Assembly: GCA_963749075.1 (NCBI GenBank)
Contig: CAVVLJ010000023.1
Location: 69,269 to 133,268, forward strand
Origin: an uncultured Pseudomonadota bacterium
GTDB taxonomy: Bacteria; Pseudomonadota; Alphaproteobacteria; JACZXZ01
Length of the DNA stretch: 64,000 bases
Direction: 5' to 3'
Shown: positions 1 through 64,000 of the stretch, piece by piece
Position numbering within the stretch: position 1 is the first letter of the stretch
Layout: the number at the start of each line of letters is the position of its first letter
Notes under the pieces: model-generated
The model's input: only the letters and a program-made list of their open reading frames with translations
Told to the model about the DNA's origin: nothing
Databases searched by the model: none
Position numbers and translations under genes: made by a program

Positions 1-951
1 GGCGAGCGTCTCCGCCGGGGTGCGGGAGGCCGCGGCCGGCGCCGGGCCGGTCCGCTCGAAGCAGCCGAGGACCCAGTCGCGGAAGGCGAGCACGCGCTCC
101 GAGCACTTCGCCTCGGTCATCAGAAAATAATAGCCCTTGGCCGTGGTCATGGCGGCGTCGAGCGGACGCACGAGCCGGCCCTCCCTCAAGAGGTCGTCCG
201 TCAAAAGGTTCCAGCCGAGTGCGATGCCCTGTCCCCCGCAGGCGGCCTGGAGGAGGAGGGGATGGCTGTTCATCTTGAGGCTCACGTGGTCGGTGTAGCC
301 GGTGATGCCCTGCTCGGCGAACCACACCGGCCAGTCGATGAGGTCCGGGCGGTCGTCGTCGATCGAGAGCAGGGTCTCGCCGAACAGCTGCTCGACGCTA
401 GTGAGGTGCTGCCGCCCGCGGAGATAGGCGGGGCTGCACACCGGAAAGACGCGGCCCGGCAGCAAAAGCGTCGCCTTGAAACCCGGCCAGGGCCCGGTGC
501 CGAAGGCGATGCCCGCGTCAACCTGGTCCGCCACCTTTTGGAAGCCGCGGTCGGTCGCCACGATCTGCACCTCGATCTCGGGGTGGAGCGCTCTGAACCG
601 GGGGAGGCGTGGGATGAGCCAATAGGTGGCGACCGCGAAGGTGACGCCGATGGCGATGCCCACGGGCCAGCTGCCGCCACGCAGATCGTCGGCCGCGTTG
701 GCGACGTGCTCGAAGGCCATGGCGGCGGCGCGGTAGAGGCGGCTGCCGGCCCGCGTGAGCTCGAGCCCTCGGTGGAGGCGCCGGAAGAGGGCGATACCGA
801 GCTCGCGCTCGAGCGCGCGCACCTGCTGGCTCACCGCCGCCTGGGTCACGCCGTGCTCCCGTGCCGCGAGCGTGAAGCTCGAATGGCGCGCCGCCGCCTC
901 GAACATCAGCAGCGCCGAGAGCCGCGGAAGCCGGGTGAGAAGATCAGCCAT
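1..951 (-). CDS. LysR-family transcriptional regulator (GcvA/AmpR-like), 3' end runs off window
   Basis: Manual minus-strand translation from ATG at 951: MADLLTRLPRLSALLMFEAAARHSSFTLAAREHGVTQAAVSQQVRALERELGIALFRRLHRGLELT, a LysR HTH. Absent from the ORF track because the stop is outside the window. Confidence 0.9.
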   Translation of the reverse strand, partial: MADLLTRLPRLSALLMFEAAARHSSFTLAAREHGVTQAAVSQQVRALERELGIALFRRLHRGLELTRAGSRLYRAAAMAFEHVANAADDLRGGSWPVGIAIGVTFAVATYWLIPRLPRFRALHPEIEVQIVATDRGFQKVADQVDAGIAFGTGPWPGFKATLLLPGRVFPVCSPAYLRGRQHLTSVEQLFGETLLSIDDDRPDLIDWPVWFAEQGITGYTDHVSLKMNSHPLLLQAACGGQGIALGWNLLTDDLLREGRLVRPLDAAMTTAKGYYFLMTEAKCSERVLAFRDWVLGCFERTGPAPAAASRTPAETLA

Positions 952-1268
952 CGCCGTGCCAAGCCTCGCCACCGAAAGGGAACATCGCAGTATCGCACGA
1001 GCCGCATTGTGCGGGCGCGAAAACTCTATCTCGTAGCAGGCGCTTCGTCCAGCCGGCGCCCGCGTAGGCTCTCCATAGGGCCCCGTCCTACCGACCGTCA
1101 ATGAGGTCAGGGGCGAGCTACGGGGTCTTAAGCACCGCAGCGCTGCTGTTGGAACGCTCATAGCGACGCGCATATTCGCAAGGACCTACGGAGCCACCCG
1201 CGCCGAAGTGGCGGTCAGCGTTGAGGATTGTTGCCAATGATGCTGGCTCATCGGGTCGAGCGGTGCAC

Positions 1269-1684
1269 CTACGGCAATGGGAACGAATGACGAAGTGACA
1301 GCCTGCGATCAATCGTTCGGATGAGTTGTACGTACGAGCCGTTCCGGATGTTCGGTACTCCTACATTTTTTGTCACCCAGATAGCGCCACCGGTCTGGGC
1401 CACCGTCCAAGTTGATATGCCACCCTCGGGATCATCGATTTGAATTTGCCCGATCGGAAGCTTCACGGTCCTGGGAAATCTCAGCGATCGGTCAGCCGCT
1501 GAGTAGGTGCTAAAGCCCAAATGTTCCGAGATTACCTCGAGAGTACCATCGACCTCGACGGCATCGACTCCAGCGCGGGATTGAAAAACTGACACAGTGA
1601 GCATCTGAATGTCGTGGGAACGAAGAGCAATGTCCCATTTGGCCAGCCGCTTGTTGGCGACCACGAGCACACTGCGCGGCACTA
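1269..1684 (-). pseudogene. 3' part of an IS5-interrupted ORF (hypothetical domain)
   Basis: Open frame VPRSVLVVANKRL...HSFPLP joins in frame to 2509-2688 once the IS and one TA copy are removed. Confidence 0.55.
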
Positions 1685-2508
1685 GGGTCTGTACCCGCAT
1701 AATGTCTTGAAAAAGTTGTCCGAATGTGATTCACCGTGGTTGGAGGTGGATCATGCGGTTTGATTTGAGCGACGAGGAATGGGCGGTTCTTGAGCCGTTG
1801 ATGCCGGGCCTTCGCAAGAAGGCGCGAGAGGATGATCGCCGGATCATGAATGGCATCTTCTACGTGCTGCGCACCGGCATGCCGTGGCGAGATTTGCCGG
1901 AGCGCTATGGGCCTTGCACGACGGTCTACAATCGCTTCAACCGCTGGTCTCGCCGCGGCATCTGGAAGCGGATTTTCGACGCGCTGGCCGCGACATCGCA
2001 CGATAGCCTCTATCTGATCGACAGCACCATCGTGAAAGCGCATCGCGCGGCGAGCGGCGCAAAAGGGGGGAGAAAAATCAGGCGATCGGTATTAGCCGGG
2101 GCGGGCGCAGCACGAAGATCCATGCGGTCGTCGACGGCAAAGGCCGCCCGCTGAACTTCATCGTCACGGGCGCACAGGTCCATGACAGCCAAGTCGTCGA
2201 AGCGGTGCTGGACACGCCCAAGCCGCCCCTCGCCGTCGCGGCCGACAAGGCTTATGACAGCCAAAAGGTCCGCCAGCAGATCAGGGACGAAGGTGCCTTG
2301 CCCGTCATCCCCAGCCGCAGCAATGCCACCAAGAAAGCCTATTGTCCCAAGCGCATCTATCGCAGGCGCCACAAGATCGAAAATTACTTCTGCCGCATCA
2401 AGGATTGGCGGCGCATCGCAACCCGATACGACAAGCTGGCCAGAAACTTCCTTGCCGCCGCAGCCCTCGTCGGAGCACTCTACTGGATCAAATTGTGAGT
2501 CCAGACCC
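1685..2508 (+). mobile_element. IS5-family insertion sequence (IS427-like group), 824 bp
   Basis: Imperfect terminal IRs GGGTCTGTACCCGCA and reverse complement GGGTCTGGACTCACA; flanking TA at 1683-1684 and 2509-2510; two-part transposase. Confidence 0.92.
1753..2498 (+). CDS. IS5-family transposase, two ORFs joined by a probable programmed frameshift
   Basis: orfA MRFDLSDEEW...LRTGMPWRDLPERYG...IDSTIVKAHRAASGAKGG; slippery AAAAGGGGGGAGAAAAA at ~2061-2077; orfB ADKAYDS...RHKIENYFCRIKDWRRIATRYDK. Confidence 0.9.
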
Positions 2509-2688
2509 TAATGGAAAGGGCGGCGAAGTGAGAATGAGATTCACCTTGCCTCGAGCTCGAGCTAGTTCGTGGTGACTAAGGGCATCTTCGATGGTCCCAC
2601 TGATCATCTTACCGAGGTTAGTGCGGTATGCACGTGTGACCTCTCCGTTGCGACGCTTAGCTTTCGGCCTTAGCGAACTCTCTGGCAA
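2509..2688 (-). pseudogene. N-terminal fragment of a beta-class N4C/N6A DNA methyltransferase, cut by IS5
   Basis: GKVNLILTSPPFPL matches amino-MTase motif IV (SPPF, M.PvuII-like); the IS sits directly after it. Confidence 0.75.
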
Positions 2689-3032
2689 GTGTCGCTCCGC
2701 GTAATAAGGTTATCCGATGGGGTGGGGCGGACGGATCGTATCCGATATTTTTCAGGCGTCGACCGTAGTGGTGCTCGCGTACCTAGAATAGCATTGAGTA
2801 GGTTCTCGCAAAAGGGAGGGCGTTCATCAAGGCGCTGCTGGGTCGGGGCGAGCATGGGCCTCAGACGTTGTGGTTCGAGGAAGATCGATTTCGAGGAGAC
2901 GAGTAAAGTGCCATGGGCCCGACGTGGGAAATTGCCAATGTCGCACGCATGGTGGATGACCGGCAGGCGACGCGGGAAGCAGCATGAGCGTTGAAAAGCA
3001 TTGAGTTTACTGCCCGATTATCCTATTGTCTA

Positions 3033-3047
3033 GAACAAATAAGGAAC
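3033..3047 (+). promoter_or_regulatory. Alphaproteobacterial LexA (SOS) box
   Basis: GAAC-AAATAAG-GAAC is a perfect GAAC-N7-GAAC, directly after a -35-like TTGTCT and ~100 bp upstream of the 3146 ATG. Confidence 0.7.
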
Positions 3048-3145
3048 TCTGGTCCCTGCGAACACTATAGGTAGTGGCTATTATGGATTTCTTTCACAAA
3101 ATGTGACAGGGTAAGATGCGGATGCGTCGGGCAAGGGGGACTGCG

Positions 3146-3379
3146 ATGCGAATAAAAATCACTAAGCGTGAGGAAGGATCGATTCCGTCGGAGACAGTCG
3201 TTACGATTCTGACGACGCGCGGACCGGAAGAAGTTGTCGTCCACGCCACCCAAGCGTCAGCGGCCAGTGTCGAGGCTGGTTATATCGGCGAGAAGGATGA
3301 TCAGGTCCTGGTAGAACTTCCTCGCGAGACCCTCTCCGGTCGGTGGAGAGTGTGGGTGCCCAAAACAGCGGTCGCATAA
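3146..3379 (+). CDS. Small hypothetical protein (77 aa, beta-rich)
   Basis: RBS AAGGGGGA before ATG 3146; MRIKITKREEG...VLVELPRETLSGRWRVWVPK; 26 bp upstream of dcd. Confidence 0.75.
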   Translation: MRIKITKREEGSIPSETVVTILTTRGPEEVVVHATQASAASVEAGYIGEKDDQVLVELPRETLSGRWRVWVPKTAVA

Positions 3380-3405
3380 TCGGTTCAGCCCAGGGGAAGG
3401 GGCCG

Positions 3406-3942
3406 ATGATACTGACGGATCGTGAAATCCAAATTTTCATCGCGAACAAACAGATTACGATCGATCCCGAGCCGTCGATAGATGCCTACAGCTCCACTAG
3501 CCTCGACCTCACCCTCGGTGAAAGGGGAGAAATTTGGAAGGACCTGCCCGGTCAACCGATCCAACCCGATGCTAAGGGCTATAATTTCAGGCAATTGGCG
3601 GCGCGAAGAGACAAGGTTGCGCTGGACGGATTCCCCTTCAAATCGAAAGCTTTGCTCCTTGCGTGGACGCGTGAGACCGTAGACCTGCCTTATACGTCTC
3701 GCATCGCTGCCAGGGTCGAAGGCAAAAGCGGATTGGCGCGCTTAGGAATGTTAATTCACATGACCGCGCCCACGATCCACGCGGGGTTCAAAGGCCAGAT
3801 ACAATTGGAAATGTACAACCTCGGCCCCTATGACGTTATTCTCGACGCCGGCATGCCAATTTGCCAATTGATTTTTGAAATAACATTCGGAACGCCTGCA
3901 AAGGGCTATGTCGGCCAATTCGCGGGACAAGCGGCAAGATAG
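3406..3942 (+). CDS. dcd: dCTP deaminase (trimeric dUTPase superfamily), accessory copy
   Basis: MILTDREI start, SLDLTLG, EGKSGLARLG, HMTAPTIHAGFKGQIQLEMYN, ICQLIFE; catalytic Ser/Arg/Glu equivalents appear retained. Confidence 0.9.
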   Translation: MILTDREIQIFIANKQITIDPEPSIDAYSSTSLDLTLGERGEIWKDLPGQPIQPDAKGYNFRQLAARRDKVALDGFPFKSKALLLAWTRETVDLPYTSRIAARVEGKSGLARLGMLIHMTAPTIHAGFKGQIQLEMYNLGPYDVILDAGMPICQLIFEITFGTPAKGYVGQFAGQAAR

Positions 3943-4275
3943 CAATTCAGCTACTCCAGCTTTCGCTTTCACATCGGCCCACCACCGTCCGGCCGGGAGC
4001 GTGCCCGGCCCACCCGCCTCCGGAAAGCCCTGCTTGGTCATGGACCCGCTCCCCATCTTTCATTGCAGCTGTCCCATTGCTGGGCTAGTGTCCCGGCCGC
4101 AAAGCGCCCCGTTGCGCGCCGATAGCGGGACGATCCCGCTCCTCGATCGGCGAGCAGTCTCGGGTACGGACTCCCAGTCACGCGGCTCGGCAGGCTCAAG
4201 GCGCACGGGACTCGGTGCGGCGGCCAGGCGGCTTCGCTCAACGCGAAAGGCCCGCGATCTCGAAAGGAAAACGCA

Positions 4276-5280
4276 GTGCTCAAGCTCGGGTACAAGGCGT
4301 CGGCGGAGCAATTCGGGCCGCGCGAGCTCTTGAAGTTCTCCTGCCAGGCGGAGGCGTCGGGCTTCGACTCCGTCTTCGTCAGCGACCATTTCCAGCCCTG
4401 GCGCCACCACGGCGGCCACGCGCCCTATTCCTTCGCCTGGCTCGGGGCGCTCGGCGCCAGCACCTCGCGCGTCGTCCTCGGCACCAGCGTGGTGACGCCG
4501 ACCTTCCGCTACCACCCCTCCATCGTGGCGCAAGCCGTGGGGACGCTCGCCGTGATGTTCCCGGGCCGCGTCATCCTCGGCGTCGGCACCGGCGAATCGC
4601 TCAATGAGGTGCCGGCCCTCGGCATGAAGTGGCCGGGCTTCAAGGAGCGCCACGGCCGGCTCAAGGAGGCGATCGAGCTCATCAAGCAGCTCCTCTCCGG
4701 CGAGCGCATCAGCTACGAGGGCGCTTATTATCGCACCGCCAATGCCACGATCTACGACCGCCCGGAGGCGCCGGTGCCGATCTACGTCGCGGCCTCGGGC
4801 CCGACCGCGGCCAAGCTCGCGGGCGAGGTCGCGGACGGCTTCATCTGCACGAGCGGCAAGGCGCCCGCCCTCTATAACGAGACGCTGCTGCCCAACGTCG
4901 AGGCCGGCCTCGCGGCCTCGGGGCGCGCCAAGGACGCCATCGAGCGCATGATCGAGATGAAGGTCTCGTTCGACCACGACCGCGCCCGCGCCATGGAGGC
5001 GACGCGCCATTGGGCGGCACTCGCCCTCTCGCCTGAGGAGAAGACGGGGGTCGAGGACCCGATCGAGATGGAGCGCCTCGCCGACGCGCTGCCGCTCGAG
5101 CGGGCGGCAAGCCGCTGGATCGTCTCGACCGATCCCGAGGAGCACATCGAGAAGCTCAAGCCCTATCTCGATCTCGGCTTCAACCATCTCGTCTTCCATG
5201 CGCCCGGCCCCGACCAGGAGCATTTCCTCCGCCTCTATGGCGCCGAGGTGCTGCCTCGCCTGCGTCAGCGCTTCGGCTGA
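4276..5280 (+). CDS. fgd: F420-dependent glucose-6-phosphate dehydrogenase (LLM family)
   Basis: LKLGYKASAEQFGPRELL, VSDHFQPWRH, LGTSVVTPTFRYHP, GVGTGESLNE, DGFICTSGK, DPIEMER, NHLVFHAPG are all Fgd signatures. Confidence 0.92.
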   Translation: MLKLGYKASAEQFGPRELLKFSCQAEASGFDSVFVSDHFQPWRHHGGHAPYSFAWLGALGASTSRVVLGTSVVTPTFRYHPSIVAQAVGTLAVMFPGRVILGVGTGESLNEVPALGMKWPGFKERHGRLKEAIELIKQLLSGERISYEGAYYRTANATIYDRPEAPVPIYVAASGPTAAKLAGEVADGFICTSGKAPALYNETLLPNVEAGLAASGRAKDAIERMIEMKVSFDHDRARAMEATRHWAALALSPEEKTGVEDPIEMERLADALPLERAASRWIVSTDPEEHIEKLKPYLDLGFNHLVFHAPGPDQEHFLRLYGAEVLPRLRQRFG

Positions 5281-5375
5281 GCGGGCATCGCCGCCGCCCG
5301 TGCTTGCGTGCGGCCGAATTGCGCGACATGCTGCCGCCGCACGCGACCGCTGCTGAGGCTTGAGGCACGCCGCAG

Positions 5376-6146
5376 ATGGAACGCAACACGGTGAAGCTCG
5401 TGGCCGTGTCGGGGATGCCGCTCGTGGCGGCGGGCGACGATCTCGCGGCACTGGTGATCGCGGCGCTCGAGGCGGGCGGGCATGCCCCGGCCGACGGCGA
5501 CGTGCTGGTGATCGCGCAGAAGGTGGTATCCAAGGCGGAAGGTCGCTATGTCGACTTGGCGTCGGTGCGGCCCTCGGAGCGCGCGCGAGAGCTTGCCGCG
5601 GCCGTCGACAAGGACCCGGCCATGATCGAGGTGGTGCTCTCGGAATCGCGGCGCGTGCTGCGCCACCGGCCGGGCGTGCTGATCGTCGAGCATCGTCTCG
5701 GCTTCGTCATGGCCAATGCCGGGATCGATCACTCGAACGTGGAGCAGGGCGGGGGTCCGGGCCGCGTGCTCCTTTTGCCGCGCGATCCCGATGCTGCCGC
5801 CGAAGCGTTGCGCCAGCGCCTCGCCGGCCACTTCGGCACGGCGCTCGCGGTCATCGTCAGCGACAGCTTCGGGCGCGCCTGGCGCAACGGGACGGTGGGC
5901 GTGGCACTGGGTGCCGCCGGTCTGCCCGCACTCCTCGACCTGCGCGGCCGGCCCGATCTCTACGGCAATGCGTTGAGGGTGACGCAGACCGGCTTCGCCG
6001 ACGAGATCGCCGCCGCAGCCTCGCTCCTCATGGGCCAGGCCGACGAGGGCCTGCCGGTCGTGCTCGTGCGCGGGCTCTCCTGGCAAGGTGCTGCGCTGCC
6101 GGCCGCGGCACTTGTGCGCAAGGCCGACGAGGATCTCTTCCGATGA
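5376..6146 (+). CDS. cofE: Coenzyme F420-0:L-glutamate ligase
   Basis: GDVLVIAQKVVSKAEGR, ANAGIDHSN, SDSFGRAWRNG, ADEIAAAASLLMGQADEGLPVV. Confidence 0.93.
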   Translation: MERNTVKLVAVSGMPLVAAGDDLAALVIAALEAGGHAPADGDVLVIAQKVVSKAEGRYVDLASVRPSERARELAAAVDKDPAMIEVVLSESRRVLRHRPGVLIVEHRLGFVMANAGIDHSNVEQGGGPGRVLLLPRDPDAAAEALRQRLAGHFGTALAVIVSDSFGRAWRNGTVGVALGAAGLPALLDLRGRPDLYGNALRVTQTGFADEIAAAASLLMGQADEGLPVVLVRGLSWQGAALPAAALVRKADEDLFR

Positions 6147-7141
6147 CGGCGCCCCCGGCAGGCGACGAGGGTCGCGTCCTCGTCCTCTCGGGCGGCGTCG
6201 GCGGCGCCAAGCTCGCGCTCGGCCTGGCGCGCGTGCTGGCACCCGGCCGGCTCGTGGCGGTCGCCAATACGGGCGACGATTTCGAGCATCTCGGCCTCGC
6301 CGTCTCGCCCGATCTCGACACCCTCATGTACGTGCTCGCGGGCCTCGACAATCCGCAGACCGGCTGGGGGCGCAAGGACGAGAGCTGGACCTTCATGGCA
6401 GCACTCGCGGCACTCGGCGGCGAGACCTGGTTCCGCCTGGGCGACGGCGACCTCGCGACGCACGTGGAGCGCACGCGGCGGCTGGCGGCGGGCGAGCCGC
6501 TCTCGCGCATCGCCGCCGATTTCTGCCGCCGCCTCGGCATCGCGACGCGGCTCCTCCCCATGTCGGACGACCCGGTGCGCACGCGCGTGAGGACCGCGGA
6601 CGGCTGGCTGCCCTTTCAGGAATATTTCGTCCGCCGGCGCTCCGAGCCTCGCGTCCTCGGCTTCGCTTTCGAGGGCGCCGATCGCGCGAAGCCTCACCCC
6701 GATTTCCTCGCCGCCCTGCGCGATCCGGATTTGCGCGCCGTGGTGGTCGCACCCTCCAACCCCTTCATCAGCATCGATCCGATCCTGGCATTGCCCGGCG
6801 TGCGCGCGGCGCTGGCGGCAGCGCCGGCGCCGGTCGTGGCCGTCTCTCCCATCATCGGCGGACGCGCGGTCAAGGGGCCCACCGCCAAGATGATGGGCGA
6901 GCTTGGCCTGCCGCTAAGCGCTGCCGCGGTCGCGCGCCATTATGGCGCACTCCTCGATTGCTACATCGTAGACGAGCGGGACAGCGCTGCTGCCGCCGAG
7001 CTCGAGGTGCCCGTGGTCGCGGCCAAGATCCTGATGACGAGCCTGGCCGAGCGCGAGGCGTTGGCGCGCGCGGTGCTGGCGGCGGCGGATGCCGTGCCGC
7101 GCGCGGCGGCCGTCCGCCGCCGGGGCCGTGGCGCTCTATGA
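6143..7141 (+). CDS. cofD: 2-phospho-L-lactate/PEP transferase CofD/FbiA
   Basis: LSGGVGGAKL, NTGDD, SPDLDT, WFRLGDGDLATH, PSNPFISIDPIL, VKGPTAKMM; ATGA overlap with cofE. Confidence 0.93.
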   Translation: MTAPPAGDEGRVLVLSGGVGGAKLALGLARVLAPGRLVAVANTGDDFEHLGLAVSPDLDTLMYVLAGLDNPQTGWGRKDESWTFMAALAALGGETWFRLGDGDLATHVERTRRLAAGEPLSRIAADFCRRLGIATRLLPMSDDPVRTRVRTADGWLPFQEYFVRRRSEPRVLGFAFEGADRAKPHPDFLAALRDPDLRAVVVAPSNPFISIDPILALPGVRAALAAAPAPVVAVSPIIGGRAVKGPTAKMMGELGLPLSAAAVARHYGALLDCYIVDERDSAAAAELEVPVVAAKILMTSLAEREALARAVLAAADAVPRAAAVRRRGRGAL

Positions 7142-7836
7142 GTGCCGCGGGCGGCATCTGGGCTGCCGTGCCGGTCAAGGATACGCGCCAGGCGAAGCAG
7201 CGCCTCGCCGGGCTGCTGCCGCCCGAGCTGCGCCGTCCCCTGGCACTCGCCATGCTCGAGGACGTGCTCGCCGCCCTCGCCGCTGCTCCCGGCCTCGCCG
7301 GCATCCTGGTGGTGACCGAGGATGTGGACGCCCGCGCGCTGGCCGAGCGCTTCGGCGCAGGCACCGTGGCCGAGGACGCGAACGCGGGCCACACGGCCGC
7401 GGTCGCCGCGGCGGCGCGGCGCCTCGTCAAGGAGGGCCGCGCCGGCATGCTCGCGGTGCCGGGCAACGTCCCGCTCGCGACCGCGGCAGAGGTCGAGCGT
7501 TTTCTCGCCGCCCACGGCCCGGCACCCGCCTTCACAATCGCACCGGCGCACGACGAGCGCGGCTCGAATGCCGTGCTGGTCTCGCCGCCCGATGCCGTGC
7601 CGCTCTCTTTCGGCAACGACAGCTTCTGGCCGCACTTGCGCGCCGCGGAAGTGCGCGGCATCCGCCCCGCGGTCGTGCGCTTGGCTGGCTTCGGGCTCGA
7701 CATCGACGGCCCCGAGGACCTGGCGGCCTTCGCCGCGATCGGCCGGCACACCAAGGCGCTCGCCTGCCTCGAGAGCTTCGGCATCGCAAGGACGCTGCGC
7801 GCTTCGCGCGCGGGGGCGACAGCCGGGCGGGACTGA
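7138..7836 (+). CDS. cofC: 2-phospho-L-lactate/PEP guanylyltransferase CofC/FbiD
   Basis: [42 protein letters not shown]; PGNVP where homologues usually have PGD.P. Confidence 0.9.
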
Positions 7837-7855
7837 CACCAGGGAGGAGCGGCAC

Positions 7856-8878
7856 ATGCAGATCGGCGTGATCGGCCTCGGCCGGATGGGCGGCAACATC
7901 GCGCGCCGGCTCATGCGCCACGGCCACGAGTGCCTCGTCCATGACCGCGAGGAAGCCGCCACGGATCGCCTCGCTGCCGAGGGTGCCAGGCCGGTGCGGC
8001 GTCTCGCGGATTTCGTCGAAGCGCTCGCCGCACCTCGCGCCCTCTGGGTCATGCTGCCGGCGGGCGAGGCGACCGAGGCGGCGATTGGCGAGCTCGGCGC
8101 GCTGCTGGCTGAGGGCGACATCGTGATCGACGGCGGCAACTCCCACTTCCACGACGACGTGCGCCGCGCAGCATGGCTCAAGGAGAAGGGCATCCGCTAC
8201 GTCGACGTGGGCACCAGCGGCGGCGTCTGGGGGCTCGAGCGCGGCTATTGCATGATGATCGGCGGCGAGCCCGAGGCCGTGGCACACCTCGACCCGGTCT
8301 TCGCGGCACTCGCCCCCGGCCTCGGCGACATCCCGCGCACGGTGGAACGCGGCTCGCGCGACGGGCGCGCCGAGCGCGGCTATCTCCATTGCGGACCGCA
8401 CGGCGCCGGACACTTCGTCAAGATGGTCCACAACGGCATCGAGTACGGCCTGATGCAAGCCTATGCCGAGGGCTTCGATATTCTGCGCAGCGTCGCCAAG
8501 GCGGAGATCCCTGCTTCGCGGCGCTACCGCCTCGATCTCGCCGCCATCGCCGAGGTGTGGCGCCGCGGCAGCGTCATCTCCTCCTGGCTCCTCGACCTCA
8601 CGGCGTCAGCACTCGCCGAGGATGGCGAGCTCAGGCACTATTCGGGCTTCGTCGAGGATTCGGGCGAAGGGCGCTGGACGGTGCTGGCCGCCGTCGAGGA
8701 GGCGGTGCCGGCCGACGTGCTGACCGCGGCACTCTACGCGCGCTTCCGCTCGCGCCAGGAGCACACCTTCGCCGAGCGCCTGCTCTCAGCCATGCGCTTC
8801 AAGTTCGGCGGCCACGTCGAGCAGGCGGCGGGCAGTCCCTCTCCCGCAAGCGGGAGAGGGAGGGACCCGCGGCCGTAA
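7856..8878 (+). CDS. gnd: 6-phosphogluconate dehydrogenase (decarboxylating, short type)
   Basis: [56 protein letters not shown]. Confidence 0.95.
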
Positions 8879-8980
8879 GGCCGTGGGAGGGTGAGGGACG
8901 ACGCCGGCATCGGGCATTCCCTCACCCTTCCCATCCCTTCGGGATGGGCCCCTTCCCTCTCCCGTAAACGGGAGAGGGAT
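8836..8980. repeat. REP-like palindromic miniature element (CCCTCTCCCG..CGGGAGAGGG family)
   Basis: Terminal hairpins TCCCTCTCCCGCAAGCGGGAGAGGGA and TCCCTCTCCCGTAAACGGGAGAGGGA with internal GGGAGGGTGAGGG/CCCTCACCCTTCCC arms. Confidence 0.8.
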
Positions 8981-9012
8981 TTCTTGGTTTAGAGGAAGGA
9001 AAGGACGACGAC

Positions 9013-9741
9013 ATGGCGGACGATAGGGCACAGCTTCACGTGGCCGAGAGCGCCGAGGCGCTCGCCCGCGACGCCGCCGATTTTCTCTGCAGCGCGGCCA
9101 CCGCCGCTGAGGCACGCTTCACCGTGTGCCTCGCCGGCGGCTCGACGCCCAAGCGGCTCTACGAGCTCCTCTCCGGTCCCGACTATGCCGGCCCCTTCCC
9201 CTGGGCACGAGCCCATTGGTTCCTCGGCGACGAGCGTTTCGTGCCGCACGACGACCGAGAGAGCAATTACCGCATGGTGCGCGAGACGCTCCTCGCGCGC
9301 GCGCCGGTGCCTCAAGAGAACGTCCACCCGGTGCCGACCGAGGGCCTGACGCCGGAGGCCGCGGCCGCGGCCTACGAGCAGGAGCTCAAGCGCCATTACG
9401 GCTCGGCTACGCTCGAGCGGGAGCGCCCGCTCTTCGACGTGACCCTCTTGGGCCTCGGCGAGGACGGCCACACGGCGTCGCTCTTCCCCGGCCATGCGGC
9501 GCTCGAGGAGCGCCAACGTTGGGCGCTCGCGGTGGCGGGCGCCAAGCCCGAGGTGCGCATCACGCTCACCTATTCCGTGCTCGAGAGCAGCCGGGAGGTG
9601 GTCTTCATGGTGGCGGGTGCCGGGAAGCGCGAGAGGCTCGCCGAGGTGCGGCGCGGCGGCGCGCTCCCGGCGGCGCGCCTCAAGCCCGTCGGCCGGCTCC
9701 ACTGGTTCGCCGACCGCGCGGCGGCTCCCGAAGGGGCCTGA
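9013..9741 (+). CDS. pgl: 6-phosphogluconolactonase
   Basis: LAGGSTP, GDERFVP, SNYRM, DVTLLGLGEDGHTASLFP, RITLT. Confidence 0.95.
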   Translation: MADDRAQLHVAESAEALARDAADFLCSAATAAEARFTVCLAGGSTPKRLYELLSGPDYAGPFPWARAHWFLGDERFVPHDDRESNYRMVRETLLARAPVPQENVHPVPTEGLTPEAAAAAYEQELKRHYGSATLERERPLFDVTLLGLGEDGHTASLFPGHAALEERQRWALAVAGAKPEVRITLTYSVLESSREVVFMVAGAGKRERLAEVRRGGALPAARLKPVGRLHWFADRAAAPEGA

Positions 9742-9751
9742 GCGCCGCGGC

Positions 9752-10528
9752 TCAGGCGAGCGTCATCTCGGTCAGCGGCACCACGCGCACGCCGGCCGCC
9801 TCGAGGCCCTGGCGCACGGCGCGCGCGGCCTCGACGGCACTCGGCTCGTCGCCGTGGACGCAGAGGCTGTCGAGCTTCTGCGGGATGTGCTTGCCGTTGC
9901 GCGAGACGATCTCGCCGTCGAGCACCATGGCGACGACGCGGCGCTTGATCTCCTCCGCGTCGTGCAGCACGGCACCCGCGATCTTGCGCGAGGTGAGGTT
10001 GCCGTCGTCGTCGTAGAGGCGGTCGCAGAAGCCCTCGCGCGCGAGCGGCAGGCCGAGCTCGAGTGCCGCGTGCTCCATCTCCGAGCCGGCCAGCGCCACA
10101 TAGATCATCTTTGGGTCGACCGTCTTCATGGCGCGGCCGATGGCGAGCGCCATGTCGCGGTTCTCCGCCGCCATGTTGTTGAGCGAGCCGTGCGCCTTCA
10201 AGTGGCTCACCTTGACGCCGGCATAGGCGGCGATCGCCTGCAGCGCGCCGATCTGGTAGGCGACCATGTATTCGAGGTCGCGCAAGCCCATGTCGATGCG
10301 GCGGCGCCCGAAGCCCCAGAGGTCGTTGAAGCCCGGGTGCGCGCCGATGCTGACGCCCTTCTCCTTGGCGCGCATCACCGTGTGATGCATGACGTTGGAA
10401 TCGCCCGCGTGGAAGCCGCAGGCGACGCTGGCGGAGCCGATGACGTCGAGGAGGGCGTCGTCGTTGCCGATCTTGAAGGCCCCGAAGCTCTCGCCCATGT
10501 CCGCGTTGAGATTGACTTCCTTGGCCAT
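9752..10528 (-). CDS. pxpA: 5-oxoprolinase subunit A (LamB/YcsF)
   Basis: NLNADMGESFG, ACGFHAGD, GAHPG, HLKAHGSLNN, SLCVHGD. Confidence 0.92.
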   Translation of the reverse strand: MAKEVNLNADMGESFGAFKIGNDDALLDVIGSASVACGFHAGDSNVMHHTVMRAKEKGVSIGAHPGFNDLWGFGRRRIDMGLRDLEYMVAYQIGALQAIAAYAGVKVSHLKAHGSLNNMAAENRDMALAIGRAMKTVDPKMIYVALAGSEMEHAALELGLPLAREGFCDRLYDDDGNLTSRKIAGAVLHDAEEIKRRVVAMVLDGEIVSRNGKHIPQKLDSLCVHGDEPSAVEAARAVRQGLEAAGVRVVPLTEMTLA

Positions 10529-10594
10529 CGCCGCACTCCTCCTCAAGCCAGGCCGCCGGCCCTGGTCTTCCGCCGGCCCCTGTGGTACGAAGCC

Positions 10595-10611
10595 GATCTG
10601 GTACTAAGATC
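10595..10611. promoter_or_regulatory. Palindrome in the divergent pxpA/pxpB intergenic region, possible operator
   Basis: GATCT-GGTACTA-AGATC dyad. Confidence 0.3.
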
Positions 10612-10679
10612 GAGACGATCATAAGATAGGCCTTTCCGGCCGATCAATCGAATCATCGGCTCCGTGGCGGGCGGTCGAG

Positions 10680-11402
10680 GTGACGGCGAGATTCCTCTCG
10701 AGCGGCGACAGCGCGCTCGTGGTCGAGTTCGGCGAGCGCATCGAGCGGCGGCTGAGCGACGAGGTGTTGCGGCTCGATGCGCGCGTCCGCGAGGCGGGGC
10801 TTTCCGGCGTCGTCGAGACCGTCCCCACCCTGCGCTCGCTCATGGTGCATTACGATCCCTTGCGTACGAGTGCCGCGGAGCTCCAAGCGGCGATCGAGCG
10901 GCTCATGGGCGCCGCGGCGGCGCTCGAGCGCAAGGGGCACCTCTGGCGTCTGCCGGTGTGCTACGAGGACGACTACGCCCCCGACCTCGCCGAGGTCGCC
11001 GAGAGGAAGGGGCTGGCGCCCGAGCAGGTCGTCTCGCTCCATTCGGGCACCCGTTATCACGTCTACATGATCGGCTTCCTCCCCGGCCTGCCCTACATGG
11101 GCGACCTGCCGGAGGCGCTGGCGCTGGCGCGGCGCGCCGACCCGCGCGTGCGGCTTCCCGCCGGCGCGGTCGCCATCGCCACCACCATGACCATCGTCTA
11201 TCCGCTGGAGAGCCCGGGCGGCTGGCATCTCATAGGGGCTACGCCCGTCCGCCTCTTCGACGCGAGCTGGCCGCAGCCCGCACTCCTCGCCCCCGGCGAT
11301 GCGGTCGAGTTCGAGCCCATCGACAAGCGCGCATTCGCCAAGCTCAAGACCGCGGTCGAGCGCGGCAAGTATCAGCCCCACCACGAGGAGCTGGCACCTT
11401 GA
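10680..11402 (+). CDS. pxpB: 5-oxoprolinase subunit B
   Basis: GDSALVVEFG, ETVPTLRSL, YMIGFLPGLPY, YPLESPGGWHLIG. Confidence 0.92.
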   Translation: MTARFLSSGDSALVVEFGERIERRLSDEVLRLDARVREAGLSGVVETVPTLRSLMVHYDPLRTSAAELQAAIERLMGAAAALERKGHLWRLPVCYEDDYAPDLAEVAERKGLAPEQVVSLHSGTRYHVYMIGFLPGLPYMGDLPEALALARRADPRVRLPAGAVAIATTMTIVYPLESPGGWHLIGATPVRLFDASWPQPALLAPGDAVEFEPIDKRAFAKLKTAVERGKYQPHHEELAP

Positions 11403-12433
11403 GCGCCGCCCTCAAGGTCGTAGCACCCGGCCTGCACAGCACGGTGCAGGACCTAGGCCGCTTCGGCTATCAGGCGGCGGGCGTGCCGGTGTCGGGCGCC
11501 CTCGACGCCGTGAGCCTGCGCCTCGCCAACCGCCTCGCCGGCAATGGCGACAATGCCGCGGCCCTCGAGATCCTCTACCACGGCCCGACCTTCGAGGTGG
11601 AGGCAGCGAGCGTGCGCGCAGCACTCGCGGGCGGCGGCGCCGTGCTCGAGCTCGTGGGCGAGCGCGCGCAACTGCTCGGCGGCTGGAGGAGCCACAGCTT
11701 CCGCCGCGGCGAGCGCTTCCGCGTGAGATTCCTCGAGGAGGCCTCCTGCTGCTATCTGGCGCTCGAGGGCGGCATCGCGGTCGAGCCCTGTCTCGGCAGT
11801 GCCGCCACTTACGTGCGCGGCGGCTTCGGCGGCTTCAAGGGGCGCGCGCTTCAAGCGGGCGATCTCCTGCCGCTCGCCCGCGAGAGCGTGGAGGAGCGTC
11901 CCGAGCTCGCACTTTTAAGCCCGCCCGGGGCGGGGCGCGAGCGGCCGCTCCGCGTCGTGCTCGGGCCGCAGCAGGATCATTTCAGCGAGGCGGCCTTGGA
12001 GCACCTCCTCGGCGCCGGGTTCGCCGTCTCGAAGGACGCCGACCGCATGGGCTTGAGGCTCGATGGGCCGCGGCTCGCTCACCGGGACGGCTACGACATC
12101 GCCTCCGACGGCATCGCCACCGGCGCCATCCAGGTGCCCGGCTCGGGCCAGGCCATCCTCTTGCTCGCCGATCACCAGACGACCGGCGGCTATCCCAAGA
12201 TCGCCACGGTGATCTCGGCCGACCTGCCGCTCGCCGGCCGCCGCCGGCCGGGCGATGCCGTGCGCTTCGCCGCCGTCGAGGTGGCGGAGGCGGAGGCCTT
12301 GCGCCGCGCCGAGGAGGCGGCGTTCCAGGCGCTCGCCGCCAGCTTCGTTACGGCCGAAGCCGCCGCCGGCTTCGATCCCGAGCGCCTCTACCGCACGAAC
12401 CTCATCAGCGGCGTGGTCTCGGGCCATGAGTGA
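11399..12433 (+). CDS. pxpC: 5-oxoprolinase subunit C
   Basis: TTG start; TVQDLGRFG, DRMGLRL, GAIQVPGSGQ, DHQTTGGYPKIA. Confidence 0.92.
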   Translation: MSAALKVVAPGLHSTVQDLGRFGYQAAGVPVSGALDAVSLRLANRLAGNGDNAAALEILYHGPTFEVEAASVRAALAGGGAVLELVGERAQLLGGWRSHSFRRGERFRVRFLEEASCCYLALEGGIAVEPCLGSAATYVRGGFGGFKGRALQAGDLLPLARESVEERPELALLSPPGAGRERPLRVVLGPQQDHFSEAALEHLLGAGFAVSKDADRMGLRLDGPRLAHRDGYDIASDGIATGAIQVPGSGQAILLLADHQTTGGYPKIATVISADLPLAGRRRPGDAVRFAAVEVAEAEALRRAEEAAFQALAASFVTAEAAAGFDPERLYRTNLISGVVSGHE

Positions 12434-12472
12434 GGGGGTATGACCGGCGATCAAGCAGGCTAGGGTGGCATC

Positions 12473-12792
12473 ATGGGTCAATTGGCGAAGACCTTCCGGC
12501 TGAGCCGCATCCCGCTCTATCTCCAGGTGGCGGCCACGCTCGCCACGCCGCACTCGCCGTCCTCGCCGCGATGAAGGACATCGGCATCGCGTCCGCGCGC
12601 CAGACCCTCGTCATCGCGAGCGCCGATCCCGAGACGGCGCGGCTCTTGAAGGTGCCGCTCAATTCGCCGACCGCCGAGGCCCATTGCGTGGTCATCGACC
12701 GCCGCGGCTTCGCCATCTACATTGCCGACATCATCTACCGCGGCGATTGCATCCGCATCGAGACCAGCCTGCGCGCGCCGCCGGAGCGCTGA
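12473..12792 (+). pseudogene. GntR/HutC (UTRA) regulator with internal deletion and frameshift
   Basis: Frame from ATG 12473 gives MGQLAKTFRLSRIPLYLQVAATL (start of a GntR wHTH); at ~12540 another frame gives ARQTLVIASADPETARLLKVP...IYRGD (UTRA C-terminus). Confidence 0.75.
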
Positions 12793-12811
12793 GGGAGCCC
12801 GAGGGAAGTCC

Positions 12812-15163
12812 ATGAGCGACACGGCCAAGGGCGTCGGCGCGCGCATGGAGCGCAAGGAGGACGAGCGCCTGCTGCGCGGCCGCGGCCGCTACGTGGCCGA
12901 CATCCGCCTCCCCGGCATGCGCGAGGTCGCCTTCGTGCGGAGCCCCCTCGCGCACGCGCGCATCAGGGGCATCGCGGTGCCCGAGCGCCTGAGCAGCTCC
13001 GTCTTCACCGCGGCCGATCTGGCCGGCGTCAAGCCGATCCGCGCCGTCTCGGGCCTGCCGGGCTTCAAGCCCTCGGTGCAGCCGGCCCTCGCCACGGGCA
13101 AGGTGCGCCACGTGGGCGAGCTCGTGGCGATGTGCGTGGCCGACAGCCGCGCCGCTGCCGAGGACATTGCCGCTGCCGTCACGCTCGATCTCGAGGAGCT
13201 CCCCGCCGTCCACGACATGCTGCAGGGGCGTACTGCCGGCGCGCCGCTCCTCCACGAGGAATGGGGCGACAACATCTTCCTCGAGACGCGCATAGACGGC
13301 GACATCGAGGCGGTGGCGGCCGAAGCCCCCATCCGCGTCAGCCGCGAGTTCCGTACCGCCCGGCAATGCATGGCGCCGCTCGAAGGGAAGGGCGTGCTCG
13401 CCGAATGGGACAACCGCCTGGACCAGCTCGTCGTCTATAGCGCTACGCAGATCCCGCACATCGTGCGCACGGGGCTTGCCGAGTGCCTCGGCCTCGAGCA
13501 GGGCCAAGTGCGCGTGATCTCGCCCGACGTGGGCGGCGGCTTCGGATATAAGGGCATCCTCGCCGCCGAGGAGATCGCGGTCGCCTGGCTCGCCATCAAG
13601 CTGGGCCGCCCGGTGCGCTGGATCGAGGACCGGCGCGAGCACTTGACGGCCGCGGCCAATTGCCGCGAGCACCACTACCGCATCGCCGCCTACGCGGCGC
13701 GCGACGGCAGGCTCCTGGCCGTCGATTGCGAGGCGACCGTCGATTCCGGCGCCTATTCGGCCTATCCCTTCTCCGCCTGCCTCGAGGCGGCGCAGGTGGC
13801 GAGCATCCTCCCGGGTCCTTACGACTTCGCCGCCTACCGCTGCCGCACCTATTCGGTCGCCACCAACAAATGCCCGATCCTGCCCTACCGCGGCGTGGCG
13901 CGCACCGGCGTCTGCTTCGCCATCGAGCTCCTGCTCGATGCGATTGCGCGCGAGGCAGGGCTCGAGCCCTACGAAGTGCGCCTCAAGAACCTGGTGCCGC
14001 CCGAGCGCATGCCCTTCGAGAACATCACGAATAAGCACTTCGACAGCGGCGACTACCCGCAATGCCTCAAGCGCGCGGTCGCGGCCATCGGTCTCGATGG
14101 GTTGCGCGCGCGCCAGCGCCGCGGCGAGCCCGACGGAAGGCTCTTGGGCGTCGGCCTTGCGATCTTCTGCGAGCAGGCGGCGCACGGCACCTCGGTCTAC
14201 GCCGGCTGGGGCATTCCCATGGTGCCGGGGCACGAGCAGGCGACCGCGCGCCTGACGCCCGACGGCGGGCTCGAGCTCCGCTTGGGCGTGCACTCCCACG
14301 GCCAGGGCCTCGAGACGACGCTGGCCCAGGTCGCGCATGAGGTGCTGGGCGTCGACCCCGCCAGGATCAAGACCGTGCTCGGCGATACGGCGCTGACGCC
14401 CTACTCGACGGGCACCTGGGGCTCGCGCTGCATGGTGATGGCGGGGGGTGCGGTGACCCGCGCCTGCCGGGAGATCGCCCGGCGCGCCGCGCGCATCGGC
14501 GCCAAGCTCCTGCAGACCGAGGAAAGCATGGTCGTCGTTGCCGAGGGCGAAGTGCGCGGGCCTCGCGGCGCGGTCACCCTCGCCGAGATCGCCAAGGTCT
14601 GGTACCTGCGGCCGCAGGATCTCCCCGCCGACGTGGACCCCGGCGGGCTCGAGGCCACGGCCGGCTACAAGCCGCAACGCGACAGCGGCACCTTCAGCTA
14701 CGCGGCGCACGCGGCCGTCGTCGCCGTCGATGCCGAGACGGGCGAGGTCGAGATCCTCGACTATGCCATCGTCGAGGACGGCGGCGTGCTGGTCAATCCC
14801 ATGATCGTCGACGGGCAGGTCTTTGGCGGTGCCGCCCAGGGCATCGGCACGGCGCTCTACGAGGAGATGCCCTTCGACGCGAGCGGCCAGCCACTCGCCT
14901 CGACGCTCTCGGATTACCTCCTCCCCGGCGCCACCGAGGTCCCCGACATCCGCATCGAGCATATGGAGACGCCGTCGCCCTATACCGAGTTCGGCGTCAA
15001 GGGCATCGGCGAGGGCGGCGCCATCGGCCCGCCGGCAGCGCTCGGCAATGCGATCAACGACGCGCTGCGTGCGCTCGGCGCCGAGCTGGCGGCGACGCCG
15101 ATGACGCCACGCCGCATCCTCGAGGCGATCGCCGCGGCGAAGCTTCGGCGCGGCCCGGCATGA
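12812..15163 (+). CDS. Xanthine dehydrogenase-family molybdopterin-binding large subunit
   Basis: RKEDERLLRGRG, DVGGGFG, active-site loop PYRGVAR, HGQGLETT, KGIGEGG. Confidence 0.9.
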   Translation: MSDTAKGVGARMERKEDERLLRGRGRYVADIRLPGMREVAFVRSPLAHARIRGIAVPERLSSSVFTAADLAGVKPIRAVSGLPGFKPSVQPALATGKVRHVGELVAMCVADSRAAAEDIAAAVTLDLEELPAVHDMLQGRTAGAPLLHEEWGDNIFLETRIDGDIEAVAAEAPIRVSREFRTARQCMAPLEGKGVLAEWDNRLDQLVVYSATQIPHIVRTGLAECLGLEQGQVRVISPDVGGGFGYKGILAAEEIAVAWLAIKLGRPVRWIEDRREHLTAAANCREHHYRIAAYAARDGRLLAVDCEATVDSGAYSAYPFSACLEAAQVASILPGPYDFAAYRCRTYSVATNKCPILPYRGVARTGVCFAIELLLDAIAREAGLEPYEVRLKNLVPPERMPFENITNKHFDSGDYPQCLKRAVAAIGLDGLRARQRRGEPDGRLLGVGLAIFCEQAAHGTSVYAGWGIPMVPGHEQATARLTPDGGLELRLGVHSHGQGLETTLAQVAHEVLGVDPARIKTVLGDTALTPYSTGTWGSRCMVMAGGAVTRACREIARRAARIGAKLLQTEESMVVVAEGEVRGPRGAVTLAEIAKVWYLRPQDLPADVDPGGLEATAGYKPQRDSGTFSYAAHAAVVAVDAETGEVEILDYAIVEDGGVLVNPMIVDGQVFGGAAQGIGTALYEEMPFDASGQPLASTLSDYLLPGATEVPDIRIEHMETPSPYTEFGVKGIGEGGAIGPPAALGNAINDALRALGAELAATPMTPRRILEAIAAAKLRRGPA

Positions 15164-15996
15164 AGCCCGCCGCCTTCGCTTACGCGCGCCCGGCGAGCCT
15201 CGCGGAAGCGGGCGAGCTATTGCGGAGTGCTGACGGCGCCAAGGCGCTCGCCGGCGGCCAGTCGCTCGGCCCCATGCTCAACCTGCGCCTCGTCGAGCCG
15301 CGGCTCCTCGTCGATCTGACCGGCATCGCGGAGCTCACGCGCGTCGAGGAGGAGCGCGACGCCGTGACACTCGGCGCCTGCATCACCCATGCCGACATCG
15401 AGGACGGCCGCGTCCCCGATCCCACGGGCGGCCCGCTCGCCGCGATTGCTGCCGGCATCGCCTATCGCGCCGTGCGCAACCGCGGCACCATCGGCGGCAG
15501 CCTCTGCCACGCCGATCCGGCGGCCGACTGGGTCTCGGTGCTCGCCTGCCTCGGCGCCGAGGCGGTGATCGCGGGCGCTTCCGGGCGCCGCATCCTGCCG
15601 GTCGAGCGCTTCATCCGCGGCGCCTTCGAGGCAGCACTCGAGCCGGGCGAGCTCCTCTCGGCGGTGCGCATCCCGCGCCTCTCGCCGAGTGCGCGCTGGG
15701 GCTTTTGCAAGCTCTGCCGCAAGCCGGGCGAGTTCGCCCATGCGCTGGCGGCGGTGGCGTGCGATCCCGCCCGCGGCTTCCTCCGTCTCGTGCTCGGCGC
15801 CACGGGCGGCGCTCCGATGCTGTTGCCGGATGCCGCGTCCTTCTTCGAAGAGGCGGGCGGGACGGGGACGCTCGGCCGCTTCCGGCACGCGCACGCGGCG
15901 GAGCTTTTAGCCCAAGCCGTCCCTGGCGATGCGATCGAGCGGCAGTGGCGGCTCGCGGCCCTCAAGCGCGCCGCGGCCGCGGCGGGCGCCGCATGA
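15160..15996 (+). CDS. FAD-binding (CoxM/CutM-like) subunit
   Basis: MKPAAFAYARP, LAGGQSLGPMLNLR, RNRGTIGGSLCHADPAAD. Confidence 0.9.
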   Translation: MKPAAFAYARPASLAEAGELLRSADGAKALAGGQSLGPMLNLRLVEPRLLVDLTGIAELTRVEEERDAVTLGACITHADIEDGRVPDPTGGPLAAIAAGIAYRAVRNRGTIGGSLCHADPAADWVSVLACLGAEAVIAGASGRRILPVERFIRGAFEAALEPGELLSAVRIPRLSPSARWGFCKLCRKPGEFAHALAAVACDPARGFLRLVLGATGGAPMLLPDAASFFEEAGGTGTLGRFRHAHAAELLAQAVPGDAIERQWRLAALKRAAAAAGAA

Positions 15997-17195
15997 CGAC
16001 GGTCCGTCTCAGCGTGAACGGCAAGCCGGTCGAGGCGGAGGTCGAGCCGCGTCTGCAGCTCGCCGAATTCTTGCGCGAGCATCTCCTCGAGACCGGCACT
16101 CATCTCGGCTGCGAGCACGGCATCTGCGGCGCCTGCACGGTGCTGATCGACGGCGCGCCCGCGCGCTCCTGCATCGCCTACGCGGTCGCTTGCGAGGGTG
16201 CCGAGGTCACCACCATCGAGGGGCTGGACGGCGACGCGACCATGGCGAAGCTGCGCCGCGCCTTCGCGCGCGAGCACGCGCTGCAATGCGGCTTCTGCAC
16301 GCCCGGCATGCTGGCGAGCGCGCGCGACATCGTGCTGCGCCTGCCCGACGCCGATGCGCGGCGCATCCGCCTCGAGCTCGCGGGCAACCTCTGCCGCTGC
16401 ACCGGCTATGTCGGCATCGTGCGCGCGATTGCGAGCGTGCTCGAGGAGAACCGCCGCGTCGGGCGCGCAACAAGCCCGGCAGCACCACGGCGCCTCGGGC
16501 CCGTCGGCGCGCGGCCGGCCGTGGCAGCGGCTCAACCGGCATCCGCGATTGCCGCGGCGGCCGCCGCGGTGCCGCAACCTTCGAGTGCCGTTGGCCGGCC
16601 GGCCGAGGCCTTCAAGCCCGCCAGAGTCATAGCACGGTCCTTCGTCCTCAAGGCGCCGCCGGAGCGCGCCTGGCCGTGCTTCAAGGAAGTGGAGCTCCTC
16701 GCCGCCTGTTTGCCGGGTGCTTCGCTGACGAGGCCCGTGCGGGATGGCCAGCTCGAGGGCCTCTTGCGCGTGCGGCTCGGGCCCATCGCCGCCGCCTTTG
16801 CCGGCAGCGGCCAGGCGAGCTGGGACGACCGCACCTTCAGCGGCAAGCTGCGCGGCGGCGGGCGCGACCCCGCGAGCCGCTCGCAAGTCCAGGGCGAGAT
16901 CGCCTTCGCGCTCGCCGCGGCCAGGGACGGCGGCACGCGCGTCGAGGTCGAGATCGGCTTCGCGCTCGCAGGTCCCCTCGCCCAGTTCGGCCGCGGCGCC
17001 ATCGTCGACGACCTCGCGGCTCGTCTCACCGCGGAGTTCGCGCGCAACCTCGACGCCCGCATCGCGGCACGGCTCGGCGGCAGAGACAGCGCAGCGCCCG
17101 CCGCCGCCGCAGAGCTCCGCGCCGGCTCGCTCCTCCTCTCGGTCATATGGGCGCGCGTCAAGTCGTGGCTCAAGCGCGCGCTCGGGCGGCGCTGA
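15993..17195 (+). CDS. [2Fe-2S] small subunit fused to CoxG/SRPBCC domain
   Basis: GCEHGICGAC, QCGFCTPG, NLCRCTGY; Ala/Pro linker; then CoxG-like LAACLPGA...VRLGPI...LAQFGR. Confidence 0.88.
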   Translation: MTTVRLSVNGKPVEAEVEPRLQLAEFLREHLLETGTHLGCEHGICGACTVLIDGAPARSCIAYAVACEGAEVTTIEGLDGDATMAKLRRAFAREHALQCGFCTPGMLASARDIVLRLPDADARRIRLELAGNLCRCTGYVGIVRAIASVLEENRRVGRATSPAAPRRLGPVGARPAVAAAQPASAIAAAAAAVPQPSSAVGRPAEAFKPARVIARSFVLKAPPERAWPCFKEVELLAACLPGASLTRPVRDGQLEGLLRVRLGPIAAAFAGSGQASWDDRTFSGKLRGGGRDPASRSQVQGEIAFALAAARDGGTRVEVEIGFALAGPLAQFGRGAIVDDLAARLTAEFARNLDARIAARLGGRDSAAPAAAAELRAGSLLLSVIWARVKSWLKRALGRR

Positions 17196-17296
17196 GAGAT
17201 CGCGCGTCTACGTCTGCAGATGAAGACGCCGGATCAAATTCGCTTCCCCTCCAGAGTGCTGCAGCGCGGCCTGAAACATAGTCCTTCAAAACGGCG

Positions 17297-17314
17297 TTGA
17301 CAGGTTATATACAA
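17297..17314 (+). promoter_or_regulatory. sigma70 -35 box overlapped by a HutC/GntR-type operator
   Basis: Perfect TTGACA at 17297-17302 followed by GGTTATATACAA (GT-TATAT-AC dyad). Confidence 0.5.
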
Positions 17315-17412
17315 TATGTGAGCCTCGCCCTTGCCTTTGCCGGCACCGGCTGCGAAACTCGCATGGCCGTTGAGGGGGGAGCCGAGCGCCGGCGTCTTGT
17401 GGGGCGGAGGCC

Positions 17413-17805
17413 ATGAAGCAGGCCGCGGCGGTGCGCACATCTCCCGACCATCCGGCGAAGCTGATCGCGCGGATGTGGCGCGGCCAGACCGAGGCGAGCA
17501 AGGCCGAGGAATATGCGCGCTACCTCTACGAGGCAGGGGTGACGAAGATCGCGGCAATCCCCGGAAACCGAGGCGTCCAGATGCTGCGCCAGATCCACGA
17601 CGGCGTCGCGGACTTCGCCGTGCTCTCCTACTGGGACTCGTTCGATGCCATCAAGCGCTTTGCCGGCGAGGACTATGGCAAGGTCCGTCATCTGCCAAGG
17701 GATCCCGAATACATGATCGGAGCGGAGCCGGCGGTCCGCCATTTCGAGGTCATCGTCAACGACTGGACTGAGACGGTGCCCAAATCTCGCCAAAATATAG
17801 GTTAG
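17413..17805 (+). CDS. ABM-like (antibiotic biosynthesis monooxygenase fold) protein
   Basis: IARMWRG...IPGNRG...LSYWDSFDAIKRFAGED...VRHFEV. Confidence 0.75.
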   Translation: MKQAAAVRTSPDHPAKLIARMWRGQTEASKAEEYARYLYEAGVTKIAAIPGNRGVQMLRQIHDGVADFAVLSYWDSFDAIKRFAGEDYGKVRHLPRDPEYMIGAEPAVRHFEVIVNDWTETVPKSRQNIG

Positions 17806-17938
17806 ACTGAGAGCGCGCGACGGGACGCCGCACACGACGAGCAAGAAGCGAGGCGCCCGAAGACAAGGGATGGCGTGCGCCCAGCGAGCGCAGGAGAGGC
17901 TCGCAATCGGGCGCAAATCTCGCAATGACAACCGGGAG

Positions 17939-19195
17939 ATGGAAATGATGACGTATATAAAGAGCTGCACTGTTGCGGCGCTCGCGATCGCGGCGCTCGG
18001 GCTCATTCCCTCGGCCTATGCCAAGGAGACCAAGGGTCCTGTCACCGACGATATCGGCGTGCTGGCGATACCCAAGGGCGCGCCGATCCAGTTCGGCGCC
18101 TATTGGGTGATGTCCGGCGCCGATTCGGCACTCGGCATCGACGAGAAGCGCGGCGTCGAGATCGCCTTCAAGGATCACGGCGGCAAGCTGCTGGGCCATC
18201 CGATCAAGCTCAACGTCGAGGACGACCTGTGCAGCGCCGAGGGCGGCCAGACGGCGGCGACCAAGCTCGCGGCGAACCCCAACACCGCCATCGTGCTCGG
18301 CTCGGCCTGCTCGAGTGCCGCGACGCCGGCAGCACCCATCCTGTGGAAGGCCGGCATCACGGACATCGGCACCGCGGACACGGCACCGGCGCTGACGGCG
18401 CCCGACCGCAAGCCCGAGTATGACGGCTTCATGCGAACCGTCTACAGCGACATCGATCAGGGAGCCGCGGACGCGAAATACGTGTACGGGACCCTGAAGG
18501 CCCGCAAGATCGTGACCATCCACGACGGCAGCCCCTACGCGCAGCAGCTCGCCACGGTTATGGCGAACAACTTCAAGAAGATGGGCGGCACGGTGCTCTC
18601 TGCCGAGGCGGTGGCGCCGACCGACGTCGACATGCACCCGGTTTTGACGCGCATCGCGACGGAGAAGCCGGATGTCATCTATATGCCGATCTTCGTCGCT
18701 GCCGGTGCCCAGCTCTTGCGCCAGTCCAAGGACATCCCGGGGCTCGAGAAAGTGCCGCTCATCGGCAGCTCGGGAATGATGGCCCCCGACATGATCGAGG
18801 CGGCGCGCGAGGCCATCGTGGGCTTCCGCATCACCTACCCGGACGTCTCTCCGGCGGCCATGGGCAAGGGCTATCCGAAGCTCGTCGCGGCGTACACGAA
18901 GGACTATGGCGAGGCGCCCATCTCGGGCTACCACCAGAATGCCTATGATGCGGCCGAGCTCGCCATGAAGGGGATCGAGAAAGTCGCCAAGACGGACGCC
19001 AGCGGCACCACCTACATCGGCCGCAAGGCGCTGCGCGACGCCCTCCTCAAGATCAAGTTCGAGGGCGTCAGCGGGCCGATTGCGTGCGACGCTTACGGCG
19101 AGTGCGCGCAGTTCAAGCCCGCGGTCTACGAATTCACCAACGGCGACCCCAAGACGTTCAAGATCGGCGCAAACCCGAAGAAGATCTGGCCCTGA
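17939..19195 (+). CDS. Liv-type ABC transporter substrate-binding protein
   Basis: Signal peptide (AYA-K); EDDLCSAEGG, GSACSSA, IHDGSPY, AYDA, FEGVSG. Start uncertain by a few codons. Confidence 0.9.
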   Translation: MEMMTYIKSCTVAALAIAALGLIPSAYAKETKGPVTDDIGVLAIPKGAPIQFGAYWVMSGADSALGIDEKRGVEIAFKDHGGKLLGHPIKLNVEDDLCSAEGGQTAATKLAANPNTAIVLGSACSSAATPAAPILWKAGITDIGTADTAPALTAPDRKPEYDGFMRTVYSDIDQGAADAKYVYGTLKARKIVTIHDGSPYAQQLATVMANNFKKMGGTVLSAEAVAPTDVDMHPVLTRIATEKPDVIYMPIFVAAGAQLLRQSKDIPGLEKVPLIGSSGMMAPDMIEAAREAIVGFRITYPDVSPAAMGKGYPKLVAAYTKDYGEAPISGYHQNAYDAAELAMKGIEKVAKTDASGTTYIGRKALRDALLKIKFEGVSGPIACDAYGECAQFKPAVYEFTNGDPKTFKIGANPKKIWP

Positions 19196-19273
19196 TCCTC
19201 GGCCGGAATAGCCTCGACAACCCGCGATGGCGCCTTGCGGCGCCATCGCGGCCGTCCTATTGATCGAGCGGTG

Positions 19274-20383
19274 ATGCGCCCCCGAAATCCCGAGGATGCC
19301 CGTGCGGGCCGGACCTGGGTACCGAGGTTGAGCTCGCTCGCCCGCTTCACCTTCGTCGACGTGATCCTTTGGGCGTTGCGCATCGGCGTGGTCTTCGTCG
19401 TCGTCGGCGGCACCATCGGCACCCTCTTGAAGGGCCGCTACGATGCCGCCCAGTGGTTCGACTTCCTCGTCTTCGGGCTCACCATCGGCAGCGTCTACGC
19501 GCTGGTCGCCCTCGGCTACACGATGGTCTACGGCGTCTTGCGCCTCATCAATTTCGCCCATGGCGACATCATGATGACGGGGGCGTTCGCCGGCTATTAC
19601 GTGGCTTCCGAATTCGCCGAGAACGGGCTGCTCGACAGGCGTCCCGTGCTGGCGATGATCGTCATCCTGGCCGCCGGCATCGCCACCTCGACGACCATCG
19701 CCGTGCTCACCGAGCGCATCGCCTACCGCCCCTTCCGGCACGTGCGCGGCTTCGCCCCCCTCATCTGCGCGATCGGCGTGTCGTTCTTCCTCGAGCAGAC
19801 CTTCCGCGGCGCCTTGGGCGCCAGCATCCGGGCGTATCCGGATCCGAAATGGCAGCACGCGATGATCAACGTCTTCGGCTTCGGCGTGCCCCGGGTCGAG
19901 GCCCTGGTGGTCGTCGCGGCGATCGTCTCGATGATCGTGCTCTACGTCGTCGTCCAGCGCACGCGGATGGGAACGGCCATGCGGGCCGTCTCCGAGGACA
20001 CCGACGCGGCGGCCATGATGGGCATCGACGTGAACAAGGTCGTGGTCTTCACCTTCGCACTCGGCGGCATCATGGCCGGCATCGCCGGCGTGTGCTACGC
20101 CTTCGTCTTCAAGCAGGTCTATTTCTTCATGGGCTTCACGCCCGGCATCAAGGCCTTTGGGGCTGCCGTCTTGGGCGGCATCGGCAGCGTTCCGGGTGCC
20201 ATGCTCGGCGGCTTTTTCCTCGGTCTCGTCGAGTTGATCGGGCCCGCCCTCTTCCTCGACGGGATCGGCGTCACGGCACCCTATCAGCTGCGCGATCTCA
20301 TCGCCTTCACCCTCCTCATCATGGTCCTCATCTTCCGTCCCTCCGGCATCCTCGGCGAGCGCATGGCGAAGAAGCGAGCATAG
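19274..20383 (+). CDS. Liv-type ABC permease (LivH-like)
   Basis: GSVYALVALGYTMVYGVLRLINFAHG, KAFGAAVLGGIGS. Confidence 0.92.
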   Translation: MRPRNPEDARAGRTWVPRLSSLARFTFVDVILWALRIGVVFVVVGGTIGTLLKGRYDAAQWFDFLVFGLTIGSVYALVALGYTMVYGVLRLINFAHGDIMMTGAFAGYYVASEFAENGLLDRRPVLAMIVILAAGIATSTTIAVLTERIAYRPFRHVRGFAPLICAIGVSFFLEQTFRGALGASIRAYPDPKWQHAMINVFGFGVPRVEALVVVAAIVSMIVLYVVVQRTRMGTAMRAVSEDTDAAAMMGIDVNKVVVFTFALGGIMAGIAGVCYAFVFKQVYFFMGFTPGIKAFGAAVLGGIGSVPGAMLGGFFLGLVELIGPALFLDGIGVTAPYQLRDLIAFTLLIMVLIFRPSGILGERMAKKRA

Positions 20384-20385
20384 GC

Positions 20386-22191
20386 ATGACGGTCGCGGCG
20401 ATCGGTCCCGCAGCCGGCAGCGCCCGACAGGCGCCGTCCCCGCTCAAGCGGGCGGTGACCTTGGGACTCGTCTTCGGCGCCGTCGCCGTCTATATCGCCG
20501 TCGTCGGCATCCTGCCGATGATGGACGCGCGCGCGGTCGTGGTCGGCGTGGTGTCGCTCGGCCATGCGGCGTTGCTCGCGATCGGGCTGGGTGCGGGGGT
20601 CGCCGTGGCCAAGCGCCGCGGCACCGGCAGCGTGGCGCCGCTCGCGCTCCAGAGTGCCGTCGCCGGCGCCATTGCCGGCGGCCTCCTGGCCGCCCTCGTG
20701 ACGGCGATGCAGCTTTTCGACCTGCGCACGATCTTCATCGCCCTCTCGCCGGATCTCTTCCAGACGCTGACCTTCGGGCTCGGCCTGCCGCTCGGGCCCC
20801 TCCTCCTGGCCGCTGCCGGGGCCGTGCTCGGGATGCTCGGCGCCGCCCTCTCGCTGGCACCCGCGACCCTGCGCCGGCCCGTCCTCGTCGGCCTCGCCTT
20901 CGTCGTCTTTTTCGGGGTCTTCCAGGAACTCATCCAGATCATGATGCAGTTCGGCGACCTCGTCGGGGCGCTGCGCGACGCGATCTACACCTGGGAGGGC
21001 CTCACGCCCGAGGGTGCGGTCGCGATCTTCGTGGTGACGGGATTCGCGGCATTCATCTGGACGAAGACGCTGCGCGGCGCGGTGCACAGGCGGACGGCGC
21101 GATTTACCCCGGCCCAGCACGCCTACGCCAAGGCCGCGAAGATCGCCGGCTGGGTGCTGCTTCTCGTGCTCTTCCCGATCGTGGCCGGCTCCTATATCGG
21201 GCAGGTCATGATGCTGGTCGGGCTCTATACCCTGATGGGCATGGGCCTCAATCTCGAGGTCGGGCTCGCCGGCCTGCTCGATCTCGGTTTCGTCGCCTTC
21301 TTCGCCGTCGGCGCCTACACGACGGCCCTTCTGACCGCCGACAGCCCCCACGCGCTCGCCAGCTACACGCTGCTGCCGAGCCTCACCTATTGGGAGGCGA
21401 TGCCGATCGCCGTCCTCTTCTCGGTGATCGGCGGCGTTCTCTTCGGCATCCCCGTGCTCGGCGTGCGGGGCGATTATCTCGCCGTCGCCACCATGGGGCT
21501 CGGCGAGATCGTGCGGGTCACCGTGTCGTCGGACATGGCGGCACCGCTCCTCGGCGGCGCCCAGGGCGTCCTGCAGATTCCCAAACCATGGATTTTCGGT
21601 TTCGAGCTGAGCGACCCGGTCGAGCTCTTCTTCGTGACCCTTGTGGCTTCGGCCGTCGCGGCCTACTGCGCTTGGCGCCTCGAGAACTCGCGGCTGGGCC
21701 GGGCCTGGATGGCGGTGCGCGACGACGAGGACGTGGCCCAGGCGCTCGGCATCAACCTTGTCAAGGTCAAGCTCCTCGCCTACGGGCTGGGGGCCGCCTT
21801 CGCCGGGCTTTCCGGCTCGATCTTCGCGGCCATGCTGACCTCGATCTATCCGAGCAGCTTCCAGCTCCTCATCTCGATCAACGTGCTGGCGCTGATCATC
21901 GTCGGCGGCATGGGCTCACTCCCGGGCGTCGTCCTGGGTGCCGTCGCCCTCGTCGGACTGCCGGAGCTCCTGCGCGAGTTCGGCGAGTACCGCTACCTCT
22001 TCTATGGCGCGGCGCTCATCATCATGATGCGCATCAAGCCCGAGGGCCTGTGGCCGTCGGCGGCGCGCCGCCGCGAGCTGCGCGACGCCGCGGGCGAGGC
22101 GGCGGTCGAGGGCGGCGACGCGCCCGCCGGCGACGATGCGACTACGGTCGGCGACACCAGCATCCCGCGCGTCGAAACCGCGGTGAGATAG
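20386..22191 (+). CDS. Liv-type ABC permease (LivM-like, long N-terminal TM extension)
   Basis: GLNLEVGLAGLLDLGFVAFFAVGAY, RGDYLAVATMGLGEI, GRAWMAVRDDE. Confidence 0.92.
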   Translation: MTVAAIGPAAGSARQAPSPLKRAVTLGLVFGAVAVYIAVVGILPMMDARAVVVGVVSLGHAALLAIGLGAGVAVAKRRGTGSVAPLALQSAVAGAIAGGLLAALVTAMQLFDLRTIFIALSPDLFQTLTFGLGLPLGPLLLAAAGAVLGMLGAALSLAPATLRRPVLVGLAFVVFFGVFQELIQIMMQFGDLVGALRDAIYTWEGLTPEGAVAIFVVTGFAAFIWTKTLRGAVHRRTARFTPAQHAYAKAAKIAGWVLLLVLFPIVAGSYIGQVMMLVGLYTLMGMGLNLEVGLAGLLDLGFVAFFAVGAYTTALLTADSPHALASYTLLPSLTYWEAMPIAVLFSVIGGVLFGIPVLGVRGDYLAVATMGLGEIVRVTVSSDMAAPLLGGAQGVLQIPKPWIFGFELSDPVELFFVTLVASAVAAYCAWRLENSRLGRAWMAVRDDEDVAQALGINLVKVKLLAYGLGAAFAGLSGSIFAAMLTSIYPSSFQLLISINVLALIIVGGMGSLPGVVLGAVALVGLPELLREFGEYRYLFYGAALIIMMRIKPEGLWPSAARRRELRDAAGEAAVEGGDAPAGDDATTVGDTSIPRVETAVR

Positions 22192-22200
22192 GGGGCCGCG

Positions 22201-23049
<849 letters not shown>

Positions 23050-23076
23050 CGGCGGCGCTGAGGGAGCGAGACAGCC

Positions 23077-23784
<708 letters not shown>

Positions 23785-23828
23785 GCGCCCGGCGAAAAAC
23801 GGACTCCGATCTCGATTTTTCCCGCTAC

Positions 23829-23913
23829 CGTCATGGCCGCGCTTGTCGCGGCCATCCACGTCGGTTTCCCATGGCTGTGAGACGTGGATGGCCGGCCTTC
23901 GCCGGCCATGACG
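23829..23913. repeat. REP doublet (GTCATGGCCG..CGGCCATCCAC family) between convergent genes
   Basis: CGTCATGGCCGCGCTTGTCGCGGCCATCCACGTC ... GACGTGGATGGCCGGCCTTCGCCGGCCATGACG inverted pair. Confidence 0.8.
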
Positions 23914-23991
23914 GCCAAGGACAAAGACAGGGGGCATACGGCAGCGGGGCGGCGTTCGCGCGTCGGTGAGCCGCCTTCGACGCGCGGCGCG

Positions 23992-25227
23992 TCACTTCTT
24001 CTCAAGGAGCGCATCCCTGACCAGCACCTTCGCGTCGTAAAGCTCCGCGATCTCGGCGTCCGAGAGGCCGAGGAGCTCGCGCAGCACCGCCTCGTTGTGC
24101 TCGCCGAGGAGAGGGGCCTTGAGGGCGCTCGGCTCGGGCCAGCGCGAGAACTTGACCGGCATGCCGGGGATGTCGAAGGCGCCGAGCTCGGGGTCCTCGA
24201 CGCGGCGCACCGTGCCGCGCGCGCGCAAGTGCGGATGCGCCATCGCCTCGGCGAGCGAGAGCACCGGGGCGCAAGGCACGCGCGCGGCCTCGAGTGCCGC
24301 GATGGCGGCCTCGCGGCTGCCGAGCCGCGCGAGCCACGCCTCGATGACGGCCTTCAGCTCCTCGTTGTGGTCGCGCTTCGCGCGCGGGGAATTGAAGCGG
24401 GCGTCCTCTCTGAGCTCGGGCATGCCCATCGCCTCGACCATCTGCTGCCACTGGTGCGGCATCACCATGATGGCGAGGAACTCCCCGTCGGCGCAGCGGA
24501 AGTTGCCGTTGGGACCGCCGTCGGGATGGAGCGAGCCGGCGCGCACAGGCAGATGCGCCGCACCGCGCAGCGAGACGCGCGGCACGTTGACCTCATGCAT
24601 GTGGAAATAGGTGTCGATGAGCGAGGCGTCGATGTACTGGCCCTCCCCGGTGCGCTCGCGGTGGAGGAGGGCGAAGCCGACCGCCATCGCCGCGGCGAGG
24701 CCGGTTGCGCTGTCGCCGATCGCGGTGGTGAGCTGGGCCGGCCCGCGGTCCGCCTCGCCGATCGTGGAGGTGATGCCGGCATAGGCCGCCGCCATGTAGT
24801 CGTAGCCGGGCTTGGCGCTCAGCGGACCCTCCTGGCCGGCGAGCGAGATCGAGCACATGACGAGCGCCGGGTTGAGCGCCTTGAGCGCCTCATAGCCGAG
24901 ACCGAGGCGCGCGAGCACGCCCGGCGCGAAATTCTCCACCACCACGTCGGCGTGCGGCATCATCCTGTGGAGGAGTGCCACGCCGCGCGGCTCCTTGAGG
25001 TCGAGCGCCAAGCTCTTCTTGGAGTGGTTGTGCTGGAAGAAATAGGTGCTCTGCGAGCTCCCTTTGAGCGCCGGCTCGCGCGGCTTGAGCCCGGCCGCGC
25101 GCCCGCGGTCGCCGCCGGGTGCGAGCTCGACCTTGATGACCTCGGCCCCCATCTCGGCGAGGATGCGCGTAGCCGTGGGCCCGGCCACGAACTGGGTGAT
25201 GTCGAGCACGCAGTAGCCGCTCAGCAT
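23992..25227 (-). CDS. Class III CoA-transferase (CaiB/BaiF)
   Basis: VLDITQFVAGP, GAEVIKVE, NHSKKSLALDLK, DVVVENFAPG, PGYD, APLLGEHN. Confidence 0.92.
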   Translation of the reverse strand: MLSGYCVLDITQFVAGPTATRILAEMGAEVIKVELAPGGDRGRAAGLKPREPALKGSSQSTYFFQHNHSKKSLALDLKEPRGVALLHRMMPHADVVVENFAPGVLARLGLGYEALKALNPALVMCSISLAGQEGPLSAKPGYDYMAAAYAGITSTIGEADRGPAQLTTAIGDSATGLAAAMAVGFALLHRERTGEGQYIDASLIDTYFHMHEVNVPRVSLRGAAHLPVRAGSLHPDGGPNGNFRCADGEFLAIMVMPHQWQQMVEAMGMPELREDARFNSPRAKRDHNEELKAVIEAWLARLGSREAAIAALEAARVPCAPVLSLAEAMAHPHLRARGTVRRVEDPELGAFDIPGMPVKFSRWPEPSALKAPLLGEHNEAVLRELLGLSDAEIAELYDAKVLVRDALLEKK

Positions 25228-25255
25228 GGCGGCCCCGCGGCCGCTCGCTTGCCGC

Positions 25256-25864
25256 TCAGGCACGTGCGAGGCCCTTCTCCTTGAGGCGCTCCTCGAGGAG
25301 CCCAAGGCGGTCGTAGCCCCAGAAGAGCTCGCCCTCGAGCACGAAGATGGGCACGCCGAAAATCCCGTCGGCTACCGACTCCTCCTGGGCGCGCTCATAG
25401 GCGGCAAGCCCCTCGCCCGCGAGATAGGTGCTAAACTCCGCTTCCTGGAGGCCGAGGCCGGCCAAGACCTCTGCGACCGCACCCGGCTGGTCGACCTCGA
25501 GCTCGCGCAGGAAGAAGCGCTTATAGACCGTGCGGCTGTAATCGACGAGGCGGCCGTGGAGATCGGCGAAGAGGCCGCCGATGAGGGCCGGCGTCGTGTC
25601 GTAGATCTTGAGCGGTCCGCGGATCCACAAGCCCCGCGGCTTGGCCCAGCGCCGCGCGTCCATGTAGGAGTATTTGACCTTGTACTCGGAATATTGGCTG
25701 CGCTGGCCCTTGCCCTTGAGGCGGAGCTGGAAGGGCATCCAACGCAGGCGTACGCGATAGCGCTCGGCAAGCTCGAAAGCGGGGTCGAAGGCCAGATAGG
25801 CGTAGGGGCTCTTGTAGTCGGAATACATCTTGAGCTCGCTCACGCCGTTTGCCGCGTCGTTCAT
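25256..25864 (-). CDS. DsbA-like / 2-hydroxychromene-2-carboxylate isomerase family
   Basis: YSDYKSPYAYL, GIFGVP, ELFWGYDRL. Confidence 0.85.
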   Translation of the reverse strand: MNDAANGVSELKMYSDYKSPYAYLAFDPAFELAERYRVRLRWMPFQLRLKGKGQRSQYSEYKVKYSYMDARRWAKPRGLWIRGPLKIYDTTPALIGGLFADLHGRLVDYSRTVYKRFFLRELEVDQPGAVAEVLAGLGLQEAEFSTYLAGEGLAAYERAQEESVADGIFGVPIFVLEGELFWGYDRLGLLEERLKEKGLARA

Positions 25865-25953
25865 GCCGCCTCCTCTTTCTCGCCGCGCATGCTGCACCTT
25901 CGCCGCGCCGAGAGCCCGTCAGAAATCAGGTGCTGCATGATCTCTCCGACCAT

Positions 25954-26040
25954 CGTCACACCCGCGAAAGCGGGTGTCCAGAGGTCGTGGGCGATGCGCC
26001 ACCTCTGTGGTCCTGGATGCCCGCTCCCGCGGGCATGACG
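25954..26040. repeat. REP doublet (GTCA..CCCGCGAAAGCGGG family)
   Basis: CGTCACACCCGCGAAAGCGGGTGTCCA ... TGGATGCCCGCTCCCGCGGGCATGACG. Confidence 0.75.
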
Positions 26041-26074
26041 ACATCAGAAGCAATTCGCTCATTTCCGGCGAGTC

Positions 26075-26941
26075 CTAAAACTCATAGAGCCTGGCCGGGT
26101 TGTCGACGAGGATGCGCCGCCGTGCCGCCTCGTCGGCGCCCCAGGCGGCAAGGAGGCCGAGGAGCTTCCCTTCGTCGAGCGCGCGGTTCGGCAGGATGCG
26201 CGCAACGTCCGGGGTGCTGCCGTCGCGCCTGCCGGTGTGCGGCCAGTCGCTGCCCCAGACGAGGCGGTCGGGCCGTGCTGCGATGAGGGCGCGCGCGAAG
26301 GGTGCTGCCGCCGCGAAGGTCTCGTCGCTCCCGGCGATGCGGTCGGCGCCCGAGAGCTTGACCCAGGTTCTGCCTCCCCGCAGCAGTGCGAGGAGTGCCG
26401 CGAAGCCCGGCTGGGCGACGCCGGCGGCGGCATCGGGCAGGCCCATATGGTCGATCACCACCTCGGTCGGCAGGGTGGCCAGCGTCTCCGCGAGCACCGC
26501 GATGAGGTCCGGCTCGAGGAAGAGCTGGAGATGCCAGCCGAGCGGTGCCACGCGCTCGGCCATACGGCAGATCAGAGCCCGTGCCTCGGCGGCAGCGGTC
26601 CCGCCGTGCGTCGCAAGATTGACCCGGATGCCGCGCACGCCGGTGCGCCCGAGGGCCGCGAGCTCGGCGCGCGGTGTCTCGGGGTCCACGACCACGACCG
26701 CGCGGCCGGCGGCACCGAGGCGGGCGAGCGCCTCGAGCGTCGCCCGGTTGTCGCTGCCATAGACGCTCGGCTGGACGATGACCACGCGCACGAGGCCGAG
26801 CGGGCGGTGGAGTGCGAGATAGTCCTCGAGCGTGGCCTCGGGCGGGGTGTAGCTTCGCCGTTCGGCAAAGGGATAGCGCGCGGCTGAGGCGAAGACGTGC
26901 ATGTGGCAGTCGCAGGAGAGGGGCGGCGCAGCGGTCGTCAT
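26075..26941 (-). CDS. Amidohydrolase_2 family (PDC-lactonase-like)
   Basis: CDCHMHVF, VQPSVYGSDN, VIDHMG, WVKLSG, WGSDWPH, NPARLY. Confidence 0.88.
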   Translation of the reverse strand: MTTAAPPLSCDCHMHVFASAARYPFAERRSYTPPEATLEDYLALHRPLGLVRVVIVQPSVYGSDNRATLEALARLGAAGRAVVVVDPETPRAELAALGRTGVRGIRVNLATHGGTAAAEARALICRMAERVAPLGWHLQLFLEPDLIAVLAETLATLPTEVVIDHMGLPDAAAGVAQPGFAALLALLRGGRTWVKLSGADRIAGSDETFAAAAPFARALIAARPDRLVWGSDWPHTGRRDGSTPDVARILPNRALDEGKLLGLLAAWGADEAARRRILVDNPARLYEF

Positions 26942-27756
26942 TTCGCCGCCGGGCCGTGGCCTATGTTGACGAGGGCACCGCCGTCGACGGGGAGGGCCAC
27001 GCCGGTGATGAAGCCCGCCTCGTCGGAGGCGAGGAAGAGCGCCGCGTTCGCCACGTCCCAGGCGGTGCCCATGCGGCCGCGCAGCGGCACCCGCGCATCG
27101 CGCTCCGCGGCCACTTCGGCGCGGCTTCGCCCGCTCGCTCGCGCGCGGGTGTCGACCGCCATGGGCGTGTCCATGAGGCCGGGCAAGATGGCGTTGGCGC
27201 GGATGCCGTAGGCGGCATTCTGGATGGCGAGCTGCTGGGTGAAGGCGACCATCGCCGCCTTGGTCGCCTTGTAGGTGACGTAGAGATAGTTCTCGAAGGC
27301 CGCGACCGAGGAGATGTTGATGATGGCGCCTGCCCGCTGACGGCGCATGATGGGCAGCACGTGCTTGCACGCCATCACCGTGCCGCGCAGGTTGATCGCC
27401 ACGATGCGGTCGAAGGCCTCTTCGCTGATGGCATCGGGCGGCGCGTCGCCGCCGGCCACGCTGACGCCCACGTTGTTGTGCAGGATGTCGATGCGGCTCC
27501 AGCGCCTCTCCGCGGCGGCAAGCGCTGCGGCAAGGGTCGCCTCCTTGGTCACGTCGGCCTCGAAGGCGAGGCATTCGCCGCCCGCCTTCTTTGCCATCGC
27601 CGCCGTCTCCTCGGCAGACGCCAGGTTGCGGTCGACGGCGAGCACCTTGGCGCCCTCCTCGGCGAAGCGCAGCACGGTGGCACGCCCGTTGCCCATGCCC
27701 TCGCCGGGGCTCTGGCCGGCGCCGACGACGACGGCGATCTTTCCTTGAAGTCGCAT
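26938..27756 (-). CDS. SDR oxidoreductase
   Basis: GAGQSPGEGMGNG, NNVG, YKATK, NAILPG. Confidence 0.92.
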   Translation of the reverse strand: MRLQGKIAVVVGAGQSPGEGMGNGRATVLRFAEEGAKVLAVDRNLASAEETAAMAKKAGGECLAFEADVTKEATLAAALAAAERRWSRIDILHNNVGVSVAGGDAPPDAISEEAFDRIVAINLRGTVMACKHVLPIMRRQRAGAIINISSVAAFENYLYVTYKATKAAMVAFTQQLAIQNAAYGIRANAILPGLMDTPMAVDTRARASGRSRAEVAAERDARVPLRGRMGTAWDVANAALFLASDEAGFITGVALPVDGGALVNIGHGPAAK

Positions 27757-27774
27757 GGCCGGCCTCCCGCTGGT

Positions 27775-28326
27775 TCAGTTCTTGGGCAGGGGGAATTGCT
27801 CGAGATAGGGGAGATAATCCGCCTCAACGTCGATCTCGAGCGTCGCCAGCATGCGCACCACGCAATTGTAGTAGGCGATGACGACGATGAGGTCCATCAG
27901 GCATTCCGCGTCGAGGCTCTCCTCGAGTGCTGCGTAGGTGGCGGGCGAGACGGCGAGATCGCGCGTCATCTCGCGCGCGGCGCGCAAGACCGTCTTGGCG
28001 AGGGGCTCGAGCGCCGTGTCGCCGCCCTCCGTCTCGGCGGCGATGGCGCGGATGTCCGCGTCCGTGACGCCGAAGTCGCGGCCGATCTTGATGTGGTGGG
28101 AGTATTCGTAAGGCGAGCGCGCGAGATAGCCGACCTGGAGGATGGCCATCTCCCTGAGCCGCGCATCGAGCCGGCTCTGGTGGCGGATGTACTGGCCGAG
28201 CGCGTTGAGCCGCCGCGCCGCTCCCGGGCTGTGCACGAGGGCGCGGTAGAGGTTGATGTTGCGCGCGAGCAAGTCCCGGTTCTCGGGTGCCAAGTCCGCT
28301 TTTTCGAGGTAAGGCACGCGCGCCAT
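27775..28326 (-). CDS. Carboxymuconolactone decarboxylase/AhpD-like protein
   Basis: NLYRALVHSP, LREMAILQVG, YEYSHH, IAYYN. Confidence 0.85.
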   Translation of the reverse strand: MARVPYLEKADLAPENRDLLARNINLYRALVHSPGAARRLNALGQYIRHQSRLDARLREMAILQVGYLARSPYEYSHHIKIGRDFGVTDADIRAIAAETEGGDTALEPLAKTVLRAAREMTRDLAVSPATYAALEESLDAECLMDLIVVIAYYNCVVRMLATLEIDVEADYLPYLEQFPLPKN

Positions 28327-28351
28327 GGTCCGGTGCTCCTTTGGCCTGGGG

Positions 28352-29170
28352 CTACTGCGTATCGGGCGCCCGCGGCGGGCCCATGAGCGTGGCGCCGCCG
28401 TCGACGACGAGGATATGGCCGGTGATGTAGCGGGCGCGCGCGGAGAGAAGGAAGCGCACGGCCTGGCCAACGTCCCAGCCGCTGCCCTCGATGCCGAGCA
28501 CGGATGCCTTGCGCCGCCGCTCGCGCGCGGCCGCGCTCATGCCGGCGGCATAGACCATCGGCGTATAGACGGGGCCGGGGGCCACGCAATTGACGCGGAT
28601 GCCGGCGGCACCGTGATCGACCGCCATGGCGCGCGTGAGGGCGATCACCGCACCCTTCGACACCGAATAGGGCGTCGAGCCGCGCGGCCGCAAGGCGGAG
28701 ATCGATGAGACGTTGACGATGGCGCCGCCGCCGCTCGCGATGATGGCGGGCACCGCGTGCTTCGCCGCAAGGACCATGCTCTCGACGTTCACCTGCATGA
28801 CGCGGCGCCAGGCCTCGGGCGACACCTCGACGACGCTGCCGTGGCCCTCGATGCCGACGTTGTTGTCGAGGAAATCGAGGCGGCCGAAGCGCTGCAAGGC
28901 CGCCTCGACCATGGCGCGGCAGTCGCCGTCGTCGCTCACGTCGGCGCGATGGGCCGCGGCCACGCCGCCCTCGGCTTCGATCATTTCGACCGTGCGGACG
29001 GCAAGCGCTGCGTCGCGGTCGACCGCGAGCACGCGGCTGCCGGCGCGCGCCAGGAGGAGTGCCGCGGCGCGGCCATTGCCGATGCCGTCGCCTTGCGCTC
29101 CGGCACCGGTGACGATCGCGACCTTGCCGGCGAGCCCCTCGTCATCCGGCGGCTTGGTTTGAGCGGCCAT
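28352..29170 (-). CDS. SDR oxidoreductase
   Basis: TGAGAQGDGIGNG, NNVG, YSVSK, NCVAPG. Confidence 0.92.
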   Translation of the reverse strand: MAAQTKPPDDEGLAGKVAIVTGAGAQGDGIGNGRAAALLLARAGSRVLAVDRDAALAVRTVEMIEAEGGVAAAHRADVSDDGDCRAMVEAALQRFGRLDFLDNNVGIEGHGSVVEVSPEAWRRVMQVNVESMVLAAKHAVPAIIASGGGAIVNVSSISALRPRGSTPYSVSKGAVIALTRAMAVDHGAAGIRVNCVAPGPVYTPMVYAAGMSAAARERRRKASVLGIEGSGWDVGQAVRFLLSARARYITGHILVVDGGATLMGPPRAPDTQ

Positions 29171-29179
29171 GCTCCTCCC

Positions 29180-30046
29180 TTACGGCAGGCCGGTGCCGGG
29201 CACCTCGACCTCGACGGATGCGATCTTGCCGTCGCGCTTCTCGGCCATGGCGGGGCCGCTGCCCGAGCTCATGCAGATGAAGAGCGTGCGGCGCTCGGCG
29301 CCGCCGAGCATGCAGGCATAGGCGCCGTCTGGCTCCGTCGAGATGCGCTCGGCGATGCGGCCGCCGTCGAAGACGCGGAGCAGCTGGTGCCCGCGCGCGT
29401 CGGCGACCCAGATCGCACCCTCGGCGTCGAGGCAGATGCCGTCGGGATAGCAGCCGGCGATCTCGGCGAAGAGCCGCCGCTTGCCGAGCGCCCCGTCCGC
29501 GCCGAGCGCGAAGGCGGTGAGCCGGTGGGCGTAGGTCTCGGCCACCACGAAGGTCCGGCCGTCGGGCGAGATGACCATGCCGTTGGGGAACATGAGATCG
29601 CCGGCGGCGACTGCCGCATGGCCGGCGGGATCGACGCGGGCGATCGCGGTCGTGCGCGGCGACTCGCCCGCGTGGCGGTCGAAGCCGAAATTGCCGACAT
29701 AGGCGCTGCCGCCCGCATCCACCACCATGTCGTTGCATGGGCCGCCGGCGAGGCCCGCGAGATCGGCGTAGGGCTCGAGCATGCCGTCTTCGAGCCGCAG
29801 CACGCGGCGGTCGAGCATGGAGACGACGACGAGATCCCCGCCGGGCAGCCAGCCGAGGCCCGACGGGCGCTGCGGCACGCGGACGATGGTCTCGGTGCTG
29901 CCCGCGAGGTCGAGGGTCATGACGCGCTTTGTATAGAAGTCCGAGAACCACAGCTTGCCGTCATGCCAGCGCGGCCCCTCGGGGAAAGTGAGGCCCGCGA
30001 GAAGAACCTCGGGCTTGACGCTCCTTCCGGTTGCCATGGCCGACAT
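29180..30046 (-). CDS. SMP-30/gluconolactonase family
   Basis: FPEGPRW, PCNDMVVD, FPNGM, PDGICLDAEG. Confidence 0.9.
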   Translation of the reverse strand: MSAMATGRSVKPEVLLAGLTFPEGPRWHDGKLWFSDFYTKRVMTLDLAGSTETIVRVPQRPSGLGWLPGGDLVVVSMLDRRVLRLEDGMLEPYADLAGLAGGPCNDMVVDAGGSAYVGNFGFDRHAGESPRTTAIARVDPAGHAAVAAGDLMFPNGMVISPDGRTFVVAETYAHRLTAFALGADGALGKRRLFAEIAGCYPDGICLDAEGAIWVADARGHQLLRVFDGGRIAERISTEPDGAYACMLGGAERRTLFICMSSGSGPAMAEKRDGKIASVEVEVPGTGLP

Positions 30047-30072
30047 TGCCTCCTCCCGCCCGCCGCCTAATC

Positions 30073-30873
30073 CTAGGCACCCGGCTCGGCGTCGAGGCGG
30101 ACGACGATGCCGTCGAGCTCCTTGCGCGCCGCCGGGTAGCGCTTCATCACCAGGGGATCGTGCCCGGGCACGACATGGGCGGGCGTGCTGGCGAGGCGGC
30201 GCAGCTTGCCGTATCCCGCGAGCATGTCGCCCAGATTGTAGATGACCGGATAGGGCCGCTCCTCCTCGATGTTGGCATAGAGATGCGCCGCGTCGGAGGC
30301 GACGACGACCCAGCCGCGCCGGGTCAGCACGCGCACCGACTGGAGCCCCATGGTGTGGCCGCCGATGAAATGCACGCTCAAGCCGGGTGCCAGCTCCTCG
30401 TCGCCGTCGTGGAAGCGCACGCGGCCTTCGAACAGGCGCCGCACCATGCCGGTGACGTGCTCGGCCTCGAAGGAATGGCGCAGCACCCCGTGGCACATGC
30501 AGCGGCCGGTGGCGAAGGCCATCTCCTTCTCCTGGATGTGGTAGGTCGCATTGGGGAAGAGGTCGAGGCCGCCGGCATGGTCGTAATGCATGTGGGTGAT
30601 GACGACGTCCTTGACCTCCGCCGGATCGATGCCGAGCGGCTTGAGCCCGTCGGCGGGCGAGCGGATGAGGGTGCGCTTGCGCTTCTCCGCCATGTCCTTG
30701 CCGAAGCCCGTATCGACGATGACGGTGCGCCCGCCGCCGCGGATCGCCCACACGAAATAGTCGATCGGCATGGGACCGTCGTGCGGGTCGCCGCCGAGAA
30801 AATTGTCGCTGGCGCGGCGCTCGTGATGGGCGTAGCGCACCGCAAAAACCTCGTAGCCGTCGCTTTCCGACAT
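30073..30873 (-). CDS. N-acyl-homoserine-lactonase-like metallo-beta-lactamase
   Basis: VDTG, THMHYDHAG (HxHxDH), GGHTMG, ASDAAH, PGHD. Confidence 0.88.
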   Translation of the reverse strand: MSESDGYEVFAVRYAHHERRASDNFLGGDPHDGPMPIDYFVWAIRGGGRTVIVDTGFGKDMAEKRKRTLIRSPADGLKPLGIDPAEVKDVVITHMHYDHAGGLDLFPNATYHIQEKEMAFATGRCMCHGVLRHSFEAEHVTGMVRRLFEGRVRFHDGDEELAPGLSVHFIGGHTMGLQSVRVLTRRGWVVVASDAAHLYANIEEERPYPVIYNLGDMLAGYGKLRRLASTPAHVVPGHDPLVMKRYPAARKELDGIVVRLDAEPGA

Positions 30874-30884
30874 GGTCTTTCCCC

Positions 30885-31781
30885 TCAATTGCCGCGCTTC
30901 ACCTCGACGCCGGCCCATTTTTCGAGGCACTGGATGATGCGCGTGAAGTCCGACGCGGGGCCGAGCTCGCCGTTGGCATATTGCCAGAGCGAGCGCACGG
31001 CACCGCCGACCCACATCGGCACCTGGAGCGCCTCCGCCTCCTCGAGGCAGAGCTTCACGTCCTTGTACATGAGGCCGGTCGAGAAGCCGTAGTCGAAGCT
31101 GCGCGGCAGGATGGCGCGCGGGAACTTCTCCTCTGTGGCGCTGTTGCGGCCGCTGCCCGCGTTGATCACGTCGACCATGACGGAGGCGTCGAGGCCGGCC
31201 TTCACCCCCATGACGATGGCCTCGCACGCGATGGCCATGGCGGCGGCCGACATGAGGTTGTTGGCGAGCTTCATTGTTTGGCCCATGCCCGGCAGCGCAC
31301 CGATGTAGAAGACCTTGCCGAAGACCTTGAGGACGGGCTCGAGCCGCTCGAAGAGCGTGCGCGTGCCTGCGGCCATGACCGCGAGCGTGCCCTTCTCCGC
31401 CCCGCCGACGCCGCCGCTCACCGGCGAATCGAGGGTGGCGATGCGCTTCTCCGCGAGGCCGTTCGCGATCTCGGCCGCCACGCGCGGACCCGTGGTCGAG
31501 AGATCGACGTAGGTCTTGACCCGGCTGCCCGCGGCGATGCCGTTCTCGCCGAGCGCCACCGCGCGCACGACGTCGGGGGTCGGCAGGCTCACCAGCACCG
31601 TCTCGACCGCGGACGCCACCTCGGCGGCCGAGCGCTTCGCCTCGGCACCCAGCACCACCAGGGGCTCGAGCGCCTGAGCGCTCGTGTCGAAGACCGTCAG
31701 TCGGTGGCCGGCCTCCATGAGGCGGCGCGCCATGGGGCCGCCCATCTTGCCGACGCCGATGAAGCCGAGCTCTTCGGGCAT
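30885..31781 (-). CDS. 3-hydroxyisobutyrate dehydrogenase-family oxidoreductase
   Basis: GFIGVGKMG, DSPVSGG, MKLANN, MYKDVKL. Confidence 0.9.
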   Translation of the reverse strand: MPEELGFIGVGKMGGPMARRLMEAGHRLTVFDTSAQALEPLVVLGAEAKRSAAEVASAVETVLVSLPTPDVVRAVALGENGIAAGSRVKTYVDLSTTGPRVAAEIANGLAEKRIATLDSPVSGGVGGAEKGTLAVMAAGTRTLFERLEPVLKVFGKVFYIGALPGMGQTMKLANNLMSAAAMAIACEAIVMGVKAGLDASVMVDVINAGSGRNSATEEKFPRAILPRSFDYGFSTGLMYKDVKLCLEEAEALQVPMWVGGAVRSLWQYANGELGPASDFTRIIQCLEKWAGVEVKRGN

Positions 31782-31872
31782 GCGCGGGTTCCTCCCTCGG
31801 GACATCTCTGCTCTTGGCGGCGGTTGCGCGCTCAACGTACTATCACCGCGACGGGGCGAGCAAGGGGCGGTC

Positions 31873-32271
31873 ATGGGCGAATTTCCGAGCGCCGATTGGC
31901 TCGAGGCCTTCCGCGCGCGCGTCAACGCCGATAGGGAGATGCGCGTCATCGGCGATTGGTTCACGACCGCGATGTCGCTCGGCTTCGGCGAGCGGCGCTG
32001 GGTGCTGCGCATCGACAAGGGGCGCATCGCGGAGATCGTGGCCAACCCGCGCATCGACGTGCGCGCGGACTTCGGCTTCCGCGCTCCGCTCGAGGTGTGG
32101 CGCAAGTTCCTGAGCCCGGCGCCACCGCCGCTCTTCCACGACGTCTTCGCCATGATGATGCGGGTGCCGGAATTCGTGCTCGAGGGCGACGGCCTCGTCG
32201 CCATGCAGAATGCCCGGGCGCTCCACCGCATGATGAGCCTGATGCGCGGGACGGAGGCCGGGCATGGCTGA
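31873..32271 (+). CDS. Hypothetical protein (possible SCP2-like fold)
   Basis: 132-aa ORF with RBS, overlapping the hydrolase start; fold is a guess. Confidence 0.65.
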   Translation: MGEFPSADWLEAFRARVNADREMRVIGDWFTTAMSLGFGERRWVLRIDKGRIAEIVANPRIDVRADFGFRAPLEVWRKFLSPAPPPLFHDVFAMMMRVPEFVLEGDGLVAMQNARALHRMMSLMRGTEAGHG

Positions 32272-33103
32272 GTACGAGCCCATCCTCGGCCGCTATCTCG
32301 CGGTGCCGCTCGCGGGCGACGTTTTACGCATCTACGTCGAGGAGGCGGGTCAAGGCAGGCCGCTCCTCTGCCTCCATACCGCGGGCGCGGACAGCCGGCA
32401 GTACCGCCACCTCCTCAACGACGGCGAGGTGACGCGCCGCTTCCGCGTCGTCGCCTTCGACCTGCCGTGGCACGGCCGCTCCGCTCCGCCGCCCGGCTGG
32501 TGGCTCGTCAAGTACCGCCTCACGACGAGCGCCTATGTGGCGGCCGTGCGCGCCGTGTGGCAGGCGCTCGGGCTCGAGGAGCCGGTGGTGATGGGCTGCT
32601 CGATGGGCGGCGCCGTCGTGCTCAAGCTCGCGGCCGAGTACCAGGACGAGCTCCGGGGCATCATCGGGCTCGAGAGCAGCGCCTATGCACCCGGGCGCTA
32701 CAACGACTTCCTCCACCACCCGGCGATCCACGGCGGCGAGCTCGCGGCGACCTACACCTACGGCCTCAACGCGCCTTCGAGCCCCGAGGCGGGGAAGCGC
32801 GAGAACTGGTGGGCCTACAGCCAGTCGGGGCCGGGCGTCTATCAGGGCGACGTGCATTTCTACTCGAACGACTGGGACGCGCGGGAGGACATCCGGCGCA
32901 TCGACACCAACAAGTGCCGCGTCTCGCTCCTGACCGGCGAATACGATTACTCGGCCACGCCCGCCATGAGCCGGGCGGTGGCCGCCGCCATCCCCGGCGC
33001 ACGCCTCACCATCATGCCCGGCATCGGGCACTTCCCCATGATCGAGAACTACCCGCTCTTCCGCCGCTTCCTCCTCCCGGAGCTCGAGCTCATGGCGGGG
33101 TAA
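32264..33103 (+). CDS. Alpha/beta hydrolase
   Basis: LHTAG, DLPWHGRS, nucleophile GCSMGG, GEYD, GHFP. Confidence 0.9.
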   Translation: MAEYEPILGRYLAVPLAGDVLRIYVEEAGQGRPLLCLHTAGADSRQYRHLLNDGEVTRRFRVVAFDLPWHGRSAPPPGWWLVKYRLTTSAYVAAVRAVWQALGLEEPVVMGCSMGGAVVLKLAAEYQDELRGIIGLESSAYAPGRYNDFLHHPAIHGGELAATYTYGLNAPSSPEAGKRENWWAYSQSGPGVYQGDVHFYSNDWDAREDIRRIDTNKCRVSLLTGEYDYSATPAMSRAVAAAIPGARLTIMPGIGHFPMIENYPLFRRFLLPELELMAG

Positions 33104-33108
33104 GGGAG

Positions 33109-33223
33109 GCTCTTAGCCCTCTCCTCCTTCAGGAGGAGAGGGTAAGGGTGAGGAGGTGCATCTGCGAGACACGCCGTTGCCAACGGAAGCGCCACCATGC
33201 GAGGCCTCCTCACCTTCCCATCC
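33109..33223. repeat. REP-like element (CCCTCTCC..GGAGAGGG family), truncated
   Basis: GCTCTTAGCCCTCTCCTCCTTCAGGAGGAGAGGG...GGTGAGGAGG...CCTCCTCACCTTCCC. Confidence 0.75.
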
Positions 33224-33271
33224 CCCGGTACCGGTGGCGCCCGCAGGGCGCGAATCGGCATGCGGGGGCGG
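33224..33271 (+). pseudogene. Central fragment of a RelE/HigB-type toxin
   Basis: Translates PGTGGARRARIGMRGR, matching the (I)PGTGG.RK.R motif of RelE/HigB-like toxins. Confidence 0.65.
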
Positions 33272-33348
33272 CAGACGGTTGATTTATTACGGACTTATAT
33301 ACAAGGCAAAGGTGCGTAAGGCCAAACCAAAGCCATAGGCATTGTCTC

Positions 33349-34422
33349 TTATCTCGTCCACGGTGGTGGATTTGCAGCCCACTGCGCATCGAGCTTCCCG
33401 GCCTCGCGCGTTCTTCTGAATACGTCGAGGATGGCGAGTCGCAGGGCTTGCAGAGAAAACCGCGATTCGATCAAACGATGAAGCTCTTTGCAAGAATCGC
33501 TCATCCTGCCCGTCGTTACGGAAGGGGGGGAGAATACAAGCTCGATCAGCACGCCGCAGTTCGAATTCGCATAATCTGCCTGCAATATCCAATTATCCAT
33601 ATCTGGCGCTCCGCTTGTGTCCCAAAGCCTGCTAATGTCAGGGCGCGCTCTCCTCATGGAGAGATAAATGCTATGGACCGCAAGCCGGACGTAAAATTCA
33701 TTGTGCTGAGGCGATCTGATTGTATCTTTCAATGTGTCGCACAGCCTCACGGCTCCGGCAACCGGTGAGCCGAAAAATGAGATCGGCACAGGCACGCCAT
33801 CATCGAGGATGGCGCATGCGGCGAGCGCCTTGGAAAGCTCCGTAGCACTGGCAGCTGGGAACTGCCTCTCCGGCTCTTGCTTACGAGGTGGATGCAAATC
33901 CGTAAATGGGTCCGGCCCTATGCCAGCGATTAGCCATCCGCACTCGCGCACTGTGTTCTTCGCTAATTCCGCATCTACCAGATTGCGGCTCGTTGCGGCA
34001 TACAGCGTGCCGTCCTGCTCGCTTGGCAGCCAATCCTTACAACGCCCCTCGATTTCCGTGCCGACGAATCCTTGAGATGCACATACGCGCACCTCATTCT
34101 GCATATTTACTTTCGAACCATCCCCCCATCGGCTCTTCAGTCCGCCCAACTTGGCAACATCGCTGGCGGCTACGGCCACCTCAAGGCAATAGGCCCTAGC
34201 GGCACGCGTGATCTTCTCTGGAACTGGAGTTGCTGGCTGTGGCGGCCGTATTGAGAGTCCGCCGCTAGGCTGCCGATAGAGCGGGATAGCGACCCCTCCG
34301 TCCGGCGGCATGACCCACATGTCTTGTGCAAACGCTGCCGCCCCGGAGAATAGGAAGCCGAAGAGTATAGCAATGATGCGCGTGGCCGTGACCTTCGATA
34401 CCGCCCCGGCGATCTGTTCCAC
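33349..34422 (-). CDS. Hypothetical secreted Cys-containing protein
   Basis: 357-aa ORF; signal-like IIAILFGFLFSGAAAFA-QD; no recognised domain. Confidence 0.65.
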   Translation of the reverse strand: MEQIAGAVSKVTATRIIAILFGFLFSGAAAFAQDMWVMPPDGGVAIPLYRQPSGGLSIRPPQPATPVPEKITRAARAYCLEVAVAASDVAKLGGLKSRWGDGSKVNMQNEVRVCASQGFVGTEIEGRCKDWLPSEQDGTLYAATSRNLVDAELAKNTVRECGWLIAGIGPDPFTDLHPPRKQEPERQFPAASATELSKALAACAILDDGVPVPISFFGSPVAGAVRLCDTLKDTIRSPQHNEFYVRLAVHSIYLSMRRARPDISRLWDTSGAPDMDNWILQADYANSNCGVLIELVFSPPSVTTGRMSDSCKELHRLIESRFSLQALRLAILDVFRRTREAGKLDAQWAANPPPWTR

Positions 34423-34706
34423 CGGGATGACCCCTGCTAGGAGTGAAGTTTGACGAACTCACGCACGGCAGTCTTGACCGCTTCCCAAGCCTTCCTAGCC
34501 TTGTCAGCTGCATCATACTCGTCCATCGAGGGATTCAATTGAGAACGACCATGCGCGATTAGCACAATCTTTCCGTTGAGCACGATCTGCGCCTGGAGAT
34601 GTTCATCCCTTGTCCGCTCAAATCCGGCGCACAAATCGGCCCACTTGAGCTGGTCCTGGTTGTTTGGACAGGTGGCAGCGGATTTAAGGTGTATTCCGGA
34701 TGCTGA

Positions 34707-35639
34707 TCACGCTGCCAAGACTCGAATCATGTTGAAGGCTTTTTGTTGCTGTTGGGCCTGTGGAGATGTGGGCAAGGCGTCAGCCTTGTCCATCATATCC
34801 ACAGGCCGCCGGCTCGAGTAGGCTTCCGCAGGCGTGCCGCCGTCAAGCGCCGAGTGCCGGCCGCTCGGTGTTGTAGAAGGCGATCCATTCGCCGATGACA
34901 CGCTCGGCCGCGAAGCCATCCGTCATCTCGTGCAGGTAGACGGCCTCGTATTTTAGCGAGCGCCAGAGGCGCTCGATGAAGATGTTGTCCAGGCACCGCC
35001 CCCGCCCGTCCATCGAGATCGCGATCTCCGCGTCCTTGAGCACGCCGGTGAAGTCGAGGCTGGTGAACTGGCTGCCCTGGTCGGTGTTGAAAATCTCGGG
35101 CCGGCCGTAGTCGGCCAGCGCCTCGTTCAGCGCCGCGATGCAGAACCCGGCATCCATGGTGTTCGACAGCCGCCATGCCAGGACGTGGCGCGTCGCCCAG
35201 TCCATGATCGCGACCAGATAGAGGAAGCCGCGCCGCACCGGGATGTAGGTGATGTCGGCGCACCAGACCTGATCGGGACGCTCCACCGCCACGTCCCGCA
35301 GCAGATAGGGATAGACCCGGTGCCCCGGGTGCGGCGTGCTGGTTCTCGGCGCCTGGTAGATCGCCGCCAGGCCCATGAGGCGCATCAGCCGCCGGACCCG
35401 GTGGCGGCCGGCCGCGATATCCTCCCGCCGCAACTGGCGCACCATTTGCCGGCTGCCGTAGAAGGGGCAGCGCAGAAACAGCTCGTCGATGCGGCGCATC
35501 AGCGCCAGGTTCTCCGGGCTCTCGCCCCGGGGGGCGCAATAGAACGACGAGCGGCTGATCGCGAGAAGCCGGCATTGGCGGCTCAAGCTCAAGCCGGGGT
35601 GGCCGGGCGTGATCATCGCCTTGCGCTCCTCCCGGCTCA
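34707..35639 (-). pseudogene. IS3 orfB (DDE integrase core) with a +1 frameshift near the C-terminus
   Basis: WCADITY, NTDQGSQF, DNIFIERLWRSLKYE; YNTERP then an extra G at ~34858 puts HSALDGGTPAEAY in another frame. Confidence 0.85.
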
Positions 35640-35918
35640 TCGCTTGAGCCCTCTGGCCAAAAAATCCCGTTCCACCGTCAACTGCCCGATCTTGGCGTGG
35701 AGATCGCGAACCTCGCTCTCGTGATCCTGGCGCTCGCGGTCCACCCCGCTCGAGAACACATCGCCCAAGCCCTCGATCGCTTGGCGCTTCCACGTGCTCA
35801 CCTGGTTCGGATGCACCTTGTGCTTCGCCGCGATCTCCTGAACCGTCTTGTCGCCCCGCAACGCCTCCAGGGCTACCCGGGCCTTGAAATCGCCCGCAAA
35901 CCGCCGTCTCATCGTCAT
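35637..35918 (-). CDS. IS3 orfA (HTH)
   Basis: RRRFAGDFKARVALEAL...VHPNQVSTWK...KIGQLTVERDFL. Confidence 0.9.
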   Translation of the reverse strand: MTMRRRFAGDFKARVALEALRGDKTVQEIAAKHKVHPNQVSTWKRQAIEGLGDVFSSGVDRERQDHESEVRDLHAKIGQLTVERDFLARGLKR

Positions 35919-36381
35919 CGCGTACTCCTCCGTTATCCGGCGGAATACACCTTAGCACCCTGTCCGATTTTCCAGGACCAGCTCAACTGTTCGTCAATAT
36001 CTACAATCGAATCAGGCACGGTGCGTATCCCATAGGATGGTGTTGCGATGTCATTTTATTCCGAGATTGAAACGGTCGCAACGGTATTTGGGGCCTTATT
36101 GATGCGCATATTCCAATGATCACAATCCGGCGAACGTCGAATGGCTCGTGGCCGATCTCAACCAAATTACCCCGCGTGCGATTCGTGACGACAAACACCC
36201 AACCCTATGTTTTTTTTAAAAAGTGAAAATCGCCTAGCGACGACCCGGCCGGGCGATACCGTTCTGAACCCATTCTAAGGATCGACCGCAACAACGTATA
36301 ATGCGCGCGGTGACCACAAAACGAGACGCACGGAGATCGCGTATTAGCTGAGGGTGATCGAACCGCTGAAAGGCGACCGCA

Positions 36382-36885
36382 ATGGAAGAAATAGGAGATC
36401 ACGCGCTCTTTGGCAAGATTGTGCTGAGATGGGGATACGTCGAGAACACGCTTGTTGGCATCGTCATGCGACTGACACATCCGCGTTTCGGACTGATGGA
36501 TCATCACGGGGTGCCCATGTCTTTTGGCGGGAGAATTAGGCTTGCCAAACGGGGCTATCGAGAAATCGCCGCGATGACCTTGCTATACGACGAAGCAAAG
36601 CAAATTCTCGACTCGCTATGGCCCTTGAGCGAAACGCGCAATGTCATCGTCCATGGGTATTATCAAGGCTTCACCGGCAGCGACCGATACATGTTTGGCT
36701 TTTACGAAACACGAGAGGGGCGCAAGCGCACATTGAAATCCTATGAGTTCAGTGCTGCTGAGCTTTCTAAGCTGACAGAAGACATTGAGGGAAGCCGCAC
36801 AAAGCTCGAAGACCTATCGGCTAAGACATTCGAGATTCATTTCCCGCGAATAGAGCGTAAAACGATGCGCAAACAAGGGTCGTAG
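36382..36885 (+). CDS. Stand-alone HEPN-like protein (putative RNase)
   Basis: Helical N-terminal FGKIVLRWGYVE and R-x4-H motif RNVIVH. Confidence 0.65.
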   Translation: MEEIGDHALFGKIVLRWGYVENTLVGIVMRLTHPRFGLMDHHGVPMSFGGRIRLAKRGYREIAAMTLLYDEAKQILDSLWPLSETRNVIVHGYYQGFTGSDRYMFGFYETREGRKRTLKSYEFSAAELSKLTEDIEGSRTKLEDLSAKTFEIHFPRIERKTMRKQGS

Positions 36886-36911
36886 AGGCTACCTTTGCTT
36901 TGTATATAAGT

Positions 36912-37067
36912 GCCATTTGCTACTACAGCCCGACGCCTGCCCTCGTAGCGCTGCTCGACATTTACGCCAAGGGGGAGAAGGAGGACCTGACCCATGCCGA
37001 CAAAAGGGACGTCCGCTCGGCGATCCAGGAAATCCGCGAAGCGCTCCGCGCGCACGGCGCTGGGTAA
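36912..37067 (+). pseudogene. C-terminal fragment of the RelE/HigB-type toxin
   Basis: AICYYSPTPALVALLDIYAKGEKEDLTHADKRDVRSAIQEIRE; LL.IYAK.EK.DL is typical of this toxin group. Confidence 0.8.
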
Positions 37068-37353
37068 GCGTGTCGCCGCGGCGGCACGCGAGGTCGCCGC
37101 CCATCTGCGCGGGGAACCGCCACGCTTGGCGGCCTACGAAGTGACGGTCCCCGACGAGGTCGACGTGTCCGCCCTTCGCGCGCGGCTCAATCTGTCGCAG
37201 GCCGCCTTTGCCCGCAGCTTCGGCCTGGACCTCTCGGCCGTGCAGGCGTGGGAACAGCGTCGACGCCGCCCGGACCGGGCGGCGCGCATCCTTCTTGCCG
37301 TGATCGCGCGCGAGCCGCACGCGGTGCTGCGGGCGCTTTCGCCGCGCTCTTAG
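36994..37353 (+). CDS. HigA-like XRE antitoxin
   Basis: RBS AAGGAGG; VDVSALRARLNLSQAAFA...WEQRRRRPDRAARILL. Confidence 0.85.
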   Translation: MPTKGTSARRSRKSAKRSARTALGKRVAAAAREVAAHLRGEPPRLAAYEVTVPDEVDVSALRARLNLSQAAFARSFGLDLSAVQAWEQRRRRPDRAARILLAVIAREPHAVLRALSPRS

Positions 37354-37500
37354 CCCTCTCCACCTTAAGGAGGAGAGGGAGGGACCTATCCCGCCGGGAT
37401 GGGAGGGTGAGGAGGCCGGATGTGCGCTTATGTTGCGGACGACGTGCCTTGCGGAGCGACCTCCTCACCCTAGCCCTCTCCTCCTGAAGGAGGAGAGGGA
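37346..37500. repeat. REP-like element (CCCTCTCC..GGAGAGGG family), complete
   Basis: Two terminal hairpins CCCTCTCCACCTTAAGGAGGAGAGGG and CCCTCTCCTCCTGAAGGAGGAGAGGG with internal arms. Confidence 0.8.
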
Positions 37501-37529
37501 ATCCTGACGGCGGAGAGGAGTGATGCCCC

Positions 37530-38771
37530 CTACTTCATCGCCCACACGGCCTTGGCGGTTGCATCGTTGGCCGGGTAGACCGTGACGGGGACGCCCTTCT
37601 GCCACTGGAAGATGACGAGCGGGGCGTCGATGCGGCGGCCCTTGTCGTCGAATTTGAGGTGGCCGCCGGCGAAGTATTGGGCGGCTCCCGCGCTCGTGTC
37701 CATGGCGCGGATGGCGTCCGCCACCTTGCGGCGGTCGGCCGCGCCGGTCTTCTCGAGCGCGTCCTTGAGGATCTCGACGTGGCCGTAGGCGCAGAGGCTG
37801 TCCTGGGTGAGCCAGGGCTCGCCGGTGCGCTTCTTGAAGCGTGCGATGAGATCGGCCTGGCTCTTGTTGCTCCAGTTGGCGACGGTGACGAGCATGTCCT
37901 CGAGCACGCCGGCGCCGACGGTCTTGAGCAGCTCGGGTGCGCCGAAATGGGCGCCGTTGCCGACGATGGGAAGGCGGTTGCCGCCGATCCCCATCTCGGT
38001 CAGCTTCTGGAGGAGGAGCGCGTCGTCGGGCACGTTGGTCGAGACGAGGAAGAGGAAGTCGGGGCGCGCCGCGCGTACCTTCTGGATGAGCGGCGTCGCG
38101 TCGGAGAGCGGCGGCGTGTAGACCTCGTCGACGAGTAGCTTGAGCCCGTATTTGTCGAGCCCGCCCGAGCGCATGGGCTTGGTGAAGCTCACCGGTGCCG
38201 CCGTATTGTCCATGACGATACCCGTCGTGGTCGGCTTCTTCCCCGTAGCACTCTGGGCCAGTGCTACGATCGTCGGCAGGGCGAGCTCCGCCTGGCGGTC
38301 GCCGGTCGCCGAGGTCTGGAACACGTAGTGGAAGCCGCGCCCGGTGATCTGGTCGGAGTAGGAGAGGGTGAGCCACGGGATCTCGGCGCGCTCGGTCACC
38401 TCCGTGATGGCGAGCGTGAAGGAGCTGAGCCAGGCGCCAATGCCGCCCACGAGATCGGGGTTCTGCGCCACCACGCGCTGGGCTGCGTTCTTCGCCTTCT
38501 CCGGCGAATCGCCGGCGTTGGCCACGATCAGCTTCAGCTTGGCGCCGCCGAGCGATTTGATGCCGCCTGAGTTGTTGATGTCGTCGACCGCCATCTCGGC
38601 GCCCAGGCGCTCGAGCAGGCCCTGGCGCGCCCACGGCCCCGAGAGCGGCACGATGAGGGTGATCTCGACGTCCTTGGGTGCCGCCGCCGCATAGTGCGGC
38701 GCGAGGGCCGCCGCTGCGAAAAGGCCTGCCGCCGCTAAGGCGCGCCACGCCCCCGTGATCTTGCCAGCCAT
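37530..38771 (-). CDS. Liv-type ABC substrate-binding protein
   Basis: Signal peptide; PLSGPWA, INNSGGIKSLGG, GAWLSS, FDDKG. Confidence 0.9.
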   Translation of the reverse strand: MAGKITGAWRALAAAGLFAAAALAPHYAAAAPKDVEITLIVPLSGPWARQGLLERLGAEMAVDDINNSGGIKSLGGAKLKLIVANAGDSPEKAKNAAQRVVAQNPDLVGGIGAWLSSFTLAITEVTERAEIPWLTLSYSDQITGRGFHYVFQTSATGDRQAELALPTIVALAQSATGKKPTTTGIVMDNTAAPVSFTKPMRSGGLDKYGLKLLVDEVYTPPLSDATPLIQKVRAARPDFLFLVSTNVPDDALLLQKLTEMGIGGNRLPIVGNGAHFGAPELLKTVGAGVLEDMLVTVANWSNKSQADLIARFKKRTGEPWLTQDSLCAYGHVEILKDALEKTGAADRRKVADAIRAMDTSAGAAQYFAGGHLKFDDKGRRIDAPLVIFQWQKGVPVTVYPANDATAKAVWAMK

Positions 38772-38810
38772 TTCTTTCCTCCCATTGTGTTGCTCTTGTG
38801 CATAGGTCCG

Positions 38811-39504
<694 letters not shown>

Positions 39505-39518
<14 letters not shown>

Positions 39519-41280
39519 GGCTCGCCATCCAGCGCGCGCCGAGATAGGCCTCGACCACCGCCTCGTCGGCCGTCACCTCGCTCGGCCGGCCGGCGGCGAG
39601 CACGCGGCCGTGGTTGAGCACGACGAAGCGCTCCGCCAGGCGCACCATGGCCCGCATGGTATGCTCGATGATGACGACCGTGGTGCCGGAGGGCGGCAGC
39701 GAACGCACGACCGCGAGCATGTCCTCGACCTCGGCCGCACCCAGGCCCGCGAGCGGCTCGTCCATGAGGAGAAGGCGCGGCCGGCCGGCGAGTGCCCTCG
39801 CGAGCTCCATGAGGCGGAGCTCCTTGTTGCTGAGGCCGCCCGCCGCGGCGTAGGCGCGCGTCAAGAGGCCCACGCGCGCCAGCGCCTCCTCCGCGATGGC
39901 GCGCGCCGCCTTGTCGTCGGCCGCGCGCACGTAGGCGCCGACGACGACGTTCTGCAGCACGGTCATGCGCGCGAAGGCGCGCGCCACCTGGAAGGTGCGG
40001 CCGATGCCGAGCCGGCAGATGCGGTTGGGCTTGAGCCCCACGAGCGCGTGGCCGGCAAAGGCGATGCTACCGGCACTCGGCCTCAAGAAGCCGTTCAGGA
40101 GATTGAAGAGCGTCGTCTTCCCCGCACCGTTCGGCCCGATGATGCCGAGGATGCTGCCCTCCGCGACCTCGAAGCTCACCCGGTCGACGGCGCGCAGGCC
40201 CCCGAACGACTTCGAGAGATCGCCCACGGCGAGGAGTGCTGCTCCTAAAGGCGGGCGCTCGGCCTCGCGCGCCGGGGCAGCGCTCGGCGCCAGTGCCTCG
40301 AAGCTCGGCGCCGCCGCGATGCGGCCGGCGCGGACGAGGCGGTCGCGCACGCGCCAATAGATGCCCTCGGGCGCCATCAGGATGACGAGGATGATGGCCA
40401 TGCCGTAGACGACGCCCTGGATGCCCGGCAGCACGTCGCCGAGATGCGCCTCGAGCGTCTCGCTCAAGGGGATCAGGATGACGGCGCCGATGACCGGCCC
40501 CCAGAGCGTGCCGGTGCCGCCGAAGAGCGTCACCACGAGCGCCTGCGCCGAGGTGAGCATGCCGAAGACGCTGTCGGGGGTCACCACGAGGAGGACCACG
40601 GCATAGAGCCCGCCCGCCGCGGCGGCGACGGCGCCCGAGAGCGTGATCGCCTTCATCTTCCAGGCGAGCGTGTCGATGCCCGCCGCCTCGGCCGCCGGCT
40701 CGTTCTGCTTGATCGCGAGGAGCGACATGCCGAAGCGCGAGCGCTCGACGGCGAGCGAGACGACGAGTGCCGCGGCCAGGAGGCCGAGCGCCAGCGCCAT
40801 ATAGACGTGGTAGCCGGTGAACTGCATGTAGAAGCCCGGCGCCTCGCGCTTCATCGGCAGCGCCACCTCCTGGTAGCCGAGCCACTCGAAGACGTAGAGG
40901 AGGGCGAGCGGATAGGCCAGCATGGCGAGGGCGAAGTAATGGCCGCGCAGGCGGAAGGTCGGGTAGCCGATGACGAGCCCCGCGGAAGCGCCCACGAGCA
41001 TGCCGAGCGGGATGCCGATCCAGGGCGTCAAATTGAAGCGCACGAGGAGGATGGTGACGGTGTAGGCGCCGAGGCCGAAGAAGGAGGCGTGGCCGAACGA
41101 GACGAGGCCGGTATAGCCGCTCAAAAGGTTCCACGAGAGGCCCATGACGGCCCAGATCGGCACCAGCGTCATCATGAGCTGGTAGTAGGAGTTCTCGACC
41201 GCGAGGCCGAGGGCGAGCCAGGCGAGCGACAGGGCAGCGATGGCCGCGAGCGCCGTGGCGGTGCGCGCGCGCCCGGCCAC
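39505..41280 (-). CDS. Fused LivM permease / LivG ATPase
   Basis: WNLLSGYTGLVSFGH, LRGHYFA; C-terminal GPNGAGKTT, DEPLAG. Confidence 0.92.
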
Positions 41281-41284
41281 GCGC

Positions 41285-42373
41285 TCAGATCCGCTCGGCG
41301 GCGCGGCCGAACAAGCCCTGCGGCCGCATGAGGACGACGAGGAGGAAGACCGCGAAGATCGCGGCGTTCTGCAGCTGGAGGGGCAGGACGAGCGTCGAGA
41401 GCTGCTGCACGATGCCGATGGTGAGGCCGCCCCAGAAGGCGCCGAGGATGCTGCCCATGCCGCCCATCACCACGCCGGCATACATGATGATGACGAAGTC
41501 GAGGCCGACGTAGGGCTGGAAGGGATGGTAGGTGGCGATGAGGCCGCCGGCGATCGCCGTGACGCCGGTGCCGATGCCGAAGGCGATGCGGTGCGCGCGG
41601 TCAACGTCGATGCCCATGTAGATGGCGGCGGTCGCGTTGTCGGCCGAGGCGCGCAGCGTCTTGCCGAGCCGCGTGCGGTTGACGAGGAGGTAGAGTGCCG
41701 CGGCGATGGCGATGGAGAGGACGCAGGCGACGGTGCTCGCCTTGTTGACGAAGACGGCGCGCGCGGCGTCGTAGAGGAGCGGCACCTCCCAGGCGCTGAG
41801 CGCCAAGGGCGTGCGCACCGAGTCGGGCGTCGAGCCGAAGAGGATGAGGGCGCCGTTCTCCAGCACGAGCGCCACGCCGAGGGTGAGGATGAGCTGGGCG
41901 GAATGGCCGTCGCCCTCGGCGCCGAGCGCCCGGGTGCCGGTCACGCGCGCGATGAGGAAGCGGTGCAGGAGATAGCCGCCCAGGAAGAGCACGGGTCCGG
42001 CGAGCAAGGCGCCCGCGAAAGGGGCCACCGAGGGCCCGAGGAAGGCGAGCGCCCCCAGCGCCGTCACCAGGTAGAAGGTGAAGTACATGCCCAGCATGAG
42101 GAAGTCGCCCTGGGCGAAATTGATCACCCGCATGACGCCGAAGATGAGCCCGAGGCCAACGCACATGAGGCCGTAGATGCAGCCGAGGAAGAGGCCGGCC
42201 ACGAGCGCCTGCAGAAAGCTCTCGATGAAGGCGCCGAGCGACACGACCGCCTCTCTCCTCCCCGACGTTCTCTCCGGCGCCGGAGCCGCCGGCAAGGCCG
42301 CGTCCTTGGCACCTGCGGCCGGCACAGCACCGTGCGGCCGCTTATTGGCTTTCGCCGCGAGAGGATGGGTCAT
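41285..42373 (-). CDS. Liv-type ABC permease (LivH-like)
   Basis: GLGLIFGVMRVINFAQG, VMGGMGS, RPQGLFG; true start may be downstream. Confidence 0.9.
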   Translation of the reverse strand: MTHPLAAKANKRPHGAVPAAGAKDAALPAAPAPERTSGRREAVVSLGAFIESFLQALVAGLFLGCIYGLMCVGLGLIFGVMRVINFAQGDFLMLGMYFTFYLVTALGALAFLGPSVAPFAGALLAGPVLFLGGYLLHRFLIARVTGTRALGAEGDGHSAQLILTLGVALVLENGALILFGSTPDSVRTPLALSAWEVPLLYDAARAVFVNKASTVACVLSIAIAAALYLLVNRTRLGKTLRASADNATAAIYMGIDVDRAHRIAFGIGTGVTAIAGGLIATYHPFQPYVGLDFVIIMYAGVVMGGMGSILGAFWGGLTIGIVQQLSTLVLPLQLQNAAIFAVFLLVVLMRPQGLFGRAAERI

Positions 42374-42623
42374 GAGCGGCCGTATTGTCCAGCCCGCTCG
42401 GCGGCAACCGCGATCCCGGGCGGCACACCGCGAGCCTCATGGCACCGGCCGCCGCTTGCCTTTGCCGGGCCGCACGCACATACTTCCGGCAGCGCCTCGG
42501 TGCATCGGGATTCAATCCGTCAGGTCAAGCCGTTAGCGAGGGGGCCGAGGGGTGCGTGCGGCGCCCGGCTTGAGCCGGCGGGGCAGGGCGGAGGGACGCG
42601 GCGACACGACCGGGCGGGGGGTC

Positions 42624-44612
<1,989 letters not shown>

Positions 44613-44623
44613 CGCTGCCGGCG

Positions 44624-44917
44624 ATGGGCGCGCCCGAGAAGGGGAAATGCGTGCGATTGCGCCTCGAGGGGCGCGTGCAGGGCGTGTGGTTCCGCGCCTG
44701 GGCCGCCGAGGAGGCGGTGCGCCGCGGCTTGCGCGGCTGGGTGCGCAACTTGCGCGACGGCAGCGTCGAGGCCCAGCTCTGCGGCCCGGGTGCTGAGGTC
44801 GACGCCATGATCGAGGCCTGCCGCCGCGGCCCGCCGCTCGCGCGCGTCGAGCGCCTCATCGCGGGTGCCGTCGAGGACGACGGCGAGCCGGGCTTCCGCC
44901 AATTGCCGACCGCGTGA
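44624..44917 (+). CDS. acyP: Acylphosphatase
   Basis: GRVQGVWFR, GWVRNLRDGSVE, GPPLARV. Confidence 0.92.
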   Translation: MGAPEKGKCVRLRLEGRVQGVWFRAWAAEEAVRRGLRGWVRNLRDGSVEAQLCGPGAEVDAMIEACRRGPPLARVERLIAGAVEDDGEPGFRQLPTA

Positions 44918-45006
44918 GCGCTGCGTTATTGTCGGTGCGGTCATGGCGGCGGGTCTCGGCGATGAAATCGAGGATCCGCCGCTGCGAACAGGAGATGTCG
45001 GATAAT

Positions 45007-45759
45007 ATGCAGCGCGTCAATCGGTGTTGCGCCACCTTGCTCGTAGCCTTGCTGTGCTGCGCCGCCGGAATGGCGGCGGCGGAGGAGCGCCTCGATCTGC
45101 CGACCCGGCCCGGCGTCACTCAGCCGGTCTATTTCACCGCGGCCGCGCCGCCGCGCCGCAGCGCCGTGTTGTTCATCGGCAGCGAGGGCGCCTTCAGCGG
45201 CTCCTGGCGCAACAATTTCCTCGCGCGCGTGGCCGGCCGCTTCGTGGCCCAGGGCGTCAGCGTCGCAATCCCGGGTGCGCCGTCCGATCGCTCAGGCGGT
45301 ATGTCGGACGGCTTCCGCGCCGGCAGCGAGCACGCCACCGATATCGCGGCCGTCATAGCGATGCTGCAGCAGCAGGCAGCAGTGCCGGTCTGGCTGGTCG
45401 GGACCAGCCGCGGCACGATTTCCGCCGCCGCCGTGGCCGCAAGGCTCGGTCCGCCGCGCGTGGCCGGGCTGGTGCTGACTTCGACGGTCTGGTCGAGTCT
45501 ACGCGGGGAAACGTCGCTCGAGGACGTGCGGGTGCCGACGCTCGTCGTGCACAATCACGACGACGGCTGCCGGGAGAGCCCGTTCAGCGCCGCGAGCGAT
45601 GGCGTCGCGGCATTGCAGCGAGCACCCGTCAAGGAGTTCATCGCGGTATCCGGCGGCAGCTCGCGCAGTGTTCCCTGCCAGGCACTGTCGCCGCACGGCT
45701 ATTTCGGCATCGAGGATCAGGTCGTACCGCCGATCATCGCCTGGATCCAGGCGCATTGA
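45007..45759 (+). CDS. Secreted alpha/beta hydrolase
   Basis: Signal peptide; WLVGTSRG nucleophile elbow, HNHDDGC, PHGYFG; start uncertain. Confidence 0.8.
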   Translation: MQRVNRCCATLLVALLCCAAGMAAAEERLDLPTRPGVTQPVYFTAAAPPRRSAVLFIGSEGAFSGSWRNNFLARVAGRFVAQGVSVAIPGAPSDRSGGMSDGFRAGSEHATDIAAVIAMLQQQAAVPVWLVGTSRGTISAAAVAARLGPPRVAGLVLTSTVWSSLRGETSLEDVRVPTLVVHNHDDGCRESPFSAASDGVAALQRAPVKEFIAVSGGSSRSVPCQALSPHGYFGIEDQVVPPIIAWIQAH

Positions 45760-45767
45760 GATCCGCG

Positions 45768-46028
45768 CTATTTGTCCGCCTTGTTCCGGCTCATGTCGCC
45801 TTCGATAAGGCAGAGGTAATAGGCGATCTGCCCAAGGTTCTGGTCGATGTCCGATAGTTGCGCGGAAAGCCGGTCGTTGCCGACGATCACCTGGGGATTG
45901 GGTGCCGCGCAGCTCTGCTCGAGCGCCGGGCGCAGCTGCGCTGCCGGCCTCGTCTGCGCGTCGCCCGCCGTGTAGAGCGCCGCCGAGGTGGCGGCGATCG
46001 TCAATGCCACGAGCGTCAGTCTCTCCAT
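45768..46028 (-). CDS. Small secreted hypothetical protein
   Basis: [28 protein letters not shown] signal, two Cys; overlaps the lipB stop. Confidence 0.6.
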
Positions 46029-46750
46029 GCTGGCCTCCCTTCTTTTTTGCCGGCTTTGCCGGCTGCCACGGCGCCCGTGGCCTCGAACACTTGGGCGAAG
46101 GTCTCGCCGAGGACGGCGTCGAGCTCCTCGGCCGAGACGCGCACGCCCAAATCCGCGAGCGAGGTGACGCCGAACTGCGGTGCTGCGATGCCGCAGGGCA
46201 CGATGGCGCGGAAATGGGCGAGCTCGGGATCGCGGTTGAGCGCGACGCCGTGCCAGGTGACCCAGCGGCTGACCCGCACGCCGAGGGCGGCGATCTTGTC
46301 CTCGCGGCCGCGGCCGCGCGCGACCCAGACGCCGACGCGCCCGGCCCGGCGCTCGCCCGTGATGCCGAGGCGGGCAAGGGTGCGGATCATCCACTCCTCG
46401 AGGCCCCACACGTAGCGGCGCACGTCGCCGCCGCGGCGCTTGAGATCGAGCATGACATAGGCGATGCGCTGGCCCGGGCCATGGTAGGTGAGCTGGCCGC
46501 CGCGCCCGCTCGGGTGGAGGGGGAAGGGTGCCTCGGCGGGGAGATGCTCGGACCGGGTGCTGGTGCCGGCCGTATAGAGGGAAGGATGCTCGAGGAGCCA
46601 GACGAGCTCGCTCGCCGAACCGGCGCCGATGGCCGCGACGCGCGCCGCCATGGCGGCGACCGCCGCCTCGTAGGCGACCGGCTCGCGCGAGATGCGCCAG
46701 GCGACGGCACCCGCAGCGTCCTCTCCCGGCACCGCCTCGCGTCCATCCAT
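46016..46750 (-). CDS. lipB: Lipoyl(octanoyl) transferase
   Basis: [41 protein letters not shown]. Confidence 0.95.
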
Positions 46751-46911
46751 CGCCCAGGTTTCCTCGTGCCGTGCCAAGGCCTTAGGGGCTGCGGCCCGCG
46801 TCCGGGTCCCGCCTCCTTGATCTCTCCTCCTCGATTTGCTATTCCCCCCCGGTGCGAAAGGCAAGCGCGCCTCGCCCGCTTCGGCGGGCGGCGGCGGGCC
46901 GGCGCCTCTAA

Positions 46912-46997
46912 GCGGTCGTGGCGGAATGGTAGACGCGCAGCGTTGAGGGCGCTGTGGGGGAAACCCCGTGGAAGTTCGAGTCTTCTCGACCGCACCA
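46912..46997 (+). tRNA. tRNA-Leu(GAG)
   Basis: GCGGTCG acceptor pairs with CGACCGC-ACCA; D loop GGAATGGTAGAC; anticodon stem CAGCG-TTGAGGG-CGCTG; long variable arm; GTTCGAG T loop. Confidence 0.96.
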
Positions 46998-47134
46998 ATG
47001 CTTGAGCCTGCTCCCGCCGCTCCTATAAGAGTTGCTCATCCTAAAGGCGCCAAGGCGCCCGCGCCCCGGCCCCCCGGTTTGCGCGGGAGCATAGGGAGCG
47101 GGGTGCCGCACGAGGGAACAGGCGGGGTAGCGAG

Positions 47135-49468
<2,334 letters not shown>

Positions 49469-49658
49469 GGGGACACGGAGAGGACCGGAATTAGCGTCGC
49501 TGCGGATCAATTCCTAGGTTCGTATCCGAGTGGTAACGATCCGTGATCGGTTCTCGGGCCTTTTCCGGAGACGCGGTTATGCGCCTCACCAAACTTAATG
49601 ACTGCTGCTGAGCGGCGCGCAGAAAATCCAGCGCTGTCCCAATTCGGGGCGGAGTGAC

Positions 49659-50186
49659 CTAATTTGAGAGAGGGTGGGCCTGATCTGCCAGCAGCTCCTC
49701 CACGCGAACCGCAGATAGCCGCCAAGCATCAGGGACACGTTCGGTGGTTCCAGCGCCGGCCGCCTTCGGGCCACGCGTGTGATTCTCGTAGAGGATGGTA
49801 TCGCCTCGTCCACCAGAGGCCTCTCGCAATCGGGCTGCTATTTCGCCAGGGGTCGCGAGGTAGATGCGCGGCATCTCATCAGGGGAGACGCCTCGGAATT
49901 GGACCAAGCAGATGACGGTGCGAGGCTTGTGGCGACTAAGCCAAGCATCTATCGCCCCGTGATAGTTGGCTTTTCCTGCCCTCCTCAGGTGGCTTTGAGT
50001 AAGCCCCCAGCTCCCGTCCTGGCTCCCCTTAACCGACACCTTCATCGTTCGGGTGCCGTCGGTAATCATCAGGTCATACTCAGGCTGGTTTGCCCCATAT
50101 TGCACCGAAACATCAAAGCCGAGGCGCGCAAACTGCGCCGCTGCAATTGCCTCGGCGGCGGTGGCGACATGCCAATTTGATTTCAT
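49659..50186 (-). CDS. Putative PD-(D/E)xK restriction-like endonuclease
   Basis: Helix AAEAIAAAQF, PEYDLMI, KVSVKGS (E...D...xxK arrangement). Confidence 0.65.
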   Translation of the reverse strand: MKSNWHVATAAEAIAAAQFARLGFDVSVQYGANQPEYDLMITDGTRTMKVSVKGSQDGSWGLTQSHLRRAGKANYHGAIDAWLSRHKPRTVICLVQFRGVSPDEMPRIYLATPGEIAARLREASGGRGDTILYENHTRGPKAAGAGTTERVPDAWRLSAVRVEELLADQAHPLSN

Positions 50187-50240
50187 TTTGTCGAGTGCTG
50201 GCCGAAATTGATGGGGTCCACATCCGTGCATGGGCATCTC

Positions 50241-52001
50241 TCACCGCCAGTGTAGGTCCGCAAGGAGCCGAGCAATTCCGTCGCTAATTTGCCTAAACCG
50301 TTCTTGCGATCCCCCGAAGAAACCATGCTGTAAGGCGCTCCAATTTGGGCCAAGGCGTTGAGCTTCTGCTATAAACTGAGAGAACGGCGCTTCTGCGCCT
50401 AATCTGTGTTGCTTCCATGCGAATCTGCCTAGTGGTCCCCATACTCGATCAGGCGGGTTACTCGCCCAGATGTTGCCAAAGGTTAAGGCAAGCATAATTT
50501 CAAATTGATCGAACAGCGGTTCATAGCTCTGCCCGAGGAAAAGCTGATCTTCCAGCAACGGCTGAAGTGTTTTAAATAAATGGTCGCTTCTAGGAGTATA
50601 TCGCTGCTCCATTCCCGGCATGCATTTAAAGTATTCGCCGTCATCGAGCTTATCAAAGGTGGCTAGAATGATTGGCTCGCTCTTGGCGCTTCTCCCGAGA
50701 CGTGACGCGTAAATGGAAGTAAGTAGGCACGTCCGGAGGGTATCGTATCGTCCTGCTGAGAGAGCGGAAATGCCAGCCGCGTACATGACGACCGACACGG
50801 GATACCAACCCAGTTGAATCCAAATTGTCAGACCGCTTTGCCCCTTTTCCACCTCAGCAAGCCGGTTAAATATTTTTTCGAGCAGCGTCAGCTGGTTAGG
50901 TTGCGCCCACTTCGCGAACAGGATTGCGGCCTGAGTTACATCGCTGACGGCATCTTCGTAGCGCTTAAGGCGGAGGGGGAATTCCTCGGTGATTTGGCCC
51001 GGCAAGACGGGCGCTTGAACGGGGAAATTGTCCGGGCCCAGCGCCTGGATGGTCTTCCTCAATTGGATTGATAGGAAATCGTCTAGGCGAATTTTGTCAT
51101 CGGGGTTCGCCAGAAGTCGCTTCACAGTCTCAATCGCGGAATCCTCAGATGGAAGCGGAGGCGCTGAATACGCGGGTGCCTCTACGAGGAGATCGCGCTC
51201 CGTTTCTGGTGTGTTCGCAAGGTCCTGAAGCGCCGACGTGTCGAAGACGAAATCACCGTCTCCGTCTATGAACCCGTAATGAGGTGTTTGGTGTGAATGG
51301 ACATCTTTGCTAACCTTTTCATAGACATAAGACATAATCCCGGTTGCCGTTATAATGCCCTCTGGCGCGCCAGCTACGCCTTCCATCGCATCCAATACGC
51401 GCGACGTAAAAATGGAATGACCGGGGCGAGTTCCGTCTCCGTCGGAAACTACTTCGTCAGCTTTGCCCGCGGTTAGCACCTGCCTCGAGTATCGTTGCAG
51501 CATATCCTTTAGAAAGCGCATCCTTCCTGCGGGATTAGCGTTCCGAGTGAACGCAAGGCCGCCGTAACAAGCGTCCATGAAAAAAAGGATGTGCTTGGCA
51601 GGAATTAACTCTGCATTTCTCGTGAGCTCGTCCCATCGAATGAGCGTAGACAGCTCGGCAGTCTTGCCATCAACTGGGACCAAAAAGCCCGCTTCACCGC
51701 GCTGCCCACTGACCGTGTGCCCGTGACCCGCGAAGAAAACCAGAATTCGATCATCGCGAGTTACGACTGATTTGTCTGCGTACCGCAGATACGCCCGCAA
51801 AATGCCATCGCGCGTCGCTTTGCGATCGAGCAGCAGTTCAACATTGTTCTTCGGGAATGCGAATCGGCTGACGATGAGATGTGCGACAGCTTTCGCGTCT
51901 TGACAGGCGTGAATCAAAGGGCTGGCGTGCTTGTATTTATCAATACCGATGATAAGTGCACGGCTGTTTGTATACAGGGGCTGATAGACGACATGCGCCA
52001 T
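50241..52001 (-). CDS. Caspase-family (peptidase C14) protein with large helical C-terminal domain
   Basis: ALIIGIDKY, FFAGHG (His), FFMDACYGG (Cys), HSIFT, QTP; then ~300-aa non-protease region. Confidence 0.9.
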   Translation of the reverse strand: MAHVVYQPLYTNSRALIIGIDKYKHASPLIHACQDAKAVAHLIVSRFAFPKNNVELLLDRKATRDGILRAYLRYADKSVVTRDDRILVFFAGHGHTVSGQRGEAGFLVPVDGKTAELSTLIRWDELTRNAELIPAKHILFFMDACYGGLAFTRNANPAGRMRFLKDMLQRYSRQVLTAGKADEVVSDGDGTRPGHSIFTSRVLDAMEGVAGAPEGIITATGIMSYVYEKVSKDVHSHQTPHYGFIDGDGDFVFDTSALQDLANTPETERDLLVEAPAYSAPPLPSEDSAIETVKRLLANPDDKIRLDDFLSIQLRKTIQALGPDNFPVQAPVLPGQITEEFPLRLKRYEDAVSDVTQAAILFAKWAQPNQLTLLEKIFNRLAEVEKGQSGLTIWIQLGWYPVSVVMYAAGISALSAGRYDTLRTCLLTSIYASRLGRSAKSEPIILATFDKLDDGEYFKCMPGMEQRYTPRSDHLFKTLQPLLEDQLFLGQSYEPLFDQFEIMLALTFGNIWASNPPDRVWGPLGRFAWKQHRLGAEAPFSQFIAEAQRLGPNWSALQHGFFGGSQERFRQISDGIARLLADLHWR

Positions 52002-52187
52002 GGTCCGAAGTATACGGTAGAATTACGCGGAATGCGAGCATCTCACAAGATCGGGCGGGGACATCGCCTGCGCGGTCTATGCGGGTGAACACGCGAGCAT
52101 TTATGGCTTACGCCGCCCGTCTTCGGCCAAGTAGCCCCATCCCCCACTCCTCCCCCGAGGAGAGTTTGCGCCATGAAAGTCAGGCCG

Positions 52188-52685
52188 CTAGGGCGGTGAT
52201 CGTGATTCAGCCGCTGCGCCGGGCGCGGGCGGCAGAGCGATGAGACTCTCCGTCAGTGGCAGAGCGGCGACCAGCAACGCCAGCATGGCGTCCGCCTCGG
52301 CGGCCGTAGGCGATGGGTCGGGGTCGTCGTAGCTTAGGCGGTTTCGCTGCTTATGAGCGTCCATCAACGTCTTATAAGAGCCGGCTATCTTGTTTTTGAG
52401 ATCGGTCACTTCAAGGAGAATTTGAAGCGCCGTCTGTCGGTGCCCTTCCGCTGCATCCGTGCGAACTGAGAAATGAGTCAGCATCGCGATGGCCAGCGAG
52501 TGAATTGCTTCATACGCAATGGTGAATCGGCTGTACGCGGAGATATCGCGGTTTTCCGCGTCCTTCTGCGACGCACGGGCTCGTTCGATGAATCGGCGGA
52601 TTTTATCCTCGTCCCGCTCAGCTTCCTTGAGCAGAGGCCGCGACAGCTTGAGGAGGTTTTCAATCTGTGGCGGCCGCCGGATCAT
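52188..52685 (-). CDS. HEPN-domain toxin-like protein
   Basis: RFTIAYEA, EGHR, KQRNRLSYD (R-x4-Y variant); overlaps the MNT gene. Confidence 0.7.
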   Translation of the reverse strand: MIRRPPQIENLLKLSRPLLKEAERDEDKIRRFIERARASQKDAENRDISAYSRFTIAYEAIHSLAIAMLTHFSVRTDAAEGHRQTALQILLEVTDLKNKIAGSYKTLMDAHKQRNRLSYDDPDPSPTAAEADAMLALLVAALPLTESLIALPPAPGAAAESRSPP

Positions 52686-53238
52686 TGCCGATCACCATCA
52701 ACCTTGGCGTAGATAGAATCCGTTGGACCACTCGGTCCGCAGATTTTCCTTCCCACTCTTGCGGCCCATAGAGGCTCACGTGGATCCTGCGCCCTAGGTC
52801 CTCCTCGGCTTGCTCGAGGGCGGAATTGAGCTCCAACAAACCAATCGGACCGACAACCAAAAGATCGATGTCGCTGTCTGCCCGATCCGTCGCAGTCACA
52901 ATCGATCCGAACAGGAACGCAAAATCGATTCGTTCAGCCAGGGGTTCGAGCGCCGCACGTATTCGTTCCAGCACGCCAAAAGACTTGATACAGATGGCCC
53001 GTAATTCGGCATAGAGCGGAAACCGGGGGTTCGCACGAATGCGAAGTTGATTCCCGACGCGCTGGCCGATTGCAGCCCCGGAAGCAAGCAACCTGCGGAG
53101 GGCATTTTGGTTTACTCCACGACCGGCGCCCCCGATCTTGATGAGCTCATTATAACTGTAGCTCCGCTCCGGATGGAGCAGCAGAGCGGCGAGCAGACGC
53201 TGCTGGCGTGGTGCAATCAGGAAATCTGCAAGGCTCAT
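52660..53238 (-). CDS. wHTH-fused minimal nucleotidyltransferase (MNT) antitoxin
   Basis: N-terminal HTH; AFLFGS-x10-DID motif (GSIVTATDRADSDIDLLVV). Confidence 0.88.
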   Translation of the reverse strand: MSLADFLIAPRQQRLLAALLLHPERSYSYNELIKIGGAGRGVNQNALRRLLASGAAIGQRVGNQLRIRANPRFPLYAELRAICIKSFGVLERIRAALEPLAERIDFAFLFGSIVTATDRADSDIDLLVVGPIGLLELNSALEQAEEDLGRRIHVSLYGPQEWEGKSADRVVQRILSTPRLMVIGNDPAAATD

Positions 53239-53249
53239 ACGTTAACTCC

Positions 53250-53333
53250 GGACCATTTCTAGGTCTAATTGGACCGTAAAGCGCCCTCACGCGAGAGACC
53301 ATGCTTAGGTCTTATAGGACCAATATACGGTCT
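53250..53333. promoter_or_regulatory. Array of RGACC-N7-GGTCT palindromic operators upstream of MNT
   Basis: Full dyads at 53250-53266, 53296-53312 and 53317-53333; half-degenerate copy at 53271-53287. Confidence 0.75.
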
Positions 53334-53526
53334 GAATCGTCAAATTCAAATGACTTTGAAACACCCATCGCGCGTCTCTGGTTGACCATGTGTCCGGTTG
53401 AACAAGTCCTGCTACCCCTCCGATACACCCGCCCCGCCTTGTTCCGACCGCAGTGGAGGGCTAGATATAGGACCTGACGCCTGCGAGGCCGGGGATCGGC
53501 GGGAGCCATGACGCGAACTCCTCAAC

Positions 53527-53991
53527 GTGACGCTCAACGGCCGGCCGAGGACCGACGCGGTGGCGGACAACCTGCTGCTGCTCGATTACGTGCGCGAGGT
53601 CGTCGGCCTCACGGGCACCAAGACGGGGTGCGACGGCGGCGAGTGCGGCGCCTGCACGGTGCTGCTCGACGATGTGCCGGCGCTCTCGTGTCTCACGCTC
53701 GCGGCCACTGTCGAGGGCCGCCGCCTCGACACGGTCGAGGGGTTGGGCACGGGCGGCCGGCTCTCCGCGGTGCAACGCGGCTTTCACGAGAAGCTCGGCG
53801 CCCAGTGCGGCTATTGCACGCCGGGCCTCATCATGGCGTCGGAGGGGCTCCTGCGCCGCAACCCGCGGCCGAGCGAGCCTGAGATCCGCGCCGGCCTCGG
53901 CAGCAACATCTGCCGCTGCACCGGCTATGTGAAGATCATCGAGGCGGTGAAGCACGCGGCAGCACTCCGCGCGCGCGGCGAGGCTCCTTGA
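53527..53991 (+). CDS. hcrC: 4-hydroxybenzoyl-CoA reductase gamma ([2Fe-2S]) subunit
   Basis: [35 protein letters not shown]; upstream ATG at 53508 is out of frame by one base. Confidence 0.85.
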
Positions 53992-56300
53992 ACGAGACTA
54001 CACCCGTGCGCTCGATCGGCGGCTATGTGCCGATGGTGGACGGCCCCGAGAAGGTCTCGGGCCGCGCCAAATACACCGCCGACTTCAGCCGCCCCGGAGC
54101 GCTCGCCGGCCGCATCTTCCGCAGCCCCTACAGCCACGCCGAGATCCTCGAGGTCGACGTGTCGGCGGCGGTGCTGCTGCCGGGCGTCATGGCCGTGGTC
54201 ACGGGGGACGATTGCGACAAGACCTTCGGCGTGCTGCCGATCGCGCGCAGCGAATATCCGCTCGCGCGCGAGCGCGTGCGCTACCGCGGCGAGCCGGTCG
54301 CCGCCGTGGCCGCCGTCGACGAGGCCACCGCCGAGCGCGCACTCGCCCTCATCCGCATGAAAGCGCGCGAGCTTCCCGCCTATTACACCGCCAAGGCGGC
54401 ACTCGCCGAAGGTGCGCTCGACATCCACCCGCACCGCCCGCACAACCTCGAGCGCGACGTGCTCTTCGAGCTCGGCAGCGTAGCCGCGGGCTTCGCCGAG
54501 GCCACTCTCGTGCGCGAGGAGCGCTACCTCTGCGCCGAGGTGTGCCAGAACCAGATGGAGATGCACGCGGCCCTCGCCGAGTACGATCCCTTGCGCGGGC
54601 GCATGACGGTCCACGCCTCGACCCAGGTGCCCTATTACGTGCACCTCATGCTGGCGCGCGTGCTCGACATGGATATGTCGCGCATCCGCGTGATCAAGCC
54701 GCACGTGGGCGGCGGCTTCGGCTGCCGCACCGAGGCGCTCAACGTCGAGCTCATCGCAGCGCTCCTCGCGCGCAAGGCAGGGGGTGCGGTGCGCATTGTG
54801 CTCAGCCGCGAGGAGACCTTCATCACCCACCGCGGGCGGCCGGAGACCGAGATCCGCCTGAAGATGGGCATGCTGAAGGACGGCCGCGTGACCGCCGTCG
54901 AGTGCGAGTGCCACCAGCGCGGCGGGGCCCACAGCGGCTACGGCATCGTCACCATCCTCTACGCAGGCTCGATGCTCTATGCCATCTACGAGCTGCACAA
55001 CGTGAAATACATCGGCGCCCGCGTGCTCACCAACACGCCGCCCTGCGGCGCCTTCCGCGGCCACGGCACGGTCGACATCCGCTTCGCTTTCGAGGCACTC
55101 CTCGACCAGATGGCGGCGGAGCTCGGCCTCGATCCCTTCGCCGTGCGGCGCGCCAATCTCCTGACCGCACCCACCTTCACCGACAACGACCTGATGGTGA
55201 ATAGCTACGGCCTCCCGGAATGCCTCGACCGGGTCGAGGAGGCGAGCGGCTGGAGGGAGCGCAAGGGCCGCCTCGGGCGCGGCAAGGGCCTCGGCATGGC
55301 CTGCTCCCACTACATCAGCGGCGCCTCCAAGCCGGTCAATTGGACGGGCGAGCCGCACGCCACGGTCAAGCTCAAGCTCGACTTCGACGGCTCCATCGTG
55401 CTGCTCACCGGTGCGGCCGAGATCGGCCAGGGCTCCTCGACCATCCTCGTGCAGACTGTGGCCGACGTGCTCGGGCTCGAGATGAGCCGCGTGCGCATCG
55501 TGAGCGGCGACAGCGAGGTGGTGCCCAAGGACAACGGCTCCTACTCCTCGCGCGTCACCTTCATGGTGGGGAACGCCGCGATCGACGCGGCCGAGAAGCT
55601 CAAGAAGCTCCTCGTCGCGGCGGCGGCGAAGAAGCTCGAGGCGCGGCCCGAGGACATCGAGTGCCTGGGCGAGCTCTACCGAGCCGGCGCCCAGGACAAG
55701 GGCATCTCCTTCAACGAGGCGGTGACCGAGGCGCTCAAGGAGAGCGGCACCATCACGGTGAGCGGCAATTTCTCCACCATCCCCGCCTCCCACGGCGGCA
55801 AGAAGTACCGCGGCGCCGCGATCGGCGGCACCATGGGCTACAGCTACGCGGCCCAGGTGGTCGAGGTGAGCGTCGACGAGGAGACCGGCGTCGTCAGCGT
55901 CGACAAGGTGTGGGCGGCGCACGACTGCGGCAAGGCGCTCAACCGCTTGACCGTCGAGGGCCAGGTGCAGGGCTCGGTGTGGATGGGCATGGGCCAGGCG
56001 ATGAGCGAGGAGGCGGGCTATCACGACGGGCTGATGGTGGCCGCCAATATGCTCGACTACCGGGTGCCGACCATCCAGGATTCGCCGCCCATCGAGGTGC
56101 ATATCGTCGAGAGCAACGATCCCCACGGCCCCTTCGGCGCCAAGGAGGCGGGCGAGGGCTCGCTCGCGGGCTTTCTCCCGGCCGTCGCCAACGCGATCGC
56201 CGACGCCATCGGCCTGCGCCTCTACGAGCTGCCGGCAACGCCAGACCGCGTCTTCGCGGCACTGGAAAAGCGGCGCCGGGCGGCAGGCGCGAGGGCCTGA
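53988..56300 (+). CDS. hcrA: 4-hydroxybenzoyl-CoA reductase alpha (Mo) subunit
   Basis: [55 protein letters not shown]. Confidence 0.88.
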
Positions 56301-57304
56301 TGGAGGCGCTGCCGGAGTTCCGCCTGCTCCGCCCGACGCGCGCGGCCGAGGTCGCGGCGGCGCTGGCCGCGCACCCGGGGAGCCGCCTTCTCGGCGGCGG
56401 CACCGATCTCGTGGTCAATATCAGGCGCGGCATCGAGGCGCCGCCAGCACTCATCGACATGAACGGCATAGCTGAGCTGCGCATCCTTTCGGCGGATGGC
56501 GACGCACTCGCACTCGGCGCCTCGCTCAAGATCGCCGAGCTCGCGGCACATCCGGCGCTGGCAGCACACTATCCGGTGGTGGCCGAGGCCGCGGCCTCGA
56601 TCGCGGGGCCCACCCAGCGCAACATGGGGACGGTGGGCGGCAACCTCTGCCTCGACACGCGCTGCATCTATTACAATCAGAGCGGCTGGTGGCGCGGCGC
56701 CAACGAGCATTGCCTCAAGACCGTCGGCAAGATGTGCCACGTGGCGCCCAAGAGCCGCGGCGTCTGCTTCGCCACCTATAGCGGGGATCTGGCACCGGCG
56801 CTCATGGTGCTCGGCGCCGAGGTCGAGCTCCTGGGGCCGGAGGGCGCTCGGACGCTGCCGTTAGCCGAGCTCTACATCGGCCACGCCCGCCAGGACGGCT
56901 CGAGCGGCGACGGCAAGCGCTATCTCTCGCTCAGGCCCGGCGAGTTCGTGACCGGGGTGCGGGTGCTGAACGCGCCGGGCCTGCGCTCGGGCTACGACAA
57001 GCTGCGCATCCGCCGCTCGATCGAATATCCGGTCTGCGGCGTGGCGGTCGCGTTGCGCCGCGAGGGCGATAGGCTCACAGAGCTGCGCGTCGCCTTCACC
57101 GGCACCAATCCGCGCCCGGTGCTCTTGGCGGGCACGGCGGCGCTCTGCGGCGGCCCGCTCGACGGAGAGCTCGAGGCCGGCCTCGATGCCCTCGTGCGCG
57201 ACCAGGTCATGGCCATGAAGACCACCTTCACGCCCGGCCATTACCGCCGCCGCATGGCGGGCGTCCTCGCGCGCCGCCTGGTCGCCCGGCTCTACGCGGG
57301 GTAG
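56300..57304 (+). CDS. hcrB: 4-hydroxybenzoyl-CoA reductase beta (FAD, [4Fe-4S]) subunit
   Basis: GGGTDL; insertion LDTRCIYYNQS..CLK..CHV..C with four Cys, typical of HcrB. Confidence 0.88.
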   Translation: MEALPEFRLLRPTRAAEVAAALAAHPGSRLLGGGTDLVVNIRRGIEAPPALIDMNGIAELRILSADGDALALGASLKIAELAAHPALAAHYPVVAEAAASIAGPTQRNMGTVGGNLCLDTRCIYYNQSGWWRGANEHCLKTVGKMCHVAPKSRGVCFATYSGDLAPALMVLGAEVELLGPEGARTLPLAELYIGHARQDGSSGDGKRYLSLRPGEFVTGVRVLNAPGLRSGYDKLRIRRSIEYPVCGVAVALRREGDRLTELRVAFTGTNPRPVLLAGTAALCGGPLDGELEAGLDALVRDQVMAMKTTFTPGHYRRRMAGVLARRLVARLYAG

Positions 57305-57306
57305 CG

Positions 57307-57744
57307 GTGGCGCCGCGGCCGGCGGCGGACGAGAGGCGCCACGGCATCGGCGAGCTCGCGCGCGAGTTCGACGTGACGACGCGCACCATCCGCTTCTACG
57401 AGGACGAGGGCCTGCTGGCGCCCGAGCGGCGCGGCCAGGCGGGCCTCTACAGCCCGCGCGAGCGTGTGCGGCTCGAGCTCATCCTGCGCGGCAAGCGCCT
57501 CGGCTTCAGCCTCGCCGAGATCAAGGAGGTCCTGGCGCTCTATGACGCAGCCCCCGGCGAGGCGGGCCAGCGCAGCCACTTCCTCGGCAAGATCGCCGGG
57601 CGCCGCCGCCAGCTCGAGCAGCAGCGCGGGGACGTCGCGCCGACGCTCGCCGAGCTCGGAAGCGTCGAAGCGCACTGCCAGGCGAGGCTCGCGGAGCTCG
57701 AGGGCCGACGCAAGCCGGCGGCGCGCTCGGCGAAGGGTTGGTAG
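57307..57744 (+). CDS. MerR-family regulator (LiuR-like)
   Basis: IGELAREFDVTTRTIRFYEDEGLL, LILRGKRLGFSLAEIKE. Confidence 0.88.
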   Translation: MAPRPAADERRHGIGELAREFDVTTRTIRFYEDEGLLAPERRGQAGLYSPRERVRLELILRGKRLGFSLAEIKEVLALYDAAPGEAGQRSHFLGKIAGRRRQLEQQRGDVAPTLAELGSVEAHCQARLAELEGRRKPAARSAKGW

Positions 57745-57807
57745 GGAAATATTGTCCGAATATCACGGTCTATTGCGAAATGCGCCGCCTTGGATGCGCA
57801 GCATAAG

Positions 57808-59145
57808 TCAGCGGGAACGCGAGGTCGGCAATCCGCGCTCTTCGGCCTGCCGTACACGAAGGAAGGCGGACGAGAGTCTCTTGATCGTGGCCCGAGATAG
57901 CCCGCACGCGGCAAAGTGCTTGTCCCAGCTCTTCATGCGGTCAACGAGTTCCGCCATCACGCTCACGGCCTCGTCGGCGGTCAGGTAGAATGAGCGGCAG
58001 TCCGTCAATGCGACCTCGAGGCTCGCGTCGCGCACACTGTAGCCGTCCTTGTTGCGTCCGACGCCCAAAGCAAGACGGCGCGTCTCATCGCCATGTTCCG
58101 GGAAAGAGTTGAGGTCATATGCCGGGGAAAGCCGCCACGTTTGATTGCCATCATAGAGGAAACCGTGGTTGCGGAGATGATCGTCGTTATTGTTGCACAA
58201 GATGTTGAATATCATCCGCCGAAAGAGCTGACGGCAGTCGATTTTGGGTTGTGAGCCGAGACGGCGCAGCCGATCGACAAGCGAACGATAGGATTGTTCG
58301 TGGGCCTCCGTCTCGTGAGCGGCAAGCATGGTGAGGCCGGACACGAAGTGGCGGCGCCAGAAGCCGAGGGCTCTTCGATCCGGGCGGCCTAGCTCCGGGA
58401 TCGGGATCCGGTCGAAACGGCGGATCAGATAGACGTCGCGGCCCGCCACGGCCGCGACATCGACCTCCGGCACGTCGATGCCGCAGAGCCTCGCCAGCGA
58501 CATCGTGGCGTATTCGATTCGGCAGGTCTGTTCTATGCCTTTGGCCTTGTCGTCATCTCGGCCGAACTTGGCAATCGTCGGATAGCCGTTCCAAGTGAAA
58601 GTGCCCTTGGGCCGAGCGCCGCCCAGCGACGAGCCGCGTACGATGAAGCGGCGTATCCTTCGATCGAGGCCTTTGGCAGTGGAAAGTCCGGCGACGGCTT
58701 CGAGCATGTCGGCAAGGTCGAGCTCGCTGTCATCGTCTTGCGTCGTGATCCAGGGTGCCGCACGACGGGGCCCGCTCAAATCGGGGCCGAAAGCAAGCGC
58801 GCCCACTCGCTCGCCGCCCGCGGCGGTGAGAAAGTCGAAGAGCCTGAGATCCGTGCGGCCGGACTCGCGCCTTAACAGGCTCTGGCCCCAATCGTCGGGG
58901 ACGGCGTCCCGAATGCCGCCGAAGAACTCGAAGTCTGCCGCCGTCGTGAAGGTCATGTCCGGCGATATCCCCCGCACGGGGAGCTCGACAGGGTCGGCCG
59001 CGATTGCATCGGGGCGCTCCAGATACGAAGCGTCGTAGCGGAACGTCGCCCGGCCGGACCGTGGGCCGTCCTCGATCATGGCGAGCAGGCCGGCGAGGAC
59101 GGGCCCATCCAGCATGTGCATGTAGACGTATGTCTGTCGCGGCAT
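57808..59145 (-). CDS. hipA: HipA-family kinase toxin
   Basis: PDDWG, SSLGGARPK, IAKF, RRFDR, NNDDHLRNHG, LSPAYD. Confidence 0.92.
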   Translation of the reverse strand: MPRQTYVYMHMLDGPVLAGLLAMIEDGPRSGRATFRYDASYLERPDAIAADPVELPVRGISPDMTFTTAADFEFFGGIRDAVPDDWGQSLLRRESGRTDLRLFDFLTAAGGERVGALAFGPDLSGPRRAAPWITTQDDDSELDLADMLEAVAGLSTAKGLDRRIRRFIVRGSSLGGARPKGTFTWNGYPTIAKFGRDDDKAKGIEQTCRIEYATMSLARLCGIDVPEVDVAAVAGRDVYLIRRFDRIPIPELGRPDRRALGFWRRHFVSGLTMLAAHETEAHEQSYRSLVDRLRRLGSQPKIDCRQLFRRMIFNILCNNNDDHLRNHGFLYDGNQTWRLSPAYDLNSFPEHGDETRRLALGVGRNKDGYSVRDASLEVALTDCRSFYLTADEAVSVMAELVDRMKSWDKHFAACGLSRATIKRLSSAFLRVRQAEERGLPTSRSR

Positions 59146-59148
59146 GGA

Positions 59149-59478
59149 TTAGGGCTTTGCTTTGCGGCGAATGCGTTTCGGCAGACGAGCGATATCGAGC
59201 GATTTGCCCATTGCATCGGTGTCGGGGTCGGCGACCGCGCTGAAGCGGTGGTGAAGCTGGAGAACCCAGAGGGCGGAAAGTAGAATTCCGAGCGAGACGG
59301 AGGGGTCGCCCGCCTCCAAACGGACGACGCTCATGGGGCTGACCATCATGCGCTCCGCCATGCTGCGGACAGAGATGTTCCGGCGCGTTCGCGCCACGCG
59401 AAGATGCTGCCCCACGCGTCGCAGGATGTCCTCGACGGGCAGCGGCAAGGCCAAGCGGGAGGCGGAGAGTTTCGCCAT
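59149..59478 (-). CDS. HipB-like XRE antitoxin
   Basis: GQHLRVARTRR..SVVRLEAGDPSVSLG..LPKRIR, 3 bp upstream of hipA. Confidence 0.85.
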   Translation of the reverse strand: MAKLSASRLALPLPVEDILRRVGQHLRVARTRRNISVRSMAERMMVSPMSVVRLEAGDPSVSLGILLSALWVLQLHHRFSAVADPDTDAMGKSLDIARLPKRIRRKAKP

Positions 59479-59490
59479 GTCAGGAACAAT

Positions 59491-59512
59491 ACGTTATTAT
59501 ATAGGATAACGT
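59491..59512. promoter_or_regulatory. Palindromic operator of hipBA
   Basis: ACGTTAT-N8-ATAACGT 12 bp upstream of the ATG; degenerate second copy at ~59522-59543. Confidence 0.65.
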
Positions 59513-59591
59513 AAGAGGAATATGAATATCTATATGATAACATTACTCCGCATCAGGACGGGCGCCGGGCCCAATCTCGCAGCGCCGACCG

Positions 59592-59879
59592 TCACCCCGC
59601 AAGCGCGCGCTTGACCGCCTCCGGCTCGCGCTCGATCACGCGGAGGAGTGCCCGCGCCGCGCCCTCCGGCCGGCGGCGCCCTTGCTCCCAATTCTGCAAG
59701 GCGTCCAGCTTGAAGCCGAGGCGTGCGGTGAATTCTCCTTGGGAAAGGCCAAGTCGCTTGCGAATGGCCGCCACGTCGACATGCTCGGGCACATGGGCGA
59801 CGAAACCATCGCGCGCGCCCTTGGCATAAGCCAGCGCTTGGCGCGCGTCCCTGAGGATGCCTTGCCCCGACTTCGACAT
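59592..59879 (-). CDS. Orphan HigA-like XRE antitoxin
   Basis: [34 protein letters not shown]; upstream only a stub (LASEYRKGAR-stop, TGAATG junction). Confidence 0.85.
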
Positions 59880-60069
59880 TCAGCGTGCTCCCTTCCGATA
59901 TTCGGACGCCAGGCGCAAGCCCGATGGCATATACGCCATTGGCGGATCATGGCAAGCGGCTCGATAGCCGTCGCCCGGCGCGGTTCGCCGTTTGGGCATA
60001 TTCGCCGCCCTTCGCACTCGGCGGCGTTCCGGCTAGTGTAGCGGGCAAGCGAGCGGGAGGAGCCGGCCC

Positions 60070-61242
60070 ATGATCCCCAACCAGCCAGAGGGCTTCGACT
60101 TCGGCCTCGGCGAGACCGCCGAGATGCTGCGCCGCACGGTACGCGATTTCGCCGCGGACAGGATCGCACCCTTGGCCCAGGAGATCGATCGCAGCAACCA
60201 TTTCCCGCGCGAGCTGTGGCCCGAGCTCGGCAGCCTCGGGCTCTTGGGCGTCACGGTCGAGGAGGAGTACGGCGGCGCCGGCATGGGCTATCTCGAGCAT
60301 TGCGTCGCCATGGAGGAGATCAGCCGCGCCTCCGCCTCGATCGGCCTCTCCTACGGCGCCCACTCGAACCTCTGCGTCAACCAGCTCCGCCGCAACGGCA
60401 CGCCCGAGCAGAAGCGGCGCTATCTCCCCAAGCTCATCTCGGGCGAGCATTTGGGGGCACTCGCCATGAGCGAGCCGGGGGCGGGCTCCGACGTGGTGGG
60501 GATGAAGCTGCGCGCCGAGCGGCAGGGCGGGCGCTACGTCCTGAACGGCAGCAAGATGTGGATCACCAACGGCCCCACGGCCAACGTGCTGGTGGTCTAC
60601 GGCAAGACGGACCCTGCCGCCGGACCGCGCGGCATCACGGCCTTCATCGTCGAGCGCGGATTTGCCGGCTTCTCCACGGCGCAGAAGCTCGACAAGCTCG
60701 GCATGCGCGGCTCGGACACGGGCGAGCTCGTCTTCCAGGACTGCGAGGTGCCGGCGGAGAACGTGCTCGGCGAGGTGGGGAAGGGCGTGGGCGTGCTGAT
60801 GAGCGGGCTCGACTACGAGCGCGCGGTGCTCGCGGCGGGCCCTTGCGGCATCATGCAGGCCTGCCTCGACGTGGTGGTGCCCTACGTCCACGAGCGCCGC
60901 CAGTTCGGCGAGCCCATCGGCAGCTTCCAGCTCGTGCAGGGCAAGCTCGCCGACATGTACACCACCACCAACGCCTGCAAGGCCTACGTCTACGCCGTGG
61001 CCAGGGCCTGCGACAGCGGCCGGACCACGCGCAAGGACGCCGCCGGCGCCATCCTCTACGCCGCCGAGAAGGCGACCCAAGTGGCGCTCGACGCCATCCA
61101 GCTCCTGGGCGGCAACGGCTACATCAACGACTATCCGACGGGCCGCCTGCTGCGCGACGCCAAGCTCTACGAGATCGGCGCCGGCACCTCCGAGATCCGC
61201 CGCTGGCTCATCGGGCGGGCGATCTTCGAGGAGACGGGGTGA
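60070..61242 (+). CDS. ivd: Isovaleryl-CoA dehydrogenase
   Basis: [50 protein letters not shown]. Confidence 0.93.
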
Positions 61243-61330
61243 GGTGGCCATATGCGCAAACGGCGCACCGCACAATTGACGAGCGCTGGCCCGTTAACCG
61301 ATTATGCGGGGCGTGCGGTGGAGGTGGGTT

Positions 61331-61546
61331 ATGTCGTCGAAACCACCGCGTCAAGAAGGAGAGAGCGTGGCGGACGGCGATGAGGTGGAGAGCGCCGCTC
61401 GGAGGCTCCGCCGCCTGCAAGAGCGCGTCAGCCGAAGGCTGAGCGGGCCGCAGTTCTCCGTCGATGAGTTTCTGGCCGAGCGCCGCCGCGAAGCCGAGCG
61501 CGAGGAGGAAAGCGCTAAGCCGTGGTCGGACCCGCGGCGCCGATAA
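61331..61546 (+). CDS. Small protein resembling the C-terminal half of a VapB-type antitoxin
   Basis: RBS GGAGG; SVDEFLAERRREAERE tail; no DNA-binding domain or PIN toxin follows. Confidence 0.45.
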   Translation: MSSKPPRQEGESVADGDEVESAARRLRRLQERVSRRLSGPQFSVDEFLAERRREAEREEESAKPWSDPRRR

Positions 61547-61577
61547 AGCAACTTCCAGAAAGGCTCGGAGCGGACTC

Positions 61578-62177
61578 ATGGCAACGCGCGTCACCATTCC
61601 GGCACGCAAAGGGAAGGCGGCGATCCTGCGCCGGGGCCAGCGCCTCGCGGTCGTCAACGTCCACGGCAGCCAGGTCGTCGACACCTGGGCCTTCTCGCTT
61701 CATGACCCGCGCGAGTTCATGTCGATGGCGCACATCCATACCCATCTCCTCTGCCTCTTCCCCAAGCCGGGCGACGCCCTCGTCACCAACCGGCGCCGGC
61801 CGATCCTGACGCTCGTCGAGGACAGCTCGCCCGGCATCCACGACACCGTCATCGCGGCCTGCGACCGCTACCGCTACGAGCTCCTCGGCTGCAAGGACTA
61901 CCACGACAATTGCGCGGACAATCTCGCGGCCGGCCTGGCCGAGCTCGGCATGACGCCGCCCGAGACGCCGGCCCCCCTCAATCTCTTCATGAACATCCCG
62001 GTGGGTGCCGCAGGCGGCCTCGCCTTCGAGCCGGCACTCTCCAAGCCGGGCGATGCGGTGACGTTCCGCGCCGAGATGGATTGCGTCGTCGCCTTCTCCG
62101 CCTGCCCGCAAGACATCGTGCCGATCAACGGCGAGGCGTGTGAGCCGATGGACGCGGAGTTCGAGATCCTGCCGTAG
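61578..62177 (+). CDS. Urea carboxylase-associated family protein (DUF1989)
   Basis: GSQVVDTWAF, HDTVIAACD, HDNCADN, NLFMNIP, SACPQD. Confidence 0.88.
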   Translation: MATRVTIPARKGKAAILRRGQRLAVVNVHGSQVVDTWAFSLHDPREFMSMAHIHTHLLCLFPKPGDALVTNRRRPILTLVEDSSPGIHDTVIAACDRYRYELLGCKDYHDNCADNLAAGLAELGMTPPETPAPLNLFMNIPVGAAGGLAFEPALSKPGDAVTFRAEMDCVVAFSACPQDIVPINGEACEPMDAEFEILP

Positions 62178-62194
62178 AGGAGCTGCCGAGAGCC

Positions 62195-62875
62195 ATGCCG
62201 AGCCTGCTCATCACCGGCGCCGGCCGCGGGCTCGGCCTTGAATTCGTCCGCCAATACGCCGCCGACGGCTGGCGCGTCCATGCCTGTGCCCGGGCACCCG
62301 CTCAGTCGCCGGCGCTCAAGGCGCTTTCCGGCGACGTGGTCCTCCACCGACTCGAGGTCTCCGATGCGGCTCAGCTCGCGGCGCTCAAGGCAGCGCTCGC
62401 GGATGAGCCGATCGATCTCCTCATCAACAACGCCGGCATCTCCGGGCCGCGCGTCGAGACGATCCCCGAGATCGCCGACGCCGCCTGGCTCGAGGTCTTC
62501 CACGTCAATGCGATCGCACCCTTGCGCCTGTCAACGGCGCTTGCCGACAACGTGGCGCGGAGCCGGCTCAGGCTCATGGTCTACATCACGAGCCAGCTGG
62601 GCTCGATTGCGCGCATCTCCGCCGGCCGTTATCCCTATCGCATGAGCAAGGCGGCGCTCAACGCCGGCGCGCGCGCCCTCGCCCTCGAGCTTGCCGGGCG
62701 CGGCATCACCGGCGTCCTCTTCCATCCGGGCTGGGTGCGCACCGACATGGGCGGGCCGGGTGCCGCGCTCGATGCCAAGAGCAGCATCGCCGCCATGCGT
62801 ACCGTGATCGCCAGGCTCAAGCCCTCCGACAACGGCCGCTTCCTCAATTACGACGGCACCGAGATGCCCTGGTAG
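62195..62875 (+). CDS. SDR oxidoreductase (CsgA-like)
   Basis: TGAGRGLG, NNAG, YRMSKAALN, HPGWVRTDMGG. Confidence 0.92.
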   Translation: MPSLLITGAGRGLGLEFVRQYAADGWRVHACARAPAQSPALKALSGDVVLHRLEVSDAAQLAALKAALADEPIDLLINNAGISGPRVETIPEIADAAWLEVFHVNAIAPLRLSTALADNVARSRLRLMVYITSQLGSIARISAGRYPYRMSKAALNAGARALALELAGRGITGVLFHPGWVRTDMGGPGAALDAKSSIAAMRTVIARLKPSDNGRFLNYDGTEMPW

Positions 62876-62887
62876 GAGATCCGGCTC

Positions 62888-64000
62888 ATGATGCTCAGCG
62901 AAGCGCAAACGATGGTCCGCGACACGGCGCGCGCCTTTGCCGAGGAGAAGCTCGCCCCCCATGCCGCCGCCTGGGACCGCGAGTCGCGTTTTCCCAAGGA
63001 GGCCATCGCCGAGATGGGCCGCCTCGGCTTCATGGGCATGCTGGTGCCCGAGGAATGGGGCGGGGCGGCCGCCGACCAGGTGAGCTATGCCCTCGCCATC
63101 GAGGAGATCGCGGCGGGCGACGGCTCCTGCGCCGGCATCATGAGCGTGCACAACTCGGTCGGCTGCATGCCCATCTACCGCTTCGGCTCCGAGGAGCAGA
63201 AGCGGCGCTTCCTCCCGCGCCTGGCGAGCGGGGAATGGCTCGCCGCCTTTTGTCTCACCGAGCCGCAGGCGGGCTCGGACGCCTCCAACCTCAAGACGCG
63301 CGCGCGGCGCCAGGGCAACCATTACGTCCTCGAAGGGACCAAGCAGTTCATCACCAACGGCAGCACCGCCAAGGTGGCGATCGTCTTCGCCGTGACCGAC
63401 CCCGCCAAGGGGAAGAAGGGCATCTCCGCCTTCATCGTGCCGACCGACACGCCGGGCTACGTGGTGGCGCGCAAGGAGGAGAAGATGGGCCAGCGCGCCT
63501 CCGACACCTGCCAGATCGTCTTCGCCGACTGCCGCCTCACCCCCGACCTCCTCTTGGGCGAGGAGGGCCAAGGCTACCGCATCGCACTTGCCAATCTCGA
63601 GGGCGGGCGCATCGGCATCGCGGCCCAGGCGCTCGGCCTGGCGCGCGCGGCCTATGAGGCGGCGCTCGCCTACGCCAAGGAGCGCACCAGCTTCGGCAAG
63701 CCCTTGATCGGCCACCAGGCGGTCGCCTTCCGCTTGGCCGCCATGGCGACTGAGATCGAGGCGGCGCGCCAGCTCGTGCTGCATGCGGCCGAGCTCAAGG
63801 ACCGCGGCGAGCCCTGCCTCAAGGAGGCGTGCATGGCCAAGCTCTTCGCCAGCGACATGGCCGAGCGCGTCTGCTCGGAGGCGATCCAGGTGCACGGCGG
63901 CTACGGCTACCTCCGCGACTTCCCGGTCGAGCGCATCTACCGCGACGTGCGCGTCACCAAGATCTACGAGGGCACCAGCGACGTGCAGCTCATGGTGATC
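62888..64000 (+). CDS. Acyl-CoA dehydrogenase (short/branched chain), runs off window
   Basis: Manual translation: [60 protein letters not shown]. Confidence 0.92.

Follow-up and report, generated by a model that had tools for sequence, protein, structure and literature searches.

The window, i.e., the whole stretch of 64,000 nucleotides that was analysed, carries six co-oriented genes in the order fgd-cofE-cofD-cofC-gnd-pgl (Table 1). Gene identity was assigned by scores above the curated NCBIfam family cut-offs, and Pfam is concordant for all six products. Fgd, Pgl and Gnd, adjacent and each the sole copy in the genome, make up a complete oxidative pentose-phosphate set. CofC, CofD and CofE, the proteins of F420 tail biosynthesis, pass all three equivalog models. 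The genes are tightly packed from fgd to gnd, with intergenic distances of 95, -4, -4 and 19 nt; the start of gnd is preceded by GGAGG. Direct reading places ATGA overlaps at 6143-6146 (cofE/cofD) and at 7138-7141 (cofD/cofC). The open reading frames, the overlaps and the family scores are all in agreement with the six co-oriented genes and ATGA junctions described in the earlier note on this DNA.

Table 1. Coordinates, strand and supporting scores of the features at the fgd locus (positions in the window; scores in bits, with family cut-offs where given).
Feature	Position	Strand	Support
IS5-family transposase fragment	1726-2154	+	NF033580 135 bits, profile positions 2-114 of 258; Pfam DUF4096 also
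fgd	4276-5280	+	TIGR03554 462.3 bits vs cut-off 420
cofE (F420-0:gamma-glutamyl ligase)	5376-6146	+	TIGR01916 279.4 vs 180.65
cofD (2-phospho-L-lactate transferase)	6143-7141	+	TIGR01819 303.8 vs 257.45
cofC (guanylyltransferase activating the tail precursor)	7138-7836	+	TIGR03552 135 vs 105
gnd (short-chain 6-phosphogluconate dehydrogenase, 340 aa)	7856-8878	+	NF007161 473 vs 271; TIGR00872 387 vs 297
Dispersed palindromic repeat (REP/MITE-like)	8833-8990	no strand	between gnd and pgl
pgl (6-phosphogluconolactonase, 242 aa)	9013-9741	+	TIGR01198 198.8 vs 124.45
pxpA (LamB/YcsF)	9752-10546	-	PF03746 309.8 bits

The last gene, pgl, is preceded by a strongly folded repeat of 158 bp (-118.8 kcal/mol, z = -11.1). 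It ends in a terminator-like hairpin with a T-run, located at 8954-8979 by a terminator scan. The repeat has 68 matches in the strain's own genome and more than 100 copies in the five congeners among the matches listed, at ~80-95% identity. It supplies the final 15 codons and the stop of gnd, so that the C-terminus of Gnd has been rewritten. A sigma-70 promoter scan of positions 3900-10700 found a single weak site, which is on the minus strand; none lies upstream of fgd. A scan of the whole window against Rfam at gathering thresholds returned 0 matches. The genes of the module may be co-transcribed, but the repeat with its terminator-like end counts against one operon of all six.

The Fgd protein aligns over its full length with the solved FGD1 structures (PDB 5lxe, 443 bits; 3b4y, 437 bits), and the luciferase-like (LLM) fold is recognized by PF00296 (218 bits). 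It has this fold, the NCBIfam equivalog and six key residues in common with the actinobacterial enzymes of M. tuberculosis (Rv0407/3B4Y) and R. jostii (Rh-FGD1/5LXE). These residues are His40, Trp44, Glu109, Lys198, Lys259 and Arg283 in M. tuberculosis numbering, the catalytic and phosphate-pocket residues of FGD1. Counterparts of all six are kept, as seen both against 3b4y and across an alignment of 81 rows. The differences from actinobacterial FGD1 lie in the proteobacterial host, in the gene set (fgd stands amid cofEDC, gnd and pgl) and in two substitutions, Gly177 to Ser (Ser174, in the motif AASGP) and His260 to Thr.

The first of these substitutions raises the question of the substrate. 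According to Mascotti et al. (2018), G6P-specific FGDs have Gly at the 177-equivalent position and FSDs have Ser. The Gly of the FGD state is not found in this Fgd, an observation that bears on its specificity for G6P and not on its use of F420. Among 81 relatives, the position is occupied by Ala in 43, by Ser in 31 and by Gly in only 7, a distribution that sets the clade apart from canonical FGD. The enzyme could then be a broad, FSD-like sugar-6-phosphate dehydrogenase that also reduces F420 from fructose-6-phosphate or mannose-6-phosphate, with only a partial role in the pentose-phosphate pathway. This reading is quite unlikely. Its score exceeds the threshold of the Fgd equivalog, its neighbours are the sole pgl and the sole true gnd of the genome, which are sensible only with a G6P product, and the characterised FSDs themselves still prefer G6P, according to the same paper. 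Reduction of F420 by Fgd at the expense of G6P is the predicted reaction; with Ser for Gly177 and Thr for His260, the substrate range may extend beyond G6P.

The features of CofE and CofC bear on the type of F420 that is made. CofE is a short form of 256 aa that lacks the C-terminal domain of FbiB and does not reach the threshold of NF009810, the family of long FbiB-type proteins. In a search of the whole genome for the FbiB C-terminal reductase domain (TIGR03553), the best score was 55 bits against a cut-off of 249.55. The dehydro-F420 (PEP) pathway of Actinobacteria is not supported, as this domain was found neither fused nor free in the draft genome. CofC has its best PDB match in 7p97 (93.5 bits). 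It has Gly at S162, the position diagnostic of the 3-PG type, and His, Val and Arg at the equivalents of M91, C95 and H145. This Gly speaks against the 3PG-F420 pathway of the Mycetohabitans type, for which Ser or Thr is expected at S162. The CofC residues point to a tail of the classical lactyl type. A fused fbiC (FO synthase; NF006687, 1159 bits) is located on the same contig, 19 kb upstream (C23:52237-54681). The earlier note had proposed that Fo is made elsewhere or scavenged; the synthase indeed lies beyond the window, and with this gene scavenging is unneeded.

The Gnd protein matches PDB 6vpb (446 bits) and 6xeq (440 bits), in alignments that stop at residue 323. Its GxGxxG fingerprint reads GLGRMG, and the beta2-alpha2 loop carries His-Asp-Arg-Glu. 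Asp-Arg-Glu combined with GxGxxG is the NAD-type pattern, whereas NADP-specific 6PGDH enzymes have Asn-Arg-Thr (PMC8900737). The latter loop was not found in Gnd, which has Asp-Arg-Glu instead, and the enzyme probably prefers NAD+. The trees of Gnd and Pgl (15 and 17 rows) settle the origin of neither gene.

The host is an alphaproteobacterium, as indicated by a two-piece alpha_tmRNA (270.8 bits); by its source, the strain is a soil organism. A check of the taxonomy thus upholds the alphaproteobacterial host assumed earlier. The tmRNA lies on a different contig, and the bin, with a completeness of 96.3%, has an estimated contamination of 5.15%. A contig that was misbinned, or that is actinobacterial or chloroflexal, would make the alphaproteobacterial context an artefact. 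This is extremely unlikely, since the region from 9747 to 20000 shares synteny and 77-89% identity with each of the five congeners, and the proteins of the flanking genes (fbiC, the adjacent LLM gene and pxpA) are 82-88% identical to theirs. The repeat between gnd and pgl is moreover a genus-wide element.

The locus was compared over 11 draft genomes of the order, comprising this strain and ten others, of which five are congeners. The arrangement pxpA-fno-cofE-cofD-cofC-fbiC is found in nine of the ten other genomes, from four genera, and in these nine an Fno that scores over its cut-off is placed between pxpA and cofE. Fgd exceeds its cut-off in this strain alone, and Pgl and short-chain Gnd do so only where a G6P dehydrogenase is encoded too, in three of the 11 genomes. 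None of fgd, zwf, pgl and gnd is present in any of the five congeners, and the oxidative pentose-phosphate branch of this strain is the only one of the genus.

In the window, fno-cofEDC is replaced by the inverted block fgd-cofEDC-gnd-pgl, within ~24 kb of strain-specific DNA. The right edge of this segment is marked by pxpA, the first native gene on that side. Its protein is 86-88% identical and syntenic in the congeners, where fno-cofE-cofD-cofC-fbiC come next. No orthologous match in the congeners was found for the 18 kb upstream, and the low-GC genes that precede fgd gave no match in a PADLOC scan. The segment carries further F420-type LLM genes and the IS5-family fragment, of which 84-87% identical copies are found elsewhere in congener G006. 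The Fno-linked cluster of the family has its chromosomal site, its flanking genes and the retained fbiC and LLM genes in common with the window. It differs in having Fno (NADPH) and not Fgd (G6P), in its opposite orientation, in the lack of gnd and pgl, and in cofEDC products of 52-71% identity.

Phylogeny of the cofactor genes agrees with a foreign origin of the block. Protein identity to the congeners is 68-69% for CofE, 67-71% for CofD and 52-54% for CofC, and the congeners are no closer to the CofEDC of the window than other genera are. In the concatenated CofEDC tree, the window belongs to a clade (41 rows, 98% support) that contains no row of its own family and unites fgd-bearing loci of other lineages. 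An AU test rejects a single group of the window and the congeners (delta lnL 178.6, p 1.2e-5). Vertical inheritance would require an ancestor with fgd-cofEDC-gnd-pgl, after which every relative would have shed fgd, gnd and pgl and acquired fno. It might draw on the base composition of the block, which is like that of the genome (GC 70-74% versus 68%, not deviant), and on the genus-typical repeat that the block already houses. Such a history is nevertheless very unlikely in view of the single fno-cofEDC-fbiC arrangement of nine relatives in four genera, the position of CofEDC and the AU test. As the CofEDC tree and this test reject vertical descent and the block is absent in the relatives, the block was horizontally acquired. 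The earlier statement that it is not a recent arrival has to be abandoned: the block is missing from five of five congeners, it replaces fno-cofEDC in inverted orientation, its CofEDC groups with other lineages, and its GC content hides this origin.

The rest of the genome was searched for the usual partners of such a pathway. Neither HMM nor tblastn found zwf in the 96.3%-complete draft, an outcome in line with the earlier view that Fgd stands in the place of Zwf. In mycobacteria, an NADP-dependent Zwf is present alongside Fgd, as a review states; here zwf was not found. Fno was not found in the draft genome either, tblastn included. Its absence fits the idea of an F420H2-generating module put forward in the earlier note, as does the look of the module itself. 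Edd was likewise not found in the draft genome. A gluconokinase is present, within the genus in this strain only. A search of five genomes for FDOR-A proteins (PF04075) gave zero matches, the positive control likewise being without a match anywhere.

The distribution of the cluster was surveyed over 80 related loci, 60 of which have a downstream flank of at least 3 kb. In 44 of the 80, fgd is followed by cofE, and 35 have the full fgd-cofE-cofD-cofC. Strict adjacency of fgd to pgl and/or gnd occurs in 11 of 80, and fgd-cofEDC continuing into gnd-pgl in none of the 80. Proteobacterial fgd-cofE-cofD-cofC clusters (Bradyrhizobium, Reyranella, Stellaceae, Acetobacteraceae and others) match the window in the order and orientation of the first four genes, and both Fgd and CofEDC of the window branch with them. 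The genomes of these public clusters differ in mostly keeping zwf (28 of 37 with fgd unlinked to gnd or pgl). A second type, gnd-pgl-fgd, is found in Gamma- and Alphaproteobacteria (Woeseia, Lysobacterales and Acidiferrobacterales MAGs; loci L007, L008, L018, L029 and L084). There Fgd is likewise packaged with Pgl and Gnd, and the genomes mostly lack zwf (9 of the 13 searched), but the gene order differs, cofEDC is elsewhere or divergent, and Fgd lies on the second of the two main branches of its tree. No printed description of these clusters was found in the literature searched.

In a set of 50 further genomes with fgd, zwf is lacking in 9 of the 13 with fgd at most 3.5 kb from gnd or pgl, versus 9 of the 37 others, as raw counts. 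Only three phylogenetically independent pairs could be formed, and their sign test gives p = 1. The recurrence in genomes lacking zwf suggests that the fgd-pgl(-gnd) pattern is wider than this strain. Fgd in Alphaproteobacteria has already been predicted in a review (PMC8498797), in which the alphaproteobacterial producers have Fgd besides Fno; here Fno was not found. The earlier note had counted a previous description of the operon in Proteobacteria against its reading. This applies in part, since Fgd is predicted in print and fgd-cofEDC is widespread in public genomes, whereas the literature searched yielded no account of the link to gnd and pgl, of a missing zwf or of the exchange of Fno. 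New, as judged from the comparison with the relatives, is the replacement of fno-cofEDC by fgd-cofEDC-gnd-pgl.

The block is probably a cassette of horizontal origin by which the recharging of F420 has passed from a native, NADPH-fed Fno locus to a module fed by G6P. In the relatives, F420 would be reduced with NADPH via Fno. In this strain, Fgd would oxidise glucose-6-phosphate and pass the hydride to F420, Pgl would open the lactone ring, and the short-chain Gnd, probably NAD+-preferring, would convert 6-phosphogluconate by decarboxylation into ribulose-5-phosphate, a product that the non-oxidative pentose pathway could recycle. Fgd would be the only G6P dehydrogenase of the cell, in which no other F420 reducer is known. 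The expected output of the branch is F420H2 and NADH, with zero NADPH. For synthesis of the cofactor itself, the native FbiC, still in place, would act along with CofE, CofD and CofC. Substrates, cofactor preferences and flux are those predicted from the genes. Because a gluconokinase is present, within the genus only here, Gnd could also serve gluconate use.

A different weighting makes the block chiefly a route for carbon. It would carry hexose or gluconate through the pentoses in a genus otherwise devoid of zwf, pgl and gnd, with F420 as an incidental acceptor and recharging as a secondary effect. The gluconokinase unique to this strain would fit, and 6-phosphogluconate, with Edd not found, must exit via Gnd. 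Yet the block displaced precisely the native F420 reducer, it travels with cofEDC, and the strain-specific DNA adds further F420-type LLM genes. A primary carbon role is therefore unlikely, although it and F420 recharging are not mutually exclusive.

Recharging of F420 from sugar phosphate, the favoured reading, may have a wider counterpart. Tentatively, and with the odds slightly against it, a proteobacterial mobile cassette may install an NADPH-free oxidative pentose-phosphate branch, using F420 at the first step and NAD+ at the third, that can overwrite the Fno locus, makes sugar phosphate, in place of NADPH, the source of F420H2 and replaces Zwf in many lineages. According to the 2021 review (PMC8498797), no F420-reducing dehydrogenase or F420H2-dependent reductase had by then been studied experimentally in F420 producers outside the Actinobacteria. 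The locus offers a natural experiment, as sister genomes differ at one site, with Fno in one case and Fgd, Pgl and Gnd in the other. The nature of the F420 reducer in Proteobacteria and its metabolic cost thereby become addressable with defined enzymes. For biocatalysis, the compact set of six genes would both make F420 and recharge it from glucose-6-phosphate. Should the cell have no G6P dehydrogenase other than Fgd and should Gnd use NAD+, this organism would possess an oxidative pentose branch without NADPH yield, contrary to what textbooks give as the purpose of the pathway.

The window carries six plus-strand open reading frames in the order fgd-cofE-cofD-cofC-gnd-pgl, with the six co-oriented genes of the earlier note borne out between 4276 and 9741. 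In profile searches, all six products scored above curated NCBIfam cut-offs, with concordant Pfam matches. The ATGA overlaps reported for cofE/cofD and cofD/cofC are both found in the sequence. The gap between cofC and gnd is 19 nt, and GGAGG precedes gnd.

Features of the module, its surroundings and the rest of the genome (window positions unless a contig is named)
Feature	Position	Strand	Description
low-GC stretch	2001-4000		56% GC vs 68-70%
dCTP-deaminase-like gene	3343-3942	+	TIGR02274, 105.6 bits; PF22769
fgd	4276-5280	+	TIGR03554 Fgd equivalog, 462.3 vs cut-off 420
cofE	5376-6146	+	over NCBIfam family cut-off
cofD	6143-7141	+	over NCBIfam family cut-off
cofC	7138-7836	+	over NCBIfam family cut-off
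gnd	7856-8878	+	over NCBIfam family cut-off
repeat	8833-8990		158-bp palindromic dispersed repeat, one copy
pgl	9013-9741	+	over NCBIfam family cut-off
molybdoenzyme set	12722-17281		xanthine-dehydrogenase family
low-GC stretch	34000-38000		54-62% GC
malic enzyme	47135-49468	+	fused to PTA domain (MaeB-type)
low-GC stretch	50000-53500		54-62% GC
molybdoenzyme set	53527-56300		xanthine-dehydrogenase family
fbiC/cofGH	C23:52237-54681		NF006687, 1159 bits
gluconokinase	C20:48925-49389		TIGR01313, 179 bits

The host is an alphaproteobacterium, as had been proposed. Its assembly (5.49 Mb in 23 contigs; completeness 96.3%, contamination 5.15%) contains a two-piece alpha_tmRNA (RF01849, 270.8 bits), a model matched by Caulobacter alone among 14 control genomes. 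Since this tmRNA lies on another contig, the membership of C23, the 133-kb contig of which the window is the final 64 kb, in the same organism was tested. Positions 9747-20000 are syntenic with all five genomes of the same genus (the congeners) at 77-89% DNA identity, which rules out that C23 is a binning artefact. By tblastn mapping, fbiC, the adjoining gene of the luciferase-like fold family (LLM) and pxpA show 82-88% protein identity to the congeners. The host order is sparsely sampled, with 11 genomes from one family and five genera. Of the two molybdoenzyme gene sets in the window, the congeners keep the first, which neighbours pxpABC. The two distal low-GC stretches, in which the GC3-based gene caller accepted no open reading frame, may represent additional foreign DNA or non-coding sequence.

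A gene for Zwf, the usual G6P dehydrogenase, was not found in this genome by HMM or by tblastn with the Zwf of a relative. Neither the NADPH-linked F420 reducer Fno (best HMM score 35 vs 149.8 bits, none at E ≤ 1e-10, no tblastn match) nor Edd, the 6-phosphogluconate exit other than Gnd (best 222 vs 708 bits), was found there. Within the order's 11 genomes, a true Fgd is confined to the window's genome and zwf to two others (G001 and G009). These are the three genomes with some G6P dehydrogenase, and they alone have pgl and short-chain gnd over the cut-offs; in the five congeners, none of the three oxidative pentose-phosphate steps was found. The best reading of the genes is still that of the earlier note, a self-contained module that generates F420H2 and in which Fgd takes the place of Zwf. 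The lack of both zwf and Fno strengthens this reading, as does the all-or-none occurrence of the oxidative steps across the order. Fo, which had been supposed to be made elsewhere or scavenged, has a fused synthase (FbiC/CofGH) on the same contig, ~19 kb upstream of fgd and flanked by two TIGR03619 F420-type LLM genes. Candidate users of F420H2 in the genome are one FDOR-B (TIGR03618, 110 bits) and thirteen LLM-type matches. The gluconokinase, unique to this strain within the genus and found elsewhere only in G009, would give a second entry to 6-phosphogluconate, unlinked to the module. The MaeB-type malic enzyme is a plausible NADPH source in this zwf-less genome.

The conserved arrangement of the family, determined by tblastn mapping, is pxpA-fno-cofE-cofD-cofC-fbiC with a convergent LLM gene. 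Fno exceeds its cut-off in nine of the ten other genomes, always between pxpA and cofE, and cofD does so in nine of the 11. The window's genome retains the LLM gene, fbiC and pxpA, and the ~24 kb between them occur in no congener. This segment contains an extra TIGR03619 LLM gene, regulators, two ABC transporters, a Mer-like LLM gene and an IS5 fragment; next come a low-GC stretch with the dCTP-deaminase-like gene and then the module, in the orientation opposite to that of the native cofEDC. The low-GC stretch adjoins the IS5 fragment; PADLOC gave no match for it, and the five congeners have nothing corresponding. Upstream of the window, at C23:55331-69259, and in window 1-1173, the strain-specific part holds the second TIGR03619 LLM gene, an ABC transporter of the pot type and a pair of LysR regulators, and the Mer-like LLM (TIGR03555, 196 bits, under the cut-off) sits within an opp-type ABC transporter cluster. 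These are possibly genes of F420H2-dependent uptake and catabolism.

The window's CofE, CofD and CofC share 68-69%, 67-71% and 52-54% identity with those of the congeners, which are no nearer than other genera of the family, while the flanking genes decay with distance as expected. A tree of the three proteins concatenated (62 rows over 723 columns) places the window, with 98% support, within a 41-row clade that has no member of its own family and consists of fgd-bearing loci of other proteobacterial lineages, mostly alphaproteobacterial. Seven of the eight own-family rows form a separate 95% clade. Forcing the window into a group with four congeners lowers the log-likelihood by 178.6 units (p-AU 1.2e-5); this group was chosen after inspection of the tree and is also the natural null of vertical descent. 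In the Fgd tree, the window is basal in a mainly cofE-linked alphaproteobacterial branch (SH-aLRT 94). The small Gnd tree groups it weakly (87/86) with the Gnd of other fgd loci, and the small Pgl tree places it without resolution. We conclude that at least fgd-cofEDC arrived by transfer, replacing fno-cofEDC; gnd and pgl were likely transferred along with them. The GC content of the block (70-74%) is near that of the genome (68%), so the earlier note saw no compositional signal. Its description of a backbone-like composition stands, but not its conclusion that the block was no recent arrival, given the CofEDC tree, the AU test and the absence from congeners.

The repeat between gnd and pgl (fold -118.8 kcal/mol, z = -11.1) has 68 matches in its own genome, and more than 100 copies are listed in the five congeners at about 80-95% identity. 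Its end is a hairpin of 11 pairs with a T-run behind it. It overlaps the final 46 nt of gnd, and alignments of Gnd to solved enzymes end at residue 323 of 340, indicating that the repeat supplies the stop codon and the 15 residues before it. The presence of a genus-typical repeat inside the block indicates that the block has been resident long enough for colonisation.

Fgd (334 aa) aligns over its full length with both solved F420-dependent G6P dehydrogenases (5lxe, 443 bits; 3b4y, 437 bits). The alignment retains residues matching Mtb His40, Trp44, Glu109, Lys198, Lys259 and Arg283, residues named for FGD1. Two Mtb positions are substituted, Gly177 by Ser and His260 by Thr. According to Mascotti et al. 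(2018), G6P-specific FGDs carry Gly177 and the broader sugar-6-phosphate dehydrogenases (FSDs) carry Ser. Among 81 relatives of Fgd, 43 have Ala at this position, 31 have Ser and 7 have Gly; judged by these residues, the proteobacterial and chloroflexal group matches neither label cleanly. CofE is of the short form, and no FbiB-type C-terminal reductase domain was found over the cut-off genome-wide (top score 55 vs 249.55 bits). CofC is closest to the solved 3-phosphoglycerate-activating CofC 7p97 (93.5 bits), with Gly at the position of Ser162, diagnostic according to Hasan et al. (2022), which argues for a classical 2-PL/PEP-type F420 tail and against 3PG-F420. Gnd is a 6PGDH of the short-chain subfamily (6vpb, 446 bits; 6xeq, 440 bits) and has the GxGxxG fingerprint. 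It is predicted to prefer NAD+, because its beta2-alpha2 loop reads Asp-Arg-Glu rather than the Asn-Arg-Thr of NADP-specific enzymes, Asp there hindering the 2'-phosphate (PMC8900737).

For gene order, the comparison took in the best 80 of the 590 or more related fgd stretches in public genomes, picked by similarity to the window's Fgd and thus close relatives only. With 60 of the 80 loci having at least 3 kb of downstream flank to judge, cofE comes directly after fgd in 44, and the full run cofE-cofD-cofC does so in 35. The order gnd-pgl-fgd occurs in 5/80 and pgl-fgd in six more; the window's own order occurs in none of these best 80. The zwf search covered the genomes of 50 loci, the 30 left out being mostly on short contigs, and zwf was absent in 18/50, in genomes whose completeness is not established. 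It was absent in 9/13 genomes in which gnd or pgl lies no more than 3.5 kb from fgd vs 9/37 otherwise (Fisher p 0.0066, on raw counts), or in 11/15 vs 7/35 if linkage is taken to include two loci where gnd-pgl sits 7 kb from fgd. Contrasts that are phylogenetically independent number just three, leaving the sign test without power. The association of fgd-gnd/pgl linkage with zwf absence is suggestive, a pattern and no rule.

Mycobacterial Fgd operates alongside an NADP-dependent Zwf, according to review literature. In non-actinobacterial F420 producers, no F420-reducing dehydrogenase has been studied experimentally, according to a review (PMC8498797). That review already predicts Fgd for alphaproteobacterial producers, alongside Fno. 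A full-text literature search found no account of gnd and pgl being packaged with fgd (Ney et al. 2017 may depict related clusters), of zwf-less proteobacteria that depend on Fgd, or of a replacement of Fno by Fgd. The acquired cassette overwrote the native Fno-based locus, reversing the evolutionary inference first drawn from this DNA. As predicted from the encoded enzymes, the Fgd-Pgl-Gnd route would lead from G6P to ribulose-5-P, giving F420H2 and NADH, and the F420 made by the module would carry the classical tail.

What the first reader, a model, noticed from the sequence alone, without database searches (positions are those of the whole stretch)
49659..52001. Metacaspase + PD-(D/E)xK nuclease gene pair in an AT-richer island: candidate undescribed anti-phage/cell-death system
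Seen: a 586-aa protein with an intact C14 dyad (AGHG, DAC) and a ~300-aa helical C-terminal region. A co-oriented 175-aa restriction-like nuclease follows 54 bp later. Both lie downstream of an MNT-HEPN pair in an island between maeB and hcrC. Known: bacterial caspase-like proteases act in defence, e.g. gasdermin activation and CRISPR/Thoeris-linked proteases. Inference: the C-terminal region (..RIRLDDF..RYTPRSDHL..FDQFE..WGPLGRFAW) looks, from memory only, like a module also seen behind SIR2/TIR effectors. That would suggest a shared sensor with swappable effectors, with the nuclease as substrate or co-effector. I recognise no named system with this two-gene layout.
Basis: partly seen in the sequence, partly recalled or inferred. 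Interest (0 to 1): 0.78.

Follow-up and report, generated by a model that had tools for sequence, protein, structure and literature searches.

The report
Stand-alone caspase defence candidate gene
A horizontally acquired bacterial gene joins a caspase-type protease to an unstudied helical domain that elsewhere carries other cell-killing enzymes, so it is probably a one-gene anti-phage candidate, and the nuclease gene beside it looks like a chance neighbour.

Summary
The sequence features are real. A 586-aa protein (50241-52001, minus strand) has an intact C14 His/Cys dyad and a ~300-aa all-helical C-terminal domain (CTD). It lies in a low-GC island with a small PD-(D/E)xK-like gene and a nucleotidyltransferase pair.

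The proposed caspase+nuclease gene pair is not supported. None of 80 related loci from many phyla encodes the nuclease, and none has any conserved neighbour.

The CTD matches PADLOC candidate PDC-S65 (E 2e-42), whose full-length form is SIR2+CTD. The same CTD also follows TIR, TIR-like, protein kinase and ParA-like domains, and occurs alone.

The CTD folds with high confidence (pLDDT 95). It has no Pfam family and no structural relative in PDB or BFVD.

Best reading: a single-gene, caspase-effector variant of an untested defence-candidate family, with the CTD as its regulatory or sensing module. A named caspase-nuclease system, Canu, exists, but this locus lacks its defining features.

Verdict: new variant of a known candidate kind, moderate interest.

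The parts
50241..52001 (-). Caspase-CTD gene, 586 aa plus stop. This is the autonomous unit described here.
   Evidence: ORF. At least 1768 full-length relatives. 80 of 80 fetched loci encode it.
51150..52001 (-). N-terminal C14 caspase-type protease domain and linker (residues 1-284). The catalytic His93 codon is at 51723-51725 and the Cys145 codon at 51567-51569.
   Evidence: Pfam Peptidase_C14 E 1.4e-15. PADLOC 'caspase' 1.6e-18. His93 and Cys145 are invariant in 20 of 20 sequences. The best PDB fold matches are MALT1 paracaspase and metacaspases (E down to 2.9e-9).
50244..51149 (-). C-terminal all-helical domain (CTD, residues 285-586), the PDC-S65-type module. It is proposed to be the regulatory or sensing part.
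   Evidence: PADLOC PDC-S65: PDLC05061 2.1e-42 and PDLC05060 3.5e-33, matching the C-terminal profile halves only. 1855 representatives at E<=1e-3. Model pLDDT 95.1, pTM 0.93. No Pfam family. No fold match in PDB or BFVD.
49659..50237 (-). Small PD-(D/E)xK-like gene, 175 aa from the ATG at 50186 or 192 aa from the ATG at 50237. It is a neighbour in this genome and not a conserved partner.
   Evidence: The family has at least 2629 relatives at 65-85% identity. It is absent from 80 of 80 caspase-CTD loci.
52188..53238 (-). A separate upstream two-gene module whose ORFs overlap by 26 nt. It comprises an MNT-type nucleotidyltransferase (52660-53238) and a PDC-M05B-type partner (52188-52685).
   Evidence: PADLOC PDC-M05A 2.5e-52 and PDC-M05B 6.8e-17. 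Pfam NTP_transf_2 and Polbeta. It is absent from 80 of 80 caspase-CTD loci.
49469..53526 (.). Low-GC island holding the four genes, between the malic enzyme gene and the hcrC-like gene.
   Evidence: GC is 0.50-0.61 against about 0.70 in the flanks. GC3 is 0.56-0.68 against 0.91-0.94. No flanking direct repeat, integrase or adjacent tRNA was found.

Best explanation
The 586-aa protein is an autonomous single-gene module. It is a caspase-effector variant of the family that PADLOC catalogues as the candidate PDC-S65 (SIR2+CTD).

The C-terminal all-helical domain is inferred to be the regulatory or sensing part that holds the N-terminal effector inactive until an infection-linked cue appears. Activation, most plausibly through a change in self-association, would then release the His93/Cys145 protease. 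The protease would cut host or phage proteins and stop growth or kill the infected cell (abortive infection).

The gene arrived by horizontal transfer, in an island that also holds an independent PDC-M05-type pair and an unrelated small PD-(D/E)xK-like gene.

**Shown:** the domain architecture, the intact dyad, autonomy from its neighbours, exchange of effectors on one CTD family, and foreign base composition.

**Inferred:** the defence function, the CTD as sensor, activation by oligomerisation, and the substrates.
For: **Architecture.** The dyad is invariant in 20 of 20 relatives, and both domains are found in relatives end to end.

**Autonomy.** The nuclease, MNT and partner genes are each found in 0 of 80 related loci. 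The largest shared neighbour cluster covers 6 of 80 loci, at varying positions and strands. The 75 nearest downstream ORFs are heterogeneous.

**Module exchange.**
- PDC-S65 profiles match the window protein over the CTD only, but match SIR2 plasmid proteins over their full length.
- Of the 56 longer CTD representatives, 33 carry Peptidase_C14, 3 Pkinase, 1 TIR_2 and 1 a ParA-like domain; 18 have no Pfam hit. Of those 18, 11 are N-truncated caspase forms, 2 are TIR-like and 1 is ParA-like.
- With the CTD as query, 10 plasmid records match: 5 are annotated SIR2, 2 TIR and 1 hypothetical protein; 2 lie under no annotated gene, and one of these, in Pseudoalteromonas, also matches the whole caspase-CTD protein over 99% of its length.
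- On the CTD tree the 8 labels need 40 changes, where the minimum possible is 7. The window's CTD sits in a supported set of 5 rows with a ParA-like form and a CTD-only form.

**Defence association.**
- PDC systems were defined by embedding in BREX, DISARM or type I RM systems (Payne et al. preprint, section 10).
- The window gene sits beside a PDC-M05-type pair. One PDC-M05 representative protected E. coli B against at least one phage (PMC12881386, passages).
- 15 of 74 nearest upstream neighbours hit PADLOC models at E<=1e-8. Eight are strong: Gabija GajB, a type II restriction enzyme, methyltransferases, DRT reverse transcriptases, a GmrSD-like protein and DUF4238-Pers.

**Horizontal spread.** Relatives occur in many phyla at 41-55% identity. 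GC3 is foreign to this genome.
Against: **No experiment exists.** PDC-S65 is an untested candidate, and no searched paper names it.

**The neighbourhood signal is modest and uncontrolled.**
- Only 2 of 75 downstream neighbours hit PADLOC, and both hits are generic.
- Many neighbours are housekeeping genes.
- No matched control set was scanned.
- The two methyltransferase loci (L013, L014) are near-duplicates.

**The sensor role is unproven.**
- The CTD has a strongly conserved core with invariant W, Y, D, E and G. This suits a conserved ligand, partner or catalytic site at least as well as a variable phage-protein sensor.
- No fold relative gives a functional hint.

**CTD-only proteins.** They make up 93 of 149 top representatives. 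If they are real genes, the CTD may have a function of its own.

**Local linkage to the nuclease.** In this genome the nuclease ORF is tightly linked: an ATG lies 3 nt after the caspase stop, and no terminator-like site lies between the genes. Local co-expression is therefore likely.
Confidence: 0.55

Rival explanations
1. A two-gene caspase-nuclease system of the Canu type. On infection the caspase would cleave and activate, or cooperate with, the downstream PD-(D/E)xK-like nuclease.
For: - The genes are co-oriented and 54 nt apart, or 3 nt apart using the first ATG. No terminator-like site lies between them.
- There is a precedent: Canu, in which a caspase activates a downstream pro-nuclease (PMC12799240).
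- Both genes have foreign GC3.
Against: - 0 of 80 caspase-CTD loci encode the nuclease.
- 0 of 75 nearest downstream ORFs have a nuclease Pfam domain.
- Profile comparison with two small downstream ORFs gives probabilities of 1.1% and 0.06%.
- The nuclease family is large (at least 2629 relatives) and far more conserved (65-85% identity) than the caspase family (48-59%).
- Apart from the window's own contig, no contig length is shared between the two top-120 lists. This is a crude check.
- The nuclease alignment is almost gapless and shows no gating insertion.
- The nuclease is not MBL-fold.
Confidence: 0.05
2. The protein is not an anti-phage system. The caspase-CTD would be a mobile addiction or conflict module, or a stress or programmed-cell-death protease, that spreads horizontally for reasons other than phage defence.
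For: - Most nearest neighbours are housekeeping or unknown genes.
- There is no experimental evidence for PDC-S65.
- The gene is absent from the phage collection and rare on plasmids: 1 full-length plasmid hit.
- 2 of 80 loci carry disrupted copies.
Against: - The CTD's other partners are SIR2, TIR and Ser/Thr kinases that match PD-T4-6 and mad6 defence models. These are effector types typical of defence systems.
- PDC-S65 was picked out because it is embedded in BREX, DISARM or type I RM systems.
- 8 strong defence neighbours occur among the 74 upstream ORFs.
- The window gene lies next to a PDC-M05-type pair.
Confidence: 0.2
3. The CTD is itself the effector or an enzyme, or binds a conserved small molecule. 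The fused N-terminal domains would be regulators or second activities rather than the output.
For: - Polar residues are invariant or nearly invariant across relatives about 30% identical: D498, E501, R526, K530, S472 and Y348 in full-length numbering.
- CTD-only proteins of about 300 aa are the commonest form among the top representatives: 93 of 149, of which 82 start with Met. Among the 79 CTD-only proteins kept for the tree, starts cluster near the domain boundary.
- The nearest Atlas cluster is a 293-aa hypothetical protein family with 1260 members (score 0.89, a lead only).
Against: - There is no match to any enzyme fold or family.
- All the identified fused domains are themselves catalytic output domains in known systems.
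- CTD-only entries sit as sisters to fused forms of every kind on the tree. Split genes or gene-calling artefacts would also give that pattern.
Confidence: 0.12
4. All four island genes (MNT, its partner, caspase-CTD and nuclease) form one cooperating four-gene system.
For: The four genes are on the same strand, closely spaced and all of foreign GC3.
Against: - The MNT and its partner are absent from 80 of 80 caspase-CTD loci.
- The pair matches a separate two-gene candidate, PDC-M05.
- A 186-nt gap separates the pair from the caspase gene.
Confidence: 0.03

Closest known systems
PADLOC phage defence candidate PDC-S65 (single gene, SIR2 + C-terminal helical domain). One of 145 untested candidates from Payne et al., bioRxiv 10.1101/2024.01.29.577857.
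   Same: The C-terminal domain family is the same (E 2.1e-42 and 3.5e-33 to the two profiles). Both are single genes of about 585 aa with the effector at the N-terminus.
   Different: The N-terminal SIR2 is replaced by a C14 caspase domain; profile positions 1 to about 300 are not matched. Its SIR2+CTD make-up is therefore inferred from full-length matches of plasmid SIR2 proteins.
Canu (CanABC) caspase-nuclease defence system, Science 2025, PMC12799240 (abstract and passages read).
   Same: A caspase-family gene is followed by a nuclease gene, and the protease is expected to drive cell death or growth arrest.
   Different: - Canu's nuclease is an MBL-fold gated pro-nuclease. Here it is a small PD-(D/E)xK-like protein with no insertions.
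- CanA keeps a MALT1-like Ig-like domain. Here the C-terminus is an all-helical domain.
- Canu genes co-occur and co-evolve. Here co-occurrence is 0 of 80.
DSR2 (defence-associated sirtuin 2). Abstracts of PMC10981675, PMC11290490 and PMC11850899 were seen in the listing.
   Same: It works by the same logic: one polypeptide with an N-terminal cell-killing effector and a C-terminal helical domain that senses a phage protein.
   Different: The effector is different (SIR2). There is no PADLOC DSR hit, and no PDB chain matches the CTD model at E<=1e-3. This is therefore an analogy and not homology.
Type IV Thoeris caspase-like effector. Known here only from the abstract of PMC13243611 in the listing and from passages of PMC13069673.
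   Same: It is a bacterial caspase-like protease used as an immune effector.
   Different: Thoeris IV needs a separate TIR gene that makes a nucleotide signal. No TIR was found among the four island genes, and only 1 weak TIR hit occurs among the 149 nearest neighbours of relatives. Whether the CTD binds a nucleotide is unknown.
EACC1-associated caspases (NCBIfam NF047832).
   Same: They are the best NCBIfam match for the caspase domain (E 4.5e-19).
   Different: The score of 68.8 bits is far below the curated cutoff of 140, so the protein is not a member.

Membership tests
Peptidase C14 (caspase / metacaspase / paracaspase superfamily) | Family profile match above the curated cutoff | tested here: met
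   PF00656, 58.1 bits against a cutoff of 21.4, residues 14-231.
Peptidase C14 (caspase / metacaspase / paracaspase superfamily) | Catalytic His-Cys dyad present and conserved | tested here: met
   His93 (AGHGH) and Cys145 (DACYGG) are invariant in 20 of 20 sequences.
Peptidase C14 (caspase / metacaspase / paracaspase superfamily) | Caspase-hemoglobinase fold | tested here: met
   The full-length model (pLDDT 79.4) matches MALT1 and metacaspase structures. E values reach 2.9e-9, and the TM-score normalised to the target reaches 0.72.
PADLOC PDC-S65 | C-terminal ~290-aa domain of the PDC-S65 profiles | tested here: met
   PDLC05061 2.1e-42 (residues 284-582 to profile positions 302-588 of 592). 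PDLC05060 3.5e-33 (residues 289-585 to positions 215-503 of 503).
PADLOC PDC-S65 | N-terminal SIR2 domain (first ~300 profile positions) | tested here: not met
   The N-terminal profile positions are not matched, and the domain is Peptidase_C14. Full-length matches come from SIR2_2 proteins.
PADLOC PDC-S65 | Single-gene system with no obligatory partner | tested here: met
   No conserved neighbour was found in 80 loci.
PADLOC PDC-S65 | Anti-phage activity | not testable with these tools
   It is an untested candidate, and no searched paper names it.
Canu (CanABC) | MBL-fold gated pro-nuclease encoded downstream of the caspase | tested here: not met
   The downstream protein gives only weak PDDEXK_5 and YraN-like matches, and its alignment is gapless.
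Canu (CanABC) | Caspase with a MALT1-like Ig-like C-terminal domain | tested here: not met
   The C-terminal 300 aa are all helical.
Canu (CanABC) | Conserved co-occurrence of protease and nuclease | tested here: not met
   0 of 80 loci.
Type IV Thoeris | Adjacent TIR signal-producing gene | tested here: not met
   No TIR hit among the four island genes. One weak TIR hit among 149 nearest neighbours of relatives.
PD-(D/E)xK nucleases (the downstream gene) | Family profile match and the D...(D/E)xK motif | tested here: inconclusive
   PDDEXK_5 scores 19.9 bits, below the 26.1 cutoff. E12, D38 and K53 are present, but position 51 is an invariant Ser. The YraN-like PDB match has E 0.045.
MNT-HEPN pair / PDC-M05 (the upstream genes) | Nucleotidyltransferase plus a HEPN partner with an Rx4-6H motif | tested here: inconclusive
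   The MNT is confirmed and both PDC-M05 profiles are matched. The partner has no Pfam HEPN hit and no PDB match. Its only Rx4-6H string is RTDAAEGH at residue 75.

The most novel reading that the evidence does not exclude
The ~300-aa helical CTD is a new, widespread infection-sensing or signal-binding domain with no known fold relative. It can switch on at least five unrelated output domains: caspase, SIR2, TIR or TIR-like, Ser/Thr kinase and ParA-like NTPase. The caspase form would then be a minimal one-protein bacterial 'sensor plus caspase' death switch that needs no NTPase, no second messenger gene and no partner.
Probability: 0.35. Interest if true: 0.75.

Novelty: new variant of a known kind. 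Interest (0 to 1): 0.5.

Why it matters
If the reading holds, a very common but unstudied domain would be a portable control module for cell-killing enzymes. It has 1855 cluster representatives at E<=1e-3, and the caspase form alone has at least 1768 relatives.

The caspase form would add a one-gene route to caspase-driven immunity in bacteria, alongside the CRISPR-, gasdermin-, Thoeris- and Canu-linked proteases. Because it is a single 586-aa gene with a clear catalytic dyad and sharply conserved CTD motifs, the hypothesis can be tested directly by expression, point mutants and phage escape mutants.

The finding also shows that adjacency alone can mislead. The nuclease next door is not part of the system.

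Tried and rejected
**Caspase+nuclease pairing.** Rejected on 0 of 80 co-occurrence.

**Four-gene system.** Rejected on 0 of 80 loci for the MNT and its partner.

**Canu membership.** Rejected.

**CTD self-association.** Complex prediction with two copies of the CTD gave no verdict (score 0.00 against a mark of 0.42). This is not evidence for or against self-association.

**Searches for a relative of the CTD that found nothing usable:**
- Pfam on 53 CTD sequences: no family recurs.
- PDB sequence profile: nothing meaningful.
- PDB and BFVD fold searches: 0 hits at E<=1e-3.
- Atlas, named clusters without PF00656: no usable hit.
- Atlas, all clusters: only hypothetical-protein clusters at 0.89, which is below the 0.9 lead threshold.

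**Nuclease searches.** No match in plasmids or phages. One PHROG of unknown function matched.

**CTD in phage genomes.** No match.

**Island borders.** No convincing direct repeats, and no tRNA adjacent to the island; the only tRNA lies 2.5 kb away beyond maeB. Promoter and terminator scans were at chance level. No Rfam match.

**Literature.**
- 'PDC-S65': 0 papers.
- 'Peptidase_C14' + SIR2 + TIR + anti-phage: 0 papers.
- A broader five-term search found 46 papers, of which 25 were listed. I read term-matched passages of two, and neither describes this architecture.

**Not available or not checked:**
- DefenseFinder was not available.
- The contexts of the CTD-only genes and of the nuclease family therefore stayed unchecked.
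Full report
**What is there.** On the minus strand, four ORFs lie between a malic enzyme gene (47135-49468, +) and an hcrC-like 2Fe-2S subunit gene (53527-53991, +):
- an MNT-type nucleotidyltransferase (52660-53238);
- a 165-aa partner that overlaps it by 26 nt (52188-52685);
- a 586-aa protein (50241-52001);
- a small ORF (49659-50237).

The flanking genes were confirmed against solved structures: NADP malic enzyme at E 0, and 4-hydroxybenzoyl-CoA reductase gamma subunit at 7.9e-66. The four genes form a compositional island. Window GC falls from about 0.70 to 0.50-0.61. GC3 is 0.56-0.68 in the island genes and 0.91-0.94 in the neighbours. I found no flanking repeats, no integrase, no adjacent tRNA and no Rfam element.

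**The 586-aa protein.** Residues 14-231 match Pfam Peptidase_C14 above the cutoff. His93 and Cys145 are invariant in 20 of 20 aligned relatives. The full-length model (pLDDT 79.4) matches MALT1 paracaspase and metacaspase structures. The protein is one of a large, length-conserved family. At least 1768 proteins reach E<=1e-3, and the 120 listed are 48-59% identical, nearly all over the whole length. One scan of species-representative genomes found 171 relatives. The best 80, which I fetched, come from Alphaproteobacteria, Acidobacteriota, Planctomycetota, Chloroflexota, Patescibacteria, Paenibacillus, Cyanobacteria, Nitrospira and others, at 41-55% identity. Two of the 80 copies are disrupted: one by an insertion of about 2.8 kb, one by a frame break.

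**Is the nuclease a partner? No.**
- tblastn with the nuclease, the MNT and its partner against the 80 loci (6 kb of flank on each side where the contig allowed) gave 0 hits each at E<=1e-3. The caspase query hit 80 of 80.
- I clustered all 2085 ORFs of at least 70 aa lying within 4 kb of the caspase gene. No family was shared by more than 6 of 80 loci, and that family lay at varying positions and strands.
- Pfam on the nearest downstream ORF of 75 loci found no nuclease family. 36 ORFs had no hit, and the other 39 ranged from gyrase A and EPSP synthase to a few recombinases.
- Profile comparison of the nuclease family with two small co-oriented downstream ORFs, from the closest relative (L001) and from L064, gave probabilities of 1.1% and 0.06%.
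- The nuclease belongs to a separate, much more conserved family: at least 2629 relatives, 65-85% identical, about 170-180 aa. Its alignment is almost gapless, and its motif reads E12, D38, S51-x-K53.
- The nuclease assignment is itself weak: PDDEXK_5 is below the cutoff, and the YraN-like PDB match has E 0.045.
- In this genome the two genes are probably co-transcribed. An ATG lies 3 nt after the caspase stop, the homology-supported start lies 54 nt after it, and no terminator-like site lies between them. That linkage is local and not conserved.

**The C-terminal domain is the interesting part.** PADLOC's two PDC-S65 profiles match residues 284-585, but only with their C-terminal ~290 positions. 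A phmmer search of residues 285-586 against 1.84 billion cluster representatives found 1855 proteins at E<=1e-3 and 216 at E<=1e-30. I looked at 149 of the top 150:
- 93 are shorter than 340 aa, that is, CTD only; 82 of these start with Met.
- 56 are longer.

Of the 56 longer proteins, Pfam finds Peptidase_C14 in 33, Pkinase in 3, TIR_2 in 1 and a ParA/CbiA-type P-loop in 1, and nothing in 18. Inspection and PADLOC resolve those 18 as follows:
- 11 are N-terminally truncated caspase forms;
- 2 are TIR-like;
- 1 is a ParA-like fragment;
- 1 has an unknown 207-aa N-terminus;
- 3 have short extensions.

Against plasmids, the CTD alone hits 10 records. Five are annotated as SIR2 family protein, 2 as TIR and 1 as a hypothetical protein. 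The other 2 lie under no annotated gene: an unannotated caspase-CTD in Pseudoalteromonas and an apparent remnant beside a transposase. The Cupriavidus and Massilia SIR2 proteins match PDC-S65 profiles over their full length (5.6e-207 and 6.4e-182) and carry Pfam SIR2_2. PDC-S65 is therefore SIR2+CTD, and the window protein is the same frame with a caspase in place of SIR2.

On a FastTree of 136 CTDs, the N-terminal labels are thoroughly interleaved. They need 40 changes where 7 is the minimum, and well-supported branches alone force at least 11 changes for the caspase label. The window's CTD sits in a supported group of five rows with a ParA-like form and a CTD-only form. This tree has only local support values and several long branches, so I take from it only the qualitative message that effectors have been exchanged repeatedly.

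**What the CTD is.** Modelled alone with 53 sequences, it is a compact all-helical domain: pLDDT 95.1, pTM 0.93, with one short beta hairpin.
- It has no Pfam family; 0 families recur among 53 members.
- It has no PDB relative by sequence profile.
- It has no structural match at E<=1e-3 in PDB or BFVD; the best TM-scores are about 0.2.
- Across relatives about 30% identical it keeps invariant W, Y, D, E and G, and nearly invariant K, R, S and F positions. These include the FDxFE and GRFxWK motifs.
- Within the caspase-CTD family, mean pairwise column identity is 0.66 for the caspase core, 0.46 for the CTD and 0.26 for the linker. Inside the CTD, variable stretches (residues 421-450: 0.29) lie next to conserved ones (481-510: 0.67).

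**Defence context.**
- PDC systems are 145 untested candidates chosen because homologues sit embedded in BREX, DISARM or type I RM loci (Payne et al. preprint, passages and section 10).
- No searched paper names PDC-S65.
- One PDC-M05 representative, the candidate type matched by the upstream pair here, protected E. coli B against at least one phage. PDC-S65 was not among the eight candidates tested (PMC12881386, passages).
- I scanned the 149 nearest neighbours of the 80 relatives with PADLOC at E<=1e-8. 15 of 74 upstream ORFs hit. Eight hit strongly: GajB 2.7e-206, a GmrSD-like Orf5/HEC-06 1.5e-260, a type II restriction enzyme, two methyltransferases from near-duplicate loci, two DRT-type reverse transcriptases and DUF4238-Pers. 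Only 2 of 75 downstream ORFs hit, and both matches were generic.
- I ran no matched control, so this is suggestive and no more.

**How it most likely works.** All the identified partners of this CTD are output enzymes of known immune systems. From established knowledge of these families, caspases, TIR and SIR2 NADases and kinases are commonly switched on by induced proximity or assembly. I therefore read the CTD as the control module. It would hold the effector off, respond to an infection cue, and release the His93/Cys145 protease to cleave cellular or phage proteins, giving abortive infection. The cue, the substrates and the role of oligomerisation are all inferred.

The conserved polar core leaves room for other roles: a conserved ligand, a host partner that is guarded, or a catalytic activity of the CTD itself. 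The abundance of CTD-only proteins is unexplained. Among the 79 CTD-only proteins kept for the tree, starts cluster within a few residues of the domain boundary, which argues for real genes. Yet they sit as sisters to fused forms of every type. Split systems would give that pattern, and so would gene-calling artefacts. Their genomic contexts could not be fetched.

**Comparison with what is known.** The closest family is PDC-S65, with the same CTD and a different effector. It has a MALT1-like caspase with an Ig-like domain, CanB, and an MBL-fold pro-nuclease that the caspase activates (PMC12799240). Each of its defining features tested here is not met. DSR2 is a functional analogy: a SIR2 effector plus a helical C-terminal sensor of a phage tail tube protein (abstracts in the listing). 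There is no detectable homology to it. Type IV Thoeris uses a caspase-like effector but needs a TIR partner gene, which is absent here. The EACC1-associated caspase model scores far below its cutoff.

**Verdict.**
- The caspase+nuclease system is not supported.
- The idea of one sensor with swappable effectors is supported, and it places the gene as a caspase variant of an already catalogued but untested candidate family, built on a domain of unknown fold.
- Novelty: new variant of a known kind.
- Interest: moderate, 0.5.

Noticed in passing
window 52188-53238 (-): The upstream pair matches PADLOC PDC-M05A (2.5e-52) and PDC-M05B (6.8e-17), and the two ORFs overlap by 26 nt. The second protein has no Pfam HEPN hit and no PDB match, and its only Rx4-6H string is RTDAAEGH at residue 75, so the label 'HEPN' is unverified. 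One PDC-M05 representative was reported to protect E. coli B against at least one phage (PMC12881386).
   Followed up: partly
window 49659-50186 (-); proteins P0390-P0404: The small nuclease-like domain also occurs as the C-terminal part of longer proteins. Their N-terminal domains are DUF6946 (8 of 15 listed), Nmad3, a nucleotide-modification-associated domain (2 of 15), or a weak Ogg-HhH-like region. This hints at a nuclease directed at modified or damaged DNA. The canonical acidic residue of the (D/E)xK motif is an invariant Ser.
   Followed up: partly
proteins P0244-P0389: CTD-only proteins of about 300 aa are the commonest form among the top representatives (93 of 149). Their starts cluster at the domain boundary, and they are interleaved with fused forms on the tree. 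Whether they are split two-gene systems or gene-calling artefacts is open.
   Followed up: partly
loci L001-L080, nearest neighbours: PADLOC hits are asymmetric: 15 of 74 nearest upstream ORFs against 2 of 75 nearest downstream ORFs. Several strong upstream hits are co-oriented with the caspase gene (GajB in L032, a restriction enzyme in L029, a GmrSD-like protein in L016). The caspase-CTD gene may often sit at the 3' end of another system.
   Followed up: no
L062:6001-10516 and L074:6001-7709: Two of the 80 related genes are disrupted. In L062 an insertion of about 2.8 kb separates residues 7-528 from residues 523-586. In L074 there is a frame break near residue 504-519.
   Followed up: no
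L086:3264-6600 (Nostoc plasmid NZ_CP040304.1): A distant CTD-like hypothetical protein (367 aa) lies between a GIY-YIG nuclease gene and a macro-domain gene, all co-oriented. It may be a split or variant system with an ADP-ribose-related partner.
   Followed up: no
L085:5001-5780 (Marinibacterium plasmid CP031591.1): An unannotated CTD match lies directly beside IS transposase genes. It looks like a remnant truncated by the insertion.
   Followed up: no
L081:8133-8948 and L081:10858-11934; L082:10172-11094: The SIR2-CTD (PDC-S65) genes on the Cupriavidus and Massilia plasmids lie near RES-family NAD+ phosphorylase toxin genes. In Cupriavidus the gene also sits next to a weak Abi_2-like protein.
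   Followed up: no
window 46912-46997 (+): tRNA-Leu(GAG) lies just upstream of the malic enzyme gene, about 2.5 kb from the island edge. It is not adjacent to the island.
   Followed up: no
window 51400-51730 (-), residues 91-210 of the caspase-CTD protein: The stretch after the catalytic Cys (MRFLKDMLQRYSRQVLTAGKADE...) is the most conserved part of the whole protein, with pairwise column identity of 0.71-0.83. The model has low confidence at residues 152-160. It may be a family-specific regulatory or substrate loop.
   Followed up: no
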